Below are positions 1-64,000 of a stretch of DNA of 64,000 bases, one piece after another. Source of the DNA: a virus; the IMG/VR virus record IMGVR_UViG_3300050014_000619; one strand, given 5' to 3'. Within the stretch, counting starts at the first letter, position 1; each line of letters begins with the position of its first letter. Position numbers and translations under genes: made by a program. The notes beneath the pieces were generated by a model. It was not told the DNA's origin, did not search any database, and saw only the letters and a program-made list of their open reading frames with translations.

Positions 1-2
1 GA

Positions 3-140
3 AATGACGGTGCAGCACCTGTTTGGAAAATAAAAAAGATTCTGCTTGATGGCACTGTGTGGAAATTTCAATTTCCTAACGGTGATCAATCATATTCTTT
101 TGTTTGGGATGACAGAATTAGTGGATATACATATCAATAA
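3..140 (+). CDS. 3' end of a small putative virion protein (partial, starts before the window)
   Basis: Frame 3 is open to TAA at 138-140 (NDGAAPVWKIKKILLDG...FVWDDRISGYTYQ) and is followed by a terminator. Confidence 0.6.
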   Translation, partial: NDGAAPVWKIKKILLDGTVWKFQFPNGDQSYSFVWDDRISGYTYQ

Positions 141-166
141 CCTGCTGTTATTTAAAAGATAATATT

Positions 167-197
167 AAAAAGGATGAATTTATTTTCATCCTTTTTT
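167..197 (+). terminator. Intrinsic terminator
   Basis: AAAAAGGATGAA-loop-TTCATCCTTTTTT hairpin with T-tract. Confidence 0.8.
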
Positions 198-230
198 GTT
201 TATAACCGATATTTAATTAGCTATTGTTTA

Positions 231-238
231 GTATTTAT
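231..238 (+). promoter_or_regulatory. GTATTTAT putative phage late-promoter motif
   Basis: Recurrent strand-oriented motif, 23 nt before the ATG at 254. Confidence 0.65.
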
Positions 239-253
239 TAAAAATGGTATAAT

Positions 254-1513
254 ATGTCAACATTCGCAATAGATTTAATTACAGGCAAACAGTTTCTATT
301 CAACGAAACTTTTATTAATAGCGGTACTACTGTCTTTTCAGGTATTACTTCAGGAAATAACGGCTTAAGCTGTGGTGCTCCATTTCAACTTAAGCTCGGT
401 GGTACATTAACTTGTTCTACAGTATTAACCAGAGGCGTTGGAAACACTGCAGGTGTTGAATATGGTGGAGATTATTCTGCAAGTTATAGCAGCCGTTCTT
501 TGGTGGATAAGGGGTATGCAGATACCAAATTAAAAATATCTGTATTTACTGGCTACAGTGCCAGCACATTAGTTAACATTAATACCAGAGCATTAAAAAC
601 AAGCATTGCAACATACACTGGTACTACAGCAGTAGCAACTTATGTCTTAAAATCAAGTATCAATACTTATACTGGTACGACAGCACCGAATTTATATGTT
701 TGTAAAACTAATTTCAATACATATACTGGTGCAACTCATACTTGTATGGACAGACATGCTTATTTAAGCGGTGCAACATTTACAGGTGTAGTTCGTGGTG
801 TAACTCCTGCAATAAATGATAACACCACATGTTTTGCAACAACAGCATATTACATTGGTCAGGCAGGTACTGCAAATCCACTTATGAATGCTGGTGTTTG
901 TGTGGGTACATCAAATTTATTTGCACGTCAAGATCACGTACATCCAAAAGACAGTACAAAATTATCACTGAGTGGTGGTACAATGACAGGTGCATTAGTA
1001 ATCGATTCAAATCTTACAGTAACTGGTACAACTATTCTTCGTGGAACAACTTGTTTAGGAACTCCAGCAGCAGGTAGTATTGTAACAGATAGAACATTAT
1101 TTTGGAATCCTACTACATGTGCAGTTCATGCAGTTCATTTAACTGGTGGTAGTGATTCATATTTTTATACAGAAAAAACAACTACTGCAACTATTGCTGC
1201 AGGAGTTACAGTAACACCATATTTATCAGGAACACCTTGGACTTTTCTCGCTGGTAGATATGAAATTTATTTTAACGCACAATTTGGTAATAGTGCTGCT
1301 GGTGGTACTTGCCTACAATTTTTGTGTGACAATACAATAATTGGTACTCGTTATTTAAATGGTGGACAAACAGGAGGTTGGGTGTCAAGTGCATCATTAT
1401 CAAGGGACGTTACAATGACAGCAGGTTGTCACTGTTTAGAAATTAGATTTTCTCGTGATGCAAACACAGCATGTGTAACATATGGTATGATTAGAGCAAA
1501 GAGAATTTGTTAA
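254..1513 (+). CDS. Tail-fibre-like virion protein, Thr/Gly/Cys-rich
   Basis: 419 aa; internal repeats (KxSIxTYTGTTA); fibre motifs ARQDHVHP and LSGGTMTG. Confidence 0.65.
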   Translation: MSTFAIDLITGKQFLFNETFINSGTTVFSGITSGNNGLSCGAPFQLKLGGTLTCSTVLTRGVGNTAGVEYGGDYSASYSSRSLVDKGYADTKLKISVFTGYSASTLVNINTRALKTSIATYTGTTAVATYVLKSSINTYTGTTAPNLYVCKTNFNTYTGATHTCMDRHAYLSGATFTGVVRGVTPAINDNTTCFATTAYYIGQAGTANPLMNAGVCVGTSNLFARQDHVHPKDSTKLSLSGGTMTGALVIDSNLTVTGTTILRGTTCLGTPAAGSIVTDRTLFWNPTTCAVHAVHLTGGSDSYFYTEKTTTATIAAGVTVTPYLSGTPWTFLAGRYEIYFNAQFGNSAAGGTCLQFLCDNTIIGTRYLNGGQTGGWVSSASLSRDVTMTAGCHCLEIRFSRDANTACVTYGMIRAKRIC

Positions 1514-1517
1514 TATA

Positions 1518-1526
1518 GTATTTATA
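1518..1526 (+). promoter_or_regulatory. GTATTTATA putative late-promoter motif
   Basis: 22 nt before the ATG at 1540. Confidence 0.65.
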
Positions 1527-1539
1527 TAAAAATATTATC

Positions 1540-1986
1540 ATGGGTGAGTTTTTTAATACAATTTTTGGAGAATATAGTACAGTTCAATTATTGGGATATT
1601 TGTGGTTCTTTGTTATTGGATATATTATTTATTTTTTAACCGAAGTAAGTGGTAGGGATGTTCATAGCTCACACACACCAATTAAATGGAGTTGGAAATT
1701 CTGGTTTTTTGATAACTGGCGCAGATATTTAGCAACAATTTTATGTACATATATACTTTTTAGATTTTATATTGAAATAAATGGTCATCCGTTCGGTAAT
1801 TTTGATGCGGTTACATTGGGTCTTCTTGGTGATGGAATTGCAGCAACCGCTAAGAGAAGAATTGGTGGAATTGGTGGAGATCGAGATGAATTAATGAGAG
1901 AATATCATACAGATGAATTCAGATCAGATCAAAAACAAATTGTAGATGAAGTTAAAGCTAATAGTAAAGAAGAACAAACAACATAA
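1540..1986 (+). CDS. Small membrane protein, possible holin
   Basis: 148 aa; 2-3 hydrophobic segments and a charged C-terminal tail. Confidence 0.45.
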   Translation: MGEFFNTIFGEYSTVQLLGYLWFFVIGYIIYFLTEVSGRDVHSSHTPIKWSWKFWFFDNWRRYLATILCTYILFRFYIEINGHPFGNFDAVTLGLLGDGIAATAKRRIGGIGGDRDELMREYHTDEFRSDQKQIVDEVKANSKEEQTT

Positions 1987-1988
1987 TT

Positions 1989-2408
1989 ATGAATTATAGT
2001 ACATTTGATATTAACAATTTTTTTATTAAGAAAGACAGTACACTTCCCGAATTAGAATATCCACTTGTTCAACAAGTAATGGAAATGTATAATATTACGG
2101 AAGATATGCTTGAAAATGTAGCTGTTACATTTTCTATGATCGATGCTCAAACTGGTTTATATCGCATTGCAAACGTACCCGCAAGTCTTGTTATTAGAAA
2201 TGACAGACCAGCTTTTCCTGCAGATGAAAAATATACCTTCACATATAGATTTACATTAAGAGATACAAAAAAAGCTGGTAGATACAATGCAGAATTTGTC
2301 ATCGATTTTTTAGGTGAGCAAATTGGTTGCGGAAAAATTAAATTACCTGTAAATGGTTATATCAATGTATTAATAAGTGATTCAATTACTAAAACCACTG
2401 TCGTCTAA
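1989..2408 (+). CDS. BppU N-terminal-like (baseplate/fibre attachment) protein
   Basis: FFIKKDSTLPEL...VTFSM...DTKKAGRYNAEF pattern resembles BppU_N-like Ig folds. Confidence 0.55.
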   Translation: MNYSTFDINNFFIKKDSTLPELEYPLVQQVMEMYNITEDMLENVAVTFSMIDAQTGLYRIANVPASLVIRNDRPAFPADEKYTFTYRFTLRDTKKAGRYNAEFVIDFLGEQIGCGKIKLPVNGYINVLISDSITKTTVV

Positions 2409-3148
2409 CCAATTAACATATGTGAACATATTGTATCAAGCCAATTCTTTTTAAATGCAGCAGAATAAGCACTAACTGATTTTTTTTGAAATTCATATCT
2501 TGTATTATACTTAAGTGCTTCGGTTTGACATTTTTCAATACTCCAATAACCAGTAGGTTTTTGAGTTTTAATCATGTGTGTTGTAATTATATCAAGCCAA
2601 TTATTTTTTAGTGCCGAATTATATGCAGAACCAGAGGTTTTTTCAAATTTATATTTCGTATTGTATTTTAATGCTTCTTCTTTACATTTTTCAAAAGTCC
2701 AATATATCTTATTTCCACCTAAAGCACCAGTTTTTGCTTTATTTAAAAGTTTCCATCCATTTGTTTTATAATTATTATACCAATAATTTTCTAATATTTT
2801 TGCTTCATCAATATCGACAAATTCATTAACTAATATTTTATGCGTTGGTATTATGTTAGTTTTTAAAATGTGTTTATAAACAGGACTTTTAATATCGGTT
2901 ATATGTTCCCAATTTCTTTTTATAATATTATATGTTAAACCAACATATACATAATTATCTGAAAATTCATATGAATATATTAATTTTTTATGTTGATTAC
3001 CCAAAGGTATCATATGTGTACATATTTCATTTAAAAAATTTTTTCTTCTTGCTGTTTGATATGCTGAACTTGATTGATTTTTAAAATCAATTTTCGTTAT
3101 ATATTTTAATGCTTCTTTTTTGCATGTTTCAAAATTCCATTTATTCAT
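2405..3148 (-). CDS. GIY-YIG homing endonuclease with three helical DNA-binding repeats
   Basis: LIYSYEF...VYVGLT...R...H...E...N core; repeats W(T/S/N)xExCxxEALKY...SAY; very AT-rich; antisense to its neighbours. Confidence 0.8.
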   Translation of the reverse strand: MNKWNFETCKKEALKYITKIDFKNQSSSAYQTARRKNFLNEICTHMIPLGNQHKKLIYSYEFSDNYVYVGLTYNIIKRNWEHITDIKSPVYKHILKTNIIPTHKILVNEFVDIDEAKILENYWYNNYKTNGWKLLNKAKTGALGGNKIYWTFEKCKEEALKYNTKYKFEKTSGSAYNSALKNNWLDIITTHMIKTQKPTGYWSIEKCQTEALKYNTRYEFQKKSVSAYSAAFKKNWLDTICSHMLIG

Positions 3149-3164
3149 AGCAGATACAATTTAT

Positions 3165-3173
3165 TATAAATAC
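3165..3173 (-). promoter_or_regulatory. GTATTTATA motif on the minus strand for the GIY-YIG gene
   Basis: TATAAATAC on + strand; motif starts 25 nt upstream of the minus-strand ATG at 3148. Confidence 0.65.
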
Positions 3174-3194
3174 AGGGATATGTTTTAATAATCG

Positions 3195-3225
3195 TTGCAA
3201 TTGAATTATTTATTATATATATTTG
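3195..3225 (+). promoter_or_regulatory. Bacteroidota-type primary-sigma promoter (-33/-7)
   Basis: TTG(3195-97)-N20-TATATTTG(3218-25) upstream of the helicase-polymerase operon. Confidence 0.7.
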
Positions 3226-3243
3226 TAAAAATTTTAAAATTTT

Positions 3244-5037
3244 ATGTCAGAACCAGTTTTTATTGTTCATTGTTTAAGAGTTCGCAAGACATCCTTATAT
3301 CAGTTAAGATTTCCAATTAACGACCAACTTACTAATAGAATCAAAGAATTGCCACACGCTTCAAGAAGATGGGTTGCATTAGAATATGCATGGGAAGTTA
3401 ATAGTGCAGGACTGCTCAGTTTAATTAAAAGATACAAAGGCTCAAATAAAATTCATTTTGATTTTGGTAATGACGAAAGTAAAAAAATTTTTATTAATCA
3501 AATTAAAAAGGTTGAAGCTGCCGAAGAAGAAAAACGTAAATTTATAGCCGATCTTAATATTAAAAAGGAGCATTGGGTTAAATATAAACAGGAGTTAGAA
3601 GCAACATACGAGAAGTATAGCGATCAGTTACATGCATTGTTAAAACCAGAGATAAAACTTTATCCTCACCAAATTCAAGCAGCCTTATTTGCAAATGCTA
3701 CACGTAATACGCTGATCTCTCACGAGATGGGACTCGGAAAAACTGCCGTTTCCATACTTTATGTTGAAATGAATAAATTTGAAAAAGTAATTGTAGTTAC
3801 TCCTAATTCATTAAAATTTAACTACTATAATGAAATTGAAAAATTTACAAATAGTAATGCACACATTATTGGTTGGAGAAAAAATAAATGTGGTATTCAG
3901 GATGCTAAGTATGTGATTGTTAATTATGATTTCTTTAATCCAAGTAGTAAAGATAAGTTTTTAAAGAAGTGGCAAAAACTAAAGATTGAAGAAATTGATG
4001 CAGTTATTTGTGACGAAAGCCAGAAGTTAAAAAATACAAAAGCAAACACATATAAAAATTTCAACAGAACATTCAATAAACTTTTATTTAAAAGTGGTAA
4101 AATCAGCAAGATTTTCCTCTCTGGTACTCCTGCACCGAATAGAGCATATGAACTTTATACTGTCCTGAACCAGATATCTCCTGCAGATTTTGCAACAAAA
4201 GAATATTTTTATGAATATTATTGTGGTATGATTTATGACCATGATAGTGGTTGGGGTTATGTTACAAATAGTGCAGAAGCAAAACTTGAAGAACTTTATC
4301 ATAAAGCAGCACCATATACTCACAGAAAACGTAAATTCGAAGTATTGACCGATCTTCCTGATAAAATTTATCAGAAGATTATGTTTGAAATGGATGATGA
4401 CGAATATGCAGTTTATGATGAAATTGAAGAAGGTGTTGCAAATGAATTTGTTGCACATCCAAATGGAAATCCGTTGACAACGATGTTGCGATTAAGACAA
4501 TACACAGCTTCATTAAAGATTAAGCATGTTATTGAATTGGTTGAAAATATTCTTGAAACAGGCGAAAAGGTTGTAATTGTTGATTATTTTAAAGATGCAT
4601 TATATGAATTGAAAGAAAAACTTGGTGATGTTGCTGCACTTCATACTGGCGATCAAAAGGATGATGAAAGAGCAGAGATTGTAAAGAAATTTCAAGACCC
4701 AAATAGTGATTTAAAAGTATTTTTAGGTACAGTACAGACATGTGGATACGGATTAACCCTTACAGCAGCCAGCAAATTGTTTTTTCTGACACTTCCTTAT
4801 TCGGTAGGTGAATATGATCAGGTAAGTGACAGACTTCATAGGATTGGTCAAAAAGCAGTTGTAAACATATATCCTTTGATGTTCAGGGATACTATTGATG
4901 ATTATGTATTTAGTTCAATTGAAAATAAAAGAAAAGAAATCGTGAAAGTGATTGATAATGAAGATTACAAATCTGATGTCAGCGAATCAGTGCTGAGTGA
5001 GGTTATTGCTAAAATTAAAGAAAAACATGGGAAGTGA
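3244..5037 (+). CDS. SNF2-family helicase with N-terminal HARP-like domain
   Basis: LYPHQ, EMGLGKT, DESQ, LSGTP, GYGLTLT, QVSDRLHRIGQ motifs. Confidence 0.9.
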   Translation: MSEPVFIVHCLRVRKTSLYQLRFPINDQLTNRIKELPHASRRWVALEYAWEVNSAGLLSLIKRYKGSNKIHFDFGNDESKKIFINQIKKVEAAEEEKRKFIADLNIKKEHWVKYKQELEATYEKYSDQLHALLKPEIKLYPHQIQAALFANATRNTLISHEMGLGKTAVSILYVEMNKFEKVIVVTPNSLKFNYYNEIEKFTNSNAHIIGWRKNKCGIQDAKYVIVNYDFFNPSSKDKFLKKWQKLKIEEIDAVICDESQKLKNTKANTYKNFNRTFNKLLFKSGKISKIFLSGTPAPNRAYELYTVLNQISPADFATKEYFYEYYCGMIYDHDSGWGYVTNSAEAKLEELYHKAAPYTHRKRKFEVLTDLPDKIYQKIMFEMDDDEYAVYDEIEEGVANEFVAHPNGNPLTTMLRLRQYTASLKIKHVIELVENILETGEKVVIVDYFKDALYELKEKLGDVAALHTGDQKDDERAEIVKKFQDPNSDLKVFLGTVQTCGYGLTLTAASKLFFLTLPYSVGEYDQVSDRLHRIGQKAVVNIYPLMFRDTIDDYVFSSIENKRKEIVKVIDNEDYKSDVSESVLSEVIAKIKEKHGK

Positions 5038-5398
5038 GTATATTTACGGGAGAAATCCGTTTAGAGATTTTTTGCTTGAGTCAATTATGACTGATGTTGA
5101 TATATCAACAAAAGAAGCAAAAAGGGATATTGATAGTGCATTTAAATATATTTTAGGAAACATTTTGATTAATCGTGACGAGGTAGTATATTTGGATTTT
5201 GAAATAAAGAAAAATGAAGAGCATTATAAACTTCACGGAAAGAATTCAATAAGTGCCTTATGGTTAAGTGGATTTTTCCCAAGTGATGCTACATTGATTG
5301 TAAAAAGTACAACATTTTTAATTGGAAACAGAAAATATGTTTTCAATAAAGAAACAAATGAGTTAACATATACAGTGGTTTATGAGCAAAATGAATAA
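5027..5398 (+). CDS. Hypothetical protein
   Basis: ORF between helicase and polymerase; likely ATG at 5027 overlapping the helicase stop. Confidence 0.65.
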   Translation: MGSEYIYGRNPFRDFLLESIMTDVDISTKEAKRDIDSAFKYILGNILINRDEVVYLDFEIKKNEEHYKLHGKNSISALWLSGFFPSDATLIVKSTTFLIGNRKYVFNKETNELTYTVVYEQNE

Positions 5399-8300
5399 GT
5401 TACAGGTTTTAGCTGAAATCAAAGGATTTCTTGAAGGCTATAATAATGACCTCAAGTATCTTGTAAATGTCGAGACCGACCCGACAACAAATATTGCCGA
5501 TTGTATTATACACGAACCTAATAAGGAAAAGAAAATCGTTAAAATGCGATACGAACCTTTCGTGTATGTTAAGGACTTGGAAAAACTTGGTCGTACATTG
5601 TATGAAGGCTATTCTCAAGAATATATTGAAAGTAAAAAAATAAAATACGGAATAACAATTACCAAATTAAAAACTGGTAATCAAAAAAGACTCGTTGATG
5701 GTTATTGTTATAAAGTAACAAGTAGTAAATCAAATAATGCCATTATTAATTATTTTAAAGATGGTGGTATCGACACATTCTTAAAAGTTGTTGATGCTGA
5801 TGGTAATATAGTTAAGGATAAAAAAACTGGTAAACCGAAGTATGTTAATCGTGAATTATTTCAGTCACCAAGCACAACAGAACAATTCTTTATTTCAACA
5901 CAATCAAGGCTTTATAAGGGTTTTGAAGAATACAAACAAGTACATAAACTGACCTTTGACTGTGAAACAACTGGTTTGCGTTATGCAATGGCAAGATTAT
6001 TTGCTATTGGTGTAAGAGATAACAGAGGTTTTGAAACAATTCTGGAAGTCGAGAAGATTAACGATAATGATGCTGAGATTAAGTTAATCCAGATGTTTTT
6101 TAATCTTATACATGAATTAAAACCAGCAGTAATTGCAGGATTCAACTCAGAAATGTTTGACTTTGAATTTATTCTTGGTAGAGCAAAATTATTGGGAATG
6201 GATTTAACTCTGCTTCCAACAGGACTTAAAGCTGATGTATCATTAAAAAGAAGACCAAACACCAGTGTAAAATACGGTAATACTGCCGACAAATACACCG
6301 CAACTCAAATGTGGGGTTATTCTGTTATTGACATTCTGCATGCTGTAAGACGAACTGCTGCAGTTAATAGCGAGATAAAAGAAAACAAGTTAAAGTATAT
6401 TGCAAAACTTGAAAAGATCGCCAAACCCAACAGAACATATATTGCAGGGGAAGACAATCAAATCGGTAGGTTTTACAGTGAGAATAAAGTATTTGTTATT
6501 GATGAAAATAATAATTACTGTCAAATACCCAATGAATATCAGGAAGTAGCAAAGAATCTCTATAAATTACAAGCAAATCGTGCTAAATTAACTGATGATG
6601 AATATAAAGCATACAGGACTACATATTTAACTGGTTCTGAAAAGTTTATTAAGTGGTTCAGAGAAGAAGCATTAGTGAAAAAAATGAACAAGTTCATTGG
6701 TGGTAAAACACTTTTGAGACAATATCTTCTTGATGACCTTTGGGAAACTGAACAGGTTGATGAACTTTACAATCAATCATCATTCATGTTAGCGAAGATA
6801 GTACCAACGACTTATCAGAGGATTTGTACAATGGGAACTGCTGCTATTTGGAATTTACTTATGACTGCTTGGAGTTATGAAAATGATATTGCCATACCCC
6901 ATTGTGATGTCAACATGAAATTCTCTGGTGGTCTGGCAAGATGTTATAAATCTGGCTTTTCAAAGCGTATAATTAAGATTGACTATGCCAGTCTTTACCC
7001 AATGCTTCAATTAACATGGGACATCTTTCCAATATTTGATATCACTGGTGTTATGAAGAAAATTTTGTTGTATTTAACAACAACTCGTAATATCTATAAG
7101 AAATTAGCAAACATTACTGACCTGAATACTGAAGAGGTTGACTTATTAAGACAAATCGACCCTGAAATGTACGTGAAGTATGTACAAAAGGCATTTACAC
7201 CTGAAGACATTGCAATGTTCAAGATTAAACAGTTGCCTATAAAGATTTTGAACAACTCATTATTTGGTGCTTTGGGTTCAGGTATATCGTTCAACTGGTC
7301 AGATAACGTTTGTGCTGCACGTATCACCTGCTGTGGACGTATTGAGTTACGTCATGCTATTAATTGGTTTAGTAAATATAAGTGTGTGGCATTACTTGCC
7401 GTAACTGATGGTATAAACTTTCAATATCCTGAAACCACAAATATCGGATTTAATGATAGTGGTGAAGTACCTGTGGGTGTTGATACTCCAATTGAGCAAG
7501 CATGGCAATATGGTGGAAAGACTGGTATAAATGCACTTATTTTAAAGTTCAATAAAGAAGAAATGCGTGCTCCTTATATGTCGGTTGATAATGACGGTGA
7601 ATCAATTAGTTGTTTGAACCTTTCAAGAATAAACTATGCTACACTTGCATTGGCTAAAGATAAGAAGAGTGGTGAAATGAAAGAGAAAATCAAATTAACT
7701 GGTAACACAATCAAATCGAAGGTCATGCCCGGGTACATACAGGAATTTATTGATAAAGGTTTGGAATTAATTCTTCACGATAAAGGTAAAGAATTTGTAG
7801 ATTATTATAACGAATATGCTAAATTATTATATTATCGACAGATTCCCTTGAGAAAAATTGCAAGTAAGAGCAGGATAAAATCAACCATTAATCAATACAA
7901 AAAAAGAGGCAATGATAAGAATGGTAGAGCAAAAGGAAAACAAGCTCACATGGAACTTCTGATAGCTAAAAGAAATAAAATTGCTGAAGAAGTATTTCAA
8001 AAGTACAAAGGCAGTTTATTATTTGTTAAGGCTGAAGAAAAACTGACCATTGAGGATAAGTTAAAACTCGTTAATGACTATATGCCACCAGAACCTGAAC
8101 TTGATAGTGTTGTTTATTTTGTAAACACTGGAACTAAAATATCTGATAGTAATTCAGGTATTATGAAAGACAAGGTTACTGGCGAAGAAAAATTCTGTGC
8201 TGCAATTATTACTGCCGATGATATGTTGGAGAATCCCGATATGAAGGGTGAATATAATATTGCTAAGTATTTGAATGCTTTTAATAAAAGGGTTAAATCA

Positions 8301-9074
8301 TTACTGGTCGGCTTCGAACCTGAAGTAAGCAAAGCAATACTTGCAAAGATCGTTAAGGATAAGAAAACCAAAGAAGTTGACTTGAAATGTGGTGGTGAGA
8401 ACTACGCATCATATGATTTAAAACTTAAGAATTTCGATTTAAATGATTTGGATGAATCAATGTATTTGGAAACCAAAGAGGTTGAATTCTGGAATAGAAC
8501 GGGTTATGACCCAAGAAAAGTCTGGACAGGTTTTAAGATGTATGATGACAATAGGGTTTATTATGAAATTTACGATCATGCACTCAATCATCTGAATACT
8601 TTAATGGCAGCAAAGAATCTTCCAAAGATCAAGTCAATTAATGAAGAATATGGTGAAGGTGATATGGTCTTAATTAAAAATGAAAAGATTTTTAGTGTTG
8701 GAAAGCATAATGGAACATTCATTGAAATCATCAGACCAGTGGTTGAGATACCAAAATGTGAACTGGAACTCGAACTCGATAAGAAAAAAGCCGAAGAAGA
8801 AGAGAAAATCAGAAATCTTGAAATGACGTTGATCGCCAAAACAGAGGAAGAGAAAAAAATCGAATTACAGAAGTTAAAACGTGAACAGTATTTTGATAGG
8901 TTCAAGAGACGAATGAACGCACCTGAATTAATGACAATTGATGATTTTTTCCGTGATGAATCAGAAGCAGGTGATATGTTGGATTACTATATAAGTCAAA
9001 TGGAAGGAGAGGATGAGGATGATTCAGAAAATCCTGACGATGAAAATGATGATGGCGGTGACGGTGCATATTAA
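5382..9074 (+). CDS. polB: Family B DNA polymerase with 3'-5' exonuclease
   Basis: Exo I FDCETTG, Exo II GFNSEMFD, Exo III YLLDD; pol A DYASLYP, B KILNNSLFG, C AVTDG. Confidence 0.93.
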   Translation: MSKMNKLQVLAEIKGFLEGYNNDLKYLVNVETDPTTNIADCIIHEPNKEKKIVKMRYEPFVYVKDLEKLGRTLYEGYSQEYIESKKIKYGITITKLKTGNQKRLVDGYCYKVTSSKSNNAIINYFKDGGIDTFLKVVDADGNIVKDKKTGKPKYVNRELFQSPSTTEQFFISTQSRLYKGFEEYKQVHKLTFDCETTGLRYAMARLFAIGVRDNRGFETILEVEKINDNDAEIKLIQMFFNLIHELKPAVIAGFNSEMFDFEFILGRAKLLGMDLTLLPTGLKADVSLKRRPNTSVKYGNTADKYTATQMWGYSVIDILHAVRRTAAVNSEIKENKLKYIAKLEKIAKPNRTYIAGEDNQIGRFYSENKVFVIDENNNYCQIPNEYQEVAKNLYKLQANRAKLTDDEYKAYRTTYLTGSEKFIKWFREEALVKKMNKFIGGKTLLRQYLLDDLWETEQVDELYNQSSFMLAKIVPTTYQRICTMGTAAIWNLLMTAWSYENDIAIPHCDVNMKFSGGLARCYKSGFSKRIIKIDYASLYPMLQLTWDIFPIFDITGVMKKILLYLTTTRNIYKKLANITDLNTEEVDLLRQIDPEMYVKYVQKAFTPEDIAMFKIKQLPIKILNNSLFGALGSGISFNWSDNVCAARITCCGRIELRHAINWFSKYKCVALLAVTDGINFQYPETTNIGFNDSGEVPVGVDTPIEQAWQYGGKTGINALILKFNKEEMRAPYMSVDNDGESISCLNLSRINYATLALAKDKKSGEMKEKIKLTGNTIKSKVMPGYIQEFIDKGLELILHDKGKEFVDYYNEYAKLLYYRQIPLRKIASKSRIKSTINQYKKRGNDKNGRAKGKQAHMELLIAKRNKIAEEVFQKYKGSLLFVKAEEKLTIEDKLKLVNDYMPPEPELDSVVYFVNTGTKISDSNSGIMKDKVTGEEKFCAAIITADDMLENPDMKGEYNIAKYLNAFNKRVKSLLVGFEPEVSKAILAKIVKDKKTKEVDLKCGGENYASYDLKLKNFDLNDLDESMYLETKEVEFWNRTGYDPRKVWTGFKMYDDNRVYYEIYDHALNHLNTLMAAKNLPKIKSINEEYGEGDMVLIKNEKIFSVGKHNGTFIEIIRPVVEIPKCELELELDKKKAEEEEKIRNLEMTLIAKTEEEKKIELQKLKREQYFDRFKRRMNAPELMTIDDFFRDESEAGDMLDYYISQMEGEDEDDSENPDDENDDGGDGAY

Positions 9075-9083
9075 TATTTAATA

Positions 9084-9092
9084 GTATTTATA
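9084..9092 (+). promoter_or_regulatory. GTATTTATA putative late-promoter motif
   Basis: 24 nt before the ATG at 9108. Confidence 0.65.
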
Positions 9093-9107
9093 TGAAAATA
9101 TGTACTA

Positions 9108-9728
9108 ATGAAATTTACAAAAGCTCAGATAAATGAGATCATCGATTCAAACGGTGAGCTAATTGGTAAAAATGACGTACCATCAACTGGTAGCGACTTA
9201 GAGTCAGCAGCAAATAATACAACAGACTATAACCAAAAAATTGGTCAGCAACCATTTAGGTATGACATGTTGGGTCGTTTCGGCTTCACAATGATGCCGT
9301 TTATGGAAGGTAAGGAAAGTCAGGAACAGCTTGAATTAGTGAAAGACCTGAAAGAACTTATGCATCAGAGATTTATGGATATCGCTGGATATTATTACAA
9401 AAATCCTGAGAAATTGAAATCAGATTATAGAAGACAAGACGGTGGTGAACACACCAAAGAATGTGAAAAACTCGATGCGGAATACGCAAATAAGATTATG
9501 GCTGTAATACGCAAACATTTCGAGAAAGCATTTGAACCTAACAATATTGATGAATCTGCTGTTGTTGAAGACAAGGTTGTTGACAAGAAAACTGAAGACG
9601 AAATGTCCAGCAAAGCTGAAGATAAAGAAGTACAGGAAAAAAAACTTGAAAAGATCGCTGGTTTAATTAGTAAACTCGATCAAGAAGCTAAAGATAAACT
9701 TAAAAACCTACTGGAAAGAAATGGCTAA
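9108..9728 (+). CDS. Hypothetical acidic protein, possible head-internal protein
   Basis: 206 aa; INE, FME, IDE candidate processing sites; late-type motif upstream. Confidence 0.6.
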   Translation: MKFTKAQINEIIDSNGELIGKNDVPSTGSDLESAANNTTDYNQKIGQQPFRYDMLGRFGFTMMPFMEGKESQEQLELVKDLKELMHQRFMDIAGYYYKNPEKLKSDYRRQDGGEHTKECEKLDAEYANKIMAVIRKHFEKAFEPNNIDESAVVEDKVVDKKTEDEMSSKAEDKEVQEKKLEKIAGLISKLDQEAKDKLKNLLERNG

Positions 9729-10497
9729 TCAACAATTGTACGATAAAACGTATACAATACCCCCAGAAGTGCTTAATGGCATACAGGTGGCAAAAGCATC
9801 GAGTTCTAATGGAAATGGTCTTAAACGAGCTAATTTCATCCTTAAAAACGGTGCAATGCCTTATACTGCATTGGTGAAACTCAAACATGATTTTGATAAT
9901 AATAATTTTACGGATGCTAAACAATATGCTCTTGCTGGCGGTGATCAGATGAAAGCATTTATTGAAAAAACTCTTGCTGCAGATCGAAATGCTGTTGAAC
10001 AGTCGAAAACAATTAAACAGGACATGACTACTGACCCGAATTCAGAATTAGCACCATACCAAACGCCCAGACTGAATGAGGAAGATAAAAAGAAAAAGGA
10101 ATTAACGAAGAATGTTTGTGCTGTAATTGTTGATAAAGACGATAAGATATTATTACTCAAACGTGCATCTACTCCAAAAATCTGGATGCCTTCGAAATGG
10201 GCATTAGTTGGTGGTGGCATTGAAAAAGATGAAACACCTTTACAGGCAATCAAAAGAGAGATAATGGAAGAGATTGGTCTGGAGATCGATAAGTTTGTTA
10301 AAACCTTCACAATACAAAGACATGAAAGCAGTGTCGAACACATATTTGCATGTCGTTATGAGGGTGAACCAACTGATATTAAATTAAATGAAGAGAATAC
10401 TAACTATGGATGGTATGATGTGGATGAAATGCAGTATTTGGATACTGTACCGCATTTATTGGAATATATTACATTAACATTTGTAAAATACGATTAA
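9721..10497 (+). CDS. Nudix hydrolase with N-terminal extension
   Basis: Nudix box GGIEKDETPLQAIKREIMEEIGL; ILLLKR. Confidence 0.88.
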   Translation: MANQQLYDKTYTIPPEVLNGIQVAKASSSNGNGLKRANFILKNGAMPYTALVKLKHDFDNNNFTDAKQYALAGGDQMKAFIEKTLAADRNAVEQSKTIKQDMTTDPNSELAPYQTPRLNEEDKKKKELTKNVCAVIVDKDDKILLLKRASTPKIWMPSKWALVGGGIEKDETPLQAIKREIMEEIGLEIDKFVKTFTIQRHESSVEHIFACRYEGEPTDIKLNEENTNYGWYDVDEMQYLDTVPHLLEYITLTFVKYD

Positions 10498-10500
10498 TTC

Positions 10501-10509
10501 GTATTTATA
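10501..10509 (+). promoter_or_regulatory. GTATTTATA putative late-promoter motif
   Basis: Intergenic, upstream of 10546. Confidence 0.6.
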
Positions 10510-10545
10510 TATAAATAATATTAACAAAATTAAAAACAAAATAAA

Positions 10546-10806
10546 ATGGCAGATAATACAACAGACCCAAGCAGACTTCTTGCTAATAGTGTACAGTTCA
10601 GAGATAAAAATGTTGCGAAGAATCGTTACAAAACCAACAACGAATATGTTGCTGGTCATCCAGACGCATTATCCACAGGTGATGAATTGGGTAAAGACGA
10701 ATTAAATGGTAATACTGGTAGTGCAACTGATATTAAAGAAAGACAAAAAGAAATTGTCAAAAACAAATTTAATTCAAACAGAACATATAACGCAAGCAAC
10801 GCATAA
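10546..10806 (+). CDS. Hypothetical protein
   Basis: 86-aa hydrophilic ORF; TAATG coupling to the next gene. Confidence 0.65.
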   Translation: MADNTTDPSRLLANSVQFRDKNVAKNRYKTNNEYVAGHPDALSTGDELGKDELNGNTGSATDIKERQKEIVKNKFNSNRTYNASNA

Positions 10807-11732
10807 TGTTGAGTGAGGCTAAAATACTGTTCGAGAATATCAGACATTTTCGCCAGCTTCTTAGCGAAGCTGTTAGCGATAGTGTAATCGTTGATGCAAT
10901 TAACGAGCATAAATATCTTTATATTTATTATGAAGGTGAGACAACTCAAGAAACTGGTTATCGAACAATCAGACCATTCGTTTTAGGTAAATTGAAAAAC
11001 GGTAATTTAGCACTGAGAGCTTGGCAGGATAAGGGTAGAAGTGATAGTCTCAGGGCAGATTCTCCAAGAAACAGATTACATCACGAACATGAATTTGATG
11101 AAGGCAAAACAAAACCGGGTTGGCGTTTATTCCTTGTTGATAACATTAAATCAGCATATCCTACTGGTGTGAAATTTAATAAAAAAGATGGTAGCGTAAT
11201 GATACCGACTGGTTATAAAGAGCATGATAAGTCAATGACTGGTGGAATCGTTGCATTTATTTCGGCAAATGGTAGAGAAGAAATGCAAGCAAGTGGTACA
11301 ACAGGTACAACTACACAAAAAATTCCGAGATACGAGAAGTTCAAGAATGCCGATATTAATAAGAGGAAACTCACGAAAGCTGATGTCATTGGTTTATACG
11401 ATATTGCTACACGTGTTATGAAAAAATCAATTAATAGGTTCTTTGTATCAATTGATGATCAGAATTATTATTACTTACAGGATAAGAATATTAAAGCCAG
11501 ATTTCCACAGAATGCAATTGTTGGTGATCTTGATGTATTATATGATCAGTTTGTAAGAAAACAGCCACAAGAGCCACAGCAATTGAGCCAGACTGATGCT
11601 TATATGAAACAGGAATTGGATAAACTTGCTAAGAGTACAGCAGCAAATAATGCAAAAACACCTGAAGAACAAAAAATGATGAAAGAAAATGAAAAATTCC
11701 CTGTTGACAAAAGGACCTTTTTCAAAATCTAA
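10806..11732 (+). CDS. WYL-domain protein without HTH
   Basis: IYYEG...RTIRPFVLG...LRAWQ...GWRLFLVDNI pattern. Confidence 0.72.
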   Translation: MLSEAKILFENIRHFRQLLSEAVSDSVIVDAINEHKYLYIYYEGETTQETGYRTIRPFVLGKLKNGNLALRAWQDKGRSDSLRADSPRNRLHHEHEFDEGKTKPGWRLFLVDNIKSAYPTGVKFNKKDGSVMIPTGYKEHDKSMTGGIVAFISANGREEMQASGTTGTTTQKIPRYEKFKNADINKRKLTKADVIGLYDIATRVMKKSINRFFVSIDDQNYYYLQDKNIKARFPQNAIVGDLDVLYDQFVRKQPQEPQQLSQTDAYMKQELDKLAKSTAANNAKTPEEQKMMKENEKFPVDKRTFFKI

Positions 11733-11733
11733 C

Positions 11734-11742
11734 GTATTTATA
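11734..11742 (+). promoter_or_regulatory. GTATTTATA putative late-promoter motif
   Basis: 31 nt before the ATG at 11765. Confidence 0.65.
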
Positions 11743-11764
11743 AAAAAATATAAAATTTTATAAA

Positions 11765-12430
11765 ATGGCAAAACCCGATTTAAATAAACTAAAAAACGAA
11801 ATTGATAGTCGTAAAAGGGAAAGAAATACTACCTTAACACCTAATGGTGAAAATATTGCACCACGTGATGTATTTCTTAACGGCTTGCTTGAATCATATA
11901 AGACTGGTAGAGAAACTACTGCAAGTGCATTAGTTAAGACCGTTAATAACAAAGCTGCTGCAAAGAGTGGTGAAAAAAATCTTCAAATTACTGAAGCACC
12001 AGTACAACAGCCACAGCAACCACAAGGCACTCCAAGAAGAATAACTGATGTTGATATGTCACCTGAAAGGGATGAATTATTATGGGCAGAAGTTGAAAGA
12101 AAGAAAAAAATGACATTGGCTGAACAGATTGGTGATTTCAGGAATACACCACCAGTGGGCGCACCAATGAATAACAATGTTAAACAGCCATCTGCTCTCA
12201 ATGAGGTATATTTAACAGAGAACATGAAGAAATACATGGATAATTATCTGGTTGAAAATCTGGGTCCTGTTTTCGAAGAAGCTATTAAAGGTACAATAAT
12301 TGAAATGTACGCTGCAGAACGAATCAAAGAAGTTCTGGCAGAGAATAAAGATATGATAAAAGAATTGGTCAAAGAAACCATTCGAGAAATTCAAAAAGCT
12401 AACGCAGATAAAAAGAAAGCACAATCTTAA
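11765..12430 (+). CDS. Hypothetical protein, possible head core/internal protein
   Basis: 221 aa; LLES, ITE, LNE, LTE sites; helical C-terminus. Confidence 0.6.
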   Translation: MAKPDLNKLKNEIDSRKRERNTTLTPNGENIAPRDVFLNGLLESYKTGRETTASALVKTVNNKAAAKSGEKNLQITEAPVQQPQQPQGTPRRITDVDMSPERDELLWAEVERKKKMTLAEQIGDFRNTPPVGAPMNNNVKQPSALNEVYLTENMKKYMDNYLVENLGPVFEEAIKGTIIEMYAAERIKEVLAENKDMIKELVKETIREIQKANADKKKAQS

Positions 12431-12446
12431 TTGTGCTTTCTTTTTT
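12410..12446 (+). terminator. Intrinsic terminator
   Basis: AAAAGAAAGCACAAT-CTTA-ATTGTGCTTTCTTTTTT. Confidence 0.85.
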
Positions 12447-12451
12447 GATAG

Positions 12452-12466
12452 TAAGTTTGTATTTAT
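12452..12466 (+). promoter_or_regulatory. Overlapping TAAGTTTG (-7 box) and GTATTTAT motifs
   Basis: TAAGTTTG 12452-59 shares its G with GTATTTAT 12459-66, upstream of the 1441-aa gene. Confidence 0.55.
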
Positions 12467-12489
12467 GAATATAGTATAAATCTTCGATA

Positions 12490-15400
12490 ATGGTTAAACT
12501 AAAAATATTCGAATTATACAACAATGCCGATGGAAATGACGATATGCTTTCTGATATCGGTAATGTTGGCATGGAAGTAAGACAAGGCATGTGGACATTT
12601 ATGCCTGATAGAGTTGGCGATAATAGTCCAGCAATTCAAGAAGACGAAAATTTTAAATCTCCACAGGTAGACCAAGGTGTGTTAAAAAATCACGCATATG
12701 CCAGAGAATTAGCATATACTTTTGCAAGAAAAATTGGCATACAAATAACAAAAGATTTGGGTGGCGGTGGAAATGGACGTGCATTCGAAATTAGTCCAGA
12801 AGTTGTGCTAAAATTAACTACCGATGTCAGTGAAGTAGATGCTGCAATTAAAACGCTTAGAGAAGAACCAAAACATCTTGCTGAGATTTATGGAATTTAT
12901 AAACTCATTGATACTGAGAAAAATGCATCGTTATATGCCATACTTCAAGAGCACATTCAAGAAAAACCATTGGAAAAATTCAGGGAATATAATAAAATAA
13001 TAAATGCTATTATGCCAAGTGGTCTGGGACTTGAAGATTTTTTTGGTTTAATGAGATTACCTAAAAAATTTAATTATAGTGATTTAGCTGAAAAAGCAAA
13101 ATTACTTCTTACAGATACTCCAGAAGCGAACATTAATGAACAAGATAGAAAGGAAGCATATAATTATCTTATTGCATTACTTGATATAAGACAGGAATTA
13201 ATTGATTATGGTATTAAATCAACTGACTATTGGACTATTGCAAATCTTGGATATGATAAAGGTATATTAAAATATTTTGATGTCGGTGGATATGTTGCAC
13301 CAAAACCAGAAATTCCAAAAGATCATGTGGTAACGTTGCCTGAAGATGGTAGCGCAAAATTTAGCACAGATAATGGTATTGGTCAAGATGATGAACCACC
13401 ATATGATAACAATGACACTTCACCCTCAATAGAAAATGATCTCAATGCAAATTTAAATATGCGTGAAGATTTGGAATACAATCACGTTAGTGATGCAACA
13501 CAAGATCAATACGAGCTTGATGAAAGACAATTATCTTCAATGGCTGGAAGCAGTACTGTTGAAGTTAAACAGAAATGCAGATTAGCTGGAAATGGCAATA
13601 CTTCAACCGCTTGCAATCAGGGTGATATAAGAAATCTGAATATCAAGCCATTGCATGAAAGTGCAAGTCTTAATATACCCGAAAATCTCAGTGGATATGA
13701 TTCACTTAAAATAATGAATGGTGATCAGACTGTAGGTGAGGTTGGAATTATGGACAGAGGTGTACATGGTGGAAATCATTATATTGCAATTGACAAAATC
13801 TTTATTAATAAGGAATTTAGGGGTAACGATTATGCAAATGATGCAATGAAATTGATTTTTGCTTATGCTGATAAAAATAATTTAATTGTTACCTTGACAC
13901 CAGATAATATCTGGGGTGCAAGTGTACCAAAGTTAAAAGCATGGTATAAATCACTGGGATTTATTGAAAATAAAGGCAAGAAAAAAGATTTCCAGACTAT
14001 GCAGTTAATGTATAGATTACCAAAAACTCCTACAAATCTCAATGAAGACATTGACCCTAAAACAATTAATACAAACAGAAGGGCAATATATTCCGTAATT
14101 ACTGGCAAAAGAAAATTGGCATTTGGTGAAGTTGATAAGCCATTAGGACAGGCAATTGAGAAAAGAGGTTTTGGTATAATACCAGTGAGAATGACTTCAC
14201 GTCATGGTATGATGAGCATAGTTTATAATAAAGATTCATATGAAAATGCAAGAAAACTTTATGAAATAGCTAAGACGCATGGTGATTATCTTACAGATAA
14301 TACGGCAAGTGAAGCTCGTGAAATAGGTAGATTATTAGAATATAAAGAAGAAAGTATTGCAGAATATATAAAACAGAAATATGGTGACAGAGCATTATCT
14401 ACACATGAAAAATCACCAGAAGACTTCGATGATCTTTCTGAAGATATGGATTTTTGGGATTTGAATGATTTAAATGAAGAGAACTTTCCAGCATTCGAAA
14501 AACAAATCGAAAAAGATGAAATTACTCACGGTCTTGATAAAAAAGTTCTTTATGAACAAGATGATTTTAAAGTATGTGTAGTTAATGGCGATGCTGTCAG
14601 AGGTAATGGTTTTGATGAATGGGTAGATGGTGGTCATCATTATGTAGATGCTGATTTACCGAAAGACGAACAAAAATACGCTAAATTTATTCCAGAGGAT
14701 GAAATTTGGATTGATGACGTATTTTTATCAAAACCAAATGATATGGCAGCAATTATACTTCATGAAAAACTCGAAAGATATTTAATGAAGAATTATGGTA
14801 TTGAATACGAAAATGCACACACAGATTATGCAAATAAAGCAGAAGTTGTCTTCAGAAAATTAGTTAAGGATGGTACTGGCTCACTTATAAGCCAGAAAAT
14901 TTTCGATGCATTTGTAAATAAATTTATACAAGACCATTCCGATAAAAAAGTTCATGAAGGAGTAGCAGATGTAGCTGCAGATAAACAGTTTGGTATACAA
15001 CAACCACATGCGGGTTTTGAAGACAAATTCAACAGGGAAGAAAATGAAGAAGATGTAGTCTTTGCTGGTGATACTGATGGTATGATAATAATAAGAAATC
15101 CCAAATCATGGAAAAACATATATGGCTATGTTAGGGGAATTATTGACCCAGAAGGTAATCTTTATATTCAACAAAAACCCGTAGGCATTCACTTTGAAAT
15201 GCTTGAGGAATTGAATAAATTAGGACTTGTTGACAATGAAGCAGATTGGGATGAAAAATTACCAACGAACTTTCTTACAGTACAACGATATTTAAGGTCG
15301 AATAAAATTTTACTCGGTGAATCAAACTCACCAAGATATCCAGAACCAAGAGACCCAAATTCTATGTTTTGGAGCAAAATTCCACCAGTTGAGGTAGCTA

Positions 15401-16815
15401 TCCCATATTATCAGGCTTTCTTAGATAAGGCTAAAAAGAAAAATCCCAGCATGGATTTTATTAATGAGATAATAAGTACATATAGGAAACAGCATGAGAA
15501 TGATGAAACGTTTGGTGGTAATGATTTTAATGAAAATTTAAAAAATTCTGATAATCATAATGATTTATATGTAGAAAATGTTAACTTTGCAAAAAATGAT
15601 TCGATGAATGAGAATGAAATAATGTCATTAGATGATTTGCCTTTCAAAGATGATGTTGAACGTCAAGGCGGTAAGGTATATAGTGTTGGTGGTGCAGTAA
15701 GGGATAAATTTTTAGGTAAAGAATCTAAGGACTTGGATGTTATTGTTACTGGCATTCCACTTGATAAATTGGAGAGAATCATATCGAGATATGGTGTTGT
15801 TAACTCAGTTGGTAAATCATATGGTGTGTTGAAGTTCAAGCCACGTGGTGCTCCTGAAGACAGTGAAGATATTGATATTGTTATTCCACGTACAGATACC
15901 CCAACAGGCGGTGGTGGATATCAGGATTTTGATATTCAATCAGATCATACCATACCACTTGAAAAAGATTTGGAACGTAGGGACTTTACCATTAATGCAA
16001 TGGCAAGAGATAGAAATGGCGAAATAATTGACCCTTATGGTGGTCAGGAAGACCTGAAGAATAAAATTATTCGTGCAGTTAATCCCGAAGCATTTAGTGA
16101 TGACCCACTGAGAATGTTACGTGCTGTGCAATTTGCATGCCGTTTCGGTTTTACTATTGAGCCACACACAATGAAAATGATCAAAGACAATGTTGCGGAA
16201 ATCAAACGTATTTCTGCTGAAAGATACTTAATTGAATTTGATAAGATCATTAAAAAGGGCAATATAGTAATGGGTGTTGAACTACTTATGGAAACAGGCT
16301 TGTTTTCACAGATATTTAATGCACAGCCAAAAAATGTTACTCCTTTATTTGCCAAAGTTAAGACAATGGCTGAATTTCTTTATTTGCTTATGACTGGTTC
16401 TGTAAATAATCCTGCAGAATTCTATTTGGAACATTTTGCAAGTGATGAAGATGCAAAAAGAAGTAAGAACTACAAAGAGATTCGTGCACTTGAAACAGGA
16501 TTTGAAAGCGGTGAAGCAACAAACTTAATCGAAGCACGTTCAATTGCACATAATATGTATCTTATATTTCCACAAGTGTTGGAAAGCCAGATATTACCAA
16601 ACATAATCAGGGTTGCATCGCAGGAATTACTTCAAGGTAAATATCCTAAGACTGTGAATGAATTGGCGGTTAATGGTAATGATTTAATGGAACTTGGTTT
16701 ACAAGGTAAAGCAGTTGGTGATATGCAAAAATCATTATTATTGAAGATTTATTCAAATAAAGTTATGAATAATAAAGAAGATTTACTATCTTTGGCGGGT
16801 CAAAATGGAAAATAA
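12490..16815 (+). CDS. cca: Multidomain polyprotein: kinase-like, GNAT acetyltransferase, unknown, zincin-like, unknown, C-terminal class II tRNA nucleotidyltransferase (CCA-adding/poly(A) polymerase family)
   Basis: LGGGGNG/VLK/D...N/FDVG; FRGNDYA...WYKSLGF; LHEKLER...AH; VGGAVRD...DLD, RRDFTINAMA, DDPLRMLR, SAER. Confidence 0.85.
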   Translation: MVKLKIFELYNNADGNDDMLSDIGNVGMEVRQGMWTFMPDRVGDNSPAIQEDENFKSPQVDQGVLKNHAYARELAYTFARKIGIQITKDLGGGGNGRAFEISPEVVLKLTTDVSEVDAAIKTLREEPKHLAEIYGIYKLIDTEKNASLYAILQEHIQEKPLEKFREYNKIINAIMPSGLGLEDFFGLMRLPKKFNYSDLAEKAKLLLTDTPEANINEQDRKEAYNYLIALLDIRQELIDYGIKSTDYWTIANLGYDKGILKYFDVGGYVAPKPEIPKDHVVTLPEDGSAKFSTDNGIGQDDEPPYDNNDTSPSIENDLNANLNMREDLEYNHVSDATQDQYELDERQLSSMAGSSTVEVKQKCRLAGNGNTSTACNQGDIRNLNIKPLHESASLNIPENLSGYDSLKIMNGDQTVGEVGIMDRGVHGGNHYIAIDKIFINKEFRGNDYANDAMKLIFAYADKNNLIVTLTPDNIWGASVPKLKAWYKSLGFIENKGKKKDFQTMQLMYRLPKTPTNLNEDIDPKTINTNRRAIYSVITGKRKLAFGEVDKPLGQAIEKRGFGIIPVRMTSRHGMMSIVYNKDSYENARKLYEIAKTHGDYLTDNTASEAREIGRLLEYKEESIAEYIKQKYGDRALSTHEKSPEDFDDLSEDMDFWDLNDLNEENFPAFEKQIEKDEITHGLDKKVLYEQDDFKVCVVNGDAVRGNGFDEWVDGGHHYVDADLPKDEQKYAKFIPEDEIWIDDVFLSKPNDMAAIILHEKLERYLMKNYGIEYENAHTDYANKAEVVFRKLVKDGTGSLISQKIFDAFVNKFIQDHSDKKVHEGVADVAADKQFGIQQPHAGFEDKFNREENEEDVVFAGDTDGMIIIRNPKSWKNIYGYVRGIIDPEGNLYIQQKPVGIHFEMLEELNKLGLVDNEADWDEKLPTNFLTVQRYLRSNKILLGESNSPRYPEPRDPNSMFWSKIPPVEVAIPYYQAFLDKAKKKNPSMDFINEIISTYRKQHENDETFGGNDFNENLKNSDNHNDLYVENVNFAKNDSMNENEIMSLDDLPFKDDVERQGGKVYSVGGAVRDKFLGKESKDLDVIVTGIPLDKLERIISRYGVVNSVGKSYGVLKFKPRGAPEDSEDIDIVIPRTDTPTGGGGYQDFDIQSDHTIPLEKDLERRDFTINAMARDRNGEIIDPYGGQEDLKNKIIRAVNPEAFSDDPLRMLRAVQFACRFGFTIEPHTMKMIKDNVAEIKRISAERYLIEFDKIIKKGNIVMGVELLMETGLFSQIFNAQPKNVTPLFAKVKTMAEFLYLLMTGSVNNPAEFYLEHFASDEDAKRSKNYKEIRALETGFESGEATNLIEARSIAHNMYLIFPQVLESQILPNIIRVASQELLQGKYPKTVNELAVNGNDLMELGLQGKAVGDMQKSLLLKIYSNKVMNNKEDLLSLAGQNGK
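15582..15589 (+). promoter_or_regulatory. Possible internal -7 box upstream of the CCA domain
   Basis: TAACTTTG 14 nt before an in-frame ATG at 15604; -33 element is poor. Confidence 0.4.
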
Positions 16816-17746
16816 TAGAAAAGAAATATTGATTTGTAATGAATGTAATAAAGAATTTAATTCATTAAAAGGATTGAAAAATCATAATAGATACGGATGT
16901 AGTACCAAATTACATTCAAATTATTTTAAATATTGCCCAATATGTAATGAAATAATACATTATGAAAGTAAAACTAAATATGATTATGCAATTAAAAATG
17001 ATTCAAAATGCCATAAATGTGGTAATATTGGTAGAGAAGTGTCTGAAAACACAAAAATTAAAACATCTAAAACATTAAAAGAAAAATATGATAATGGCAC
17101 ACTAATTCCAAACATGATAGGCGCACATTCAAATGAATCAAGAAAAAAACAATCTGCAAAGAGAAAGAATTGTAAGTTAACTGAATCGCATAAATTAAAT
17201 ATTTCGATTGGTTTAAATAAATCTGAAAATTTTAAAATATCCGTACATTCAAAAGAAAGAGGTAATAAAATTTCAAAAAAATTAACAAATAAAAAATTTT
17301 CAAAAGAACATATCATTAAACTTTCTGAATCACATGCAAATGTTGCGAACGAAAATAATCCGTTTTATAATAAAAGTCATACTAATGAAGCTAAGAATAA
17401 AATGAGAATTAGTGCCATTGAAAGAATTAGATTAAATAAGTTTGAAAATAATCAAATAGTGCCGTTTTATAACAAAAGAGGTTGTGAATATTTTAATAAT
17501 CTAATGAAAATCAATAATTGTTTCATACAACACGCTGAAAATGGTGGTGAATTTTATATTAAGAAATTAGGATATTTTGTTGATGGATATGACGAAAAAA
17601 ACAATATTGTTTATGAATGGGATGAAAAACGTCATTTTCAAAAAGGTAAATTAATTGAAAGGGATATTATTAGAGAAAATGAAATTACCAATTTACTAAA
17701 ATGTGCTTTTATTAGAATTAAAGAAAGTGAGGTAAATAATGATTAA
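16805..17746 (+). CDS. Putative homing endonuclease: Zn fingers, NUMOD3 repeats, C-terminal PD-(D/E)xK/Vsr-like nuclease
   Basis: CNEC...H, CPIC, CHKC; HSNESRKKQS, HTNEAKNKMR; YFVDGYD...YEWDE. Confidence 0.78.
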   Translation: MENNRKEILICNECNKEFNSLKGLKNHNRYGCSTKLHSNYFKYCPICNEIIHYESKTKYDYAIKNDSKCHKCGNIGREVSENTKIKTSKTLKEKYDNGTLIPNMIGAHSNESRKKQSAKRKNCKLTESHKLNISIGLNKSENFKISVHSKERGNKISKKLTNKKFSKEHIIKLSESHANVANENNPFYNKSHTNEAKNKMRISAIERIRLNKFENNQIVPFYNKRGCEYFNNLMKINNCFIQHAENGGEFYIKKLGYFVDGYDEKNNIVYEWDEKRHFQKGKLIERDIIRENEITNLLKCAFIRIKESEVNND

Positions 17747-18344
17747 GAAAATTATAGTTGAGGAAATTAAAAAATTTTTCTTAAATGAATTTGCTTATCC
17801 TGAAATGAGACCAGAAGAAAAGAATACTTGGGACATAAATGGAGAAAATGTTGACATTAATTTCTTTGTACATAAATATGATGAATGGAATCATCAGGGT
17901 GGTGAAAATAGTGGTTATAAAGACCCTTCAGAAGCATCAGTGTTAGAATTTATAGAGAATAACTATGAAGATTTTACACATGATGAAAAATTAAAAAAAG
18001 AGTTGCTTTGGGCATTGACAGATCGAGAAGTTTTAAATGAGAATGAATCTAAATATAATAAAGAAAAAGAAGCATTAATGAAATCAAAAAGTATTGATGC
18101 TGAAATGAAAGAAAAGATTCTAAAATATTTTACTGCTGGTTCAACATATAAAGAAGGTGGACATGTACATGGTTTAAGCAAGCCAAAAGAATTAATGGAC
18201 AAAACATCTAAAACAGAAGGTGTTAGTATGGGTGCAGATAAAGACGGATTCTTTGTATATACACATCGTCAAAGGTCTAAGTCATATGAATCACCCGAAA
18301 AAATATCAATAAAAGACATTGAATTTACTGAAAGTACTGGCTAA
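17739..18344 (+). CDS. Hypothetical two-module protein with IIxEEI leader
   Basis: MIKKIIVEEIKKFFLNE leader; internal VLNENE linker. Confidence 0.65.
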   Translation: MIKKIIVEEIKKFFLNEFAYPEMRPEEKNTWDINGENVDINFFVHKYDEWNHQGGENSGYKDPSEASVLEFIENNYEDFTHDEKLKKELLWALTDREVLNENESKYNKEKEALMKSKSIDAEMKEKILKYFTAGSTYKEGGHVHGLSKPKELMDKTSKTEGVSMGADKDGFFVYTHRQRSKSYESPEKISIKDIEFTESTG

Positions 18345-19000
18345 TGAAAAAAGAAAAATTACTTAAAGAACAACAACGCAATAAATTACTCGAAGATTCG
18401 GGCATAAATCTTGTTCAAAATGCAAATTTATTGTCAATTGATATTCAACCAGAATATCAAAATGCATTTAATTTTCAATTGAGTAATTATATACGATTTT
18501 TAAATAGAAATTTTGATACTATGAATTCTCTTACATTTTTATATAATGGTGAGAATACTGTTGGTGGCGTAAGTGAAGGAGAATATAAAATGTGGTTAAT
18601 AGAAAATGGTATTAAAGAATCAATACTTGATTATGCCAGATTTTACGATAAAGGTTATGCATTTTTCAGAAGCTGTATGGATGATGGTCATGATGAAAAA
18701 GAAATTGTTAACTTAGTAAAATATATGATTAAACATGACATTAACGATAGTAGAGACATTGATGAAGAAATGTGGCAAGGTTTTATGACAGAATATGGAT
18801 ATGATTCAAGTGATGTTCGTGATTTTCTTGAACCAGCACAGGATTGCATTAATATACCAGATTTAATGGATTACTTACAAAAATTTTCTGGAAAAATAGT
18901 TATATGTGGCGGTGGAATAAACCAATGCTTTAAAGAAGTAGAAATTGCTTTAAATGCATTGGAAAAAATTTATAATGTTTTAACAAAATTTACTTATTAA
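18344..19000 (+). CDS. Isochorismatase/nicotinamidase-like cysteine hydrolase
   Basis: LLSIDIQ (Asp), DKGYAFF (Lys), ICGGGINQC (Cys) match the family's catalytic triad order. Confidence 0.6.
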   Translation: MKKEKLLKEQQRNKLLEDSGINLVQNANLLSIDIQPEYQNAFNFQLSNYIRFLNRNFDTMNSLTFLYNGENTVGGVSEGEYKMWLIENGIKESILDYARFYDKGYAFFRSCMDDGHDEKEIVNLVKYMIKHDINDSRDIDEEMWQGFMTEYGYDSSDVRDFLEPAQDCINIPDLMDYLQKFSGKIVICGGGINQCFKEVEIALNALEKIYNVLTKFTY

Positions 19001-19049
19001 TTTTATTATTGTATAAGTGTGAGTTACTAAATCCTATAAAGTATTTATT

Positions 19050-19193
19050 ATGAAAAGCAAAGACAAAACAAAAACAGTTACACCAATGGATGTAGCAAGA
19101 TTTGTTGGTGCTGAAAAAGACTATCAAGATGTTTTAAATAAGAATAGGGGTGCTTTGGTTGAAAATTTTTATAGCTTATTGAAAAAATTATGA
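19050..19193 (+). CDS. Small hypothetical protein (47 aa), not in the ORF track
   Basis: MKSKDKTKTVTPMDVARF...SLLKKL*; ATGA overlap with the 19190 gene; GTATTTAT at 19041. Confidence 0.5.
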   Translation: MKSKDKTKTVTPMDVARFVGAEKDYQDVLNKNRGALVENFYSLLKKL

Positions 19194-19573
19194 GTAATAT
19201 TTCTTATAGTGCAGTAGTTCTTGATGAAAGTTCAAGAAACCGATTAATCAGAAGATTCGAGTCATTAATACCCGAAGGCTGGGAAGTTGTTGCACATCAT
19301 GCCACAATAAAGTTGGGCGAACTTGACCCAAATGAAAAATGGATGATTAATGAAGAAATTACATTGAGTGTAAATGATTTTGCAATGGATGATAAGGTTA
19401 TGGCAGTTGGTGTTAGTGGCTCTGAAAGCCACAATGCCAAGCCACATATAACCATTGCTGTAAATCGACAAGCGGGTGGTAAACCAATGATGTCGAATAA
19501 ATTAATTGACTGGAAAAAAATAAGAGTTCCCTTGGTGATAAGAGGAATCGTGACTGAAGTTGAATATAAGTAA
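19190..19573 (+). CDS. 2H phosphoesterase (tRNA-ligase cyclic phosphodiesterase-like)
   Basis: Two HxT motifs, HHATI and PHITI; KPMMSN. Confidence 0.82.
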   Translation: MSNISYSAVVLDESSRNRLIRRFESLIPEGWEVVAHHATIKLGELDPNEKWMINEEITLSVNDFAMDDKVMAVGVSGSESHNAKPHITIAVNRQAGGKPMMSNKLIDWKKIRVPLVIRGIVTEVEYK

Positions 19574-19574
19574 A

Positions 19575-20171
19575 ATGAGTAATGATGAGTATGTTGCAAA
19601 AAAACAGCAAAAAGATTTTGAAGAAGGTAAAAAACCACAAAAATTATTCGCAGATTTAATGCAGAAGAACGGGTTTCGCTGTTATAGCGCAACCAGTTAT
19701 CAAGATAAATATGAACATTGGGATATCCTGACTGTTGAAGACCTTGGAAATGGTACGAAAGTTTTTGAACGTTCGGACATAAAAGGTCTAAAGAACTGTG
19801 TAAAAGAAGGTTTCGAATGGATGGAATTACAAACAATCGATGGAAGAATGGGTTGGTTGTATTCGGAATTTACAGATAATATAATATTTGAAATTGAAGA
19901 TTGCTTTCTTTTCATAAAAAGAGCAGAATTACTTCCAATCATTGTAGCAAATGTAGCAAAGATGGACAAATTGGATGAAGAAGATGGGGAACGTCCACCA
20001 GTAGTTCATGTGATAAAAGACGGTCTTAAATATTATCAGAGGTACTGTAGAATATTGTGGGGTAATACAGATATAACTGTTATGTCACCATTTACGGATT
20101 TTCAGCATTTAATTTATATGAAACTATATAAAGCAGACGGTAAAATAGAAAAATTTAATAGAAAACAATGA
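19575..20171 (+). CDS. PD-(D/E)xK-like nuclease-fold protein
   Basis: QDKYEHWD...DIKG...WMEL...GWLY; probable ATG at 19575. Confidence 0.5.
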   Translation: MSNDEYVAKKQQKDFEEGKKPQKLFADLMQKNGFRCYSATSYQDKYEHWDILTVEDLGNGTKVFERSDIKGLKNCVKEGFEWMELQTIDGRMGWLYSEFTDNIIFEIEDCFLFIKRAELLPIIVANVAKMDKLDEEDGERPPVVHVIKDGLKYYQRYCRILWGNTDITVMSPFTDFQHLIYMKLYKADGKIEKFNRKQ

Positions 20172-20191
20172 AAAGATTGGCAGTATTTGAT
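20168..20191 (+). pseudogene. Orphaned original 5' end (MKRLAVFD) of the HAD gene
   Basis: ATGA-coupled to the upstream stop; peptide matches IKRLSVFD at 21277-21300; ends exactly at the LAGLIDADG stop codon. Confidence 0.75.
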
Positions 20192-21201
20192 TATATGTAC
20201 TTAAAAGAATATCCTTTACAATGTTTTCTATCCCCCCTAGTAACTCTTTGTATACTTTCATATTTTACATTAATTTTATTGGATGCTTCATGTATATTAT
20301 TAAATGTTTTAATATAATTATTTGATATATAATCATACATTTCTATTTTACGTAAATTTGGGGTTCTATCATACGTTCCTATTTTATATTCTTTAAGTGT
20401 TTGGAATAAATTATATTTTCTTGTAAGTCTAAGATTTTCGGAATCTTCGTAAATATTATTTTTTAATATTAAAAGGTCTTTATATGAATTATATTTTAGT
20501 ACTACAAGCCTATTATTATTTGAAGAATATTTGGTGATACTTACTTTAGTGTTTGATAAACCATATAAATTAAAACTTTTCTTTATCTCAGTAATTAAAT
20601 TTTCTGAACCGATAATTGAAAAACATAATGCACCATTCTTTCTCTTTTTTTCTTTATTAATTGATCCATCCCCATCGAAAACACCACGTATGAAGTGCCA
20701 AAAATATTCTTGAGGTATGTCAGGCATTATACAATTAAATGACTTATTTGAGTGAACACCTAATTTATTGAGATCATTAACAATTTCTTTAGATGCTATT
20801 TGTAGAGAATAGCGTGTATATGTTTTATTGGTTCTTTTATCAAAGACATTATATTTGGCTAATTTATGCTCGGATTTAATTTCCCTTTTTAACATATCAA
20901 CTAACTCGATGTCTCTTGAAGTTAAAACTAACTTATATCGGTTATCAACATATCCATCAGATATAATCAAGCCCAATAAATATGCTTTATTTTTAGCATT
21001 AATAATTTTGAAAAATTCGGTATTAATTTTATATCTTCTATTATTACCGTCATGTGATTTATTGTTTATTGTGTATCCATGCTTTTTTAATTGATATTTA
21101 ATGGTTGAATACGAAACATTAATAATTTTTGAAATTTTTGTTATTGTATAATTTTCATTAAAATAATAATGAGCAATTTGATTAATATCATATTTATTCA
21201 T
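20191..21201 (-). mobile_element. LAGLIDADG homing endonuclease (two motifs, N-terminal HTH, C-terminal NUMOD1) inserted into the HAD gene
   Basis: YLLGLIISDG and FIRGVFDGDG; TFNNIHEAS...GYSFKY; likely start MNKYD at 21201. Confidence 0.85.
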
Positions 21202-21208
21202 ATCTTTG
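21177..21208 (+). promoter_or_regulatory. Consensus Bacteroidota-type promoter for the HAD gene, antisense within the endonuclease 5' end
   Basis: TTTG(21177-80)-N20-TATCTTTG(21201-08). Confidence 0.65.
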
Positions 21209-21224
21209 TATTTATAATAAATAC
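21208..21224. promoter_or_regulatory. Palindromic pair of GTATTTAT motifs (bidirectional)
   Basis: GTATTTAT-A-ATAAATAC between the divergent endonuclease and HAD starts. Confidence 0.65.
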
Positions 21225-21249
21225 TTATAATTTCGAATAATATAACCTT

Positions 21250-21846
21250 ATGACTACGGAAAAACACAAAAATACAATTAAACGCCTCAGTGTCTTTGAT
21301 CTGGATGCGACAATTCTTGACACTCCAACACCAGAAGAAGGAAAAAAAATATGGGAAAAATATTACAAAAAGCCATTTTCATATAAGGGTTGGTGGAGTA
21401 AGCCAGAGAGCCTTGATACTGAAGTATTCGATATTAAACCTTTTCCAGCAGTTCTGGCAGAACTTAATAAAGAAAAAGCAACACCTGACACTGCTGTTAT
21501 TATCTTAACATCAAGAGTGGAAAGATTACGTCCACAGGTTGAGAACGTGCTTAAACTCAATAATATTTCCGTAGATGATGTTCTATTGAAAAATAGTAAT
21601 GAAGATAAGGGTGATATTATTTTAAAAATCTCAGTTTATAATCCAGACCTTCGAGAAATCGTAGTGTATGATGACTTTATGGAAAAAAATGAAGCTAAGA
21701 TTCAGGAATATACGAAAATCATCGGTGAATTATCACCAGAGATTCAATATACTTTGTATTATGTTGACAACGGTAGGATTACTTTACTGGAATCCACTAA
21801 TATAATATTGAAAATGATATCAGATGAAATTCGAAAATTAATTTAA
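21250..21846 (+). CDS. HAD-family phosphatase, Swiss-Army-Knife RNA-repair type
   Basis: VFDLDAT...TP, GWW, LTSR, LLK, VYDD motifs. Confidence 0.8.
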   Translation: MTTEKHKNTIKRLSVFDLDATILDTPTPEEGKKIWEKYYKKPFSYKGWWSKPESLDTEVFDIKPFPAVLAELNKEKATPDTAVIILTSRVERLRPQVENVLKLNNISVDDVLLKNSNEDKGDIILKISVYNPDLREIVVYDDFMEKNEAKIQEYTKIIGELSPEIQYTLYYVDNGRITLLESTNIILKMISDEIRKLI

Positions 21847-21848
21847 AC

Positions 21849-21857
21849 GTATTTATA
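21849..21857 (+). promoter_or_regulatory. GTATTTATA putative late-promoter motif
   Basis: 22 nt before the ATG at 21871. Confidence 0.6.
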
Positions 21858-21870
21858 GTAAAATATTTGA

Positions 21871-22605
21871 ATGGGACTATGCTCAAATAAGGAAAAATTT
21901 ATTATTGCTGCACAAATAAAGCATAATAGCAAATATGACTATTCCAAAGTAGTATATGTTGGTAACAAAGATAAAATAACAATTATTTGTCCTAAACATG
22001 GTGAATTTTCACAGAGACCAAATGATCATTTAACTGGATATGGCTGTAAGAAATGCCAATACGAAAAAATCTCAAAAGAAAATAAATTTACAAATAATAT
22101 TTTTATTGAAAAGGCAAATAAAAAACATAATAATACATATGATTATTCATTAGTTAAATATAATGGATATGAAAATAAAATTACTATTATTTGTAAAAAG
22201 CATGGTGAGTTTAATCAATCGCCACATGCACATTTGGGTGGCGCAGGATGCCCTAAATGTAAAGAATCTTTTGGTGAGAAAAAAATTGCAGAAATCTTAT
22301 TAAAATATAATATTCAATTTGAAAGAGAGAAAACATTTAAAGATTTAAAATACAGAGCTAACTTATATTATGATTTTTATTTACCAAATCATAAAGTATT
22401 TATTGAATATCATGGAATACAACATTTTGCGCCAGTAAAATTTTTTGGCGGTAAAAATGCGCTTATTGAAACAAGAAAACGTGATATAATTAAATTGAAG
22501 TATGCTATAAATAATAATTATTTGTTAATTTCATTATATAATATTCCAATAAAACATATGGATGAATTATTAACGAAAGCATTAAACTATAAATCAATAA
22601 TATGA
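21871..22605 (+). CDS. Putative homing endonuclease (DUF723-like Zn repeats plus Vsr/PD-(D/E)xK)
   Basis: Two YDYS...ICxKHGEF...HL.G.GC.KC repeats; YDFYLP...IEYHG.QH. Confidence 0.8.
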   Translation: MGLCSNKEKFIIAAQIKHNSKYDYSKVVYVGNKDKITIICPKHGEFSQRPNDHLTGYGCKKCQYEKISKENKFTNNIFIEKANKKHNNTYDYSLVKYNGYENKITIICKKHGEFNQSPHAHLGGAGCPKCKESFGEKKIAEILLKYNIQFEREKTFKDLKYRANLYYDFYLPNHKVFIEYHGIQHFAPVKFFGGKNALIETRKRDIIKLKYAINNNYLLISLYNIPIKHMDELLTKALNYKSII

Positions 22606-23426
22606 GCAGGATATCACCAAAATATTTACCACAAGTGGGTGCACCAATTGATTTAATTTTTGAAAAACTTATTGAAAATGACTGTGAGTATATGAACATT
22701 CAAATGAATCCTAATGAACTACAATCATCGCAACCATTTACATTATCCGATGATGTTCACACTGCAGTAAACGATGATATGCATCCTATATGGATTGATA
22801 ATGAAATGAAAATTATTGACGGTCATCATAAATGGGTTAAAGCACTACTTGATAACACACCAATATTTGTTGTTAAATTAAGTATGGATTTTAAAAATGC
22901 TGCAAGACTTTTAAATAAGATTCAAGATATATATGAATATGAACAGCATCAAGGAATGGAAGAAGTGGAAGCACAAGATGCAATCAACATGGATAATCAA
23001 GCAGATTCAGGCATTAGTGATAGTGAATTTCTTAATACATTAGAAGAAGATAATCTCAATGCACAATCAGGAGATACTTCAACTAACGGACAGGTAATCA
23101 TTGGCTATAGAAAAGACCCAATAAAAGAAAATTCAGTTATTGGTAATTTTTTTATGTTGAAACCCGTTGAGGGTTTTGATAAATATGAAATTGAATTTGA
23201 TAATTTACTTGATGTACATTCTCTGGGAGTCGTATACAAAGATGGTCAGAATCCCATAGACATTCTTTCAAAGGTTTGGTTTCCACATGTGAATTTTGAA
23301 AAATTAAGTCAACAATATAATATGCCAGTAGAAAACCTGAAGTGTAAAGCAATTGCAGAAAAAGCAGTTAAAATGGGCTATGATGGCATTAAATATGGCG
23401 ATACATTAGTACAAGGATTAAAATAA
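22602..23426 (+). CDS. ParB/Srx-like domain fused to a possible ADP-ribosyltransferase-like domain
   Basis: LQSSQ...PIWID...IIDGHHKW; acidic linker; GYR...GNFF...MGYDGIKY. Confidence 0.55.
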   Translation: MSRISPKYLPQVGAPIDLIFEKLIENDCEYMNIQMNPNELQSSQPFTLSDDVHTAVNDDMHPIWIDNEMKIIDGHHKWVKALLDNTPIFVVKLSMDFKNAARLLNKIQDIYEYEQHQGMEEVEAQDAINMDNQADSGISDSEFLNTLEEDNLNAQSGDTSTNGQVIIGYRKDPIKENSVIGNFFMLKPVEGFDKYEIEFDNLLDVHSLGVVYKDGQNPIDILSKVWFPHVNFEKLSQQYNMPVENLKCKAIAEKAVKMGYDGIKYGDTLVQGLK

Positions 23427-23432
23427 AAAACT

Positions 23433-23786
23433 ATGAATACATACAAAATTACAAACATAACAAATTTCGCAGGTAAGCGTGATTATAAATTCAATTCCGA
23501 TTTGGATATTGAGTACGTTGATAACATGATGAAAAAAACAGTTAAGGTTAAACCTAATCAAACAGTTTTCTTAACAGTTGAATCTCTTCCATTGTCTGTA
23601 CACAGACTTAGGGTAAAAAATTTAGTAACAGTTACTGAAGTCAGCAAAAACGAATTGGCTGGATTGATGGCAGAACAGAAAAAGCCTGTGCCAGTAGCAG
23701 CAGTAGTTCAGGTGGAAGTTCCTGAAGAAATGTCAGCAAATGAGATAAAGCCTATAAAGAGAAAGAAAAAAGATAACGAAGAGTAA
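23433..23786 (+). CDS. Hypothetical protein
   Basis: 117-aa ORF followed by a terminator. Confidence 0.65.
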   Translation: MNTYKITNITNFAGKRDYKFNSDLDIEYVDNMMKKTVKVKPNQTVFLTVESLPLSVHRLRVKNLVTVTEVSKNELAGLMAEQKKPVPVAAVVQVEVPEEMSANEIKPIKRKKKDNEE

Positions 23787-23815
23787 ATCTTTGATTTTCT
23801 ATATTTTAATTAATT

Positions 23816-23843
23816 GGTCGATATTTTTATCGACCTTTTTTTT
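23816..23843 (+). terminator. Intrinsic terminator
   Basis: GGTCGATA-TTTT-TATCGACC plus T-tract. Confidence 0.85.
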
Positions 23844-23874
23844 ATTTATTATAGCTATTTTGATAATTATGCAG

Positions 23875-23945
23875 TATATTTGTTCCAATAAATATTGTAT
23901 ATTTTCATGGCAAGATTGACTTTTGCAAAAATAATTCGTATTTAT
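23875..23945 (+). promoter_or_regulatory. Promoter region of the glycosyltransferase operon
   Basis: TATATTTG at 23875-82 and GTATTTAT at 23938-45. Confidence 0.5.
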
Positions 23946-23988
23946 TTATAATTAATTACATAATTTTATAATAATTTATAAAGACAGT

Positions 23989-25371
23989 ATGAACGGAAAG
24001 ATTAGAATTTTATTCTACAACCTTGATTCAGCGGGAGTAAACTACTTCAGAACATTAACACCAGCACAAGAACTTCAAAGAAATCATTCAGACGAATTTT
24101 TCGTTGAAATTAATCCACAAATTGATTTTAATGACCCAAAGTATATTGATTACTTAAGATCATTTCATATTATACATTATCATCGTCAATTTCTTGGTGA
24201 AACAAAGGACATGATAAACTTAGCTACTGAATTAAGAAAATCGGGAACTATATTAATAGTGGATATTGATGACTACTGGCAGTTACATAAGAAACATCCG
24301 TTCTACACACTGAACCTTGAAAAGAAAATGCATATTCCAATAATGGAAAATCTTAAGATCGCTGATTACGTTACCACTACAACCGATTTATTTGCTGAAG
24401 AAATTCGCAAAGTAACTGGTAGAGATAATGTTGGGGTGTTTTATAACAGCATTGACCCTACATGGATGAAACAATTTCAGAATAACAGGAAGCCTGACCC
24501 TGATGGACTTGTAAGAATTACATACATGGCTGGTTCTTCTCACATGGGCGACATGGAACAACTTGATGGCGTATTCAACGTATTATCAAATGACTCAGAC
24601 CTTAAGGACAAATTTAAAGTAATACTTGCTGGTTGGGATACTGAAGGTAACACGACTGATATCACATTCAATCAGGAATTTGGAACAATACTTCAAAAGA
24701 AAGGCTTATGGACACCACAGACTGTTAAGGCAATTAATAGATCGAGGGGTGATGTTGATAAAATTCCTAAATTACCAGAAGATTTAAAAGAAAAATTCAG
24801 AGGCAAAATATTTGATCAGAAACAACGTGATATCAAATCAACAGAAAGCGTATACCTTGTATATGAAAAAATCTTGACTGATAATCATCACATGATCAAT
24901 AATCCCGACTATATTGAGTGGCTTAATAATTTTGAAAGAAATATTAAGTACGATAACGAAGGTAACTTTGCTCGTAGATGGACACAGAAAGCCAACACAT
25001 ATGCACAAGTTCTTGATGAAACTGATATAGTGATTGCACCGCTTGCTGACAATTCATTCAACTGGATGAAATCGAATTTGAAACAAGTAGAGTGTTGGAC
25101 AAGAAAACTTCCAATTGTTTGTTCAGATATTCCACCATATAATGTTGATGGTAAGCATATGGAAAATTGTGTGTTGATTCCTGCAGAAAAGAATGCAAGA
25201 AAATACTGGCAGAAATACTTAAAGAAACTCATACTTGATGCTGATCTCCGTAAACAACTTGGCGAACAACTATATGAAGACTTTAAAGATGAATATAACT
25301 TAGCAACGGTTACAAAAAAACGTGCTGACTTTTATAAAGCAGCAGTTGCAAAAACATTAGCAGTAGTTTAA
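23989..25371 (+). CDS. GT-B (GT4-like) glycosyltransferase
   Basis: GVNYFR, VDIDDYW, ADYVTTTT, GSSH, DIVIAPL...FN..KSNLK..E, PIVCSD.PPY. Confidence 0.82.
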   Translation: MNGKIRILFYNLDSAGVNYFRTLTPAQELQRNHSDEFFVEINPQIDFNDPKYIDYLRSFHIIHYHRQFLGETKDMINLATELRKSGTILIVDIDDYWQLHKKHPFYTLNLEKKMHIPIMENLKIADYVTTTTDLFAEEIRKVTGRDNVGVFYNSIDPTWMKQFQNNRKPDPDGLVRITYMAGSSHMGDMEQLDGVFNVLSNDSDLKDKFKVILAGWDTEGNTTDITFNQEFGTILQKKGLWTPQTVKAINRSRGDVDKIPKLPEDLKEKFRGKIFDQKQRDIKSTESVYLVYEKILTDNHHMINNPDYIEWLNNFERNIKYDNEGNFARRWTQKANTYAQVLDETDIVIAPLADNSFNWMKSNLKQVECWTRKLPIVCSDIPPYNVDGKHMENCVLIPAEKNARKYWQKYLKKLILDADLRKQLGEQLYEDFKDEYNLATVTKKRADFYKAAVAKTLAVV

Positions 25372-25383
25372 TATAAAAACAAA

Positions 25384-25797
25384 ATGAAAAAATCAAAAAA
25401 AGAGCAGAAGAAAGCTCGTAAAGAAGAAAAACAAGTTCGCTCAACAGTAATAGAAGCATTTGCTGGAAGAAATACCGAAAACGCAGATAAATTACAAAAA
25501 GCGAATAGGAAAAATAAAAAGATCGATAACGTCTTGATTCAAAGTTTAACTCAATCAGTTTTATTTAACAAGAGTATGATAAAAAGAGACAGAAATCAAA
25601 CAAAAAAATGGCAAGAATCTTATTATCAGCATTTATTTACTGAATTCAAGACCTTCATTGATAAATATAACGAAGGACTTCAGGTTAAGGGTGATAAATT
25701 ATCTACCAGAGTGAACGACTTAAAAATAACGAAGAGAAATCTTCAAAATGAAATTGATAAACTTGAATTAAAGAAGAAAGTGTTAGCCAATGTTTAA
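25384..25797 (+). CDS. Hypothetical basic coiled-coil protein
   Basis: 137-aa Lys-rich ORF. Confidence 0.6.
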   Translation: MKKSKKEQKKARKEEKQVRSTVIEAFAGRNTENADKLQKANRKNKKIDNVLIQSLTQSVLFNKSMIKRDRNQTKKWQESYYQHLFTEFKTFIDKYNEGLQVKGDKLSTRVNDLKITKRNLQNEIDKLELKKKVLANV

Positions 25798-26770
25798 TTT
25801 TTTAAAGAAAGCATATTTCTGGTGTTATATTAAGATACATACTATTTTAATAAGTATTAGCATTGCTTTGTATAATACTGAACAGGATATACTTAAAGCA
25901 GACCCTAATGATCTGACCGAAAAAGATAAAAGAACCACAAGAAAACTTCATAGGAATCCTACTCTTGAAAAATTTTACGCAGGTAAAACTGATGAAAAGT
26001 ACGTACAGGAATATTATGAAATCCTGAAGAAAGCTGATAAATTCATGCGTACTGCAACGCCACATCAAATGGCACTCGCAGCAGATAAACGTGGTACTAA
26101 TTACGGTATGAAAGATCAATATGGTAGAAGATATGAGCATTATGGTTTCTATGACGACAAGCACAAACACGCAGGTAAAACAGTTGGTGAAATACTCGTA
26201 GCAGAATTTGAAGAAAGACGTACTAAAGATGATGATTATGAAATTCTGCATATCTTTAACAATAAACCAATTGAAGTCGGTTTAGGAAGAATTTTTGATG
26301 TGGTTAAGAAAACCGACAAGGTTGAAACAGTACCAGTGATTTCGAGTATAACCAAAACTGAAAGTGCTGAGATAGCCAATGTTACTGATTATCAACAACA
26401 GAATGTATATGAGGTAAATGATATGCTTGAGAGATCAAAGTCATTTGAATTTCCAATAAAAGTTTTGAGAGAAAATTATAGTAGTAAAAACAAAATCGAA
26501 CAACTTACTGAATTTCTTCATGTAAAAAAGATTGGTTTTGAATACAGGCAATTGGAATTTTTTATACCTTTGAAATTTAAATCAACTGAGCTTACCGAAG
26601 ACAGCGACATATTTAAAGAACTTATTGACATTAAAGAAGTTTATTTACATGGTGATTATGGTGAGCTTATTGGGTATGGAGTAATTAAATACATAAAAAG
26701 AATAACACATAATGAAACTCACGATGTGCTGAAATTCGAAGCAATCGAAATGCAGAACGTGAGAACCTAA
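25790..26770 (+). CDS. Hypothetical protein
   Basis: 326-aa ORF with a hydrophobic N-terminal segment. Confidence 0.65.
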   Translation: MFNFLKKAYFWCYIKIHTILISISIALYNTEQDILKADPNDLTEKDKRTTRKLHRNPTLEKFYAGKTDEKYVQEYYEILKKADKFMRTATPHQMALAADKRGTNYGMKDQYGRRYEHYGFYDDKHKHAGKTVGEILVAEFEERRTKDDDYEILHIFNNKPIEVGLGRIFDVVKKTDKVETVPVISSITKTESAEIANVTDYQQQNVYEVNDMLERSKSFEFPIKVLRENYSSKNKIEQLTEFLHVKKIGFEYRQLEFFIPLKFKSTELTEDSDIFKELIDIKEVYLHGDYGELIGYGVIKYIKRITHNETHDVLKFEAIEMQNVRT

Positions 26771-26783
26771 TAATCAAATTAAT

Positions 26784-27251
26784 ATGGGAAATTTTTTGGA
26801 AGACTTAAAAAAATCTGTAGAAACTGGTGAATTTAATTCCGAAGCAGCTAAAAAAATAATCGAAGTGAGTAAACTCGCTGACGAAAAAGCAAAAGGAAAT
26901 GCTTTTAAGATGGTTCAAGATCGTCTTGAAAAAGCTGGATACAATGATGCAATTCCTGAAGAAGAAAGGATTGAACTTAATTCAGAATACGAACAGGAAA
27001 TGGAAAAGATTAAAAAACAGGATGCTGAAAATAAACGAATTGCGGATTTAACAAATTTAGCCGATAAACAAATTGCATTACTGATAGAAATGAACGACAT
27101 GGTGATGGCAAGTATTACCGATATGATGTCATTTGTTACTGAACTTGAAGAAAAATTCAAGAAAGAAATTGAAGATAAAAACCCGATTTTTATCAGCCTT
27201 ACACAAGAAATAGCAAAAATCAAAAACAAATATAATATTACTAACAATTAA
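26784..27251 (+). CDS. Hypothetical coiled-coil protein
   Basis: 155-aa helical ORF. Confidence 0.65.
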   Translation: MGNFLEDLKKSVETGEFNSEAAKKIIEVSKLADEKAKGNAFKMVQDRLEKAGYNDAIPEEERIELNSEYEQEMEKIKKQDAENKRIADLTNLADKQIALLIEMNDMVMASITDMMSFVTELEEKFKKEIEDKNPIFISLTQEIAKIKNKYNITNN

Positions 27252-27264
27252 AAATTAATTATTT

Positions 27265-27744
27265 ATGGCAAAAATTCAAAAAGCATCTGAAGAGATGGAA
27301 AACCTTTTCGATGAGGTAAAAGACACTACAACAGTGAAAGAATGGCTTAAATTCGAAGTTCTTTGTAATAATAAACAAAAAGAACTGTACAAAATCGTCA
27401 AAGCAAATGAAATCGTTGAAATCCTTACTGATGGAGTAAACTTCGCAGTGATATTCAATGAAGAAATCTTTGATCAACTCCCTGAAGATATGAAAAGAAT
27501 GGCAATTACTGAATGCCTTGCAGGTGTTTGTGTAAACGAAAATGATGTTGTATCATTGGAGAAGCCAAATTTCAGTACTTACAGAGGCATCTTACAGAAG
27601 TTCGGTCACGACCCGATAATTGTACTGCATGAAAGCATTAAGAGTCTCTATGACGCTCAAAAGCAGAAAGCAGACGAAGAAAAGGCACAGAAGAAAGAAA
27701 AGAAAGGCAAAAAGGGTGCTTTTGCTAAAGCATTCGAAGAGTAA
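27265..27744 (+). CDS. Phage metallopeptidase-like protein, apparently lacking HExxH
   Basis: FAVIFNEEIFDQL...AITECLAGV...KPNF...ILQKFG resembles putative phage metallopeptidases. Confidence 0.45.
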   Translation: MAKIQKASEEMENLFDEVKDTTTVKEWLKFEVLCNNKQKELYKIVKANEIVEILTDGVNFAVIFNEEIFDQLPEDMKRMAITECLAGVCVNENDVVSLEKPNFSTYRGILQKFGHDPIIVLHESIKSLYDAQKQKADEEKAQKKEKKGKKGAFAKAFEE

Positions 27745-27762
27745 TTCATATTATTTTATTTG

Positions 27763-27793
27763 AAATCCCGATAATCACTTGTCGGGATTTTTT
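27763..27793 (+). terminator. Intrinsic terminator
   Basis: AAATCCCGATAA-loop-TTGTCGGGATTTTTT. Confidence 0.82.
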
Positions 27794-27801
27794 ATTTATA
27801 A

Positions 27802-27810
27802 GTATTTATA
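27802..27810 (+). promoter_or_regulatory. GTATTTATA putative late promoter of the baseplate operon
   Basis: 24 nt before the ATG at 27826. Confidence 0.7.
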
Positions 27811-27825
27811 GAAAAATCTTTTATA

Positions 27826-28224
27826 ATGCAATCATATAATATCAAATATCCGCTTCAAGATAACGTAGAGACAAATACTTATTTTAAAATGACTCAGGTA
27901 ACTAAGGATGCATTTAGTTCTGACTTGCTTTTATTACTACTGACTCAAAAGGGTGAAAGATATTACGAACCAGATTATGGCACTGACTTACTAAAATACA
28001 TATTTGAACCCAATGATAATTTAACTGCAACTGATGTAGAACAAGATATAAAAAAAACTGTTTCGCTTTACATACCTGCACTTAAAATTACAAATGTTAC
28101 ATTTAATCAGAATACAGATGATCAAGGACAACCAATCGATGCAAATCAATTGAATGTCAACATTAAATTCACATATAATGAAGATGCATTTACCGAAGCT
28201 GGTGAGATTGATTTAAACTTTTAA
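27826..28224 (+). CDS. Baseplate wedge / sheath initiator, T4 gp25-like
   Basis: LLLTQKGER.YEPDYGT.L...IFEP motif. Confidence 0.88.
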   Translation: MQSYNIKYPLQDNVETNTYFKMTQVTKDAFSSDLLLLLLTQKGERYYEPDYGTDLLKYIFEPNDNLTATDVEQDIKKTVSLYIPALKITNVTFNQNTDDQGQPIDANQLNVNIKFTYNEDAFTEAGEIDLNF

Positions 28225-28227
28225 AAT

Positions 28228-30069
28228 ATGGCAACAGATACAACAACAAACGTGATAAGATATGGTTCACGAACATTTGGCGAAATTCGCACAGACTTAA
28301 TTTCATTAATTAAACAAACCTACCCAGAAGTTCTTTCAGACTTTACGGATTCAAGCGTTGGTGCAATGCTTATTGATGTGAATGCAGGTATTGGTAACAA
28401 CTTGGCAATTAATACCGACAGAGCATTCCAAGAAACTCAATTGGAATACGCACAGCAACGTGCATCAATACTGAATATTGCAAAGAACATGGGTTTCAAT
28501 ATCCCAGCAAAACGTCCTTCAGTTACGGTAGTTGACTTCACAGTTACAGTGCCAGTACTTGGTGATGCTCCAGATGCAAGTTATTTTCCTGTATTAGCTG
28601 CTGGTGCACAGGTTATTGGTGGTGGTAAAATATTTGAAACAACAGATAAGATTGACTTCAGCACACCATTGAGTAATTTAGGCACACCAAATCGTGCATG
28701 GTATCCAAATAAAGACCCTAACGGTATAATTGTTAGTTACAGGGTGGTAAAAAGAGAAGTGGTGGTTAATGGTTCAAGCAATATATTTAAAAGAACAATT
28801 GCCAGCACAGACGTAGTTCCATTTTTTCAAGTAACACTGCCTGACCCAGATGTATTGGAAGTCAGTAATATTATCTTAATGGAAGGTACGAATTTTAGTT
28901 CAAACCCAACCGATGGCGATTTTAATAATCCCAGCCTTCAGTATTATGAAGTTGATGCACTTGCACAACAGAGAGTTTTCACTATTGACCCTAACAACTC
29001 CAAACCAAATGCTGATGGTATCAAAGCAGCTACTTGGATAGACGTAACGAAGAAATTCATAAAAGAATTTACACCAAATGGTTTCTGTCGTATAACCTTC
29101 GGCTCTGGAGATTCTGATGTTAATGCATTTAAACAAGGATTCTTAAAAGCAGGTGTTAGTAATATTTCATTTCTTGATAATTTCTTAAATAATACAGCTT
29201 TAGGTGAAAAGCTCAAAGCAAACTACACATTATTCATTAAATATAAAACTGGTGGTGGTAGCAATTCAAACGTTGGTGCTGCAACATTAACACAACTTGG
29301 CAATTATAATTTAACTGTTCAAGGTTCTCGTCAGGATTATAATCAATCAGTACAAAGGAGTTTAATTGTTAATAATCCAATACCTGCTATTGGTGGTAAT
29401 GATGGTCTGAGCACAGAGCAAATCAGACAATTAATTAAATACAATTTTGCTAGTCAGAACAGGGATGTTACGTTAACTGACTATCTTCTACAGCTTTACA
29501 AGATGCCCGGGCAGTTTGGTTCACCATTTCGTGCAAATGCATTTAAATTAAATAATAAAGTTGTTATTTCAATGTTAGGTATTGGTGATGATGGTAAGTT
29601 GTCAAATACCAGCAACACATTATTACTGAGCAATATCAGCGAATATCTTAGTTATTATCGAATGATTAATGATTATGTTGAAATAAAAAATGGCAAAATA
29701 TTCAATTTGGGATTTGATATTGATGTATACGTGCAGAATATCACGGATAATCAGATTGCCAATAGCATTATTAGTATAGTCAGGAACTATTTTGATATTA
29801 ACAATTACGAAATGAATCAGGATATTTTCTTGGGTCCGCTTCAAAAGCAGATTCTGTCAGCAAATGGCGTTATTAACGTTATTAATATTGTTGCATATAA
29901 TAAAGTCGGTGGTTTGTATTCAAATAATGCAATTTCTCAGGCTGTTGACCCAAATACTGGTCAAATAACATTGATTAACAATACGATTTACTCAACAGAT
30001 GATTCGATGTTTGAAATAAAATTTCCAGAAAAGGATATAAGAGTATTTTTAAGAAAGAATGTTAGTTAA
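28228..30069 (+). CDS. Baseplate wedge protein, T4 gp6 / P2 gpJ-like
   Basis: DFTDSSVG, AQQRASI..IAK.MG, GGG...NV, GG.D......IR...SQNRDVT..DY. Confidence 0.85.
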   Translation: MATDTTTNVIRYGSRTFGEIRTDLISLIKQTYPEVLSDFTDSSVGAMLIDVNAGIGNNLAINTDRAFQETQLEYAQQRASILNIAKNMGFNIPAKRPSVTVVDFTVTVPVLGDAPDASYFPVLAAGAQVIGGGKIFETTDKIDFSTPLSNLGTPNRAWYPNKDPNGIIVSYRVVKREVVVNGSSNIFKRTIASTDVVPFFQVTLPDPDVLEVSNIILMEGTNFSSNPTDGDFNNPSLQYYEVDALAQQRVFTIDPNNSKPNADGIKAATWIDVTKKFIKEFTPNGFCRITFGSGDSDVNAFKQGFLKAGVSNISFLDNFLNNTALGEKLKANYTLFIKYKTGGGSNSNVGAATLTQLGNYNLTVQGSRQDYNQSVQRSLIVNNPIPAIGGNDGLSTEQIRQLIKYNFASQNRDVTLTDYLLQLYKMPGQFGSPFRANAFKLNNKVVISMLGIGDDGKLSNTSNTLLLSNISEYLSYYRMINDYVEIKNGKIFNLGFDIDVYVQNITDNQIANSIISIVRNYFDINNYEMNQDIFLGPLQKQILSANGVINVINIVAYNKVGGLYSNNAISQAVDPNTGQITLINNTIYSTDDSMFEIKFPEKDIRVFLRKNVS

Positions 30070-30902
30070 TGGAATTCATAAAGAAAAAAATACTGCGCAT
30101 AATGACGACAGGAACTACCACTGGTTGTACCGTTACTGGTATGACTACATATCAAGTTCCCAGCGAAAATCTTTATTATACTAAATTTGGTTGTACAAAG
30201 AATACAATTATTCCAGTAACAAATTCAGGCTTTACATATGGCTTTCAGATTTTATTAACACAAAATATCACAGATATTGGATTTCTTGATGCATATCTGG
30301 TAGATGCTCCATATGATTACATCAATATTGCAGCAACACCTGATGGTTTGAACAAATTTAAAAAGTTCCTCAGTGGTGGTACAACACTTGCTGCAAGTGG
30401 ATTAATAATCAGTCATTCGAATGGCAATATTACTGGCACAACAGTACCAAACATTCCATATACAGTAACTGGTGTTTCTTCAAGCCGTTTACCTGAATTA
30501 CGTAAATATAGTACAAGTCCAGTTTTCACCAATCAATATTTTGGTGGTGGAAGTCCAACAGTTGATGGTGTTGATTTTCCTAATTCAAATCCCCTCACAC
30601 GAATTGTTTATTATCTCGGTGGAATTCAATATGTTGATTTATTAACTGGTTTTACTTCTGGCACAACATATAGTTTTGCTGGTGTAGGATATAATAGTCC
30701 GAATTTTATTAATAAACCTCTTTATAAGAATCCTAACAAAGAAAATATTATCAGCAACCCAAAAATTAACGATGATGTATTTATAGTAAGACAAGAAGTA
30801 TCAGCATTTGATTCGAATTACAGATTGGAGTACATAAAAAACATGATTGATTTGGAAACATATGCTGGTGGTAATTTCTTTAAAATAGTAAAAAATAGTT
30901 AA
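30069..30902 (+). CDS. Putative baseplate/virion structural protein
   Basis: 277 aa, Thr/Gly-rich; coupled to the gp6-like gene. Confidence 0.55.
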   Translation: MEFIKKKILRIMTTGTTTGCTVTGMTTYQVPSENLYYTKFGCTKNTIIPVTNSGFTYGFQILLTQNITDIGFLDAYLVDAPYDYINIAATPDGLNKFKKFLSGGTTLAASGLIISHSNGNITGTTVPNIPYTVTGVSSSRLPELRKYSTSPVFTNQYFGGGSPTVDGVDFPNSNPLTRIVYYLGGIQYVDLLTGFTSGTTYSFAGVGYNSPNFINKPLYKNPNKENIISNPKINDDVFIVRQEVSAFDSNYRLEYIKNMIDLETYAGGNFFKIVKNS

Positions 30903-30904
30903 TT

Positions 30905-31840
30905 ATGACAAACCAATATTGTGAATCGGAAATTAATGAAATAATATCATTATATTCATCTGGAATGTCATTATCAAAAATGCGTGAAATTTTAAAAAGA
31001 AAAAAGGATAACATAAAGAAAATACTTATTGAAAATAACGTTTGGGTTGAAGAGAGAGATGTTCTAAAAAAATCATTTAATGAAAAGGAAATAATTTTAA
31101 TTAAGAAAATGTATTTAAATGAAAATCTTAGCACACAAAAAATAGCAAATAATTTTAATGTTAGTAAAGAACCAATAACACGAATATTGAAAGAACTACA
31201 GATATTAAGAAGAGGTAATAGTAGTGGTATTAAAATTAATTTAACTGAAAAACAAAAAGAAAACATAAAAAATTTATATTTAAATGAATATAAAAGTGTA
31301 AAAGAAATTGGGAAAATTATTGGTTGTTCGGATAATTTTATTAGTAAATATTTAGCAAAAAATAAATTATTAAGAAGTAGAGGTGAAGCAACCACATTAT
31401 CAAAAACAGGAAAAAAACTTTCAGAAAAAACAATAAAAAATATGAAACAAGGACAAAGAAATTTAGTCCTTAGTGGTAAGAGAAAACAAACTGGAGGTGT
31501 CTGTAAAACGTTTATTGTTGAAAATTTAACTTGTAAAGGTACATATGAAAAATCATATATTGAGTATTTATTAAAAAATAATAAAATATTGCCAGAAAAT
31601 TGTAATATGATTATGACTCCGCATGGTGGATATTATCCAGATTTTAAATATCCTAATAAATTTATTGAAATAAAATCTCCATATACGTATGATATTTTAT
31701 TGGGAATTAAAAAAAGTCGTTGGAGTAACCAATATGATTATAAACAATTAAAAAAAATAAAATGGGTTAATGAAAATATTATGCCTGTTGAAATTGTAGT
31801 TTTTGTTAAAAATAATATTATGAAAATTAATACTCTATAA
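30905..31840 (+). CDS. Putative homing endonuclease (three HTH repeats, NUMOD3-like motif, PD-(D/E)xK nuclease)
   Basis: Repeated IxxLY..E..S...I HTH units; YYPDF...IEIKS; very AT-rich. Confidence 0.72.
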   Translation: MTNQYCESEINEIISLYSSGMSLSKMREILKRKKDNIKKILIENNVWVEERDVLKKSFNEKEIILIKKMYLNENLSTQKIANNFNVSKEPITRILKELQILRRGNSSGIKINLTEKQKENIKNLYLNEYKSVKEIGKIIGCSDNFISKYLAKNKLLRSRGEATTLSKTGKKLSEKTIKNMKQGQRNLVLSGKRKQTGGVCKTFIVENLTCKGTYEKSYIEYLLKNNKILPENCNMIMTPHGGYYPDFKYPNKFIEIKSPYTYDILLGIKKSRWSNQYDYKQLKKIKWVNENIMPVEIVVFVKNNIMKINTL

Positions 31841-31841
31841 C

Positions 31842-32774
31842 GTGGCAGTTGGCACAATAGGCATAGTAAGACCCGCAGACGTTAGTATCGATGATATTGA
31901 CATGTATTACAATTATACTCCGAACAGGCAAACAAGCAACACTGTAATGCTTCCATTGGTAGCAACAGAAATATTATCATATGCTTATTTACCAGATGCA
32001 GACCCTCTTCGTCAACCAGTAACTAACCAGAGTTTACTTGAAAATTCCAACATATTGGAAGGAATTTATAATCTAAGATTGCCAGCATCAATTTTTAATC
32101 AATTGGGAATTTACACAATTTACATCAAACCCAAAACATATAAATTACAAATTACCGATTGTAGCGTATTATCATCACTTCCAAGCGTTAATGGTATTAC
32201 AATTAATGTGAATGATCTGCCTACGACCTTACAAGCCAATAATGCCTTACAGGGATTTAAGGTTGAATATCTTAATGCCGATGGTACTAAATTAAGAAAT
32301 GTGGTTAGATATGTTGTTACTTCAAATAAAGTCGTTCCAGTAAATGAAAATATTGGTAATACTACGCAAAAAGCCACACGTTATCGTTTTGATGATACTG
32401 GTAGTCTGATATTTTTACAATTAACTCCAAGTAGTTCATCAGATGTGAAGCCTAATGTGTTGCCATTTATTGGCAATCCAACAGGAATTATTTTATTATC
32501 AAATACTTTCTTTTCACCACTTGCAGTTGAAGTTGAAATGGTTGATACAACTCTTGAAACACTTGCTGATATCGTTGCTGGTGAGCAAATGAAAGATGTT
32601 CAGAATGGTATTTTGACATACTATGATAAGAACAGAAATATAATCAAACAGTTCAATTTATTTGAAGCAAAAGATCAAGTTACGAACGTACCAGTATATG
32701 AATTAAAAGAATTACGAGACACTATTGATACAACACAAGATATTACTACCGTATTGGGTGAAATACCACAATAA
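31842..32774 (+). CDS. Putative virion structural protein
   Basis: 310 aa; GTG start; lies within the baseplate cluster. Confidence 0.55.
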   Translation: MAVGTIGIVRPADVSIDDIDMYYNYTPNRQTSNTVMLPLVATEILSYAYLPDADPLRQPVTNQSLLENSNILEGIYNLRLPASIFNQLGIYTIYIKPKTYKLQITDCSVLSSLPSVNGITINVNDLPTTLQANNALQGFKVEYLNADGTKLRNVVRYVVTSNKVVPVNENIGNTTQKATRYRFDDTGSLIFLQLTPSSSSDVKPNVLPFIGNPTGIILLSNTFFSPLAVEVEMVDTTLETLADIVAGEQMKDVQNGILTYYDKNRNIIKQFNLFEAKDQVTNVPVYELKELRDTIDTTQDITTVLGEIPQ

Positions 32775-32799
32775 TTTTCCGTTGCGCAATTCAAATGCT

Positions 32800-32835
32800 A
32801 AAAAATTCCAATTCATGAGATTGGGATTTTTTTTT
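32800..32835 (+). terminator. Intrinsic terminator
   Basis: AAAAATTCCAAT-loop-ATTGGGATTTTTTTTT. Confidence 0.75.
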
Positions 32836-32838
32836 GTC

Positions 32839-32847
32839 GTATTTATA
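32839..32847 (+). promoter_or_regulatory. GTATTTATA putative late-promoter motif
   Basis: 25 nt before the GTG at 32864. Confidence 0.7.
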
Positions 32848-32863
32848 GTAAAATGTAAATCTT

Positions 32864-35800
32864 GTGGCAAATTTAGTAAAGGTAGTAAATAACAATCTTG
32901 ATCAGAACCTGAACGGAACGAATTTCACTCATACTGCATCAGAAACTATATTCACGTTTGGTGACTTTGCAGTTACATCGAACTTCGAAGGTAGAAAATT
33001 TATTGATTATACAAATACTCTTAGCTCATTTGTGCGTCCAGTTACTCTTGAAACTCTGGGCGTAACATCTGGACAATCTGCAATTATGGATTTATTTACT
33101 AATAATGCAGTGCTGAATCTCGATAGGTCTGACTTAAATACTTTTGTTAAATTTGGTAGTGCATATGAATTCCTTAGAGTGTCAATACAAAACATCATTG
33201 TAGCCTACCCGGGCAGCGTCTTCGCAAATTCTCAAACCAATAAAGTAAAACAAGCAACATTTACTAATTTCACCTATGACGTTGTTACAAATGTTTCAAC
33301 ATTTAGAGTACCAACAGGAATGACAGTTAACACGTTTGGAATAATAACAAACTTTGGAAATATGAGTATTCCTGACGGACAGCAGATAAAGAACCTGAAC
33401 GTTTCATATAATAATTATATTGTCTGGTCGGCTTTAGCACCAAGTGGAAACTCTTTTACTATAATTGGATATACAGGAAATACAGCAAGTAGAAAATATT
33501 TAACAATTAAAACAACTGGTAATCCATTTCCATATAATACTGGAAGCACTGGTTCATTTGATTTTCACATCAAGCCAAGTAGTGCAGTATTTGAAGAGTT
33601 CAGAGCAACACTGAGTGATTATGAAAGATATATTGTTTCACAGAGAAATGGTACGGATGGCTTTATGTTTACCATGAAAGACCCAACATTACTCGATGAT
33701 GGCTCAATTGTATATTCAGACACCCAGATTGTTTGGACAACTGGTGATAAATATAATATCGATACAAATACACCAAAGTATAGAAACTTTTTAAGTGCTG
33801 TTCTGGGCATTGGTAATAAGTATGATACAATAAAAACAGATTTAATTGCAAGATTCCTGACTCCTGCATCACTCAAAACATATGACCTTACTGAAGAAGG
33901 TAAGATGACAAAATTATTGAGAATTTATGGTAGGGAATTTGATCAATTAAAGCAATTTATTGATTCTCTGGTTGATATTAATCGTGTAACATATGATAAG
34001 ATTAACAACGTACCAGATCAGCTTATAAGTAATATGGCAAGAACATTTGGATGGAATTACTTTTCATTGGTTAATGAAAATGAATTAGTTCAGAGCTTCT
34101 TAACCATTAGTGATGCTGAAAGAAATTTAAAACAAGATTTATTACCTGCGGAAATTGACATAGAACTTTGGAGAAGAATCTTATTGAATACCAGTTATTT
34201 CTGGAAGTCAAAGGGCACACGTGAAGCAATTAAATCAATGTTCCTGCTTATTGGTATCCCCGAACCTTTTATAAACATTACCGAATATGTATATACAGTT
34301 GAAGGCAAGATTGACCCAAACACTGTTGGTCTGACCCTTGCAGATTTTCCTTCAAATTCATTACCGTATGATACAGATGGTTATCCTCAAGCACCATTAG
34401 AAACTTCAGATTTTTTCTTTCAGATTAGTGGTGATACTGATGCTGGTCAGCATTACATGGATGTATTTCGTACTGCTGGTTTTGATTTAAGACAAAATGT
34501 TGATAATAGAAAATCTTGGGTACAAGCAGGTGCTGTTACAAGAGTTGATAGCACTACACCACAATATTTTCAACAGGATAGTAAATTGGTATTAAATACT
34601 AAAGAGGTTGATATTGCACTCGATACTGCACGTGGAATTGAATTTGATGTATACGATTATATTAATGGCATAGATTTTCCAGCTAACTCAAGCGGTTTTA
34701 CATTGCCTTTTTCATATGTTAATATTTCTTTGGGAGTAAGTGCAACACAAAGTACATTTAATCTTCCAGCTAAAACACAGGGTGACTTTGAAGTTCGTTA
34801 CAATGGTATTTTATTAAACGCACCAAAGACAGGGAGTACAACTGGTATTAGTACACAAGCTGATTATAGTATAAACTATATTGCTAATACCTTTACAATA
34901 ACAAATCCAGCCATAAACACTGGCAATCGCAGGGATGTAATTCAAGTAACATATATTTATTCGGGTAACACTCATCCAGTTAGTGGAATAACAGTTGAAT
35001 ATATTGTAACTCGTGTTAGTGCAAATCCAAGTGGTACGGCTATTCCTTTACCAAGTTTTCCACGTGGTGACGTACAGGTAACAATTAATGGTATTGCTCT
35101 TACTAAAGGTACACCGCAATTCGCAGCAGATTATGTTGTTGACCCAGCAAACACAAGTGGTTCAAGCCAAATTATCATAACAAATACCGATTTAATTAAT
35201 TATTTAACAATTAATCCCGATATTCAGGTAGCATATGTTCAGGTGGTTGGCAGCAATGATATAAATGCAAGAAGTGAAGTCGTGAGAATTGATAGTTTTA
35301 ATAGTAGTAAAATATATTTTAATAATAGTGCAAATAAATATGTTTATAAGCTCAATTATAAAGCAAATAATGCATCTGAAATTAAGGTACTTATAGATGG
35401 TATTGCATTAGAGCCATATACGGACTACGATATAAACATACAAAATCAATATGAAGTATTCCTACCAAAAGGTCTGAGGTATGGTACGATTATTAGTGTA
35501 TATTATCTCGTTGCTCTTAGTTCATTTTTTACTCCAATTGTAGGAAACACATTTGGCGTTGGCGATATAAGTACTTTATCATTTTTGGAATTTATTGAAT
35601 TGATTCAGAGAAAAATGATAAATGCAAGAACCAGAAAAACTGTTACGGATTTTAAAGGTGGTTGGTATCCTTCATTATTAAATGTTTATATTCAATATCT
35701 TAAAAGAGGTTTATTACCAGAAAGTGATCCCCTGCATTCAAATGGTTATACTTTTGAAAATCTTTATGGTTTTCTTAGTAAATATAATTCTTTCTTTCAG

Positions 35801-37405
35801 AGATTTGTTGATAAATTACTTTCAGCAACGATTATTTTAAAAGAAAGCGGACTTTTAATTAGAAATACTGTTTTCACAAAACAAAAATTCACATATAAAA
35901 GAGGTGTGAATCTTTATTCTGGTGGTTCTTCAACTATTGATCTCAGAGGTAATGCAATGCTTCAGTATTTAGGTGATGATGGCAGCACATTTCAAATTTT
36001 ACAAGGCGCACCAGCACCTTCAGCAACAATACCTACTGTGATAACAAGTAATATAATAAATATAACTCAAACTGGAGCAACAGGCGGTGGTAATGTTACA
36101 TCAAACGGTGGATCACTCGTAACTTCACGTGGAATTTGCTGGGATACAGTACCAGCACCAACAATTGGTGATAGTAAAACAATTAACGGTAATGGGGTTG
36201 GTGTATTTACCAGTACATTAACTGGATTATTACCGAACACCAGATATTATGTGAGGGCATATGCAATAAATGTTATTGGCGTAGCATATGGTAACGAAAT
36301 TAGTTTCTTAACTGCAGATATAGTACCAGCACCTATGATTTTAACAAAACCTGCAAGTAGTTTTGCACAGACCACAATTACTAATACTGGTGGTTATGGT
36401 ATTACTGGTTTTACTGGTATTGATTATTATGCAATGCAATATGCATTTAGTTCAATTACACCTATATGGCAGTTGTCACCTCCAGCACCATTAGTAGGAC
36501 CGCTCGGAGTTAATAATTTTACTTTGAGTATTAGTGCTTTAGCACCAAATACAGATTATATGTATCGTGCATATATGGTTGTAAACGGAAGTCCATTCTA
36601 TGGAAATATATTAAACGTACATACTTTATCGTTCACACCTACATTACCTGTAGTTACAACAGCAGCAGTAACATCTATAACAACAAGTGATGCAACTACT
36701 GGTGGTGATGTAACATCAAGCGGTACTGATGCATCTGGCAATCCTGAAACAGTTACTGAACGTGGTATTGTATATGGATTAGCACCAAACCCAACAACAG
36801 GAAATACAAAAATCATTAGTGGTAGTGGTTTAGGTGCATTTGTGGTTAATTTAACTGGATTAGTATCAAATACAACATATTTTGTAAGAGCATATGCTAT
36901 TAATGGTGCTGGACTTGTATACGGAAATCAAATTACTTTTACAACTGTGGCATTACCAGTATTTAATATTGGTATTGTTCGTACTGGTAGTGGCGGTACT
37001 GGCGGTGGCGCACAAAGCAATGGTACTATAAATCCAAGTCCAGCATTAAGTGCAGGTCAAACCATTACATTAAGTCTTAATATTTGTCATGTAATATTTG
37101 GTACAACTTTTGGTCAGAATTTAACAACAATTTATTGTAGTACAAATAATGGAGCAACTTATAGTATTATAAGTCCGTCACCATTTACTACTAATTCTCC
37201 ATCATCACCATATCCAAATAGAAATGTATCACAACACACTTTAGGTGTTACTTTACATCAGAATGAAAGATTGTGCTATGTTAATCAAGTAGGATCAGCA
37301 ATGAACAGTACGGGCACTTGTGCTTGTTTGAGTATATCATCATACAGTAATAGTGGAAACATTAGTGTTATTGTAAGCAGTAATTGTGATTGTATTGTTA
37401 TTTAA
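32864..37405 (+). CDS. Large baseplate protein (gp7 / P2 gpI-like module) with Ig-like and FN3 repeats
   Basis: WRRILLN...KSKGTREAI; VxxNG repeats; FN3 units ending YYVRAYAxN. Confidence 0.7.
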   Translation: MANLVKVVNNNLDQNLNGTNFTHTASETIFTFGDFAVTSNFEGRKFIDYTNTLSSFVRPVTLETLGVTSGQSAIMDLFTNNAVLNLDRSDLNTFVKFGSAYEFLRVSIQNIIVAYPGSVFANSQTNKVKQATFTNFTYDVVTNVSTFRVPTGMTVNTFGIITNFGNMSIPDGQQIKNLNVSYNNYIVWSALAPSGNSFTIIGYTGNTASRKYLTIKTTGNPFPYNTGSTGSFDFHIKPSSAVFEEFRATLSDYERYIVSQRNGTDGFMFTMKDPTLLDDGSIVYSDTQIVWTTGDKYNIDTNTPKYRNFLSAVLGIGNKYDTIKTDLIARFLTPASLKTYDLTEEGKMTKLLRIYGREFDQLKQFIDSLVDINRVTYDKINNVPDQLISNMARTFGWNYFSLVNENELVQSFLTISDAERNLKQDLLPAEIDIELWRRILLNTSYFWKSKGTREAIKSMFLLIGIPEPFINITEYVYTVEGKIDPNTVGLTLADFPSNSLPYDTDGYPQAPLETSDFFFQISGDTDAGQHYMDVFRTAGFDLRQNVDNRKSWVQAGAVTRVDSTTPQYFQQDSKLVLNTKEVDIALDTARGIEFDVYDYINGIDFPANSSGFTLPFSYVNISLGVSATQSTFNLPAKTQGDFEVRYNGILLNAPKTGSTTGISTQADYSINYIANTFTITNPAINTGNRRDVIQVTYIYSGNTHPVSGITVEYIVTRVSANPSGTAIPLPSFPRGDVQVTINGIALTKGTPQFAADYVVDPANTSGSSQIIITNTDLINYLTINPDIQVAYVQVVGSNDINARSEVVRIDSFNSSKIYFNNSANKYVYKLNYKANNASEIKVLIDGIALEPYTDYDINIQNQYEVFLPKGLRYGTIISVYYLVALSSFFTPIVGNTFGVGDISTLSFLEFIELIQRKMINARTRKTVTDFKGGWYPSLLNVYIQYLKRGLLPESDPLHSNGYTFENLYGFLSKYNSFFQRFVDKLLSATIILKESGLLIRNTVFTKQKFTYKRGVNLYSGGSSTIDLRGNAMLQYLGDDGSTFQILQGAPAPSATIPTVITSNIINITQTGATGGGNVTSNGGSLVTSRGICWDTVPAPTIGDSKTINGNGVGVFTSTLTGLLPNTRYYVRAYAINVIGVAYGNEISFLTADIVPAPMILTKPASSFAQTTITNTGGYGITGFTGIDYYAMQYAFSSITPIWQLSPPAPLVGPLGVNNFTLSISALAPNTDYMYRAYMVVNGSPFYGNILNVHTLSFTPTLPVVTTAAVTSITTSDATTGGDVTSSGTDASGNPETVTERGIVYGLAPNPTTGNTKIISGSGLGAFVVNLTGLVSNTTYFVRAYAINGAGLVYGNQITFTTVALPVFNIGIVRTGSGGTGGGAQSNGTINPSPALSAGQTITLSLNICHVIFGTTFGQNLTTIYCSTNNGATYSIISPSPFTTNSPSSPYPNRNVSQHTLGVTLHQNERLCYVNQVGSAMNSTGTCACLSISSYSNSGNISVIVSSNCDCIVI

Positions 37406-37419
37406 AAATTATATTATTA

Positions 37420-37428
37420 GTATTTATA
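37420..37428 (+). promoter_or_regulatory. GTATTTATA putative late-promoter motif
   Basis: 26 nt before the ATG at 37446. Confidence 0.7.
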
Positions 37429-37445
37429 TTTAAATTGTTGTAAAA

Positions 37446-40289
37446 ATGGCATTCATTGAGAAAAAAGACCCCGTAGTTTTAAATATTAAGCTGACCACAA
37501 AGGGTAGAGAATTACTTTCTACTGGTAATTTATCGTTTAAATATTATGCTATTGGTGATAGTGAAATTGATTATAAATTTAATAACGATACTGGATTTAA
37601 TCCCTTCAACGCAAATATCTTAAGACCAGCAGATAACAGTCCAAAGATTATATCATTTATACCAAGGAATATGTCTGGCAGTACATTCAATGCAATACCA
37701 AGCATCCCTAATACAACATATTTGGTCACTAATTCAACGCCAACAATTGGATTTTTTGACAGCACAACAGGTGCTACGTTTACATTTACAACCGATTCAA
37801 ATCATGTTAAACAACCGAATGTTTATGTCGATATGAGTGGAGTTACTGGCGGGACAAAATTACATTTGAGACTGATTCAGCCATTTAATGGTCAAGAACC
37901 TGCAACTGGTGACACAGTATTAATTAAATGGACATTTACTGTAGATACAACTGGATTTACAACACAAAAGAATAAGCCAGTAGCAATGTTGGTATATAAA
38001 ATTCAAGCCAAAACAGGTACTTTGGCAGCAGATAATTTATGGATTACTGTTGACAGACCATTGCCTAATTATACTGGTCTTGGTGCAACAGGTAGAGCAG
38101 GTGCGCTGGTTTATTATAATTTTATTAATTTTAGTGGTGACACGGTATTTAATATGAGTTCAACCGACTATATTGATCAGAGTGTAATAGATTTCTTTCA
38201 GAACAGTCAATGTCCGACAATAATATTCCCATTTTGGAATCTTTCGATTATATTTACTGACGAAATAGCTGGTGTCACTGGAAATAATAAGACATATGGT
38301 CAATTTAACACCAATGGATATGCTGGATTTGTTTCATATATTCAGACTCAACGACCTTTATATAAAAAATTAGGTGTTATACATTATACAAATGATTCAC
38401 CTGCTAACGTATATGCTGAAGGTTTTTATTTAAATTCTGCAAAAATTGATATGCCAACAATAATGTGGCATAATAATAGTGGAACTACTATTGGTGCAAG
38501 TTTTATATCTGCCAGTGGAAATGGCTTTACATTGGTTGATCTGGGCATTCACTATTTTGATCTTGTTGATGTCAACAGACCCAATATAAAAGTAGGTAAA
38601 GTATTTGATGAATTAAAAATATTTCTTATTGAAGATCAAGAATTATTATACGCAATGTCATATAAATCAAACAGGTCTTGGACTCTTCCACCATTTACAA
38701 TAAATGGCGGTAGTGGTGGTTGTCCACCTTGCCCATCTATATCAGACGGACAAACATTATTCGTACAAACAATAATTGGTACACCCGGTTCTATTAAAAA
38801 CACTGGTGGTAGAAATATTGTTGGATATCAAAATGTTACAGAATATGGTGTAGAATATAAATTAACTGGTGCTACTGATTGGACACGTATAGTTATTGGT
38901 AATAGTTTAGCTGCCGATAACTTCACTTACACTATTACTGGTACTACTCCAAGTGCATCATATAATTATCGTTCATATGTTAAAATCGGTAAGAACGAAT
39001 TTATTGATCATTCAAATGATAATAATGTAATTACAATGTTACCACCACCTGTAGTTCCACCTCCACCTCCACCTCCAATTATTCCTACTGTTGCAACAAT
39101 TGTTGGTAATGCAGGTATTGGTAGAATTATTAATACTGGTGGATTTAATATTGGTTGCACCAGTCCTATACCTCAAAGTGTATTTGTTGCTGTTGAAAAA
39201 TACGGTATGCAATATAAATTACATACAGATAGTGCTTGGTCATGTTCACCAGCAGTACTGAATGCAGGACCACTGGCTGTTGATAATTTCTCAACAACAA
39301 TTGCTGGATTAACTGAATGTGCTTGTTATGATTATGCAGCACTTATTCAAGTAGCTGGAATAAAATATTGTGGTGCATGTAATTCTCTTACAACTTGTGC
39401 TTCACCAGCACCAGTACTTTTTGTTCCTACTGTTACAACAGGTGTACCATTTAAATTACTTTCAACTTCTATGATTACCAAAAATAATTATGTTAATGAT
39501 AATGGCGGTACTGCAATTCTGGAATATGGTGTACTTTATTCACAAAATCCAGCGACTCCATTAATTTATGGTAATGCTGGAGTAGGAAAAGCATCGATAG
39601 TTGGTGATTACCCAGACACATCGCTTCCATTTACGATGACAATATCTCCGCTTACTGATTCATCTACTGTAAATTATAGAGCATTTGCAATAAACTCTGC
39701 TGGTATTGGATATGGTGATACAGCAAATACTACAACACCAGCAATACCCGCACCACCACAACAGGCATTACTTTACATTACAAATTCAACACAGTTGGGA
39801 GCAAATACTGATGTAAGAAGTTGTATTTGTGGAAAACTTGCAGTAACAGTACCTTTAACAGCAGGACAAACTGTTAGATTATGTTTTACCGATTGCGCAT
39901 ATTCACAATCAAGCAGTCCGTTACAACGTCAAATCAGTGCATGCTCATGGATAACAACAAGTGGTGGCGTTGGTGCAACACAATGCAATCCAATAAGTTC
40001 AGTGTTACCAATTAATTCTGTTGATAGTTGTTCTAATGAAAGTACTTCATTTGTTGATATTACTTCTGATAACATTGCCAATATAACATTATGGACAGTA
40101 GCAACAAGTCATGCAAGTAATGTCAGTGTACAATATCATAACGTTGCATCAGTTAATTTAGCTGCTGTGGTTAATTCTGGTGGTGCTAATTATACTATTG
40201 GAACATCACTTTTACAAGCATATAATACTTCATGCTGTGTAGGTGGCGGTGGTGGCGCAACAGGCGGTGGAACTTCAATGATACAATAA
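37446..40289 (+). CDS. Baseplate/tail-collar fibre-like protein with FN3 repeats
   Basis: LTTKGRELL...YAIGDSE N-terminus; three FN3-like units; Pro-rich linkers; Cys-rich tip. Confidence 0.65.
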   Translation: MAFIEKKDPVVLNIKLTTKGRELLSTGNLSFKYYAIGDSEIDYKFNNDTGFNPFNANILRPADNSPKIISFIPRNMSGSTFNAIPSIPNTTYLVTNSTPTIGFFDSTTGATFTFTTDSNHVKQPNVYVDMSGVTGGTKLHLRLIQPFNGQEPATGDTVLIKWTFTVDTTGFTTQKNKPVAMLVYKIQAKTGTLAADNLWITVDRPLPNYTGLGATGRAGALVYYNFINFSGDTVFNMSSTDYIDQSVIDFFQNSQCPTIIFPFWNLSIIFTDEIAGVTGNNKTYGQFNTNGYAGFVSYIQTQRPLYKKLGVIHYTNDSPANVYAEGFYLNSAKIDMPTIMWHNNSGTTIGASFISASGNGFTLVDLGIHYFDLVDVNRPNIKVGKVFDELKIFLIEDQELLYAMSYKSNRSWTLPPFTINGGSGGCPPCPSISDGQTLFVQTIIGTPGSIKNTGGRNIVGYQNVTEYGVEYKLTGATDWTRIVIGNSLAADNFTYTITGTTPSASYNYRSYVKIGKNEFIDHSNDNNVITMLPPPVVPPPPPPPIIPTVATIVGNAGIGRIINTGGFNIGCTSPIPQSVFVAVEKYGMQYKLHTDSAWSCSPAVLNAGPLAVDNFSTTIAGLTECACYDYAALIQVAGIKYCGACNSLTTCASPAPVLFVPTVTTGVPFKLLSTSMITKNNYVNDNGGTAILEYGVLYSQNPATPLIYGNAGVGKASIVGDYPDTSLPFTMTISPLTDSSTVNYRAFAINSAGIGYGDTANTTTPAIPAPPQQALLYITNSTQLGANTDVRSCICGKLAVTVPLTAGQTVRLCFTDCAYSQSSSPLQRQISACSWITTSGGVGATQCNPISSVLPINSVDSCSNESTSFVDITSDNIANITLWTVATSHASNVSVQYHNVASVNLAAVVNSGGANYTIGTSLLQAYNTSCCVGGGGGATGGGTSMIQ

Positions 40290-40309
40290 AAATTTAAATA
40301 AATAAAAGA

Positions 40310-41071
40310 ATGATACAAGATTTTTCAATATTTGCCACATACATTTTAGTACCAATAAGCGGTAACAGCGAAGCAATACACTGTAATTACATTCAGAGAT
40401 TGCCAATTGAAACCGATAATCTTAGCATACAGGAAGTTCTTATGAATTTCTCTGGTGGAACTACTGGTGCAACTGCTGGTTTTAAATTTTTAAATAGCAG
40501 TATTACTGGTAGTACTGCAGGTACTGGATTTACTGCAAATAAAATATATGCACTGATTCAAACTGGATTAACTAATCTTACTGGCACTACCACACCAGAC
40601 CCCGCTTTATGGAAAATGTATGATCTTACTTCCCAAATAACTAAGCCTACTCCACACATTGCAGGACAACCATTGACTGCAAAAGAATTAACACAGAATA
40701 ATTTTAAAATTCCGTTAAGCGATTACAATACCACTGGTTTTACTGCATATACACTGACATATCTTAATTATCCTACAAATTTACCAGCCGATGCAGATAA
40801 ATTATCATTTGGTGATGAAAAGTATTTTATGGGTAATGTTTCAGGAGAAATTCATGCTGATGTATTCGTAACTGATCTTTCAATTGTATTAAATCTTAAC
40901 GAATTTAATTCAAGCACAAATCTTACATGGGATGGAGTATCAAAAGTGGCAATAACAGAAATTGGTGTATATGATGCCAATATGAATTTAGTTGCTATTG
41001 GTAAACTAAATGACCCAATTGTAAAGGATTCAACTATCTCAAGAACAATCGTTTTTGATATAGATTTTTAA
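40310..41071 (+). CDS. Baseplate/tail-collar structural protein
   Basis: C-terminal ITEIGVYD...LVAIGKL..P motif typical of tail-collar fibre attachment domains. Confidence 0.62.
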   Translation: MIQDFSIFATYILVPISGNSEAIHCNYIQRLPIETDNLSIQEVLMNFSGGTTGATAGFKFLNSSITGSTAGTGFTANKIYALIQTGLTNLTGTTTPDPALWKMYDLTSQITKPTPHIAGQPLTAKELTQNNFKIPLSDYNTTGFTAYTLTYLNYPTNLPADADKLSFGDEKYFMGNVSGEIHADVFVTDLSIVLNLNEFNSSTNLTWDGVSKVAITEIGVYDANMNLVAIGKLNDPIVKDSTISRTIVFDIDF

Positions 41072-41086
41072 TTGTTGAAAATAATC

Positions 41087-41148
41087 ATAAAAATTTATAT
41101 TTTTTTATAAATTCTTAGTATTTATTATAAATTGTATAAAAATTTATA
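41087..41148 (+). promoter_or_regulatory. GTATTTAT motif flanked by four AATTTATA/TATAAATT boxes (possible operator)
   Basis: Boxes at 41092, 41106, 41126 and 41141 around the motif at 41118. Confidence 0.45.
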
Positions 41149-41154
41149 ATATAT

Positions 41155-41391
41155 ATGGGAAATAATAATGAAACAAAGCCTAAGTCAATTATAATTGATG
41201 GCGAACTACATAATAGGTTCAAAATATTATGTAAGGGTAAAAGTATGAAGATTGGCGGTATTATCGAAGACCTAATCAGGTTATATCTAAGATATCCGAA
41301 AGAAACTCAAAAACAGATTGATGAAATTAAAGAAGAGGAATCTTCAAAATTACTTCGTGCTCAAATGTTTGAAGCAGTAACTAAAAAATAA
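41155..41391 (+). CDS. Ribbon-helix-helix DNA-binding protein
   Basis: KSIIIDGELHNRFKILC...KIGGIIEDLIRLYL (beta-alpha-alpha pattern). Confidence 0.68.
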   Translation: MGNNNETKPKSIIIDGELHNRFKILCKGKSMKIGGIIEDLIRLYLRYPKETQKQIDEIKEEESSKLLRAQMFEAVTKK

Positions 41392-41394
41392 TTT

Positions 41395-42042
41395 ATGGAA
41401 AAGTATATATGGTCGTTGGATATAAGCACCACCAACATTGGTAGTGCATTGTGGAGTACAGATGGAAAGCTAATTGAATTAAAGCACCTTGAATTAAAAC
41501 TCGGTAAAGATATTAATATTGATGATCGCATAATTCACAAATCAGAAATATTCAGAAAATATGTTGAAGATTTTAAAAAGAGAATATTGAATGAACTTAA
41601 CGGTGAAATTAGTCATATTGTTGTGGAAGAACCTCTGGGTGGTAGTAATAACAGCAACACTGTTTCACTACTGTATGGTTTTAATGGCATATGTAGGTAT
41701 ATTCTCTTCAGAATATTCGACATTTACCCCAAAAAGATCAGCGTATACGATTCACGAAAGTTGTTCTGTACTGAATTGGTTCATACTTCAAAAAAGAAGA
41801 ATAGAAAGACTGGCGAAATTGAGGTTGTTGAAACGCTCTCATTTCCACCAGAATATATAAAAGAAAAAAAGTTGTATATTTGGAAAAAAGTTTGTACCTT
41901 AGAACCCCAAATCGAGTGGTTTTATAAGAAAGACTCAAATGAACCTAAAGACATGTGTTTCGATCTAAGTGATTCATATGCAGTAGGTTACGCTGGTTTA
42001 AAATTATTGGGAATTATAAAAGATGGGAAAAAGAATATATAA
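41395..42042 (+). CDS. ruvC: RuvC-like Holliday junction resolvase
   Basis: SLDISTTNIG, VVEE, DLSDSYAVG. Confidence 0.8.
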   Translation: MEKYIWSLDISTTNIGSALWSTDGKLIELKHLELKLGKDINIDDRIIHKSEIFRKYVEDFKKRILNELNGEISHIVVEEPLGGSNNSNTVSLLYGFNGICRYILFRIFDIYPKKISVYDSRKLFCTELVHTSKKKNRKTGEIEVVETLSFPPEYIKEKKLYIWKKVCTLEPQIEWFYKKDSNEPKDMCFDLSDSYAVGYAGLKLLGIIKDGKKNI

Positions 42043-42916
42043 TTTAGAATTTTTTAAAAAATTGGCAATTAGTAAAAACGGTGAATGTTTATCAACAGAA
42101 TACATTGCTTGTGATAAAAAATTAAAATTTAAATGTTCTTTTGGACATATCTGGGAAACAAAACCATACTATTTGGTTAACAACAATTCATGGTGTCCTC
42201 AATGTAACAAATCACATAAAGACAAGATTGAAACATTTCAAAAAATTGCCATAGAAAATGGTGGTGAATGTTTATCTACAGAATATATTAATGCTAAAAA
42301 TAAATTAAAATTTAAATGTGGTAAAGGACATATTTGGGAAACAACAGCAAATGATATTAAATATTCAAAAGTATGGTGTCCTTATTGTTCAAATAATGCT
42401 AAGTTAACTATTGAAGAAATGCAAGAAATTGCAAATAAAAGAGGTGGTAAATGTTTATCTGAAACATATATTGATTCACACACTAAATTATTATGGGAAT
42501 GTAAACATGGACATCAATGGATGGCTAAACCATGTCAAATAAAAAATTCAAATAATTGGTGTCCAATATGTAAAGAATCTTTAGGTGAAAGAACAATAAG
42601 TAATTATTTAAAACAAAATAATATTCTTTTTGAAAGAGAAAAGAAATTTAATGATTGTAAAGGAAAAAGACAAGTGCTTCCCTTTGATTTTTATCTTCCA
42701 GAGTATAGTATTTTAATTGAATTTGATGGCAGACAGCACTATGTGCCAGTTAATTTTTATGGATGTTCTGATGAACAAGCACAAAAAACACATATTGAAT
42801 TAATTGAAAATGATAAATTAAAAAATAAATATTGTATTGAGAATAATATTCAACTAATAAGAATACCATACACAGTAAAAAATGTTGAAGAACACTTAAA
42901 TAACGTTTTAAGATAA
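42023..42916 (+). CDS. Putative homing endonuclease (three Zn-ribbon repeats plus Vsr/PD-(D/E)xK)
   Basis: GECLS.EY...KC..GH.W...WCP.C x3; PFDFYLP...IEFDG.QH. Confidence 0.8.
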   Translation: MGKRIYNLEFFKKLAISKNGECLSTEYIACDKKLKFKCSFGHIWETKPYYLVNNNSWCPQCNKSHKDKIETFQKIAIENGGECLSTEYINAKNKLKFKCGKGHIWETTANDIKYSKVWCPYCSNNAKLTIEEMQEIANKRGGKCLSETYIDSHTKLLWECKHGHQWMAKPCQIKNSNNWCPICKESLGERTISNYLKQNNILFEREKKFNDCKGKRQVLPFDFYLPEYSILIEFDGRQHYVPVNFYGCSDEQAQKTHIELIENDKLKNKYCIENNIQLIRIPYTVKNVEEHLNNVLR

Positions 42917-43224
42917 TGAAATATGTTTATTTAATTCAATCACTGGAAAACGGATATTATAAGGTTGGTGTGTCAAAACACCCACAAAAGAGAATCGAAC
43001 AGTTGCAAACAGGTAACAGTTCAGAATTAAAACTGGTTGAAATATATCAATCAGAAATTGCAAATAAAATTGAAAAAATTTTACAAAACAGACTATCCCC
43101 TTATCGCAAGACGGGGGAATGGTTTGATATGCCTATGGAGAGTATTGCAAATTTTGGTCGTGAATGCCAGAGTATTGAGGAAATGATCGGCTTCCTTAAA
43201 AAAAATGATAATGTATTTATATAA
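42916..43224 (+). CDS. T5orf172/GIY-YIG-like nuclease
   Basis: YVYLI...YKVGVS..P..R..QLQTGN...GEWF. Confidence 0.8.
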   Translation: MKYVYLIQSLENGYYKVGVSKHPQKRIEQLQTGNSSELKLVEIYQSEIANKIEKILQNRLSPYRKTGEWFDMPMESIANFGRECQSIEEMIGFLKKNDNVFI

Positions 43225-43228
43225 AGTC

Positions 43229-43259
43229 TTGTCTTTATGACATTTTTGTTATAAGTTTG
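43229..43259 (+). promoter_or_regulatory. Bacteroidota-type promoter
   Basis: TTG-N20-TAAGTTTG; GTATTTATA also present at 43213. Confidence 0.68.
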
Positions 43260-43295
43260 ACGCAAAATTAAATAATTTTATCTAAGTTATGTAAT

Positions 43296-44753
43296 ATGGA
43301 AAGAAAACGAATTGAAAAAGCAGTAGAAATTATCGATTATGCAATCAAAAATCAAATATCAGTTAAAGAGGCATCCAAACAATGCGGAATGGCTAATACG
43401 TATGTGAAAAACGTTAAAGCTCTCGTATATGAATTATATTCAGAAGGTGAACTTGACAAAGAATTGTTCCAGTTATTCGATGAAGCATATAAACTCTATG
43501 TAGAGAATAAAGGTTTCGGGTATAAAGAAGATCAAATAACCGAAACAAAAAAACCCTCAGACATTCCATCTGATACATCAAACGAAAAAACCGAATTTAG
43601 TGTTAATGGTAACACAGCCACAATTGAGTGGAAAAGCGGTTCAAATTATCCCGCAGATCACATTAGAACACTTAAGCAATTACTTAAACTTGCAGAAGTA
43701 GATCAAAACCTTTGGGATGTCGCACAGTATACAGTAAATAAATGGGATGTTACTGCAGTTATTGATAAAATGCCCAGAACATTTCAGAATTTTCAGGTTA
43801 AAGCACGTCTGGATAAGAAACTCGCAGTTGTTAAAGAAAGAGCAATTGGCGAAATGTTTCTTGATATGGTGAAAAACTACAAAGCACCAGTACTTGAAAT
43901 TAATCCAAAAATTAGTTCTGTTGAAGGAAAAGAGAGTAGTAATCTCTTCGAAGTAACAATTTTTGACCTGCACTTAGGCAAACTTGCATGGGGTGGTGAA
44001 ACTGGCGAGAACTACGATACGAAGATTGCTCGTGAGAGATTTTTAACTACAATCAAAACACTTATAAAGAATGCCAGTGGATTTCAATACAATAGAATTC
44101 TTTTTCCAATCGGTAGTGACTTCTTCAACAGTGATACCATATTCAATACAACAACCAAAGGTACTCCACAGGATGAAGACTTACGTTGGCAGAAAACATT
44201 CAATGTTGGTGTAAGACTTCTCATTGATGCAATCAGCTTATTGAAACAAACGGGTGTACCAATTGACGTGGTGAATATCCCGGGTAATCATGACTTTGAA
44301 CGTAGTTTTTATTTGGGTTCATACCTTGAAGCATGGTTCAATCACGATTCTCAGGTGAGAATCAATAATGGTGCATCACCAAGAAAATATTATCGTTTTG
44401 GCAAGGTTCTTTTAGGACTGACCCACGGAAGCGAAGAAAAAGAGGGTTCATTACCATTGCTTATGGCAAGTGATATTGAATCAAAACCAATGTGGAGTGA
44501 TACGGTATATCATGAATGGCATGTTGGTCATATACACAGAAAAAGAGACGTGAAATACGTAGTTCTTGATAAATCAAGAATGACTAATGAAGATTTAGGC
44601 GTTACCGTAAGGTATCTGTCAAGTCTGACAGGTACGGAAGAATGGCATCACAAGAAAGGTTTTATTGGTTGTATTAAAGCAGGAGAAGGCTTTATATGGA
44701 ACGATGAAGCAGGTCTGGTTGCACATTTAAATGCAAACTTAATAATAGATTAA
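43296..44753 (+). CDS. Calcineurin-like metallophosphoesterase with N-terminal HTH-like region
   Basis: DLHLG, GSDFF, GNHD, THG, GHIH motifs. Confidence 0.82.
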   Translation: MERKRIEKAVEIIDYAIKNQISVKEASKQCGMANTYVKNVKALVYELYSEGELDKELFQLFDEAYKLYVENKGFGYKEDQITETKKPSDIPSDTSNEKTEFSVNGNTATIEWKSGSNYPADHIRTLKQLLKLAEVDQNLWDVAQYTVNKWDVTAVIDKMPRTFQNFQVKARLDKKLAVVKERAIGEMFLDMVKNYKAPVLEINPKISSVEGKESSNLFEVTIFDLHLGKLAWGGETGENYDTKIARERFLTTIKTLIKNASGFQYNRILFPIGSDFFNSDTIFNTTTKGTPQDEDLRWQKTFNVGVRLLIDAISLLKQTGVPIDVVNIPGNHDFERSFYLGSYLEAWFNHDSQVRINNGASPRKYYRFGKVLLGLTHGSEEKEGSLPLLMASDIESKPMWSDTVYHEWHVGHIHRKRDVKYVVLDKSRMTNEDLGVTVRYLSSLTGTEEWHHKKGFIGCIKAGEGFIWNDEAGLVAHLNANLIID

Positions 44754-44757
44754 CAAT

Positions 44758-45309
44758 ATGACAGCACAAAAAGGAAAAAGTTTAGTAAAATTTGCGAAGG
44801 GTAAAGGAAAAGAAACTAAAATCCCAGCAAAACCAAAGGTAGTAGCACCAGTTGAAAAACCGCTTACTCCTGAAGAAGAACGTGATATCAAAGCAAAAGA
44901 AACAGTGGCTTCCTTATTGGAAGGTGTTGATTTGACTTTGAAGAAAGACCCAGAACTTCTTGAAGTAGCACCAGAGGAAGCCGAAGATGAGGTTTCGAAT
45001 GATGTAGATTGGCTACAAGAACAGGTTCAAAAATTAGCTGAAGATAATGACAGACTGAAATCTGAAGCAGAAGTCGCAAAAGGTGATTATGCCAAAATTT
45101 ACGATGCATATCAGCAACTTAAAGGCGGTGTATCATTATCTGCTCCCGATGGAAATACTGAGGCAATAAGGTTAAAAGTAGTTCAGTTGTTTAATGAAAT
45201 TCAAGCACAGCACCTTTCATTGAGACACAACTTTATTATTTATCCTGAAGCATTCTTAAACAGGTTAATAGTGTTCTTTCCATTCTTGGATAGAGAGAAA
45301 AGATACTAA
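44758..45309 (+). CDS. Hypothetical coiled-coil protein
   Basis: 183-aa ORF. Confidence 0.65.
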   Translation: MTAQKGKSLVKFAKGKGKETKIPAKPKVVAPVEKPLTPEEERDIKAKETVASLLEGVDLTLKKDPELLEVAPEEAEDEVSNDVDWLQEQVQKLAEDNDRLKSEAEVAKGDYAKIYDAYQQLKGGVSLSAPDGNTEAIRLKVVQLFNEIQAQHLSLRHNFIIYPEAFLNRLIVFFPFLDREKRY

Positions 45310-45326
45310 TTTGAATTAAAATAACG

Positions 45327-45365
45327 AATTTGCTCTGAAACTGTTGTTTTGGAGCAAATTTTTTT
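45327..45365 (+). terminator. Intrinsic terminator overlapping the next promoter
   Basis: AATTTGCTCTGAAAC...GTTTTGGAGCAAATT plus T-tract. Confidence 0.7.
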
Positions 45366-45374
45366 ATATATTTG
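45344..45374 (+). promoter_or_regulatory. Bacteroidota-type promoter
   Basis: TTG-N20-TATATTTG upstream of the primase. Confidence 0.68.
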
Positions 45375-45398
45375 TCGTAATAATTATTGAATATATAA

Positions 45399-46478
45399 AT
45401 GAGTCATATTCGTGGTCAAGAGTTTCATGCTATAATTGAGAATGTATTTGGGGATGTCCAGAATTTAATGCAATCTGAACAGATACAGGTTTGTTGTCCA
45501 CATTGCCAAGAGCGTGAAGGTCTTAGCGAACCCGATGGTAAATTCAATCTGGAGATCAATACAGCCAGACGACAATTTCGTTGTTGGAAATGTGATGAAC
45601 CACAATTCAGTGGGTCTCTGGGTAGACTGATCAGAACATTTGGCACACATGCTGATTACGAAATGTATAAAGCATATGCAGGTTCATTTGATGACTATGA
45701 GTTTGAAGAAGATGAAAAAGAATATGTTGCAGTAAAACTTCCAGAAGAAATGATATTATTTTCACAAATGGAGGTTGGCAATCTTGAGCATTTTGAAGCA
45801 TATAATTATTTAGTTAATGAAAGAAAGATCAGCAGAGATATAATATTAAAATTTCGGCTTGGTTTTTGTACTACTGGAAAATATGCCAAAAGAATAATAG
45901 TACCGTCATACGATGCAAAAGGCGAGGTAAATTATTTTGTTGGCAGAACTTATGACCCAAAAGAAAAGAAAAGAAAATATTTAAATCCTTTTGCTGATAA
46001 GGATAAAATTATTTTTAATGAGGGTCTTGTAAATTGGGACTCTACTGTATACCTTGTTGAAGGTGCGTTTGAAGTGTTATCATTTCCTGTTAATATCATA
46101 CCGATGTTAGGAAAGACATTATCAACCACATTATTTATGAAACTGAAAGATTTAAAACCAGATGTTGTTGTATTGTTAGACCCTGACGCATATAAAAGTA
46201 GTATCGAACTGTATTATAAATTACATAATATCTACATTGATTGCGAAGAAAGGGTACGATTAGTTAAATTACCCACAATGGATGATTTGGATGAACTCAG
46301 AAGACATGAAGGTCAGGATGCTGTAATAAAAGCATTGCGTACCGCAAGGGGTTTAACTGTCGATGATTACTTTATTAATAAGTTGCAGAAACCCTATGAT
46401 AGAAAAGGATACGGAAGACGTGATGTTGATTCAAAATATTTTGAATGGAGATCGGGTAGCACAAGAAACGTTTTATAA
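45399..46478 (+). CDS. dnaG: DNA primase (Zn finger plus TOPRIM)
   Basis: CPHC...CWKC; RIIVP...YFVGR; KYLN; LVEG; LDPD. Confidence 0.87.
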   Translation: MSHIRGQEFHAIIENVFGDVQNLMQSEQIQVCCPHCQEREGLSEPDGKFNLEINTARRQFRCWKCDEPQFSGSLGRLIRTFGTHADYEMYKAYAGSFDDYEFEEDEKEYVAVKLPEEMILFSQMEVGNLEHFEAYNYLVNERKISRDIILKFRLGFCTTGKYAKRIIVPSYDAKGEVNYFVGRTYDPKEKKRKYLNPFADKDKIIFNEGLVNWDSTVYLVEGAFEVLSFPVNIIPMLGKTLSTTLFMKLKDLKPDVVVLLDPDAYKSSIELYYKLHNIYIDCEERVRLVKLPTMDDLDELRRHEGQDAVIKALRTARGLTVDDYFINKLQKPYDRKGYGRRDVDSKYFEWRSGSTRNVL

Positions 46479-47046
46479 AAAATACGAAAAAATAATTAGA
46501 GATTTTATACGAAGCAAATTTCCACCATTAAAACATCAAGACGATCTTGATGATTGTGTGCAAATGATCTTAATTCAAGTCTTTGAACATCTTAAAACAT
46601 ATGATCAGGAAAAATCCAGTGTGAAAACATGGGTATTAGCTATCACTAAACACTTCATGATTAGTGAATCAAGAAAGCCAGTCTCAATGTTTAATAACTG
46701 CACAATATCACTGAGTAATAATTCTGGTCAGAATCTCGTATTCAACGGTGAATCTACAGTGTGGGCTAATGGTGGTGTTGTGACCTCAACAGGTATTGAT
46801 GGCTCTGCAGTAATAGGTAATTCATCATTTAGTTGTAGTGGGATGGATTTTGAGAACTGTAATTCCGTATCATATATTTCCTCGCAACTTTCACCTGAAG
46901 ACTTTAGTTTGTTGAATATGAAGTATATTCAAGGCTATGATTATAATGAAATTGCACAAGAATTTAATCTCACCAGCAGTACAATCAGCAACAAAATAAA
47001 TTACATAAAAAGCAAAATCAAAAAGAATAATAAGGAAGAAATATAA
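46396..47046 (+). CDS. Sigma-70 family (ECF-like) RNA polymerase sigma factor
   Basis: Region 2 DLDDCVQ...YDQEKSSVKTWV..I; region 4 YNEIAQEFNLTSSTI; likely ATG at 46396. Confidence 0.82.
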   Translation: MIEKDTEDVMLIQNILNGDRVAQETFYKKYEKIIRDFIRSKFPPLKHQDDLDDCVQMILIQVFEHLKTYDQEKSSVKTWVLAITKHFMISESRKPVSMFNNCTISLSNNSGQNLVFNGESTVWANGGVVTSTGIDGSAVIGNSSFSCSGMDFENCNSVSYISSQLSPEDFSLLNMKYIQGYDYNEIAQEFNLTSSTISNKINYIKSKIKKNNKEEI

Positions 47047-47051
47047 AACCC

Positions 47052-47082
47052 TTGCATTTAACGTGTAAGATCGATATATTTG
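47052..47082 (+). promoter_or_regulatory. Bacteroidota-type promoter
   Basis: TTG-N20-TATATTTG, 15 nt before the ATG at 47098. Confidence 0.72.
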
Positions 47083-47097
47083 TAAAAATTTTTATTA

Positions 47098-50000
47098 ATG
47101 ATAGAAAAAATAGCACACCTTGGTGACATTCATATCCGTAAAACACCCACCCGCAATGAAGAATATCAATTAGTATTCGACAGACTAATAAAATCATTAG
47201 AAGTATATAAACCTGATAGGATTGTAATCGTTGGTGATTTAAATCACGATTACATTGATATACAGGGCGAACACCTAATTTTGGCAAGCGAATTTCTTAA
47301 TTCATTAAGTAAAATAGCACCTGTACGTATAACCAGAGGTAATCATGATTGCAGAAAAAAGAATCTAAATAGGACTGATAGTATTAAAGCAATTGTGGAA
47401 ACCCTGCATAATCCAAACGTTAAATATTATGATGAAACGGGATTCTATTATGATGAAAATATTGCATGGGCAGTTTGGCATCATGGTGAATCAAAGAACA
47501 ATCCTTGGAAAACTAAAGTTGGAAAAGAAAATTTAAGAATTAAAGAAGAAGGAACTGAAAAAATTACAATTGATTTATTTCATGACCCCGTTAGTGGCTG
47601 TAAATCCACAACAGGCTTTGAAATGAAAAGTAAGTCATATTACAAGATCGGTGATTTTAAAGGCGATTATTCTTTCTTTGGCGACATTCATAAAATGCAG
47701 TTCTTAGATAAGAAGCATACAAAAGCATATTGTGGGTCACTCATAGCACAGGATGTTTCGGAAGGTGATGATAACTTTCATGGCTTTCTACTTTGGAACA
47801 TAAAGGATGGTTCTGTTGAAGAAATCCAGATACCAAACGACTGGTCATATAAAAATATTTTAATTTCACAATACACCGACTTTGATGATCTGGATTTTGA
47901 AATTCAGAATCCCACAGATCATATGAAAATCAGATTCATCTGGAACACCTTGCCACAAACAAGAACAAAAGAGGCTGAAAGGAAATTAGCTGAATATGTC
48001 AAAGGTAAATATCCTAAAGACAGTATTCAAACAATCTCACAAGCAAATAATTTTATTGAAACCGACAAGATTGATATAAATGAAAATGTTACATTGGAAA
48101 ATATTAGTGACAAAGGTGTTCAACACGAAATATTTAAAGAATACCTTAGTAAAATAGGTATTGAGGATAAAGTCATTACTGATGTTATTGCTCTGGATGA
48201 AGAAATTCTCAAAGAGATTGAGATCACCGATGATCAGAGCATTGAATGGAATGTCGTGAAGTTTGGTGGTAAGAATTTCATGTCATATGAAACTCTGGAT
48301 ATCGACTGGCGTGATAAAGATGGATTATTTCAGATTGTCGGTGAAAACACCGCAGGAAAAACGACCATCATGAAGATTTTAACCTATATTCTCTTTGGCA
48401 AAGCATTGGAAACCGAAACACGTGTTAAATATGGTGACATGCGTTTTGTTAATAACAGGAATGGTGCAAAAAGTTGTGAAGCATACCTTATTATTGAAGC
48501 TAATGGTGAGTATTTTGGAATCAAAAAGAAAACCGAAATAACCAGAACCAAAGGTGGTGAAATTAATGGTGCTCCAACTACATTAAGTTATTTTGCATTA
48601 TCGAATCCTGATGAAGAAATGGATGACAATACTTCATTGGAAAAACTCGATGAAGATCGTAGGGCAAAAACACAGCAGAAAATCGAAGCAATTATTGGCT
48701 CATATGATAACTTCATGCGAATTGTAATGACTACCAGTGATACGCTTAATAGAATACTATCAAATGATATGGCGATCTTTATTGATTCACTGCTCTTTGA
48801 TAGTGGCTTGGATATCTTCGACAAGAAACTCGAAGGCTGGAAGATCGTTAATAAGCGTATCAATGAAAAAAGTAGAATAACTTGTGATGTTGATGGTGTG
48901 ACTTTACAGAATACCGTACTGAGACAGGAAATTCAAACACTTGAAAATGAAGTTGTGAATATTGAAGACGTTATATTACCAGACATACAAAAGAGAATTC
49001 TCACTGGTAGGAAGTACGTGGAAGACCTCACAAAGAAATTATTCAAAATAGACCCTGAAATCTACACGCTAAACACCGAAGACACAAATGAAGAGATTAC
49101 CACTCATGAATTGTCTATAGATGATCTAAACGCACGAGAAGCAGTTTTAAAGCAAAGCATAATTCCGTTGAAACAAAGCTATGATGTAGATAGGCTTAAT
49201 GTGCTCATTCAAAAGAAAGATAGTCATAAAATTGTTGAGTACAATAAAAAATTACAAGTTAAAGCATTGGAACAAATTGTTCGTGATGAAGAGCATGCGA
49301 TTGAAATCATTAATGGCGATATCTTCAGAGCAAAACAAAAGGGTGCTGATTATAAAAAACAAATTCAGGAACTAAAGGAAAGCAAAACCTGTAGTCAATG
49401 TGGACAATTATTAACTGCAGAACATCAGGTACATATAACTGAAAAGATCAAATCAATAGAAGCACTCATGTTTCCTCTTGGTACAGACATTAAAAAATGG
49501 GATGGTGAAGATAAAAAAGTTCATCTGGATAAAATTATAGAAAAAAAGGGTGAAATTGGTCACATTAGGGTTGACATTGAAGCTCATTCCCTTGAAATGG
49601 AAGACATTCTTAAAGAAATTGGTACAATTACAAATGAAAAGAATGATGTTGAAAAACGTGCACAGCTTCAAGCAGAATTAGATCAAATTCCTACAAAAAT
49701 TCTTAATGAAGAACTGCAGATCACCATACTTCAACAAAAAATTGATAACTACGATAACTCATTACTTCAAATTGAAGAGAATCAGAATATTGAAAAGGGT
49801 ATTGCAGCAGCTAAAGTAAAAATAACTACACTCGAAACCGAAGAAAGTAATGAAAAGGAACTAATCTTAATTAAAAAGACCAGTATTGGTGACAAGGAAT
49901 TGAAGATTAGAACTTCTGAACAACTTATAAAGGATTTCAAAGCACAAGAATATCGTGATTTGGTTATGGGACTTTATAAGAAGTGTGTTCATAGGGATGG

Positions 50001-50436
50001 CATACCAAGACAGATGCTTGCCAATTATATTTTACCTAAGATTAATATAACATTGGAAAAGATACTGGCAGTTGCACCGTTTAAGGTTTGGCTTGACCCA
50101 GATGATCTACGTCCTAAATTAGCATATAATAACAGACCAACCTCTGTAATTGATTGTATAAGTGCCAGTGGTAAGGAAAGAACATTCTCCAGTATTGTAT
50201 TGAAGTTTGCATTGAATCAAATCAACGTTAAAGCCAAACCATCAATATTCTTATTGGATGAAATCATGGGTAAACTACTCAATGATAGCGTTGAGGAATT
50301 TATTGAAATACTTCAGTTGATAAAAGGTGGTATGAAGAAAGTATTAGTTATCGAACCTAAAGAAGAAATTAACCCTGACTATCTGATTAAGGTGGAGTTA
50401 GATGATAACGGCATATCCTCATTAGTTCTGGAATAA
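47098..50436 (+). CDS. Fused SbcD (Mre11/gp47) nuclease and SbcC (Rad50/gp46) ATPase
   Basis: GDIH, GD, GNHD, GDIH; Walker A GENTAGKTT; coiled coil with CSQC hook; ASGKE signature; LLDE Walker B. Confidence 0.9.
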   Translation: MIEKIAHLGDIHIRKTPTRNEEYQLVFDRLIKSLEVYKPDRIVIVGDLNHDYIDIQGEHLILASEFLNSLSKIAPVRITRGNHDCRKKNLNRTDSIKAIVETLHNPNVKYYDETGFYYDENIAWAVWHHGESKNNPWKTKVGKENLRIKEEGTEKITIDLFHDPVSGCKSTTGFEMKSKSYYKIGDFKGDYSFFGDIHKMQFLDKKHTKAYCGSLIAQDVSEGDDNFHGFLLWNIKDGSVEEIQIPNDWSYKNILISQYTDFDDLDFEIQNPTDHMKIRFIWNTLPQTRTKEAERKLAEYVKGKYPKDSIQTISQANNFIETDKIDINENVTLENISDKGVQHEIFKEYLSKIGIEDKVITDVIALDEEILKEIEITDDQSIEWNVVKFGGKNFMSYETLDIDWRDKDGLFQIVGENTAGKTTIMKILTYILFGKALETETRVKYGDMRFVNNRNGAKSCEAYLIIEANGEYFGIKKKTEITRTKGGEINGAPTTLSYFALSNPDEEMDDNTSLEKLDEDRRAKTQQKIEAIIGSYDNFMRIVMTTSDTLNRILSNDMAIFIDSLLFDSGLDIFDKKLEGWKIVNKRINEKSRITCDVDGVTLQNTVLRQEIQTLENEVVNIEDVILPDIQKRILTGRKYVEDLTKKLFKIDPEIYTLNTEDTNEEITTHELSIDDLNAREAVLKQSIIPLKQSYDVDRLNVLIQKKDSHKIVEYNKKLQVKALEQIVRDEEHAIEIINGDIFRAKQKGADYKKQIQELKESKTCSQCGQLLTAEHQVHITEKIKSIEALMFPLGTDIKKWDGEDKKVHLDKIIEKKGEIGHIRVDIEAHSLEMEDILKEIGTITNEKNDVEKRAQLQAELDQIPTKILNEELQITILQQKIDNYDNSLLQIEENQNIEKGIAAAKVKITTLETEESNEKELILIKKTSIGDKELKIRTSEQLIKDFKAQEYRDLVMGLYKKCVHRDGIPRQMLANYILPKINITLEKILAVAPFKVWLDPDDLRPKLAYNNRPTSVIDCISASGKERTFSSIVLKFALNQINVKAKPSIFLLDEIMGKLLNDSVEEFIEILQLIKGGMKKVLVIEPKEEINPDYLIKVELDDNGISSLVLE

Positions 50437-50473
50437 ATTATAGTTTTTTACTATTTATTGGTAAAGCATTGAT

Positions 50474-51625
50474 ATGGATTTAAAAAAGTATGATGAGTTA
50501 AAAAAGAAAATTAATACGAAGGATTTCGAAGGCAATAACAAGGCACTGGATAAATGGTGGTTTGGCTTCTCATTCGTGGGGAACATTGGCTCGATTTTCT
50601 TTTCGTATTTTTTACTGTATCCTGCACTGTTAAAAGCAATAAGTATTAATTTGGTTTCGGGTTTTTGGGGAACAGCATTGGCATTTATATTTACAATTGT
50701 TTTTCTTGCGATCTTTGAAATTATTAAAAGATATCTATTCAGAAACTTCAGTAGTGATTATGTTGCAAGTAACAAGAAGCTAACCAAACCAATTATGGGT
50801 TGGCTCATTGCTTCAGTTGCAATAGTCATTTTGAGTTTTTATCTTTCAGTCGTGGGTTCAAGAAATCTTGCAAGCACCAGCACAATAAAAAATGATATTG
50901 CCATCACACAGGTTGATGTACAAAAGGATAGTTTGGCTGTTCAATATGAAAGAAAGAAAAGAACATACGAAGCAGATAATCAGGCGTTACGTGTTGTTAA
51001 TAACAATCTAAGGCAGAATATAGCCCAAACACCTGTTGGTTGGATGTCAATACGTAGGGATTATCAGTCAAGCATTGATAAGAATGTCGAAATAATTAAA
51101 GGCAATCAAAATGAGATAAACAGCATCGATCAACAACTTAAATTGAGAGTCGATGAATTAAAATCGGGTTTAAATGGTACAATTAGTGGAAATGCGACAG
51201 AAGATAGTAGAAATATAATTTTATTTATTATCATTGCAGTATTTTCTGAATTAATAATTATTAGTGGTATATATTTCAGAGAATGGTATGAACATACGCT
51301 TTACGTTCTTAATCAACAAAAGTATGATAAAATACATCAGAGAAAAGATAGATATCGTGCATTACTGACCTTTGTTTATAGTGACGGTAAGCTAACTACT
51401 GGTGATAAAGTTATTAGTGGATTGGATTTAAAAGCAATTGTTGCAGAGAAGACCGCCATACAAAATTCCAATAAATTTGTTGATGAATTTTTAAAGGATA
51501 TGGATAATTTGGGTGTATTTACGACTGTTGGTAAAAGAAGATCAATAGGCTTAACATATAATGAAGCAGTGAATATTGTTGAAAACTATGATGACGCATT
51601 TAGAGTATTAGAAAATATGAAATAA
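50474..51625 (+). CDS. Membrane protein (3+1 TM) with coiled coil
   Basis: Three N-terminal hydrophobic segments, a coiled coil, a fourth TM and a soluble tail. Confidence 0.6.
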   Translation: MDLKKYDELKKKINTKDFEGNNKALDKWWFGFSFVGNIGSIFFSYFLLYPALLKAISINLVSGFWGTALAFIFTIVFLAIFEIIKRYLFRNFSSDYVASNKKLTKPIMGWLIASVAIVILSFYLSVVGSRNLASTSTIKNDIAITQVDVQKDSLAVQYERKKRTYEADNQALRVVNNNLRQNIAQTPVGWMSIRRDYQSSIDKNVEIIKGNQNEINSIDQQLKLRVDELKSGLNGTISGNATEDSRNIILFIIIAVFSELIIISGIYFREWYEHTLYVLNQQKYDKIHQRKDRYRALLTFVYSDGKLTTGDKVISGLDLKAIVAEKTAIQNSNKFVDEFLKDMDNLGVFTTVGKRRSIGLTYNEAVNIVENYDDAFRVLENMK

Positions 51626-51627
51626 TT

Positions 51628-51837
51628 ATGGCACAATTAACAAAAGAACAACAGAAGCAATATGCCGAAGATCATGAAAAGGCAGAACTTATAAAATCAG
51701 CATTAAAAATTGTTGATAAATTAAGCGACATGGATGCAGACGACATCTTTGCTGAAGATGACGAAAGAGAGAAACTGGAAGACTTAATAGAAAAAGCAAA
51801 AAAATTGAAGAAAAACAGATTGTGGAAATTAAATTAA
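51628..51837 (+). CDS. Hypothetical protein
   Basis: 69-aa charged ORF in the operon. Confidence 0.6.
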   Translation: MAQLTKEQQKQYAEDHEKAELIKSALKIVDKLSDMDADDIFAEDDEREKLEDLIEKAKKLKKNRLWKLN

Positions 51838-51843
51838 AACATT

Positions 51844-52320
51844 ATGAGTGAAAAAAGTTTGGAATTAAAAATGATGGAACATGCCGACTACATAGCTGGT
51901 TGGAGTAAAGACCGTAGTACCGTTGTTGGTGCAACAATAGTAAGAGGAAAAAACCCTATCTCAATGGGTGTGAATGGTTTCCCAAGTGGTTGTGATGACA
52001 GCAAGCCTGAGAGACACGAAAGACCGTTGAAGTATGATTGGGTACTTCATGCCGAAGAAAATGCAATCATTAATGCAGCCAAGTATGGTCAAGCTACCAA
52101 TGGTGCTGATATGTACGTAAACTGGTTTCCTTGCGCCAGATGCGCAGGTATGATTGTTCAAGCAGGTATTAAAAGGTTATTTTGTGATAAAGAACCTGAT
52201 TTTGAGAATGTGCAATTCGGTGCAGGTTTCAAATTAGCAATTGAGAAATTAACCGAAGGTGGAGTAGAAATAATATATATGAATTTTGAAGCTCATAGAA
52301 ATGCTAAAGATAGACATTGA
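51844..52320 (+). CDS. dCMP deaminase
   Basis: SKD...VGA...G.NGFP, HAEENAI, PCARC. Confidence 0.9.
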   Translation: MSEKSLELKMMEHADYIAGWSKDRSTVVGATIVRGKNPISMGVNGFPSGCDDSKPERHERPLKYDWVLHAEENAIINAAKYGQATNGADMYVNWFPCARCAGMIVQAGIKRLFCDKEPDFENVQFGAGFKLAIEKLTEGGVEIIYMNFEAHRNAKDRH

Positions 52321-52906
52321 TAAATATAAAATTGATAACAGTAATCATCATATAGCTGAGAATGCCAAGACTCAAATAGTGTTGGGTACAAGTTTACGTA
52401 AAAGTAATTATCATATTACGAGATTACAGCACAAGGACTTCGGTAAATCCAAAAAATGGAGTACATATACTATTACCAGAGAAGGATTAGTATATCAACA
52501 CTTTGAGGACAAATTTCATAGTGATTTTCTCGGAATTAAAGATGCTGATAGAAAAATCATATCGGTTATTCTTGAAAACATGGGTTGTTTATTTAAAACA
52601 CCCACAGATACCTATATTAATTGGCTAAATGAAGTTTGTGAGGAAGTCAATATAACTGAAAAAACATGGCTTGGTTATAATTTCTGGGAAAAATTCGCTG
52701 AACAGCAAATGGAAAGTATTGTATTGCTTTGCAAACAACTTTGTGAAGAACATAATATACCAAAGGTTTGTATGGACTTTCATCATTATCATAAAGATAC
52801 AATCAAATTCAGGGGAATAGTCTTCAGAAGTAATTACATTGAAGACAGTAGCGATATAAATCCACTATTTGATATACAGAAATTTAATGAAATGCTTAAT
52901 AGTTAG
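52301..52906 (+). CDS. Amidase_2 (N-acetylmuramoyl-L-alanine amidase)-like protein with degenerate active site
   Basis: QIVLGTS, TYTITREGLVYQ, SVILEN, QQMESIVLL..L...HNIP, DINP; Zn-binding His residues not evident. Confidence 0.6.
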   Translation: MLKIDIDKYKIDNSNHHIAENAKTQIVLGTSLRKSNYHITRLQHKDFGKSKKWSTYTITREGLVYQHFEDKFHSDFLGIKDADRKIISVILENMGCLFKTPTDTYINWLNEVCEEVNITEKTWLGYNFWEKFAEQQMESIVLLCKQLCEEHNIPKVCMDFHHYHKDTIKFRGIVFRSNYIEDSSDINPLFDIQKFNEMLNS

Positions 52907-52914
52907 TATTTATA
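52906..52914 (+). promoter_or_regulatory. GTATTTATA putative late-promoter motif
   Basis: 22 nt before the ATG at 52928. Confidence 0.65.
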
Positions 52915-52927
52915 CAAAAAGACCGAT

Positions 52928-53443
52928 ATGAATATTAATGATAAGACCACACCAAACCAAATGAGAATACTAATGAAACGTATGCGTACAGGTAATTATG
53001 TTGTTGCAGAAAACAAAGAAACAACAAAACATGAATTATCTATGCGTGACATGTTAAAAATCACACGTACACGTAGTATTAATGAAGACGTTGAAGATCA
53101 GGAAGCCGTTGAGCCAGAGAATAAAAAGACCGCACAAGATCAGGCAAACGAAGAGCAAAAACTCACTGCACGTCTGGGCGATAATGTTGACATAAAATTC
53201 AGTGACTTGGTTGTGACTGACAAATACGTATTTTTCGGTGGTACTGTTAATAATGAATTCATATTCACGTATAAAGTACCGAATAATGAAGAAACTGATG
53301 GTGTGCAATTCAATTATTTCAATAGCTTCAATCCAGATGATGAAGAAAACAAAAGAATAATTAAGGAGATTGAGAATTATTATAATGAATTTGCAGCCTA
53401 CTGGATGCGAAACGCCATTCAAAAATTCGATAATCGAATGTAA
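52928..53443 (+). CDS. Hypothetical protein, possible head-internal protein
   Basis: Duplicated MRxLxKxxR leader; VAE and INE sites. Confidence 0.6.
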   Translation: MNINDKTTPNQMRILMKRMRTGNYVVAENKETTKHELSMRDMLKITRTRSINEDVEDQEAVEPENKKTAQDQANEEQKLTARLGDNVDIKFSDLVVTDKYVFFGGTVNNEFIFTYKVPNNEETDGVQFNYFNSFNPDDEENKRIIKEIENYYNEFAAYWMRNAIQKFDNRM

Positions 53444-53451
53444 TAACTTAT

Positions 53452-53478
53452 AACCGACATGAAAATGTCGGTTTTTTT
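53452..53478 (+). terminator. Intrinsic terminator
   Basis: AACCGACAT-GAAA-ATGTCGGTT plus T-tract. Confidence 0.88.
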
Positions 53479-53486
53479 ATGTTTGA

Positions 53487-53494
53487 GTATTTAT
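53487..53494 (+). promoter_or_regulatory. GTATTTAT putative late-promoter motif
   Basis: 23 nt before the ATG at 53510. Confidence 0.65.
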
Positions 53495-53509
53495 TATAAA
53501 ATATTATAA

Positions 53510-54328
53510 ATGGGAGCACTATTAAAAAAATTATGGACATGGTTATTACAAAAAAATCATATGATTATCGTAATAATCTTATTGTTGTTATTTGGGATGG
53601 GAGCAACAATATATTTTCAGCACAAAAGTATTTTAAATTTAAAAGATAAATATCAAACCGAAGTGAAATTAAAAGATGCTTTGCTTGATAGTAATCATTA
53701 TTACATTAATAAAAGGGGTGAATGGGTTGTAGAAAGACTATCATTGCAAGAATCTCTGAAGAATCTTGAAAAAATGAATGGTCAACTAACTACCAGTCAA
53801 AAAGAAATGCTTGCAAGAATTGAAGACTTAAATAAAAGTAATACCACAATTGCAGCAGCATTGATTAAATCTCAAGTAACAATTGATTCATTATTAAGTC
53901 ATAGCAGTGCAATTATTGATAGCGTAAATAAAAATTTGACATTTCGAGATTCAGTACTTAATAAGAAAAAGGAAGCCATATTTAAATACGATATAACAAT
54001 TAATAAAGCAGTTCCAGCGTTTGCAAGTATTAAGCCAACGATAATGTTTAATAATATAACATTACCAAACACACAATTTATCGAATTTCATTGGAAGAAT
54101 GAAAAGAAAATTGGCTATCCAATTGCATTTAGTGTAACAAACAGTAATGATTTATTTAAAACAACAAATATTGATAGTTATGTAATACCTGAAATAAAGA
54201 AGGAAACAGTAAAACCAAGTTTTTGGAACAATTTAGGTACATTCTTTAATACTACTGGTGGAAAGGTATTATGGTTTGGCATTGGCGGTCTTGCAGGTGC
54301 GGAAGCCTATCATTTATTAACAAAATAA
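53510..54328 (+). CDS. Membrane-anchored coiled-coil protein, spanin-like candidate
   Basis: N-terminal TM, coiled coil, hydrophobic C-terminus. Confidence 0.45.
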   Translation: MGALLKKLWTWLLQKNHMIIVIILLLLFGMGATIYFQHKSILNLKDKYQTEVKLKDALLDSNHYYINKRGEWVVERLSLQESLKNLEKMNGQLTTSQKEMLARIEDLNKSNTTIAAALIKSQVTIDSLLSHSSAIIDSVNKNLTFRDSVLNKKKEAIFKYDITINKAVPAFASIKPTIMFNNITLPNTQFIEFHWKNEKKIGYPIAFSVTNSNDLFKTTNIDSYVIPEIKKETVKPSFWNNLGTFFNTTGGKVLWFGIGGLAGAEAYHLLTK

Positions 54329-54365
54329 TATACTCCGTAAGTGGAGGACAAATTAATATCTTGGG

Positions 54366-54402
54366 GAACGCATATCTTATTTGGTATGCGTTCTTTCTTT
54401 TT
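54366..54402 (+). terminator. Probable intrinsic terminator
   Basis: GAACGCATA...TATGCGTTC followed by TTTCTTTTT. Confidence 0.7.
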
Positions 54403-54413
54403 GAGTTCTGTAA

Positions 54414-54422
54414 GTATTTATA
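54414..54422 (+). promoter_or_regulatory. GTATTTATA putative late-promoter motif
   Basis: 28 nt before the ATG at 54442. Confidence 0.65.
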
Positions 54423-54441
54423 AACAACAGATAAGCGTAAC

Positions 54442-54648
54442 ATGGATAAAACTGAAATAGAAAAAATCGCTCGTGATGAAATTAAGAAATTCGTTAAGGA
54501 TTCTCTTGATAAAGAGGTAAAAAAGGCATTGGGCAGTTCTAATAGTCAGACCAGAGCAGAAATGATTAATACTATCAAGAATGCAATGGAAGCTGTGGTT
54601 AAAGTGTTATGGCAGAAGAAAGATTTCTGGCGTTCTGATATTAAATAA
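54442..54648 (+). CDS. Small helical hypothetical protein
   Basis: 68 aa; IEKIARDEIKKF motif. Confidence 0.6.
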   Translation: MDKTEIEKIARDEIKKFVKDSLDKEVKKALGSSNSQTRAEMINTIKNAMEAVVKVLWQKKDFWRSDIK

Positions 54649-54658
54649 TCTAAATGTT

Positions 54659-55312
54659 ATGAACACAAGAAGTGAATATGATAAGGATTATTATTTAAAG
54701 AATAAAGAAAAGAAAAAAGAACGAGAGAAAAAACGTTATTTAAATAATAAAGAAAACGTTAAAGAAAAAAGAAGAAATGATTATTTAAATAATAAAGCAA
54801 TAATTACCGAAAGAGTTAATAAATATTATTTAAACAATATCGAAAAAATTAGTCTTTATAAAAAAGATTATCGTACAAAAAATTCTGAAAGTATAAAAAA
54901 ATATCGTTTAACTCATAAAGAAAATTTAAGAGTATATTATAACAATAAATATGCCACAGATATTTCATATAAACTGAGTCATTGCATAAGATGCTTAATT
55001 AATGATTCTCTGAAAGAAGTACATCATAAGAAAACATCAAAAACTCAAGATATTTTAGGGTGTACATATAGTGAATTTAAAACATATTTGGAATCGAAAT
55101 TCGAACCTTGGATGAATTGGTCAAATCATGGGAACTGGAATGGTTGTCCGCAAAAAATAAATACCGCATGGGACATCGATCATATTGTACCAATATCTTC
55201 AGCAAGAAATGAAGAAGAAATAATGAAATTAAATCACTACACGAATCTTCAACCGCTTTGCTCATATACTAACAGGCATATTAAATGTAATATCATTAAT
55301 TTTACTGAATAA
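54659..55312 (+). CDS. HNH homing endonuclease
   Basis: YYLxNKE repeats; LGC...F..WM.W.N.G; WDIDHIVP...HYTNLQPLC...N; likely ATG at 54659. Confidence 0.8.
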   Translation: MNTRSEYDKDYYLKNKEKKKEREKKRYLNNKENVKEKRRNDYLNNKAIITERVNKYYLNNIEKISLYKKDYRTKNSESIKKYRLTHKENLRVYYNNKYATDISYKLSHCIRCLINDSLKEVHHKKTSKTQDILGCTYSEFKTYLESKFEPWMNWSNHGNWNGCPQKINTAWDIDHIVPISSARNEEEIMKLNHYTNLQPLCSYTNRHIKCNIINFTE

Positions 55313-55316
55313 ATTA

Positions 55317-55325
55317 GTATTTATA
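55317..55325 (+). promoter_or_regulatory. GTATTTATA putative late-promoter motif
   Basis: 31 nt before the ATG at 55348. Confidence 0.65.
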
Positions 55326-55347
55326 TAAAACGTATACGTAAAGTAAA

Positions 55348-57939
55348 ATGAATACATTTAAACCAACATTAAGTAAACCAACACCACAAGGTGCGAATTT
55401 TGAAAAGAATTTTAAGAAAACCATGAATGCAAATAATGTAGTATTAAATGAAACAGATGGTTTATTGAGTGAAGCAGAACAATCACTTAAGAAGAAAATT
55501 TTTAGCTTGGCTAAAATGGAAGCATTGGTTTTTTCTGACCCAAAATTAAAAGCCAAATATGAAGAAATGGCTGAGAACGGTGAAGAAAAATATGGTTATC
55601 ATTATAATGAAACCATTCAAAATATGTTATTTAATGATTACGTTTTAAATAGTCCACTGTATTTACAGAAATATAAGCAAGCAATTCCACAAGTCGAAAA
55701 GAAACGTAGGGATAAAAGCGGTATAAATCAATTAAAGAAAACGGGAGAGAAGAAAATGCAACATAAACTTGACATACAAAAGCCGAAACCAGCAGCAGGT
55801 ATCGATTTACAGAAACCAGAAGAAAATGAAGAAACTGGTTCAGCAAGCTCTGGCGCATTTGCACCAGCATTGGGAATGCAAAAAAAAGAAATAGCTGAAA
55901 TGACAGGTACTGGCGGTGGTAGCGGTGCTATTGGTGGTGCAGGTGCATCAGGCAATGGCGAAACTGGCACAGGTGCATATTACACACCCACAGCATGGGG
56001 TAAAGGAGATTTAATGAAAGCCAAAGGTAAAGCAAAAGTAAAAACTATACCAATGATTAAAGGCGGTACAATAATTGCCGAAAGTAATTACCTTACCGAA
56101 ACCGATGGTTTTGAAAAGTTTATTCAGATGCTTAATGAAGAAGATGATGCAGATATGCGTCAAATGGGACAAGTATACCAGCAAACACATACAGGAAGCA
56201 ATAAGGGTTTGGGTGTTAGTGAATTACCACAATCACCTGAACGAACACAAAAGATAAAAGATATTGAAGACAACACCATGTTATTTCTTGGTCAGGATAT
56301 TCAACATAGCCCAGATGCTGATGTTGAAATTTTTCATCAGGACATGACAGAACCACATACACTTATTCCACATCAGGACAATAAAATTCCCGAAATGCAA
56401 GTAGATGGTATTGCATCAAAACTACCTAAAACACCAGTTGGCACATGGGATAAAATTAACATGAAAGGCAGAAAAGCAGCTAATGATGAAATGGTTAATA
56501 AAACCAGTGCATTCACAAGCGACACAATAAAAAATTGGGATGATGCAGATGCAAAAACAGAAATGGATACATTAAAAACTGGCGACCCAGATAAAGTAAA
56601 TTTACAAGCTATGGAAGAATCAAAACAAATTAAAGAAGTTGCAAAATCAAAAGAACAGCAACGACTATTCGGTATGGCACATGCTGTACAAAAAGGCGAA
56701 TTAAGTCCAAGTAAGGTTGGCGGTGCAGTTAAAAAAATTGCAAAAGATGTAAGTCCTGAAGATGTTGAAGATTTTGCTTCAACCAAGCATAAGGGTTTAC
56801 CTGAAAAAGTTAAAAGCGTTGATGAAGATGCTATGACAATGGCAAATGCTTCAAAAATGCAACCTAAAGAAGATTCTATGTCAAATAAAATGGATAGCAC
56901 CATGCCTGTTGGTATGCAAGATATACAAGAAAGTATGGCACTATTGGAAGAATTAAATAACGAATTGAATGCATATTCAGTTCATCAAAGTAAATTAATG
57001 AAAATGAGCGAAGATAAAAAACCATCATCATTGATAATGAAAGATCGTCTTGGTGATGAAAATAAAGCAAACTTCAAAAAAGATTTTAACAACAGCGACA
57101 CAAAGGAAACCATTGATGTTGAAAAAGAATTACAATGGAAAGATCAACAAACTGATGTTCCAGAAAATCCACAAGATTTAGCACAGGACATCGAAGATAC
57201 TGAAGTTAAAACTGCTGATATGAAATCAGGTGAAGGACTTAAAGATGTTGGTGATAGCGCAAATGATAAGGGTGATGAGATACCAAAACGTAATTTCACA
57301 ACTAAAGAACAGGAAGAAGTAAATATGTATCGTAATGGTCAGCATAGTCTGGTTTATGATAATGACCCGGGCAAACGTTTTGAAGATCGTATGAAAGCTG
57401 ATATGGGTGACAAAGTTTATGAAATGAGAAAAAAACAACTCGAATTTAAAGGCAAAGCACCTATGTATAATAAAGTTGCACAACCTGTACAGGACACCAA
57501 AGCAGAAAGATCAGAGTTTGATAAAGAAAAATCTGGCTGGAACGAAAGAGAAGGACTTAAAGAGTCTATGGTTACTGGTAGATATATTAATGCTTTGAAT
57601 AAAAGACGTTTGATTGATTTCAAATTGAATGAAGTTCTTATTGCAGACAAGGTTAATGAAAACTTATTTGAAATTGATTTCACTGGTCTTGGCAATACAT
57701 ATGATAGCAAAACTATTAACAATAAAGTCATTGTTAACGAAGCAGTTGTAAATGTAATAGCTGAAAATAAATTCTATACTGATGGTCAGAAGATATTTGC
57801 AGTAAAGAATCCAGTTCAAAGTCTTAATGAGAATGATCAAAAGGCTAAACCAGTAATAAATGAACAGTTTGAAAAAATGAAACATTTAAGTGGATATAAA
57901 CCAAATAATTTCATTAATACCAAAAATATTAAACTATAA
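55348..57939 (+). CDS. Large hydrophilic putative head-internal protein containing a DUF3008-like module
   Basis: 863 aa; more than 10 (I/L/M/V)xE sites; AKSKEQQRLFGMA...FASTKHKGLPEK module. Confidence 0.6.
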   Translation: MNTFKPTLSKPTPQGANFEKNFKKTMNANNVVLNETDGLLSEAEQSLKKKIFSLAKMEALVFSDPKLKAKYEEMAENGEEKYGYHYNETIQNMLFNDYVLNSPLYLQKYKQAIPQVEKKRRDKSGINQLKKTGEKKMQHKLDIQKPKPAAGIDLQKPEENEETGSASSGAFAPALGMQKKEIAEMTGTGGGSGAIGGAGASGNGETGTGAYYTPTAWGKGDLMKAKGKAKVKTIPMIKGGTIIAESNYLTETDGFEKFIQMLNEEDDADMRQMGQVYQQTHTGSNKGLGVSELPQSPERTQKIKDIEDNTMLFLGQDIQHSPDADVEIFHQDMTEPHTLIPHQDNKIPEMQVDGIASKLPKTPVGTWDKINMKGRKAANDEMVNKTSAFTSDTIKNWDDADAKTEMDTLKTGDPDKVNLQAMEESKQIKEVAKSKEQQRLFGMAHAVQKGELSPSKVGGAVKKIAKDVSPEDVEDFASTKHKGLPEKVKSVDEDAMTMANASKMQPKEDSMSNKMDSTMPVGMQDIQESMALLEELNNELNAYSVHQSKLMKMSEDKKPSSLIMKDRLGDENKANFKKDFNNSDTKETIDVEKELQWKDQQTDVPENPQDLAQDIEDTEVKTADMKSGEGLKDVGDSANDKGDEIPKRNFTTKEQEEVNMYRNGQHSLVYDNDPGKRFEDRMKADMGDKVYEMRKKQLEFKGKAPMYNKVAQPVQDTKAERSEFDKEKSGWNEREGLKESMVTGRYINALNKRRLIDFKLNEVLIADKVNENLFEIDFTGLGNTYDSKTINNKVIVNEAVVNVIAENKFYTDGQKIFAVKNPVQSLNENDQKAKPVINEQFEKMKHLSGYKPNNFINTKNIKL

Positions 57940-58313
57940 TGGCAAATATTACTGATAGAATATCTAAGGAACAATTCGATTTAGCTTATGGTCATCATGA
58001 CGCAAGCAAATGGATTAGCTTTGCATATGAATATTTTTCAACAAGTTCTGAAGCAAAAAATCTCAGTCTTAAGAAAGATATTGTTTATTTTTTAGCTGGT
58101 TTATTTGTTTTTGGTCTTGTGGGAACAGTCTTTAATTTTGCAAGAGCATTGGTCGCATTGACAGTAATACCTTATTGTTTTGTATTGGCAGTACTTGTTC
58201 TGTACTTATTTTCTGCCGTAATTCTCAATAACATCAGGATTGGAAAAATTAAAAAAGAACTCGGCATAAACTCCGATGAATACAATGCACTGGTTTCAGT
58301 GTATTATTCATAA
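57939..58313 (+). CDS. Two-TM membrane protein
   Basis: Two long hydrophobic segments. Confidence 0.6.
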   Translation: MANITDRISKEQFDLAYGHHDASKWISFAYEYFSTSSEAKNLSLKKDIVYFLAGLFVFGLVGTVFNFARALVALTVIPYCFVLAVLVLYLFSAVILNNIRIGKIKKELGINSDEYNALVSVYYS

Positions 58314-58317
58314 AAAT

Positions 58318-58345
58318 AAAAAGGCATCCTCACAGATGCCTTTTT
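58318..58345 (+). terminator. Intrinsic terminator
   Basis: AAAAAGGCATC-CTCACA-GATGCCTTTTT. Confidence 0.85.
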
Positions 58346-58370
58346 CATTAGTATGAAATTATTCGTGACT

Positions 58371-58378
58371 GTATTTAT
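58371..58378 (+). promoter_or_regulatory. GTATTTAT putative late-promoter motif
   Basis: 24 nt before the GTG at 58395. Confidence 0.62.
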
Positions 58379-58394
58379 TTGAAAGGGAAGATAA

Positions 58395-59279
58395 GTGAAA
58401 AAGAATTTAACAAATATTGAATTTATTAAAAAAGCAAAAAGTGTTCATGGCGATAAGTATGATTATTTACAGTGTGAGTATAAAGGAGGAAAATTAAAAG
58501 TTAAAATTATTTGTCCTATTCATGGAATATTTGAAAAAACACCAAATAATCATTTAGTCGGTCAGGGATGTCCAAAATGCAGTAATAAATATAAGCCTAC
58601 AACAGAAGAATATATAATAAAAGCAAATATTGTACATAAAAATAAATATAATTATTTATTGGCTAACTATTCTAATGCAAACAATAAAATTAAAATAATT
58701 TGTTTTGAACATGGTGAGTTTTCACAAAAACCTAAAGATCATTTAAACGGTCAGGGTTGCCCCAAATGTGCAAAAAAATATAAACCAAACACAAAAGAAT
58801 TTATTGAAAATGTTAAAAAAAGACATAATGATAAATATGATTACAACAAGGTTAATTATCTTAGTAATAAAGTTAAAGTAATTATCATATGTCCTAAACA
58901 TGGAGAATTTTTACAAACTCCACATAATCATATTGGTGGACAAGGCTGTCCCAAATGTAAACAACCAAAAGGCGAAATTGAAATTAATCAATTTCTAATT
59001 AAAAACAATATAAATTATGAATCACAAAAAACGTTTGATGGGTGTGTTAATGAACGTTCCTTATATTTTGATTTTTATTTGCCTAATTATAATACATGTA
59101 TTGAATATGATGGTAAACAACATTTTAAGGCGGTTAAATATTTTGGAGGAAACGATGGATTTAAAATACGACAAGAAAGAGATAAAATAAAAGAAGATTT
59201 TTGTAAGAAGAATAATATAAATCTAATAAGAATAAAATATAATGAAAGCATTGAAAATAACTTAAAAATATTTTTATAA
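58395..59279 (+). CDS. Putative homing endonuclease (three DUF723-like Zn repeats plus Vsr/PD-(D/E)xK)
   Basis: KYDY...IIC..HG.F...P..H..GQGCPKC x3; FDFYLP...IEYDGKQH. Confidence 0.82.
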   Translation: MKKNLTNIEFIKKAKSVHGDKYDYLQCEYKGGKLKVKIICPIHGIFEKTPNNHLVGQGCPKCSNKYKPTTEEYIIKANIVHKNKYNYLLANYSNANNKIKIICFEHGEFSQKPKDHLNGQGCPKCAKKYKPNTKEFIENVKKRHNDKYDYNKVNYLSNKVKVIIICPKHGEFLQTPHNHIGGQGCPKCKQPKGEIEINQFLIKNNINYESQKTFDGCVNERSLYFDFYLPNYNTCIEYDGKQHFKAVKYFGGNDGFKIRQERDKIKEDFCKKNNINLIRIKYNESIENNLKIFL

Positions 59280-59291
59280 AAAATAATAATT

Positions 59292-59972
59292 ATGGTAACG
59301 ACAATAACAAATAAACGATTAAATGAACTTGGATGTGTTCTTGGACTGGACTGTTCAAAATATCAGGTAGATATTAATTGGGCACAAGCAAAAGCAGCAG
59401 GAATTGATTTTGCTTTTGTAAAAATAACCGAAGGTACAACAGGTCATGAAGATAATCTTTATAACTTAAAAGCCAGAGTGTTATCAGCACAAAAGAATGG
59501 TGTGAAAGTCGGATACTATCACTTTGCACGCCCGGGCAACGTTGCTCTTCCTGAAGACGATGCAAATGAAGAAGCACAAAATGTCTTAGGTCACATAGGC
59601 TTTCTTCCTGTTGTTAAACTACCCCTTGTTTTGGATATCGAAGCATATTCTGACCAGAACATCTGGGATAATAAAGTTGATCACATGAATAGGTTTATTA
59701 AAACATTCATTGCCAAAATGACTGCACGTAATATTCAGGTCATTGTTTATTCATATAAAAGTTTTCTTGATGATAATACAGATCATTCATTTGGTGCATA
59801 TCCTTTATGGGTGGCAGCTTATGTGAAAAATCCAGAGGTTAATTTACCAGTGATTCCACTTGGCTGGACTGAATGGAAAATCTGGCAGTTTACAGAAAAA
59901 GGTCAAGTCGGTGGTTATACTGGCGATATTGACTTGAACATAATGAAAAAAAGTTATCTTAATTTATTCTAA
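59292..59972 (+). CDS. GH25 lysozyme (endolysin)
   Basis: GLDCSKYQ, FVKITEG, GYYHFA, LDIE, WQFT, DIDLN. Confidence 0.9.
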   Translation: MVTTITNKRLNELGCVLGLDCSKYQVDINWAQAKAAGIDFAFVKITEGTTGHEDNLYNLKARVLSAQKNGVKVGYYHFARPGNVALPEDDANEEAQNVLGHIGFLPVVKLPLVLDIEAYSDQNIWDNKVDHMNRFIKTFIAKMTARNIQVIVYSYKSFLDDNTDHSFGAYPLWVAAYVKNPEVNLPVIPLGWTEWKIWQFTEKGQVGGYTGDIDLNIMKKSYLNLF

Positions 59973-60406
59973 TGAATAGTAGTCAGAAATATATTATAGT
60001 TAAAGACAGGGTTGAAATATTCAAGGATTTTGCATTAAATCTTCTGAATTACATTCAATATTATTATCTTGACCCAGAAAGCCTGAGTAAAGATGAGGAT
60101 ATTTATAACCATTACTCATGGTGCTTTAAAAAGGTCTGTGATGAATTTCTGTTGGAAGAACTTGATTTTACCAAAAATAAAAAGCTCAAACAGTATTTCT
60201 ACGACTATTACTATCATCAATTTTATAAAATCGATAAAGACAATATGAATCAGAATACTACATTGGAATTTTACGATAAGTTCTGGAGAAACATATTTGA
60301 AATCGATAAGCAAAAAAACAAAAACCTGCTTAATATTCTTATTGAAATATATACAATCTTCGATAAATCAATAAATCAAGAGAAAAATATACTTGAAATT
60401 GTTTAA
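59972..60406 (+). CDS. Hypothetical protein
   Basis: 144-aa ORF coupled to the endolysin. Confidence 0.62.
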   Translation: MNSSQKYIIVKDRVEIFKDFALNLLNYIQYYYLDPESLSKDEDIYNHYSWCFKKVCDEFLLEELDFTKNKKLKQYFYDYYYHQFYKIDKDNMNQNTTLEFYDKFWRNIFEIDKQKNKNLLNILIEIYTIFDKSINQEKNILEIV

Positions 60407-60412
60407 AAACTC

Positions 60413-60443
60413 TTGCATGTCGTATTTATATTCACTATTTTTA
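60413..60443 (+). promoter_or_regulatory. Nested host-type (variant) and GTATTTATA promoters
   Basis: TTG-N20-TATTTTTA with GTATTTATA at 60422-30 inside the spacer. Confidence 0.5.
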
Positions 60444-60482
60444 CAAGCACAAAAATAATATTATTTTAATTTTAAAACAACT

Positions 60483-60776
60483 ATGGCAAATTTAAAAGTA
60501 GACCTTTTAAACAAATTGAACAACGACAAGTACTTTGCAGAAATGGAATTGATTCGTCTCGCACAAGAACCAAACATGAATTACCAGCAGAAAATTGATG
60601 AAATGCAGTATCTTCTTGAAAGACTTGCAATTCTTAATGGTGAAATCGCTTTGGCATCACAGTACTTTCAAGACCCTGTAGCACCACCTGTAGCACAGCC
60701 TGAAGCTGCTGCACCAGCTAATACACAAGCACCAGCACAACAGATTGTACACCCGGGACAAACCTTTGGAGAGTAA
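60483..60776 (+). CDS. Hypothetical protein
   Basis: 97 aa; Pro/Ala/Gln-rich tail. Confidence 0.62.
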   Translation: MANLKVDLLNKLNNDKYFAEMELIRLAQEPNMNYQQKIDEMQYLLERLAILNGEIALASQYFQDPVAPPVAQPEAAAPANTQAPAQQIVHPGQTFGE

Positions 60777-60780
60777 GATC

Positions 60781-60978
60781 ATGACAGTAATTGCTGAAAT
60801 ATATCAGTTTTTATTTATTTCTTCCATCATTTTCATTCTCAATATCCTTGGGAGCTTGGGATTGAAAATGTATGGGAGATTTGCTCTTAAACAAAGCACC
60901 GTAACATTTGAATTATCCACAGCAGAAAAGATAATGTTATGGATATCATTATCAATATTTTTTACATTTCTTATATAA
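60781..60978 (+). CDS. Small two-TM membrane protein
   Basis: Likely ATG at 60781; two hydrophobic segments. Confidence 0.58.
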   Translation: MTVIAEIYQFLFISSIIFILNILGSLGLKMYGRFALKQSTVTFELSTAEKIMLWISLSIFFTFLI

Positions 60979-60986
60979 AACAATAA

Positions 60987-61523
60987 ATGAAACCAGTTGA
61001 AACCGCATTTGAACCAGTAAATGGTTATATATCATCGATCACGAGAAATACTATCAATGGATGGTATGAAATAGAAATAGGCATTCCTAAAGGTTGGGTA
61101 TTTGATGAGAATAAAGAAATAAAATGCGAAATCATTACTGAACTCGCAGAAGGTAAGATCATTAAAATTTCACCAAAAAGCGATAAAACCGTCATTGATG
61201 ACATACTTTTATTTATTGGCGTTATAGTTGAAACCAATAGGAAAATCGCTGAAAAAGAAAAAGAATTCACGAACAAAATGGAAGAAATGAAGAATGTCTT
61301 GGAACAGGAAGCTAAAAAGTTTTACACTGAACTCGATGCTCTTAAAGAAAATTCATTTAAAAATCTCAATGCTAATTACGAAAAAAGTCTTGGCGATGAA
61401 GAATCTGAAGAAAAGAAAAGACACAGAAGAACCAAAGCTGAAATGGAATTAGCAAAAAAAGAAGCTGGTTTGATCAGCACCAGTGGTGATACTGAAACAA
61501 CTATTCCACCTACAGTAAATTAA
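60987..61523 (+). CDS. Hypothetical protein
   Basis: 178 aa; coiled coil; RRTKAEME motif. Confidence 0.62.
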   Translation: MKPVETAFEPVNGYISSITRNTINGWYEIEIGIPKGWVFDENKEIKCEIITELAEGKIIKISPKSDKTVIDDILLFIGVIVETNRKIAEKEKEFTNKMEEMKNVLEQEAKKFYTELDALKENSFKNLNANYEKSLGDEESEEKKRHRRTKAEMELAKKEAGLISTSGDTETTIPPTVN

Positions 61524-61529
61524 TTCTTA

Positions 61530-61883
61530 ATGGCATACGATAAGAAAATATTATCAATCGATTCTGATGATGATGATAAAAGCTATCTGGCATTCAGCGA
61601 ATATCTTGAAGAAGACACAGAGAGAAAGAAAAAACTAACTGCTCGTGAAATTCAGGAAATTGCTGATGATCTCGTTCTGGAGATCGAAAGAAAAAAAAGA
61701 AATCAAAAGCTCAAAAGTCAAAAATTAATTCCATATATTCTCAAACATTCTGAAGAAAAATACAGCGAGAAGGAATTACTTGGCTATTCTTATAATGACG
61801 TGCAGGATATCTACAATGAAATCAAAGCACAGCGACAGGAATCTCCTGCTGTTAAATTTTTCCACTTTATTTTTAATTTATAA
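61530..61883 (+). CDS. Hypothetical protein
   Basis: 117-aa ORF. Confidence 0.6.
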   Translation: MAYDKKILSIDSDDDDKSYLAFSEYLEEDTERKKKLTAREIQEIADDLVLEIERKKRNQKLKSQKLIPYILKHSEEKYSEKELLGYSYNDVQDIYNEIKAQRQESPAVKFFHFIFNL

Positions 61884-61886
61884 TCC

Positions 61887-61917
61887 TTGCAAGTCCCAAA
61901 ACTTTGCAGTACATTTG
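61887..61917 (+). promoter_or_regulatory. Bacteroidota-type promoter
   Basis: TTG-N20-TACATTTG. Confidence 0.7.
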
Positions 61918-61950
61918 CTTTATAATAATAATTAATTTAATATAAACACT

Positions 61951-62766
61951 ATGGCATTATTTGATGATGTATTTAACAGAAAAATGGTTTACGGAATGCT
62001 TTTCTTCAACATTAAAGCAGTATTGGTTTATCCGACACTCGTAGACTTACAAGCAAAAAACCCCAAAATGTATGATCGTTGGAAGTATCTTTCAAAAACG
62101 AAATATGCTTTTGATATGGATGTCAGACATTTTAACTCTGGCGGTGGTATTGACGAAACACCAGAATATTCACAAAGAATATACGAAGAGAATGCAGTTC
62201 AACATCCTGAGTTTAACAAAATCGTTGCAATAACCTATGGCACGCTTTATAATGATGAGGGTAAAATTCAAAGACTCCTAAAGCGTATTGTGGGCGAAGA
62301 CGAAGCAGTTGTAATCGATCAATTCTTGGAAGTCCTAAAGGCAATATCCAGTGATGGAAGCCAGTCAACACCACAAACATTCCCTGTATTGTGTGGACAT
62401 AATATTATCGGGCACGATATTCCACTCTTAATTAAAAGATTTTATTTTAACAGAAATAAAACTGCTGAAGTAAAAGAACTGCCATTCATCTTGAAAAGAG
62501 CATTAAATGTTAAACCTTGGGAATCTGGCATTATTGACACAGTTAATGTCTGGAAATTCAATGGCTTTGATTATTCATCTTTGATGTTAATTGCTAACTT
62601 CCTTGATCTTAAAGGTGATGATCTACTCACACACGTGGAATTATCAAAATATTATTGGGCAAATGTCGGTGAAAAACCCAGCGAAACACTGGAGTTTGTA
62701 GCAAGACAATCGGCAACACAAACAAATCTTGTCGTTCAACTCATGAATGAATTAAGACTGGCATAA
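61951..62766 (+). CDS. PolB-related 3'-5' exonuclease-fold protein, probably inactive
   Basis: PEFNKIVAI, LCGHNIIGHDIP, KPWE, WKF...SL; Exo I reads FFNIKA and the Exo III Asp is absent. Confidence 0.7.
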   Translation: MALFDDVFNRKMVYGMLFFNIKAVLVYPTLVDLQAKNPKMYDRWKYLSKTKYAFDMDVRHFNSGGGIDETPEYSQRIYEENAVQHPEFNKIVAITYGTLYNDEGKIQRLLKRIVGEDEAVVIDQFLEVLKAISSDGSQSTPQTFPVLCGHNIIGHDIPLLIKRFYFNRNKTAEVKELPFILKRALNVKPWESGIIDTVNVWKFNGFDYSSLMLIANFLDLKGDDLLTHVELSKYYWANVGEKPSETLEFVARQSATQTNLVVQLMNELRLA

Positions 62767-62790
62767 ATTCTGTTTTCATATTATTCTCTT

Positions 62791-62828
62791 AAATAAAGTA
62801 AGTCACAATGGCTTACTTTATTTTTTTT
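62791..62828 (+). terminator. Intrinsic terminator
   Basis: AAATAAAGTAAGTCA-CAA-TGGCTTACTTTATTTTTTTT. Confidence 0.85.
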
Positions 62829-62829
62829 G

Positions 62830-62838
62830 GTATTTATA
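62830..62838 (+). promoter_or_regulatory. GTATTTATA putative late-promoter motif
   Basis: 30 nt before the ATG at 62860. Confidence 0.68.
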
Positions 62839-62859
62839 TGTAAATATAAGCCTGATAAT

Positions 62860-64000
62860 ATGAATTTGGAATTTGATAGTTCGATTAGTATAAAAAATGT
62901 TTACGCAACTGGAGTAATTACTGGTGCAACACTCTGTGGAACAACAATCTGTGGTATTTCAAAAATCTTTGAAGGTGGTAGTTGTTTAGCCAGTTTATAT
63001 CTGGGTATTGCTGCATGTGCTTGTGATTCAAAGTGCTTGGGTGCTAAACTACCTGCTTATTATCTCAATACTGGTAGTACGGCACTGTGTGCGACTACAG
63101 CAGGAAATGCCTTGTGTCTTGGTGCTAAAGTACCTGCATATTATCTTAACACTGGTAGCACAGCTTTATGTGCGACTACTGCGGGAAATGCTTTGTGCCT
63201 TGATGGTAAACTACCTGCTTATTATCTTAATACAGGTTCAACAACTAACGGTCAGCAAACTAAATTTAGTGTAACTCAGGCATCACATGGATTGAGTGTT
63301 GGCAACGTTATTAAATCCAATGGTGCTAATACATACGTGAAAGCAACTGGTAATACTGCTGTCAATGCCGAAGTGGTTGGTATTGTAACAGTAGTAAGTA
63401 GTATTAATGCATTTACTTTTGTAACACATGGCATAATTGAGACAGGTGTTCCTGTACAATCATCAGGAACTGTTATGTTCTTATCGCCAACATCTGGTGG
63501 TGCTTTAACCACAACTGAGCCAATTACAATTGGACAAATAAGTAAACCATTAATGGTTATATTAGAAAGTGGTTCAAAAGCATTATTCCAAATATTCAGG
63601 GGAATGATCATAACTGCAGATGGTAGTTATGCGCCATTAGATAGTCCAGTATTCACGACTAAAATAACAACACCTGTTATTCAATTAACTACAGTAGGTG
63701 CAAGAACAGTAGAGACTGCAATAGCTTATTTTAAAAGTGATGGAACTATTGTGTCTGGTACATCAACAGGTGGTGGTACTTGGGGTTCAATTACAGGTAC
63801 ATTATCTACTCAAACTGATCTACAGACTTGTTTAAATGGAAAACTTGCCAGTGGTGGTACTGCTATATGTGCAACATCAGCAATAAATTCAAAGGCGTTA
63901 TGTGGTTGTACTCCTGTCTGTTTCTTAGGTGTCAATGCAACTGCCGTATGTGCTACTTGTGCTGTTGGAGCAAAATCATTATGTGGTTGTATTCCTTCAT
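62860..64000 (+). CDS. Cys-rich tail-fibre-like protein (partial, runs off the window)
   Basis: ATG at 62860, frame open to the window end by manual translation (MNLEFDSS...); YAPLDSPVFT and WGSITGTLSTQTDL fibre motifs. Confidence 0.75.
   Translation, partial: MNLEFDSSISIKNVYATGVITGATLCGTTICGISKIFEGGSCLASLYLGIAACACDSKCLGAKLPAYYLNTGSTALCATTAGNALCLGAKVPAYYLNTGSTALCATTAGNALCLDGKLPAYYLNTGSTTNGQQTKFSVTQASHGLSVGNVIKSNGANTYVKATGNTAVNAEVVGIVTVVSSINAFTFVTHGIIETGVPVQSSGTVMFLSPTSGGALTTTEPITIGQISKPLMVILESGSKALFQIFRGMIITADGSYAPLDSPVFTTKITTPVIQLTTVGARTVETAIAYFKSDGTIVSGTSTGGGTWGSITGTLSTQTDLQTCLNGKLASGGTAICATSAINSKALCGCTPVCFLGVNATAVCATCAVGAKSLCGCIPS
63034..63240 (+). repeat. About 2.5 tandem 81-bp (27-aa) repeats in the fibre gene
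   Basis: CLGAKLPAYYLNTGSTALCATTAGNAL units start at 63034, 63115 and 63196; differences are mostly synonymous. Confidence 0.85.

Follow-up and report, generated by a model that had tools for sequence, protein, structure and literature searches.

Do the enzymes encoded at positions 9,084–23,786 of the virus sequence IMGVR_UViG_3300050014_000619 act in the cell that produces them, or are they loaded into the capsid and delivered at the next infection? The preliminary description of the window (the whole analyzed stretch of 64,000 nt) had argued for delivery, citing a promoter motif in common with baseplate genes and T4-type protease sites at leaders and domain boundaries. The window's contig, a 25% fragment, lacks the head module, and the phage family is that of T4-like jumbo phages with genomes of roughly 325–365 kb. 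Their host probably belongs to the Bacteroidota, because the promoters are of the TAnnTTTG type and Shine-Dalgarno sequences are absent. The gene order of the cluster is kept in 21 relatives, and its Nudix gene is present in 30 of 30. A Peptidase_S77 gene, encoding a T4 gp21-type prohead protease, scores above the Pfam cut-off in all five complete relatives, and an S78 protease was found in none of the five.

The late-type promoter element GTATTTAT is located at 9084..9091 on the + strand, at the start of the cluster, and further copies lie at 10501, 11734, 12459, 19041, 21208, 21849 and 23938; the seven positions quoted in the preliminary description all exist. Where 7.4 ± 2.6 copies would be expected, the window contains 28, and 25 of these lie on the + strand. 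The copies sit 22–51 nt 5' of start codons, are often immediately preceded by a hairpin plus a T-run, and show no −35 element and AAA at +11..13; they are probably read by the host RNA polymerase with one of the phage's sigma factors. The element is kept in five of five genomes upstream of the A206, s86 and h221 orthologs, and orthologous genes in relatives of 25–40% GC retain it as well. In the window, it precedes the cluster, baseplate genes, large structural ORFs and an HNH-endolysin unit; the gp25-like baseplate gene at 27826 is among its bearers, so the motif is indeed common to enzyme and baseplate genes. In the complete relative G001, it precedes the portal, the terminase (a weak match), a scaffold-position ORF, a sheath-like ORF and baseplate genes, the Pfam sheath model having no match in that genome. 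The host-type TAnnTTTG box precedes helicase-PolB, primase, SbcC and exonuclease in the window. A D5-like gene and a RuvC unit also bear GTATTTAT; its reading as a generic promoter was rejected, as core replication operons consistently use TAnnTTTG. Computation thus groups the cluster by promoter class with hallmark late genes and apart from core replication genes. This class suggests late timing, and early read-through is possible: no intrinsic terminator was found between the early PolB operon and the cluster, and at 12452 and, upstream of the HAD gene, at 21201 the late motif is joined to a host-type box, so early cytoplasmic expression is possible too.

The giant protein of the cluster, a polyvalent polypeptide of 1441 aa (12490..16815, + strand), comprises a leader up to E51, a kinase-like module at about residues 58–285, a linker, a GNAT module at about 411–500, two unassigned modules at 520–1041 and a CCA-adding enzyme at 1042–1441. 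The CCA-adding module matches PF01743, the family of class II CCA-adding enzymes and poly(A) polymerases (E 2e-20), and has GGAVRD, DLD and RRD motifs and an RNA-binding domain; the GNAT module gives a weak match in the window and is Pfam-annotated in homologs; the kinase-like module is recognized by a Gly-loop/VLKL motif only. The zincin (MPTase) claimed for this protein was not recovered, as there is no HExxH in the 1441 residues, no Pfam match and no atlas match for residues 640–1040. Across 106 homologs of 488–2688 aa, GNAT, 2H, ParB and ART-PolyVal domains occur in varied combinations, with modules gained, lost, duplicated and split. ART-PolyVal (PF18760) is annotated on at least 12 homologs; Pfam found no PF18760 match in the window's giant protein or in ParB-ART orthologs. 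A homing-endonuclease-like gene with NUMOD3 and zinc-finger matches (16805..17746, + strand) splits the polyvalent gene when the locus is compared with fused relatives. The following gene, x201 (17739..18344, + strand), is a module of the giant protein in relatives, and CCA, x201, 2H and HAD form a single fusion in G001.

In the rest of the cluster, the non-enzymatic A206 (9108..9728, + strand) has a 10-residue leader, MKxxKxx[LI]xE, in 21/21 orthologs, followed by a conserved IIDSNGELIG; its N-terminal half is disordered and then gives way to a helical hairpin (AF2 pLDDT 63, too poor for a fold search). The two-domain Nudix hydrolase (9721..10497, + strand; PF00293, E 4.6e-20) consists of a conserved N-terminal domain, the sequence PR-LNE120, an indel-rich Lys/Glu linker and a Nudix domain with a complete box Gx5Ex7REUxEExGU at residues 165–187. 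It is followed by s86 (10546..10806, + strand), a small conserved protein that some relatives encode in tandem copies, and by a WYL-domain protein (10806..11732, + strand) with the leader ...L[LIV]xE21|[GA]V, whose Pfam match is marginal in the window (E 0.057) and reached by 7 of 17 orthologs, at best with 7e-5. The sporadic gene x218 (18344..19000, + strand) is shared with 2 of 21 relatives and yields only a weak isochorismatase/cysteine-hydrolase lead of 0.84. The 2H phosphoesterase (19190..19573, + strand; PF08302, E 8.6e-7) carries two HxT motifs, HHAT at residue 37 and HIT at residue 86; in L002, G001 and others it forms part of the giant protein. A LAGLIDADG homing endonuclease (20191..21267, − strand) overlaps the start of the HAD_SAK_1/PNK-type phosphatase gene (21250..21846, + strand). 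The phosphatase shows DxDxT (DLDAT at residue 17) and a match below threshold in the window (E 1.3e-4, 22.2 bits against a cut-off of 25.6); HAD_SAK_1 is matched by 5/5 orthologs (best E 1.3e-5), and the protein is fused to the giant polypeptide in G001. Beyond an HNH homing endonuclease (phrog_559; 21871..22605, + strand) lies ParB-ART (22602..23426, + strand), with an N-terminal domain of ParB/Srx fold (Z 6.7, DGHH(K) motif) and an ART-like C-terminal half (pLDDT about 75). The latter repeatedly returned ART-fold matches of low Z, 2.6–5.0 (NatT 5.0, 6kyf 4.8, MbcT 4.2, diphtheria-toxin homologs 3.2–3.6), and a Pfam search of 21 ParB-ART orthologs gave no match. The conserved small protein x117 (23433..23786, + strand) closes the locus. 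The enzyme assignments made earlier therefore stand for Nudix, WYL, kinase-like/GNAT/CCA, 2H, HAD and ParB-ART-like proteins, are not supported for the zincin and shrink to a weak lead for the Cys hydrolase.

These proteins are remote from cultured phages, the nearest of which share a capsid identity of only ~32%. Megablast with the cluster found no match in cultured phages, and A206, the WYL protein, ParB-ART and the N-terminal part of the giant protein, the proteins searched, have no cultured-phage homologs: A206 and ParB-ART had no tblastn match in cultured phages, and the WYL protein matched uncultured megaphages only. Profile searches against PDB sequences with A206, WYL308, h221, ParB-ART and the scaffold returned nothing usable.

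In the window, the joints of the giant protein coincide with motif sites (LPE285, LHE390, LNE519 and MNE1041), and across the 106 homologs the breakpoints of module shuffling fall exactly on [L/I/V]-x-E. The motif is present in 402 of 790 non-redundant junction windows, against 179 ± 11 expected, which places the junction sites of this protein far above chance. Homology blocks start at P3 with a frequency of 0.21 against 0.03 and end at P1 with 0.20 against 0.02, and the Lys, Asp and Asn controls are flat, making the signal Glu-specific. Computation thus supports the presence of [L/I/V]-x-E at module joints with single-residue precision, and the degenerate P3 (L/I/V) combined with Glu-specific, exact junctions speaks for protein-level selection of a T4-type protease motif.

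Outside the joints, the motif is less informative. The sites named earlier exist and are conserved (RLNE120 in 21/22 orthologs, LLSE21 in 22/22, HAD LxE181 in 17/18 and A206 I-x-E10 in 21/21), but of 119 ortholog families, 31 (26%) have an N-terminal [ILMV]xE that is conserved throughout, PolB among them; leader sites therefore do not exceed background and were rejected as evidence by this proteome-wide null. Proteome-wide, there are about 1.7 [ILMV]xE sites per 100 residues, and all proteins show an excess over composition of about 1.16-fold. A cluster-wide [IL]xE excess (z 4.5) was likewise rejected as support for all enzymes, because Lys controls trace it mainly to h221: without h221, the Glu value of the cluster is 1.28x (baseline 1.16) and its Lys value 1.23x (baseline 1.12). 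Taken singly, A206, Nudix and HAD have no Glu-specific [IL]xE excess, and ParB-ART and 2H have a weak Glu bias only.

The unannotated gene h221 (11765..12430, + strand), directly upstream of the giant-protein gene, has a helical and non-enzymatic product; of its 13 [ILMV]xE sites, 12 are conserved. Its [IL]xE content is 3.1 times expectation across 22 orthologs, with a Lys control of about 0.92–1.0x, and it ranks first or second for [IL]xE excess in three of four proteomes. The scaffold and h221 together lead the proteome in Glu-specific [IL]xE excess (about 3x), and in both the enrichment appears at i+2 spacing only. They are not paralogs, a possibility rejected because the hhalign probability is 0.2%. 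Motif density and gene linkage mark h221 as a candidate for a prohead-core protein, a protease substrate or a cargo adaptor, and suggest a helper role.

The preliminary description is thus partly confirmed. Its observations on the promoter motif and most genes were reproduced, the zincin was not supported, and the leader sites exist but do not exceed background; its interpretation is supported by the promoter class, the S77 protease of relatives and the giant-protein joints, and not by the leaders, the zincin or the motif content of most single enzymes. Because a late-type promoter, protease-motif joints and a motif-rich h221 occur side by side, we regard it as about an even prospect that the enzyme kit is loaded into the capsid, cut by a gp21-like protease and injected. 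The module would be transcribed from GTATTTAT. Its core would be the polyvalent array of a kinase-like module, GNAT, two unassigned modules and the CCA-adding enzyme, from which homing endonucleases would have split off the 2H and HAD modules of the relatives' polypeptide; these split-off pieces carry no obvious targeting leader. Together with h221, the array may enter the prohead core, where the gp21-like protease would cut both at [L/I/V]-x-E, and at the next infection the freed enzymes would accompany the DNA out of the particle. CCA, 2H and HAD could then heal damaged tRNA 3' ends, and Nudix, the kinase-like module, GNAT and ParB-ART could modify host or signaling targets. Cleavage, packaging, injection and substrates are predictions, drawn from the observed gene content, promoter classes, protease gene in relatives and motif statistics. 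Against packaging count the neighbors of the module, which are replication and baseplate genes, not head genes, and injecting a small number of enzyme molecules may be ill suited to repairing a whole tRNA pool.

The same data could be read as a kit acting only in the producing cell, late and via read-through also early, for tRNA maintenance and counter-defence like T4 Pnk/Rnl; tRNA 3' ends would be kept intact during the late-translation burst, the joints would punctuate linkers or module exchange and have no part in capsid loading, and h221 would be either an unrelated head-core protein placed here by chance or a helical protein that shows the pattern for structural reasons. In jumbo phages, CCA, 2H and HAD count among the classic RNA-repair activities of the cytoplasm (PMC7824862), the missing PolB terminator and the dual boxes permit early expression, most single enzymes lack a Glu-specific excess, and natural splitting into separate genes shows that the modules work unlinked. 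Such a kit would leave unaccounted for a junction signal that is Glu-specific, residue-exact and degenerate at P3, the motif density of h221, matched only by the scaffold, and the promoter class common to virion genes, and we consider it rather unlikely.

It is improbable that the array is cut at [L/I/V]-x-E outside the capsid, with a gp21-like or other Glu-specific protease processing the polyprotein in the cytoplasm and freeing the enzymes late in the producing cell, and no injection following. The punctuated junctions, the S77 protease of relatives and the single enzymes without a capsid-targeting leader above background would all suit this course, but known S77 proteases are activated inside proheads, where they act on core and shell proteins (PMC9026906; PMC10052503), and h221, with its scaffold-like profile, would suit a place in the prohead core. 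Least of all do we expect the signals to be incidental, GTATTTAT being a general phage promoter without timing and xxE a product of composition and helix periodicity in AT-rich, Glu/Leu/Ile-rich proteins. The proteome-wide frequency and excess of [ILMV]xE and the GTATTTAT copies at the D5-like gene and the RuvC unit fit this very improbable account; the flat Lys, Asp and Asn junction controls, the enrichment of h221 and scaffold at i+2 spacing only and the different box of core replication operons have already largely refuted it.

The closest known kinds are the polyvalent proteins (Iyer et al. 2017) and, from T4, Alt and the internal proteins. For the polyvalent class, packaging and transport along with the DNA have been predicted, and a zincin MPTase has been proposed as the processing device (PMC5512222). 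Like them, the giant protein joins unrelated modules (protein-kinase-like, GNAT, Pol-beta-type nucleotidyltransferase, 2H, ParB and ART) in an ever-changing order, and it agrees with their description as polypeptides of 2–15 unrelated domains with variable architectures. A zincin-like MPTase is frequent among polyvalent proteins, not obligatory; here none was found, and the joints bear the prohead-protease motif instead. The nucleotidyltransferase differs as well: it is of a bona fide CCA-adding type that has tRNA-binding domains, and together with 2H and HAD it forms a linked tRNA-end-healing set.

Non-enzymatic helpers are also needed in the Dar set of phage P1 (DarA/Hdf/DdrA/DdrB/DarB/Ulx) to load very large multi-domain enzymes, one of them ParB-like, into the head, and the cargo acts at the next infection, protecting DNA from restriction. 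The cluster resembles this helper-plus-large-enzyme arrangement if h221 is indeed a helper; it has no homology to the Dar proteins, of which DdrB is described in PMC5512222, and points to RNA ends and NAD/ADP-ribose chemistry. T4 sets a precedent with its L/I-x-E cleavage specificity, a capsid-targeting sequence of 10 residues, and the packaging and ejection of Alt and the internal proteins (PMC9026906). With T4 IPI-III and Alt, the phages have in common the T4-type head module and its S77 protease, the L/I-x-E motif and late-type genes, and the A206 leader recalls the IPIII capsid-targeting sequence in its 10 residues and conserved positions 8 and 10, a pattern that is not specific because PolB has it too. 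The cluster proteins have no sequence homology to T4 IPI-III or Alt; T4 cargo consists of small basic proteins with one N-terminal cut, whereas here internal cuts are proposed in a multi-enzyme array. RNA repair sets of jumbo phages contain a CCA-adding enzyme, 2H and Nudix (PMC7824862). These sets and T4 Pnk/Rnl match the cluster in enzyme families and presumed purpose, undoing host attack on tRNA, but the cluster encodes no RNA ligase or 5' kinase and would serve 3' ends only, and its late-type promoter and polyvalent, protease-punctuated architecture distinguish it from them.

More speculatively, and in our estimate doubtful, the prohead protease could serve as a general unpacking device, with modules strung between [L/I/V]-x-E sites, loaded via the scaffold-like adaptor h221, cut and injected; among the cargo would be a set for healing tRNA 3' ends without a ligase (2H, HAD and CCA), present before phage gene expression and pre-empting tRNA-targeting abortive-infection systems. 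Motif statistics offer a purely computational predictor of capsid cargo in uncultured phages, and the joints could be natural cut-sites for foreign-protein delivery by T4-like phages. If the delivery reading is true, a late promoter, a T4-type protease and Glu-motif joints would form a simple rule for the injected proteins of giant phages, the evolution of cargo through module swapping would be explained, and RNA repair would join DNA protection and RNA-polymerase modification among the forms of injected counter-defence.

The window spans positions 19666-83398 of a viral contig of 83.4 kb that CheckV rates as ~25% complete. A search with the conserved gene at 23989-25371 retrieved 80 related loci, several of them on 325-365 kb contigs, some with terminal repeats, and the whole window is syntenic with one complete relative, the 357-kb genome G001, at protein identities of about 40-85%. 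The phage family carries a T4-type head module with a gp23-like capsid protein (E 2.5e-64) and a gp20-like portal (E 3.6e-65). A gp21-type Peptidase_S77 protease scores above the Pfam cut-off in 5/5 complete genomes of the family, in which no HK97-type S78 protease was found; in G001 it is encoded by the ORF that includes 227320-227787. The nearest cultured phages are Flavobacterium phage immuto and Microcystis phage Mel-JY01, with a capsid identity of only ~32%. The family's contigs come from peat and soil samples, and a Bacteroidota soil bacterium is the probable host. Across the whole genomes G001, G003, G005 and G022, GC content spans 25%-40%, yet gene order is retained.

The cluster is bounded by the helicase-PolB operon (3244-9074) on one side and by the gene at 23989 on the other. 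Its plus-strand genes are A206 (9108), a two-domain Nudix protein (9721), s86 (10546), a WYL protein (10806) and the helical protein h221 (11765-12430), which adjoins on the 5' side the gene for the giant protein, a 1441-aa polyvalent fusion (12490-16815). These are followed by a homing-endonuclease-like gene with NUMOD3 and zinc-finger matches (16805), ORFs x201 and x218, a 2H phosphoesterase (19190), ORF x203, a HAD phosphatase (21250), an HNH gene (21871), a ParB-like protein (22602) and x117; a LAGLIDADG gene (20191-21267, minus strand) lies antisense to the cluster. The Nudix, 2H and HAD genes named in the preliminary description are present with intact catalytic motifs, as is the CCA-adding domain of the giant protein, and the WYL and HAD_SAK_1 assignments are strengthened because orthologs match (7/17 and 5/5, respectively). 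The proposed kinase/GNAT/zincin/CCA polyprotein retains its CCA module; the kinase is suggested only by a Gly-rich loop and VLKL, and the zincin found no support. The "Cys hydrolase" (x218) is a weak lead, its gene occurring in 2/21 relatives besides the window. The predicted fold of the putative ParB-ART protein is confidently ParB/sulfiredoxin-type in the N-terminal domain (Z 6.7, DGHH invariant), and the C-terminal domain gave recurrent ART-fold matches, all at low Z.

Several further features accompany these genes. A 47-aa ORF (19050-19193, plus strand) follows the late-type motif at 19041 and shares an ATGA start/stop overlap with the 2H gene downstream; in relatives 2H is linked to the giant protein, and this ORF may be what is left of that linker. 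Five HAD orthologs (L118, L122, L123, L124 and L128) have, after the conserved LxE181 site, an extra C-terminal domain of ~110 aa (YHGT ... FTS ... EW); this domain looks like an ART and is absent from the window HAD. The homing endonuclease load is unusually heavy (16805, 20191 on the minus strand, 21871, 30905, 42023 and 58395 in the window; 5294 in the contig), comprising HNH phrog_559 family, NUMOD3 and LAGLIDADG types; several of these genes interrupt conserved genes or lie right beside them. The gene at 23989-25371 (plus strand), with a late motif upstream, has a weak Pfam match to a D5-like helicase (E 0.005), its best match being a PHROG family annotated as glycosyltransferase (E 2e-32); the 834-aa L124 ortholog (13455..) has a ~373-aa insertion exactly after residue 362, which looks like an intein or in-frame mobile insert.

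The order PolB, A206, Nudix, s86, WYL, h221, giant protein, 2H, HAD, ParB-like, x117 is kept in 21 relatives, and the Nudix gene was detected in 30/30 records searched. The giant protein varies in length from 488 to 2688 aa among relatives, and its ORF at L119 encodes 1776 aa. In G001, CCA, x201, 2H and HAD form a single 1507-aa chain, and at the related locus L002 the 2H domain is fused to the giant protein. Since 2H and HAD are fused in relatives, the separate genes of the window represent pieces of one array that homing endonucleases have pulled apart. In a database search the giant protein had 106 homologs, which are 800-2400 aa long, lie on contigs of at most 355 kb and combine CCA, GNAT, 2H, ParB, NleE-like and ART-PolyVal domains. 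These are "polyvalent proteins" in the sense of Iyer et al. 2017, who predicted that members of the class are packaged and injected (PMC5512222). Elsewhere in the window, an 863-aa protein behind a late motif (55348-57939, plus strand) has DUF3008 and a weak OspG-kinase match, and its 1318-aa G001 ortholog shows an [IL]xE excess (21 vs 12.1, p 0.013); this candidate may be a second polyvalent cargo protein.

A first signal of the xxE motif lies at the joints of the giant protein. Over the 106 homologs, a breakpoint was scored wherever a homology block starts or ends within both members of a pair, giving 1260 starts and 1439 ends. Blocks start exactly at the hydrophobic P3 position of [ILMV]xE, with the Glu (P1) at offset +2, at a frequency of 0.21 vs about 0.03, and end exactly on Glu at 0.20 vs about 0.02; [ILMV]xK and [ILMV]xD gave no signal at the same breakpoints. 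After redundancy removal, the motif was present in 402/790 junction windows vs 179 +/- 11 in composition-matched shuffles, with the logo [L 0.41 / I 0.34 / V 0.18]-[N 0.35]-E, and a smaller test on the relatives of the cluster was concordant, for Glu only (16/20 vs 10.8 +/- 2.1, P 0.006). The joints in the window protein are LPE285 (38 block ends), LHE390 (21 ends), LNE519 (26 starts) and MNE1041 (23 starts), where the CCA module begins.

All proteins of each complete genome were ranked by how far [IL]xE exceeds the number expected from composition. In G001 the scaffold-position protein came first and the h221 ortholog second, and h221 ranked first in G003 and G005. In both proteins, which share no homology, the excess is limited to Glu and to i+2 spacing (scaffold, 1.99x Glu vs 0.85x Lys; h221, 3.1x Glu vs 0.92x Lys in 22 orthologs), and at the h221 sites P3 and P1 are conserved while P2 is free to vary. 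A weaker Glu bias was observed for the capsid protein (1.7x), ParB-ART (1.5x vs 0.87x) and 2H (1.5x vs 0.48x), and no Glu-specific [IL]xE bias was found in replication and tail proteins. The cluster-wide [IL]xE excess (z 4.5) is mostly due to h221; with h221 removed, values are 1.28x for Glu and 1.23x for Lys vs proteome baselines of 1.16x and 1.12x.

The named boundary sites are conserved. The A206 leader comprises 10 residues, with 8 and 10 invariant and 9 free, the geometry of the T4 capsid-targeting sequence (CTS). For a null, [ILMV]xE at positions 4-40 was scored in 119 ortholog families drawn from the window contig and four complete genomes: it is fully conserved in 31/119 families (26%), and Glu is only ~1.4x as frequent in this region as Asp, Lys, Asn or Gln. 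The cluster, with 2 of about 8, is at background. The PolB N-terminus (5382-5410), used as negative control, reads M-x-K-x-x-[IV]-L-x-E9 in all five genomes, again with the geometry of the T4 capsid-targeting leader. At this background rate, which includes DNA polymerase, leader xxE sites do not discriminate packaged proteins.

The late-type promoter element GTATTTAT occurs in 28 copies vs 7.4 expected in the window, almost all of them on the coding strand and placed 22-51 nt 5' of the start codon, often right after a hairpin and T-run. As had been proposed, it heads cluster genes as well as a gp25-like baseplate gene, and also two large structural ORFs, a RuvC unit and an HNH-endolysin unit. 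In its place, a Bacteroidota-type TAnnTTTG box stands before the helicase-PolB, primase, SbcC and exonuclease units. In G001 it lies upstream of the portal ORF, a probable terminase, the scaffold-position ORF 5' of the capsid gene, a sheath-like ORF and a 1695-aa lysozyme-bearing ORF, and orthologs in five genomes, whose GC content runs from 25% to 40%, have it at the corresponding place. Like T4 late promoters, the element has no -35 partner; we read it as a late promoter class, a timing that we infer from sequence. No intrinsic terminator was found between PolB and the cluster. G001 encodes three sigma-70-type factors. The window has one ECF-like sigma gene (46363-47046, plus strand; regions 2 and 4 recognisable), which lies in a unit with a host-type (TAnnTTTG) promoter and runs across the 3' end of primase; its product is a candidate factor for recognising GTATTTAT promoters. 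Ahead of the giant gene and the HAD gene, at 12452-12466 and 21201-21215, the late motif forms a direct fusion with a host-type TAnnTTTG box (TAAGTTTGTATTTAT and TATCTTTGTATTTAT), and both polymerase forms may be able to read these two genes. Two more conserved upstream motif classes, [T/A]CGTATA[A/T] and TTGTAACAA, are found in G001, G003, G005 and G022 and are not used in the window; they suggest a multi-stage transcription programme.

In T4, gp21 cleaves after L/I-x-E, chops scaffold and core proteins into pieces, and strips targeting leaders from internal proteins and Alt, which are later ejected into the host (PMC9026906), and related giant-phage proteases process numerous head and ejection proteins by cleavage after A/S-x-E (PMC10052503). 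The scaffold and capsid of the present family bear the motif expected for a gp21-type protease. The motif also recurs at the joints of the array, which has late-type promoters, and, to saturation, in h221. The simplest account would be that h221 and the enzyme array are prohead-core components, cut inside the prohead; the main rival reading is that the enzymes stay in the producing cell. Packaging, cleavage and all else beyond the sequence statistics we infer.

The Nudix, kinase-like, GNAT and ParB-ART modules would suit two kinds of role that have been discussed for polyvalent proteins and jumbo phages, host modification and the degradation of nucleotide signals (PMC5512222, PMC7824862). Since CCA, 2H and HAD occur fused together, they suggest ligase-free healing of tRNA 3' ends, in which a 2',3'-cyclic phosphate would be opened, the phosphate removed and CCA then rebuilt.

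Follow-up and report, generated by a model that had tools for sequence, protein, structure and literature searches.

The window analysed here, a 64,000-nt stretch of the viral record IMGVR_UViG_3300050014_000619, encodes a class II tRNA nucleotidyltransferase (NTase), a CNPase-like 2H phosphoesterase, and a SAK-type HAD phosphatase that likely constitute one conserved tRNA 3'-end processing unit of an uncultured jumbo-phage clade. The whole record comprises 83 kb and is approximately 25% complete by CheckV, i.e., about a quarter of a jumbo-phage genome. As an earlier note on this DNA had proposed, all three enzymes are found on the plus strand within positions 15604 to 21846 by Pfam, NCBIfam, and motif inspection, and their catalytic motifs are all intact. 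The same span also holds homing-endonuclease genes and four further ORFs, and the locus is surrounded by replication genes. Domain identities, intact motifs, folds, co-conservation, and fusions are direct observations. Fold and family suggest the substrates and regiochemistry of the enzymes by analogy, while tRNA tails as the shared substrate, the order of the steps, and the biological purpose of the unit are what we infer from the set as a whole.

Three predicted RNA-end enzymes of the window

The earlier note had let the set start at position 15604. The enzymatic identity of the NTase stands, but this start falls within a continuous ORF of 1441 codons (12490 to 16815, plus strand), and the NTase domain (15607 to 16812, plus strand) forms the C-terminal 400 residues of the encoded protein. 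Upstream of it, the same protein carries a putative protein-kinase-like domain (12631 to 13347, plus strand) whose Lys-containing Gly-rich loop, D..N loop, and FDxG motif are invariant in alignment A3, a weakly matched GNAT-like acetyltransferase domain (13720 to 13965, plus strand; Pfam Acetyltransf_7 below cut-off, E-values of 7.9e-4 to 0.0099) that is also present in relative L002, and domains X and Y of no known family. The kinase-like domain is tandemly duplicated in several relatives; a PDB profile search gave no significant match for it, and the ESM Atlas offers a Pkinase/T7-kinase lead only. Composite proteins of this type recur among relatives with the accessory domains shuffled or missing.

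The NTase matches Pfam PolyA_pol (2.2e-20) and PolyA_pol_RNAbd (1.4e-15), and its best and sole full-length model match is the CCA tRNA nucleotidyltransferase model PRK13299 of NCBIfam (positions 15 to 389 of 396; 2.6e-51, under the curated cut-off). By sequence, its closest PDB entry is 1miv, a CCA-adding enzyme from Bacillus, and the motifs GGxVRD, DxD, RRD, DDPLR, and ER are invariant across 11 relatives. No HD domain was found with the NTase by Pfam or NCBIfam models, in line with the earlier note, but the absence that the note had emphasized is the usual state of Bacillus-type CCA enzymes. Sequence comparison separates class II CCA enzymes poorly from PcnB-type poly(A) polymerases; matches to the CCA models of NCBIfam stay under the curated cut-offs, and PcnB models match as well. 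A role as poly(A) polymerase or other tailing enzyme for transcripts of the host or the phage, whose 3' ends 2H and HAD would unblock beforehand, nevertheless seems hardly credible given the Bacillus-type full-length match, the invariance of motif D (DDPLR), and the tRNA gene content of relatives: these encode 10 to 65 tRNA genes each, about 94% of those read lack an encoded CCA, and exactly one class II NTase is present in each of the 5 relatives checked. Judging from these gene complements, the NTase must additionally mature the phage's own tRNAs, an ordinary alternative to the rescue from host toxins that the earlier note had envisaged, because nearly all of the relatives' tRNA genes are devoid of CCA.

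The 2H phosphoesterase (19190 to 19573, plus strand) is a mini version of the family with 127 residues, two HxT motifs, and a match to Pfam tRNA_lig_CPD above cut-off (29.1 bits versus 23). Its AlphaFold2 (AF2) model (pLDDT 88.9) superposes 124 of 127 residues on the CNPase catalytic domain 2xmi (Z 13.6, rmsd 1.9), compared to Z scores of at most 7.6 for other 2H members and 7.4 for Acb1, and the predicted fold is thus much nearer to CNPase than to Acb1. Both sequence and fold model therefore place it in the CNPase/Trl1-CPD type, a class that acts on 2',3'-cyclic phosphates, the activity named for 2H enzymes in the earlier note. The HAD phosphatase (198 residues with rebuilt 5' end; 21250 to 21846, plus strand) has the motifs DxDxT, T/S, K, and DD, which are invariant among relatives. 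With 22.2 bits it stays slightly below the cut-off of HAD_SAK_1 (25.6 bits), a family matched in 12 of 13 relatives (best E-value 8.5e-8). In agreement with its previous assignment as a SAK-type phosphatase, its AF2 model (pLDDT 89.5) appears closest to Pnkp phosphatases (Pnkp1, 4xrp, Z 12.5; T4 Pnkp phosphatase, 5uj0, Z 12.2), albeit by a small margin of only 1 to 2 Z units over other HADs.

Homing endonucleases and accessory genes

Three homing endonuclease genes interrupt the cluster. The first, with NUMOD3 and zinc finger by Pfam (16805 to 17746, plus strand), sits at the boundary between the NTase and a linker domain, and the 2.66-kb tract around it shares 97.7% identity with L012, L013, and L015, compared to around 65% to 75% in the flanks. 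In fused relatives, the NTase continues directly into the linker without such an insertion. The linker itself is found in the N-terminal part of the following 201-residue protein (17739 to 18344, plus strand), whose residues 19 to 133 (approximately) lie between NTase and 2H in single ORFs of L016, L017, and L022 according to tblastn, while residues 154 to 201 match phrog_3666, a family without known function. Next come a 218-residue accessory protein (18344 to 19000, plus strand) that occurs in some relatives only (71% to 73% identity in L006, L007, and L011; 100% in L012 and L015) and has no family in Pfam or PHROG, and a 47-residue ORF (19050 to 19193, plus strand) that ends on the start codon of the 2H gene in an ATGA overlap. 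Between 2H and HAD lies an accessory protein (19575 to 20171, plus strand) with a PD-(D/E)xK-like D...E-x-K motif that hints at a nuclease fold; in 8 relatives, this slot is filled by two related protein groups.

The HAD gene is interrupted at its catalytic Asp, inside motif I, by a LAGLIDADG homing endonuclease gene on the opposite strand (20191 to 21267, minus strand; Pfam LAGLIDADG_3; phrog_4645, 1.2e-46). A relic of the original 5' end (MKRLAVFD; 20168 to 20191, plus strand) is still ATGA-coupled to the gene upstream and ends exactly where the antisense gene ends, and a copy of the latter with 60% identity is found elsewhere, within the giant ORF of L008 to L011. Downstream of the HAD gene, an HNH-type homing endonuclease-like gene (21871 to 22605, plus strand; phrog_559, 1.1e-55) occupies a site where it is shared only with L002, L012, L013, and L021 among the relatives. 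It seems probable that the ancestral state of the set was a fusion, and that free-standing homing endonucleases split it into the genes-in-pieces of the window with every catalytic residue retained.

Co-conservation and the place of RNA ligases

The earlier note had considered that a lack of co-conservation would speak against its proposal. Using the NTase as sole query, we gathered loci that count as 57 distinct lineages, and in 49 of these the 2H as well as the HAD is encoded no further than 5 kb from the NTase, though all come from one broad phage clade and the counts are not phylogenetically independent. NTase and 2H share a single ORF in 26 of the 57 lineages, and three-way fusions occur both as NTase-2H-HAD and as 2H-NTase-HAD. 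Examples range from a 1510-residue NTase-linker-2H-HAD protein (L016), NTase-linker-2H fusions (L017 and L022), and a GNAT-NTase-Y-2H fusion (L002) to 2H-NTase-HAD proteins of merely 700 residues or so that have all motifs intact and are free of other domains (L095 and L099). Further trifunctional proteins (P0050, P0065, P0081, P0111, and P0151) and a 2H-HAD fusion (P0063) were found, and L087 and L107 encode the trio as three small genes without accessory domains. At one locus the set has degenerated jointly (L020/G003): the NTase lies around 80 kb away, the HAD is gone, and the 2H lacks its second catalytic His. Among the top 150 representatives of the 2H family, 43 of 68 long proteins contain an NTase of the same type, and the remaining partners that could be assigned comprise P-loop PNK-like kinases and HAD phosphatases besides an ART domain (n = 2) and a LigT/Acb1-like 2H (n = 1), i.e., mostly RNA-end enzymes by domain assignment. 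Taken together, these comparisons strongly support the view that NTase, 2H, and HAD act as one functional module.

We consider it unlikely that these proteins are instead polyvalent host-takeover proteins in which kinase, GNAT, NTase, 2H, and HAD domains (plus ART in relatives) are independent counter-defence enzymes that are merely co-expressed or co-delivered, with 2H and HAD degrading signalling or toxic nucleotides (2',3'-cNMPs, cyclic oligonucleotides, or ADP-ribose derivatives) rather than healing tRNA. The variable, shuffled architecture around kinase-like, GNAT, X, and Y domains would fit such a role, as would weak ART-PolyVal and MPTase-PolyVal matches in relatives, a second 2H of LigT/Acb1 type in several of them, placed between NTase and CNPase-like 2H in some, and the published account of polyvalent 2H domains, which never associate with RNA ligases and for which RNase or signal-degrading roles were proposed (Iyer et al. 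2017, PMC5512222). However, the trio survives without any accessory domain (L087, L107, L095, and L099), its fusion in two differing orders and the mostly RNA-end partners of the 2H family argue for a shared pathway, the 2H fold is far from Acb1, and no MuF or other portal-linked packaging domain is seen at the locus with its replication genes.

The earlier note had further stated that no ligase is seen, and this holds for the window and for RNA ligases across the entire 83-kb record. Yet the argument carries little weight, as the record covers about a quarter of a genome and RNA ligases (Rnl1, Rnl2, or RtcB) are encoded away from the module in relatives with complete or near-complete genomes. 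These ligases could mean that 2H and HAD prepare 3' ends for a distant Rnl1 or Rnl2 in a T4-like repair of anticodon loops, with the NTase merely maturing phage tRNAs and its adjacency being historical. A search of the three complete genomes for a separate PNKP-like P-loop kinase found none, so there may be no other 3' healing enzyme, and some 2H homologues are joined to AAA_33 kinases in a CNPase/Trl1-like architecture. We nonetheless regard healing for ligation as very improbable. Rnl ligases require a 5' kinase as well, and none turned up in the kinase search. Where the ligase genes were located, Rnl1 sits inside the tRNA arrays in G001 and G005, the RtcB gene of G003 adjoins one, and in G001 a distance of tens of kb or more separates the ligase genes from the module. 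Moreover, the recurrent fusion partner of the 2H is the NTase, and a Pfam scan of the 25 NTase-free long 2H proteins detected no ligase family. In G002, which encodes the all-in-one fusion, neither Rnl1 nor Rnl2 is matched and RtcB is the only ligase found. RtcB seals cyclic-phosphate or 3'-phosphate ends directly without prior end healing, and this gene content thus supports a ligase-independent role of the module.

Proposed pathway and comparison with known systems

The processing unit would act on a tRNA or tmRNA that has lost part of its 3' end and whose new terminus carries a blocking 2',3'-cyclic phosphate. First, the 2H domain would open the cyclic phosphate, which in the CNPase/Trl1-CPD clade yields a 2'-phosphate and a free 3'-OH; the HAD would then strip the leftover monophosphate, and the NTase would restore the missing C, C, and A. 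A ligase would be unnecessary because the damage sits at the tRNA tail. The trio is also a candidate viral counter to immunity that cleaves tRNA tails. The known tail-cleaving immunity, that of Cas12a3, uses a RuvC site and should leave 3'-OH ends; such ends need no healing, which counts against the proposed unit. Similarly, we know of no bacterial tail-cutting RNase leaving cyclic phosphates that has been tied to these phages, which also weighs against the unit.

With the polyvalent proteins of phages and conjugative elements (PMC5512222), the phage proteins share giant, rapidly shuffled chains of kinase-like, GNAT, ART, and 2H-type domains, but the phage locus is devoid of a MuF domain and the trio also exists alone. 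A text search of that paper finds no "CCA", and HAD is absent from it in any relevant context. Likeness to such multi-effector proteins, where fusion may mean co-delivery and no shared pathway, counts against a unit.

The closest counterparts of the 2H are CNPase and the CPD of the fungal and plant tRNA ligase Trl1, the latter of which yields 3'-OH, 2'-PO4 ends (PMC6379707). The phage 2H superposes near-completely on the CNPase catalytic domain (Z 13.6), matches tRNA_lig_CPD, and has some kinase-fused homologues as there, but at around 125 residues it is roughly 60% of the size of the CNPase catalytic domain with approximately 14% identity, and its partners are NTase and HAD rather than a ligase. 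The HAD shares DxDxT acylphosphatase motifs and its nearest folds (4xrp, 5uj0, and 1ltq) with T4 Pnkp and Pnkp1, and HAD_SAK_1 is already among the RNA-repair phosphatases of jumbo phages, usually as a stand-alone protein (PMC7824862). Unlike these, the HAD described here has neither kinase fusion nor ligase neighbour and is linked or fused to CCA NTase and 2H.

A precedent is known from CCA enzymes, whose HD domain clears the 3' ends of tRNAs of 2',3'-cyclic phosphates (PMC10673834, citing Yakunin 2004). CCA-HD repair enzymes like E. coli Cca and M. tuberculosis Rv3907c, with HD at the C-terminus, have in common with the phage set a class II NTase, the removal of cyclic-phosphate and phosphate blocks, and the logic of healing and rebuilding without a ligase (PMC10673834). 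However, their healing activity comes from a single HD domain, whereas the phages, lacking HD, would draw it from the unrelated folds of 2H and HAD. These are encoded by genes of their own, in fusions of two or three domains with two orders, or within giant multidomain proteins. By this analogy, the CCA-HD repair enzyme has a non-homologous analogue in the phage set.

Three enzymes of a jumbo-phage fragment

The window comes from an IMG/VR record of 83.4 kb with a GC content of ~32% that CheckV rates as ~25% complete and that codes for DNA polymerase, helicase, primase, SbcCD-like and baseplate proteins. Since relatives reach up to 334 to 357 kb, we regard this record as a jumbo-phage fragment; a megablast search of INPHARED returned no near-identical cultured phage. 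All three enzymes claimed in the earlier note are borne out on the plus strand by domain matches and motifs. The class II nucleotidyltransferase (NTase) of CCA-adding type makes up the C-terminal ~400 residues of an uninterrupted ORF of 1441 aa (12490-16815, +) and matches PolyA_pol and PolyA_pol_RNAbd, the 2H phosphoesterase is a 127-aa protein with two HxT motifs (19190-19573, +), and the SAK-type HAD phosphatase has 198 aa and all four HAD motifs (21250-21846, +).

The head domain of the NTase matches PolyA_pol at 2.2e-20. Its GGxVRD motif and DxD carboxylates (G28 G29 V31 R32 D33 and D42/D44) are invariant across 11 relatives, and motifs B (RRD; R124 R125 D126), D (the E/DDxxR nucleotide template; D165/D166-P-L-R169) and E (ER; E205 R206) show no or almost no variation among the same sequences. 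The match to the Bacillus-type CCA enzyme model PRK13299 spans model positions 15 to 389 of 396 (174.9 bits, below the cut-off of 290), that to tRNA_NucTran2_2 also stays below its cut-off (18.6 versus 27 bits), and in PDB the NTase is closest in sequence to 1miv. The match to PRK10885 is confined to the NTase half of this model (2 to 207 of 409) and, as the earlier note had stated, Pfam and NCBIfam scans of the NTase found no HD domain.

The part of the giant ORF that precedes the NTase holds a weak GNAT domain, two domains that we call X and Y and, at the N-terminus, a domain (12631-13347) that we call kinase-like. Only conserved motifs (a Gly-rich loop containing Lys, a D..N loop, FDxG) and a lead from the ESM Atlas point to this identity. 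This kinase-like domain occurs in tandem copies at six related loci (L004, L005, L011, L014, L017 and L022). Profiles of the 2H, the HAD and the kinase-like domain gave no significant match when searched by sequence against PDB.

The first 2H motif (H37-x-T39) is invariant and the second (H86-I-T88) is found in 13 of 14 sequences, missing at the distant locus L020 alone, and the protein matches tRNA_lig_CPD with 29.1 bits, above the Pfam cut-off of 23. Its AF2 model (pLDDT 88.9) superimposes on the catalytic domain of mouse CNPase (2xmi) with a Z of 13.6 and an rmsd of 1.9 Å over 124 of 127 residues, while the remaining 2H structures reach a Z of at most 7.6, and Foldseek agrees. These others include the phage anti-CBASS nuclease Acb1 (7t27), with a Z of 7.4, and the Acb1 family PF23474 does not match the window 2H; an Acb1-like anti-CBASS function of the window 2H therefore looks less likely. 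CNPase, as its enzyme name states, and the CPD of Trl1 (PMC6379707) convert 2',3'-cyclic phosphate to 2'-phosphate and, going by its clade, the window 2H would do the same at RNA ends. Separately, a second, LigT/Acb1-like 2H (PF13563/PF23474) follows the NTase and precedes the CNPase-like 2H in the metagenome proteins P0007, P0012, P0014, P0020 and P0009.

The mini 2H family looks viral: a search of one genome for each of ~185,000 species yielded three cellular matches, all on MAG contigs. One of these contigs, deposited as a Candidatus Paceibacterota MAG (L109, JBAZIW010000001.1; 362,763 bp), has exactly the length of the IMG/VR jumbo-phage record 3300029288_000055 and is probably a phage genome wrongly binned as a bacterium.

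Across 13 HAD sequences, the residues of motifs I to IV (DxDxT, T/S, K and DD; D17, D19, T21, T87/S88, K120 and D142) are invariant. The window protein is near the threshold of HAD_SAK_1 (22.2 bits, below the cut-off of 25.6), and this family is matched at E <0.01 in 12 of 13 relatives (best 8.5e-8). For the HAD model (pLDDT 89.5), the nearest structures are two phosphatase domains, that of Pnkp1 with a Z of 12.5 and that of T4 Pnkp with a Z of 12.2; since other HADs follow within 1 to 2 Z units, this likeness is no more than suggestive. A search for longer fused forms found only three proteins of ~400 aa, which have no annotated extra domain. At three related loci the HAD bears an additional C-terminal domain of ~115 aa (L002:5470-5835, L007:10932-11297 and L022:10580-10945), with a weak match to ART-PolyVal (an ADP-ribosyltransferase family) in two of them and none for L022.

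Conservation, fusion and break-up of the trio

Searches with the HAD, the 2H or the giant protein gave a first set of loci with a conserved gene order. A nudix gene and two further genes precede the NTase-bearing giant ORF, which is followed by the 2H, with accessory genes between them at some loci; the HAD comes next, either directly or after one gene in an intervening slot, and three conserved genes close the series. Stop-to-stop ORFs of this set revealed fusions of NTase-linker-2H-HAD (L016, 1510 aa), kinase-like...NTase-linker-2H (L017, 1767 aa), NTase-linker-2H (L022, 627 aa) and GNAT-NTase-Y-2H (L002). For a less biased sample, we retrieved 80 loci by NTase alignment alone and collapsed them at 90% NTase identity into 57 lineages, requiring 5 kb of downstream sequence. 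Among these lineages, 51 have the 2H, 50 the HAD and 49 both, so that the co-occurrence proposed for checking in related phages held up. Like all comparative counts given here, these stem from a single broad group of uncultured phages and lack phylogenetic independence. NTase and 2H share one ORF in 26 of the 57 and the whole trio does so in three. Two loci (L095, at 6283-8433, and L099) encode a ~700-aa 2H-NTase-HAD protein with no further domain and with every catalytic motif intact, which makes for two fusion orders, and at two others the trio consists of three small adjacent genes (NTase, 2H, HAD at L087 and 2H, NTase, HAD at L107).

With the 2H profile, HMMER gave 1535 matches among 1.84 billion cluster representatives. 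Of the best 150, 82 are stand-alone proteins of ~125 aa. The NTase is present in 43 of the 68 longer proteins; five of the 150 are trifunctional and one is a 2H-HAD protein. The remaining 2H partners that could be identified in the same 150 comprise PNK-like P-loop kinases and HAD phosphatases, with ART in two proteins and a LigT/Acb1-like 2H in one. The most distant relative (L020, G003:C1:145686-166063) departs from this pattern: its 2H gene adjoins a kinase-like ORF and has lost the second catalytic His (Y-I-S), its NTase stands alone in a 469-aa frame ~80 kb off, and the HAD family is found nowhere in the complete 334-kb genome. Taken together, co-conservation and independent fusions, as read from sequence comparison, strongly support the view that the trio is one module.

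In the window, the 6-kb cluster is broken by three homing-endonuclease genes. A NUMOD3-type gene (16805-17746) sits exactly at the boundary where the NTase of relatives runs into a linker domain of ~85 aa and then the 2H, and this linker forms the start of the next window gene (17739-18344). An antisense LAGLIDADG gene (20191-21267, -) lies inside HAD motif I at the first catalytic Asp (site 20168-21310); the gene ahead of this site has kept its ATGA coupling to a relic HAD start (MKRLAVFD, 20168-20191), and the HAD starts anew at 21250 with the recoded IKRLSVFDLDAT, a copy of the relic-start peptide. A 2.66-kb tract (16471-19133) with the 3' end of the NTase, the NUMOD3 endonuclease gene and the genes for proteins of 201 aa (17739-18344) and 218 aa (18344-19000) has 97.7% DNA identity to L012, L013 and L015, whereas the flanking NTase and 2H sequences have only ~65% to 75%, a signature of recent endonuclease-linked lateral exchange. 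An origin of the endonuclease genes as introns or inteins is unsupported, given ATGA-type ORF overlaps and a start of its own for each piece. The locus is thus a clear case of a multidomain gene split by homing endonucleases into predicted working pieces.

The slot between 2H and HAD is filled by two distantly related groups of proteins of ~170 to 200 aa with a D...E-x-K pattern like that of PD-(D/E)xK nucleases (19575-20171 in the window; L002:4394-4921, L005:10368-10886, L011:10374-10886, L017:9897-10403, L022:9387-9986, L006:3141-3701 and L015:10384-10974), which could be a fourth component of the module or another mobile nuclease. A 519-aa ORF with weak PLD-like and zincin (MPTase-PolyVal) matches lies between the 218-aa gene and the 2H at L007 (8445-10001) and also at L012 and L015.

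Ligases, tRNAs and the predicted role of the module

As the earlier note had it for the window, Rnl1, Rnl2 and RtcB are absent there and also from the whole 83-kb record. Ligases are present in all three complete relatives and in both partial ones, with Rnl2 and Rnl1 in G001, RtcB only in G002 and Rnl2 and RtcB in G003. Among the ligase genes that were located, the Rnl1 genes of G001 and G005 lie inside tRNA arrays and the RtcB gene of G003 adjoins one, and the distance from the module to the ligase genes of G001 is at least tens of kb; an AAA_33 kinase was not found in the three complete genomes. Genome G002 encodes the all-in-one NTase-2H-HAD fusion, matches neither Rnl1 nor Rnl2 and has RtcB alone. 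RtcB does not require end healing, and this combination therefore argues that 2H and HAD serve the NTase, not a ligase.

The relatives have 10 to 65 tRNA genes plus tmRNA, CCA is encoded in ~7 of 115 tRNA genes examined, and the class II NTase is present exactly once per genome in all five relatives checked, which makes the maturation of phage tRNAs its obvious housekeeping job. A role in repair would come on top of this maturation, not instead of it. Ribozymes of the HDV-like or theta type leave cyclic phosphates, and such processing of tRNA 3' ends would account for healing as a step of maturation. Neither the window nor 104 kb of tRNA arrays contained any Rfam ribozyme family at its gathering score, and many tRNAs are spaced by only 5 to 10 nt, which makes processing by ribozyme families known to Rfam unlikely. 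We also observed tmRNA genes within the tRNA arrays of two complete relatives (L023:8756-9121 and L025:6011-6373) and CUA-anticodon ("Pyl"-type, amber suppressor-like) tRNAs called by ARAGORN (L024:14007-14081 and L026:10486-10563).

Bacterial immunity has a major target in tRNAs, and the viral answers known to us are spare tRNAs and ligase-based repair of the anticodon loop, neither of which helps against an attack on the universally conserved CCA tail. We infer both the biochemical steps of the module and its purpose in counter-defence. A tentative reading, which we consider possible rather than probable, is that the module is a dedicated viral counter to tRNA-tail immunity (for example CCA clipping of the Cas12a3 type, RNases whose cuts in the tail end in cyclic phosphates, or toxSAS enzymes that (pyro)phosphorylate the 3' end), acting as a ligase-free, self-contained heal-and-rebuild enzyme that restores chargeable tRNA and in some phages may be delivered within a giant multi-enzyme protein. 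In a 2026 paper, Cas12a3 is described as arresting infection by cutting the CCA tail of tRNAs, and the means of viral resistance is stated to be unknown (PMC12851939). The module is a candidate for the viral answer to Cas12a3. However, RuvC cleavage should leave 3'-OH ends, and Cas12a3 damage would therefore need the NTase alone. If the module does heal and rebuild tRNA tails, it would be the first viral system described for this task, and the compact ~700-aa fusion offers it as one protein that can be directly expressed and tested.

Relation to known systems

In a survey of jumbo phages, SAK-type HADs, 2H enzymes and the CCA-adding enzyme each figure as an RNA-repair component of its own, and the SAK HAD is described as usually stand-alone (PMC7824862). 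Full-text literature searches, covering sources other than the 2016 RNA-repair survey of Burroughs and Aravind, found no description of an NTase-2H-HAD fusion. The paper on polyvalent proteins reports that the 2H domains of such proteins never accompany ligases, and a search of its text did not find "CCA" (PMC5512222). The giant ORFs do resemble polyvalent proteins in that kinase-like, GNAT, X, Y and NTase domains (joined in relatives by the 2H, the HAD or another 2H) share single ORFs of 1000 to 3100 aa, and no packaging domain was noticed in them. Unlike T4-type PNKP-ligase repair, the module belongs to a record without Rnl1, Rnl2 and RtcB, and the ligases of relatives are distant from it. 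A functional parallel is known from CCA enzymes of mycobacteria and of the E. coli type, whose HD domain strips 2',3'-cyclic phosphates from tRNA ends (PMC10673834, citing Yakunin 2004). Compared to the E. coli-type multifunctional CCA/repair protein, the module is predicted to do the same job with unrelated folds and, having no HD domain, is not a member of this group; if the prediction is true, 2H and HAD would be a clean case in which non-homologous proteins replace the HD domain found in cellular CCA-repair enzymes.

Follow-up and report, generated by a model that had tools for sequence, protein, structure and literature searches.

A probable free-standing LAGLIDADG homing cassette in a jumbo phage that repairs its target HAD phosphatase gene by 5' replacement

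Introduction

Fungal mitochondria harbor mORFs, free-standing LAGLIDADG or GIY-YIG endonuclease genes that lie inside coding genes, are not spliced out, and make gene hybrids, as in atp6 of Allomyces macrogynus and in atp6, atp9, cox2, and nad3 of Glomus (PMC3630166). They carry a foreign copy of one gene end and leave the native end stranded, still matching an empty relative; they replace the 3' end and leave the host promoter in place (PMC3630166). In phage T4, MobA and homR of gene 60 make up a homing cassette with neither intron nor intein, in which a sense-direction HNH nickase gene travels with a diverged homologous segment that spans the nick site (67 to 81% identity) and gives the downstream ORF a new start, the left junction varies, endonuclease-less scars occur, and the topoisomerase gene is split into two working subunits (10.1101/2022.08.31.505936). 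The T4 seg and mob genes exemplify intronless homing by free-standing enzymes, with flanking co-conversion, embedded downstream promoters, and, in segD, antisense orientation; these enzymes cut hundreds to thousands of bases away and strand no gene start (PMC2988022). Finally, HEG islands contain gene remnants beside homing endonucleases that have been proposed as recombination substrates, but the islands are multi-kilobase and bracketed by two endonucleases, with no replacement start described in the consulted part of that source (PMC10055350).

Here, we describe a phage locus in which an antisense LAGLIDADG gene interrupts a gene for a HAD-type phosphatase. As in mORFs, a free-standing endonuclease gene lies inside a coding gene without splicing, the gene end is duplicated on both sides of the endonuclease, the stranded copy is the resident one, matching an empty relative, and the working copy is foreign. 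Unlike in mORFs, the 5' end (N-terminus) has been replaced, the enzyme is antisense, and the host is a phage. The locus shares with MobA/homR the diverged segment with a new downstream start, the variable left junction, and the scars, and differs in its LAGLIDADG enzyme, its HAD target, a dead stub of 8 codons, one whole rebuilt protein, and the lack of a bypass. It resembles seg and mob in flanking co-conversion, embedded downstream promoters, and antisense orientation, but here a gene start is stranded and the predicted cut and the insertion coincide. On these comparisons, the cassette appears to work like the mORF hybrids and MobA/homR while being a member of neither. Our literature search found no paper on a HAD-targeting endonuclease family, which is not proof of absence.

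Results

Genomic context of the locus

The window, i.e., the whole stretch of 64,000 nucleotides analyzed, comes from a linear virus record of 83 kb (IMGVR_UViG_3300050014_000619) that is about 25% complete and includes baseplate and RuvC genes. Its relatives reach 320 to 350 kb, and the window is a jumbo-phage fragment. DNA nearly identical to it comes from peat metagenomes, and GenBank phages give distant matches only. Bacteroidota are the probable hosts, judging from A-rich starts without Shine-Dalgarno sequences and from TAnnTTTG elements before several genes.

The HAD gene belongs to an operon that also encodes a CCA-type nucleotidyltransferase and a 2H phosphoesterase (Table 1) and is likely a tRNA end-healing module; this operon is conserved in nearly all relatives. 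The ORF between the 2H and HAD genes varies among relatives, where unrelated ORFs of similar size fill the same slot. It has no Pfam or PHROG match, although a PD-(D/E)XK-like nuclease pattern can be discerned by eye. The operon is a hotspot of mobile nucleases: free-standing endonuclease-like genes encode a zinc-finger/NUMOD3 protein (16805-17746) and a DUF723 protein (21871-22605), the latter with its own GTATTTAT promoter and present only in some relatives.

Assembly error does not explain the locus: a contig of another study matches the window base for base across 20072-21364, the IMG/VR locus L001 is identical over 20162-21410, and the junctions are real. All features named in the preliminary description of this DNA were found at the positions it gave.

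Table 1. Coordinates of the features of the HAD locus (window positions unless a locus is named)
Feature	Position	Strand	Evidence or remark
CCA-type nucleotidyltransferase, within a 1441-aa multi-domain protein	12490-16815		
2H phosphoesterase	19190-19573		
Upstream ORF, 198 aa	19575-20171	+	Stop coupled to stub; varies among relatives; no family match
Stranded resident HAD start (stub), 8 codons, MKRLAVFD, through first Asp of DxD	20168-20191	+	L333 identity, profile, translation
LAGLIDADG homing endonuclease gene, 336 aa from ATG 21201	20191-21201	-	Pfam PF14528, PF22083, PF13936; alignment; model
Putative extent of mobile cassette: endonuclease, promoters, X, donor tract	20192-21386	.	Right end is the crossover, codons 36-38
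Candidate Bacteroidota host-sigma promoter for HAD	21177-21208	+	-33 TTTG (21177-21180) within endonuclease codons; -7 TATCTTTG (21201-21208) overlaps endonuclease start
Phage promoter motif GTATTTAT facing HAD	21208-21215	+	6/15 close loci; palindrome 21208-21224
Phage promoter motif GTATTTAT facing endonuclease	21217-21224	-	14/15 close loci; same palindrome
Site X, degenerate out-of-frame third target copy	21237-21262, core 21249-21258 (Y-D-Y-G)	+	Conserved position and sequence in family
Chimeric HAD phosphatase ORF, 198 aa from ATG 21250	21250-21846	+	Resident body from about 21388; Pfam, fold
Donor-derived replacement 5' tract, codons 1-36 (empty-allele numbering), DxD intact	21277-21384	+	Informative sites
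L-A-V-F antisense endonuclease ends	L083 about 4000-4030; L328 about 3500-3530; L329		

The endonuclease and its target

In the endonuclease, an HTH at the N-terminus is followed by both LAGLIDADG motifs in intact form and a NUMOD-like domain at the C-terminus. The GTG start at 21267 reported by the ORF finder was rejected, as homologues begin at ATG 21201. Its structure model (pLDDT 90) has the tandem alpha-beta-beta-alpha-beta-beta-alpha fold; the best-matching folds are I-Tsp061I, bI3, and I-AniI, and the top Foldseek matches are LAGLIDADG enzymes (E = 5e-8). Residues D85 and D181 are invariant in 31 endonuclease sequences. In all 14 close loci, defined by an endonuclease at least 59% identical, both motifs are intact and the gene is under purifying selection (dN/dS 0.18 to 0.30). 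Site-specific cleavage of an element-less allele is predicted, with indirect signs in the clustering of junctions and the recoding described below. Among GTDB genomes, only endonuclease relatives of 25 to 40% identity were found.

The HAD ORF matches Pfam HAD_SAK_1 with E = 1e-4, which is below the cut-off, and its model matches the folds of class C acid phosphatase and Pnkp1; a PDB sequence search returned nothing useful. The Rossmannoid fold is accompanied by DxD (motif I), T/S (II), K (III), and DD (IV); D8, D10, K111, and D133 are invariant, and T78, S79, and D132 nearly so. From the HAD_SAK_1 and Pnkp1 matches and the CCA-type and 2H neighbors, we predict a phosphatase with a role in RNA repair. 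Purifying selection acts on the HAD body (pN 0.11 versus pS 0.63), and the in-frame ATG and DxD are kept in 13 of 13 analyzed cassette loci. These values agree with the proposal that selection keeps the HAD gene, from which L329, where HAD has been lost, departs.

A stranded resident start

The stub ATG overlaps the TGA (20169-20171) of the upstream ORF in an ATGA coupling, and the final T of the stub doubles as the closing base of the endonuclease stop codon, an antisense TAA; reading on from the stub gives a dead ORF of 49 codons. The stub is identical in 22 of 24 nt to L333, the closest empty allele, which has the same upstream gene order and no endonuclease, and it matches the profile of empty-allele starts (P = 0.002). 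By comparison, the working start IKRLSVFD (21277-21300) shares 14 of 24 nt with L333 and 15 of 24 with the stub. In a HAD-body tree made in a quick search mode, the window pairs with L333 as its sister (support 99), and the surrounding clade holds seven empty MKRL-type alleles (support 97). Together with the match to L333, this placement identifies the stub as the resident start, as first proposed. The expected MKRL-type start of empty alleles was likewise found, with the first Asp at position 8 in 94 of 120 HAD homologues, and long starts accompany the endonuclease or its scars. Four DNA runs were searched for a near-identical empty allele, and none showed a junction lacking the cassette; contigs from these runs break near 20168 and 21364-21386, which is no evidence of such an allele.

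The preliminary description placed the break exactly at the catalytic Asp, which holds for the window, but the junction varies over codons 7 to 10 among loci (stubs in L005, L083, L328, and L331; scars in L170 and L194). Stubs are present in the window and those four loci, and in L086 by eye; their type agrees with the body clade in 7 of 7 cases. No stub is seen in the majority of close cassette loci (L004, L323 to L325, L327, L330, and L332), where the endonuclease gene abuts the upstream gene.

A foreign 5' tract

The claim of a recoded eight-codon start that restores the peptide needed revision. Synonymous changes do occur in codons 3 to 7, but they form part of a donor tract, foreign and about 36 codons long, and only 6 of the 8 residues are restored. 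Informative sites split 41:5 in favor of L334 in codons 2 to 37 and 31:104 in codons 38 to 170, which places a crossover near 21385 (P = 1e-15). Over codons 8 to 37, identity between the window and L334 is about 88%, against only 57% in the body; from codon 38 on, the window follows L333 (77% identity). The window and L001 part only after 21410, with five differences in the next 50 bases. The cassette is identical among strains with different flanks, and contigs from DNA runs, which mix strains, also show a conserved cassette against a differing flank. Given the foreign tract and the fact that the nearest relatives of the endonuclease sit with another HAD clade than the window body, the cassette looks like a cross-clade transfer.

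Across the family, the 5' tract travels with the endonuclease only weakly (codons 2 to 7, rho 0.30, P = 0.04; codons 8 to 36, rho 0.17, not significant), indicating that the tract is variable in length and reshuffled. HAD codons 13 to 36 are mosaic also in L190, L210, and L214, which have no endonuclease; L190 and L210 are 92% identical in the body, 100% in codons 2 to 12, and 51% in codons 13 to 36. Such patterns could result either from conversion without inheritance of the endonuclease or from diversification of a substrate loop. In L334 (2980-3030), HAD has a donor-type start with no ATG and would begin at a GTG within the 2H gene or at ATA/ATT.

Respelling of codons 3 to 7

We compared 13 cassette and 6 scar alleles with 36 empty alleles. 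In codons 3 to 7, mismatches average 7.5 in cassette and scar alleles and 3.6 in empty ones (P = 2e-5); in codons 8 to 13, the two groups do not differ (P = 0.18). Leu4 is CTN in 18 of 19 cassette or scar alleles and of the TTR type, with a T first, in 29 of 36 empty alleles; the wobble base of codon 6 is other than A in 18 of 19 and A in 29 of 36, respectively. The replacement starts share ancestry, and the Fisher values therefore overstate independence. Four different CTN codons are used at Leu4, against the AT-rich bias of a genome that prefers TTA. GC3 of codons 2 to 10 is 0.32 in cassette and scar alleles and 0.14 in empty ones, with 0.20 in the body of both. In the window itself, the reported GC-richness of the new start is modest (9 versus 7 G+C in 24 nt), although CGC, CTC, and GTC are rare here. 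The replacement start of L216 scores like an empty allele. The overall pattern fits selection on the DNA against recognition by the enzyme and would confer immunity to re-cutting, with the MobA precedent that a diverged homologous segment need not alone give immunity: there, a bypass insert protects, and homR polymorphisms alone did not block nicking (10.1101/2022.08.31.505936).

The cassette family

The cassette loci were found through the endonuclease, and their counts are not population frequencies. In 12 of the 14 close loci the endonuclease gene lies antisense directly before HAD; one (L006/L012) has it about 4.8 kb upstream, and the last is L329. The same arrangement recurs in two short-form loci and five distant ones (40 to 51% identity). 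The short class (L216, L335; about 270 aa, without the NUMOD tail) occupies the same site. In L087 (3001-4418), a 41%-identical endonuclease gene is upstream of HAD in the same orientation, not antisense. On the 349-kb contig of L012/L199, a 60%-identical endonuclease lies between two parts of a large multi-domain gene; a decayed X is retained there, and Leu4 of HAD is CTT.

Cassette alleles occupy scattered positions on the HAD tree, with 13 changes, at least 5 of them forced by well-supported branches. Endonuclease similarity correlates with HAD-body similarity (rho 0.63), suggesting that much of the inheritance is vertical or among close kin. In the clade of L083, L328, and L329, the last four codons and the stop of the endonuclease gene are the antisense of the target L-A-V-F codons. 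By sequence comparison, this C-terminus is captured from the target gene in one event, a hint that short homology between the 3' end of the enzyme gene and the target guides the left join.

Site X and scars

A third, degenerate target copy, site X, which the preliminary description had overlooked together with the scars, is found by the target profile at the same place in most family loci, including those where it is non-coding, and lies 14 to 40 nt past the endonuclease promoter in most of them. The window holds a single exact copy, which is rather decayed (P = 0.059, compared with P = 0.001 in L005, L324, and L328); the clearest X, in L335, joins an almost perfect left half of the target to a right half that is A-rich and specific to the element. 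The ATG of the long HAD start (MTTEKH) lies within X. X is probably an older stub. More speculatively, it may now be an uncleavable operator, by analogy with I-TevI, which has a target-like site near its late promoter (PMC2988022).

Among the scars, L194 retains the stub, 17 nt of the endonuclease gene, the promoters, X, and the donor start; L181 retains a longer endonuclease fragment; and in L170, L002, L179, and L184 the start is joined directly to X. L002 and L334 do not count as true empty alleles with long starts, L002 carrying X plus a respelled start and L334 a respelled donor-type start.

Promoters

The motif GTATTTAT occurs 28 times versus 7.4 expected, nearly always oriented with the genes, and 15 to 65 nt before many starts; we regard it as a real phage promoter motif that presumably is active, perhaps of a late class, judging from the genes downstream of it. 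At this locus it forms a palindrome that had been read as serving both directions. The copy facing the endonuclease is conserved in nearly all close loci, but the one facing HAD is conserved in a minority (Table 1), and only a subset of loci, the window included, have two candidate HAD promoters, from which the gene may be expressed early and late, as proposed before. In the host-type promoter, the -7 element is present in 13 of 15 and the -33 element, which lies inside conserved endonuclease codons, in 12 of 15 close loci. The consensus promoter claimed earlier is accordingly backed by conservation across loci, but not by the pattern as such: TTTG-N19-21-TAnnTTTG occurs 4 times in the window versus 3.2 expected. 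A sigma-70 promoter scan gave chance-level results. The candidate promoters are carried by the element, as first proposed, and the general design appears to be a phage promoter driving the endonuclease and a host-type promoter driving HAD.

Discussion

Proposed mechanism

We consider it quite probable that this is a free-standing homing cassette that cuts at the DxD codons and repairs its target by 5' replacement. The enzyme would be expressed antisense to HAD from a phage promoter of its own and, during co-infection, would cut cassette-less phage DNA at or next to the HAD DxD codons. Double-strand-break repair would copy the cassette from the donor, with the right crossover in conserved downstream HAD sequence (here the K-G-W-W codons), giving the recipient the first 36 codons of the donor, a gain shown, at the level of sequence, by the chimerism of the gene. 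The left join would form at the start codons of the recipient, probably via short homology with the donor stub or the endonuclease 3' end, leaving the old start stranded. The donor tract keeps DxD, while its synonymous codons 3 to 7 would spoil the left half of the site. Since the 5' end is replaced, the cassette needs a promoter and a start codon of its own, and its host-type promoter and in-frame ATG would replace the lost operon coupling.

A further reading, which we advance only tentatively and think rather doubtful, treats the target as two half-sites. The replacement start would keep the right half and have a respelled, immune left half, whereas X, next to the endonuclease promoter, would hold the left half attached to a foreign right half, as an operator that is bound but uncut. 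HAD would also take its start codon from X, which would offer repair a second point of entry, one that yields immune endonuclease-less alleles such as L170, L002, L179, and L184. If true, the cassette would be a LAGLIDADG drive that regulates itself, needs no splicing, and is assembled from one stub of its target after another.

Alternative explanations

The locus might instead reflect ordinary intronless homing, with a cut in codons 10 to 36 or in a neighboring gene beside a naturally resistant HAD allele; the stub and X would then be by-products of sloppy left repair, and codons 3 to 7 would differ by descent. The many cassette loci without a stub, the mosaic codons 13 to 36 of empty alleles (L190 versus L210), and the remote cutting by T4 free-standing enzymes (PMC2988022) would all be at home in such a scheme. 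What makes it unlikely, though worth some weight, is that the stub ends, the departure point of X, and the rejoining point of the replacement all fall at codons 7 to 10, that cassette-specific differences concentrate in codons 3 to 7, and that rare codons are retained there despite a body GC3 of 0.20.

We give a slim chance to a local tandem duplication of the HAD start, with neutral insertion of the endonuclease between the copies and drift of the second copy in place. L170, where a stub and a second start lie 45 nt apart with no endonuclease, has the look of such a duplication, which may even be the remote origin of X. In the window, however, it is the working copy that diverges, with 88% identity to an allele that shares only 57% in the body; this contradicts drift in place here and leaves it possible for the ancestral cassette only.

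Introns and inteins typically insert at catalytic codons, and the position alone would suit an unrecognized intron with an antisense endonuclease, whose splicing joins stub and body. Yet only 48 non-coding nt lie between the two ATGs, no Rfam intron family matches up to E = 10, no length-conserving excision has group I or group II ends, protein length changes in each of the 18 in-frame excisions whose ends are group I-like, most loci lack any 5' exon, and each of the 13 analyzed cassette loci provides the downstream copy with an in-frame ATG of its own. Splicing is very unlikely, to the point of deserving next to no weight, and the earlier view of a splicing-free invasion at the DxD codons stands. 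[quoted passage not shown]

Implications

The general strategy of the homing cassette is not new; what this case adds is the antisense LAGLIDADG enzyme, the element-borne promoters, a mapped foreign tract, the respelling statistics, the scars, and X. For annotation, it matters that the 5' segments and long N-termini of these HAD genes come from the element and confound gene trees. With intact cassettes, empty alleles, stubs, and scars available from many phages, the target is predictable to about 25 bp, and the enzyme is a possible new meganuclease with a predicted site. The cassette can be seen as a natural counterpart of cleave-and-rescue drives and, beside introns and inteins, as a third route by which a homing endonuclease can occupy a catalytic codon, namely, by replacing the gene start together with a promoter.
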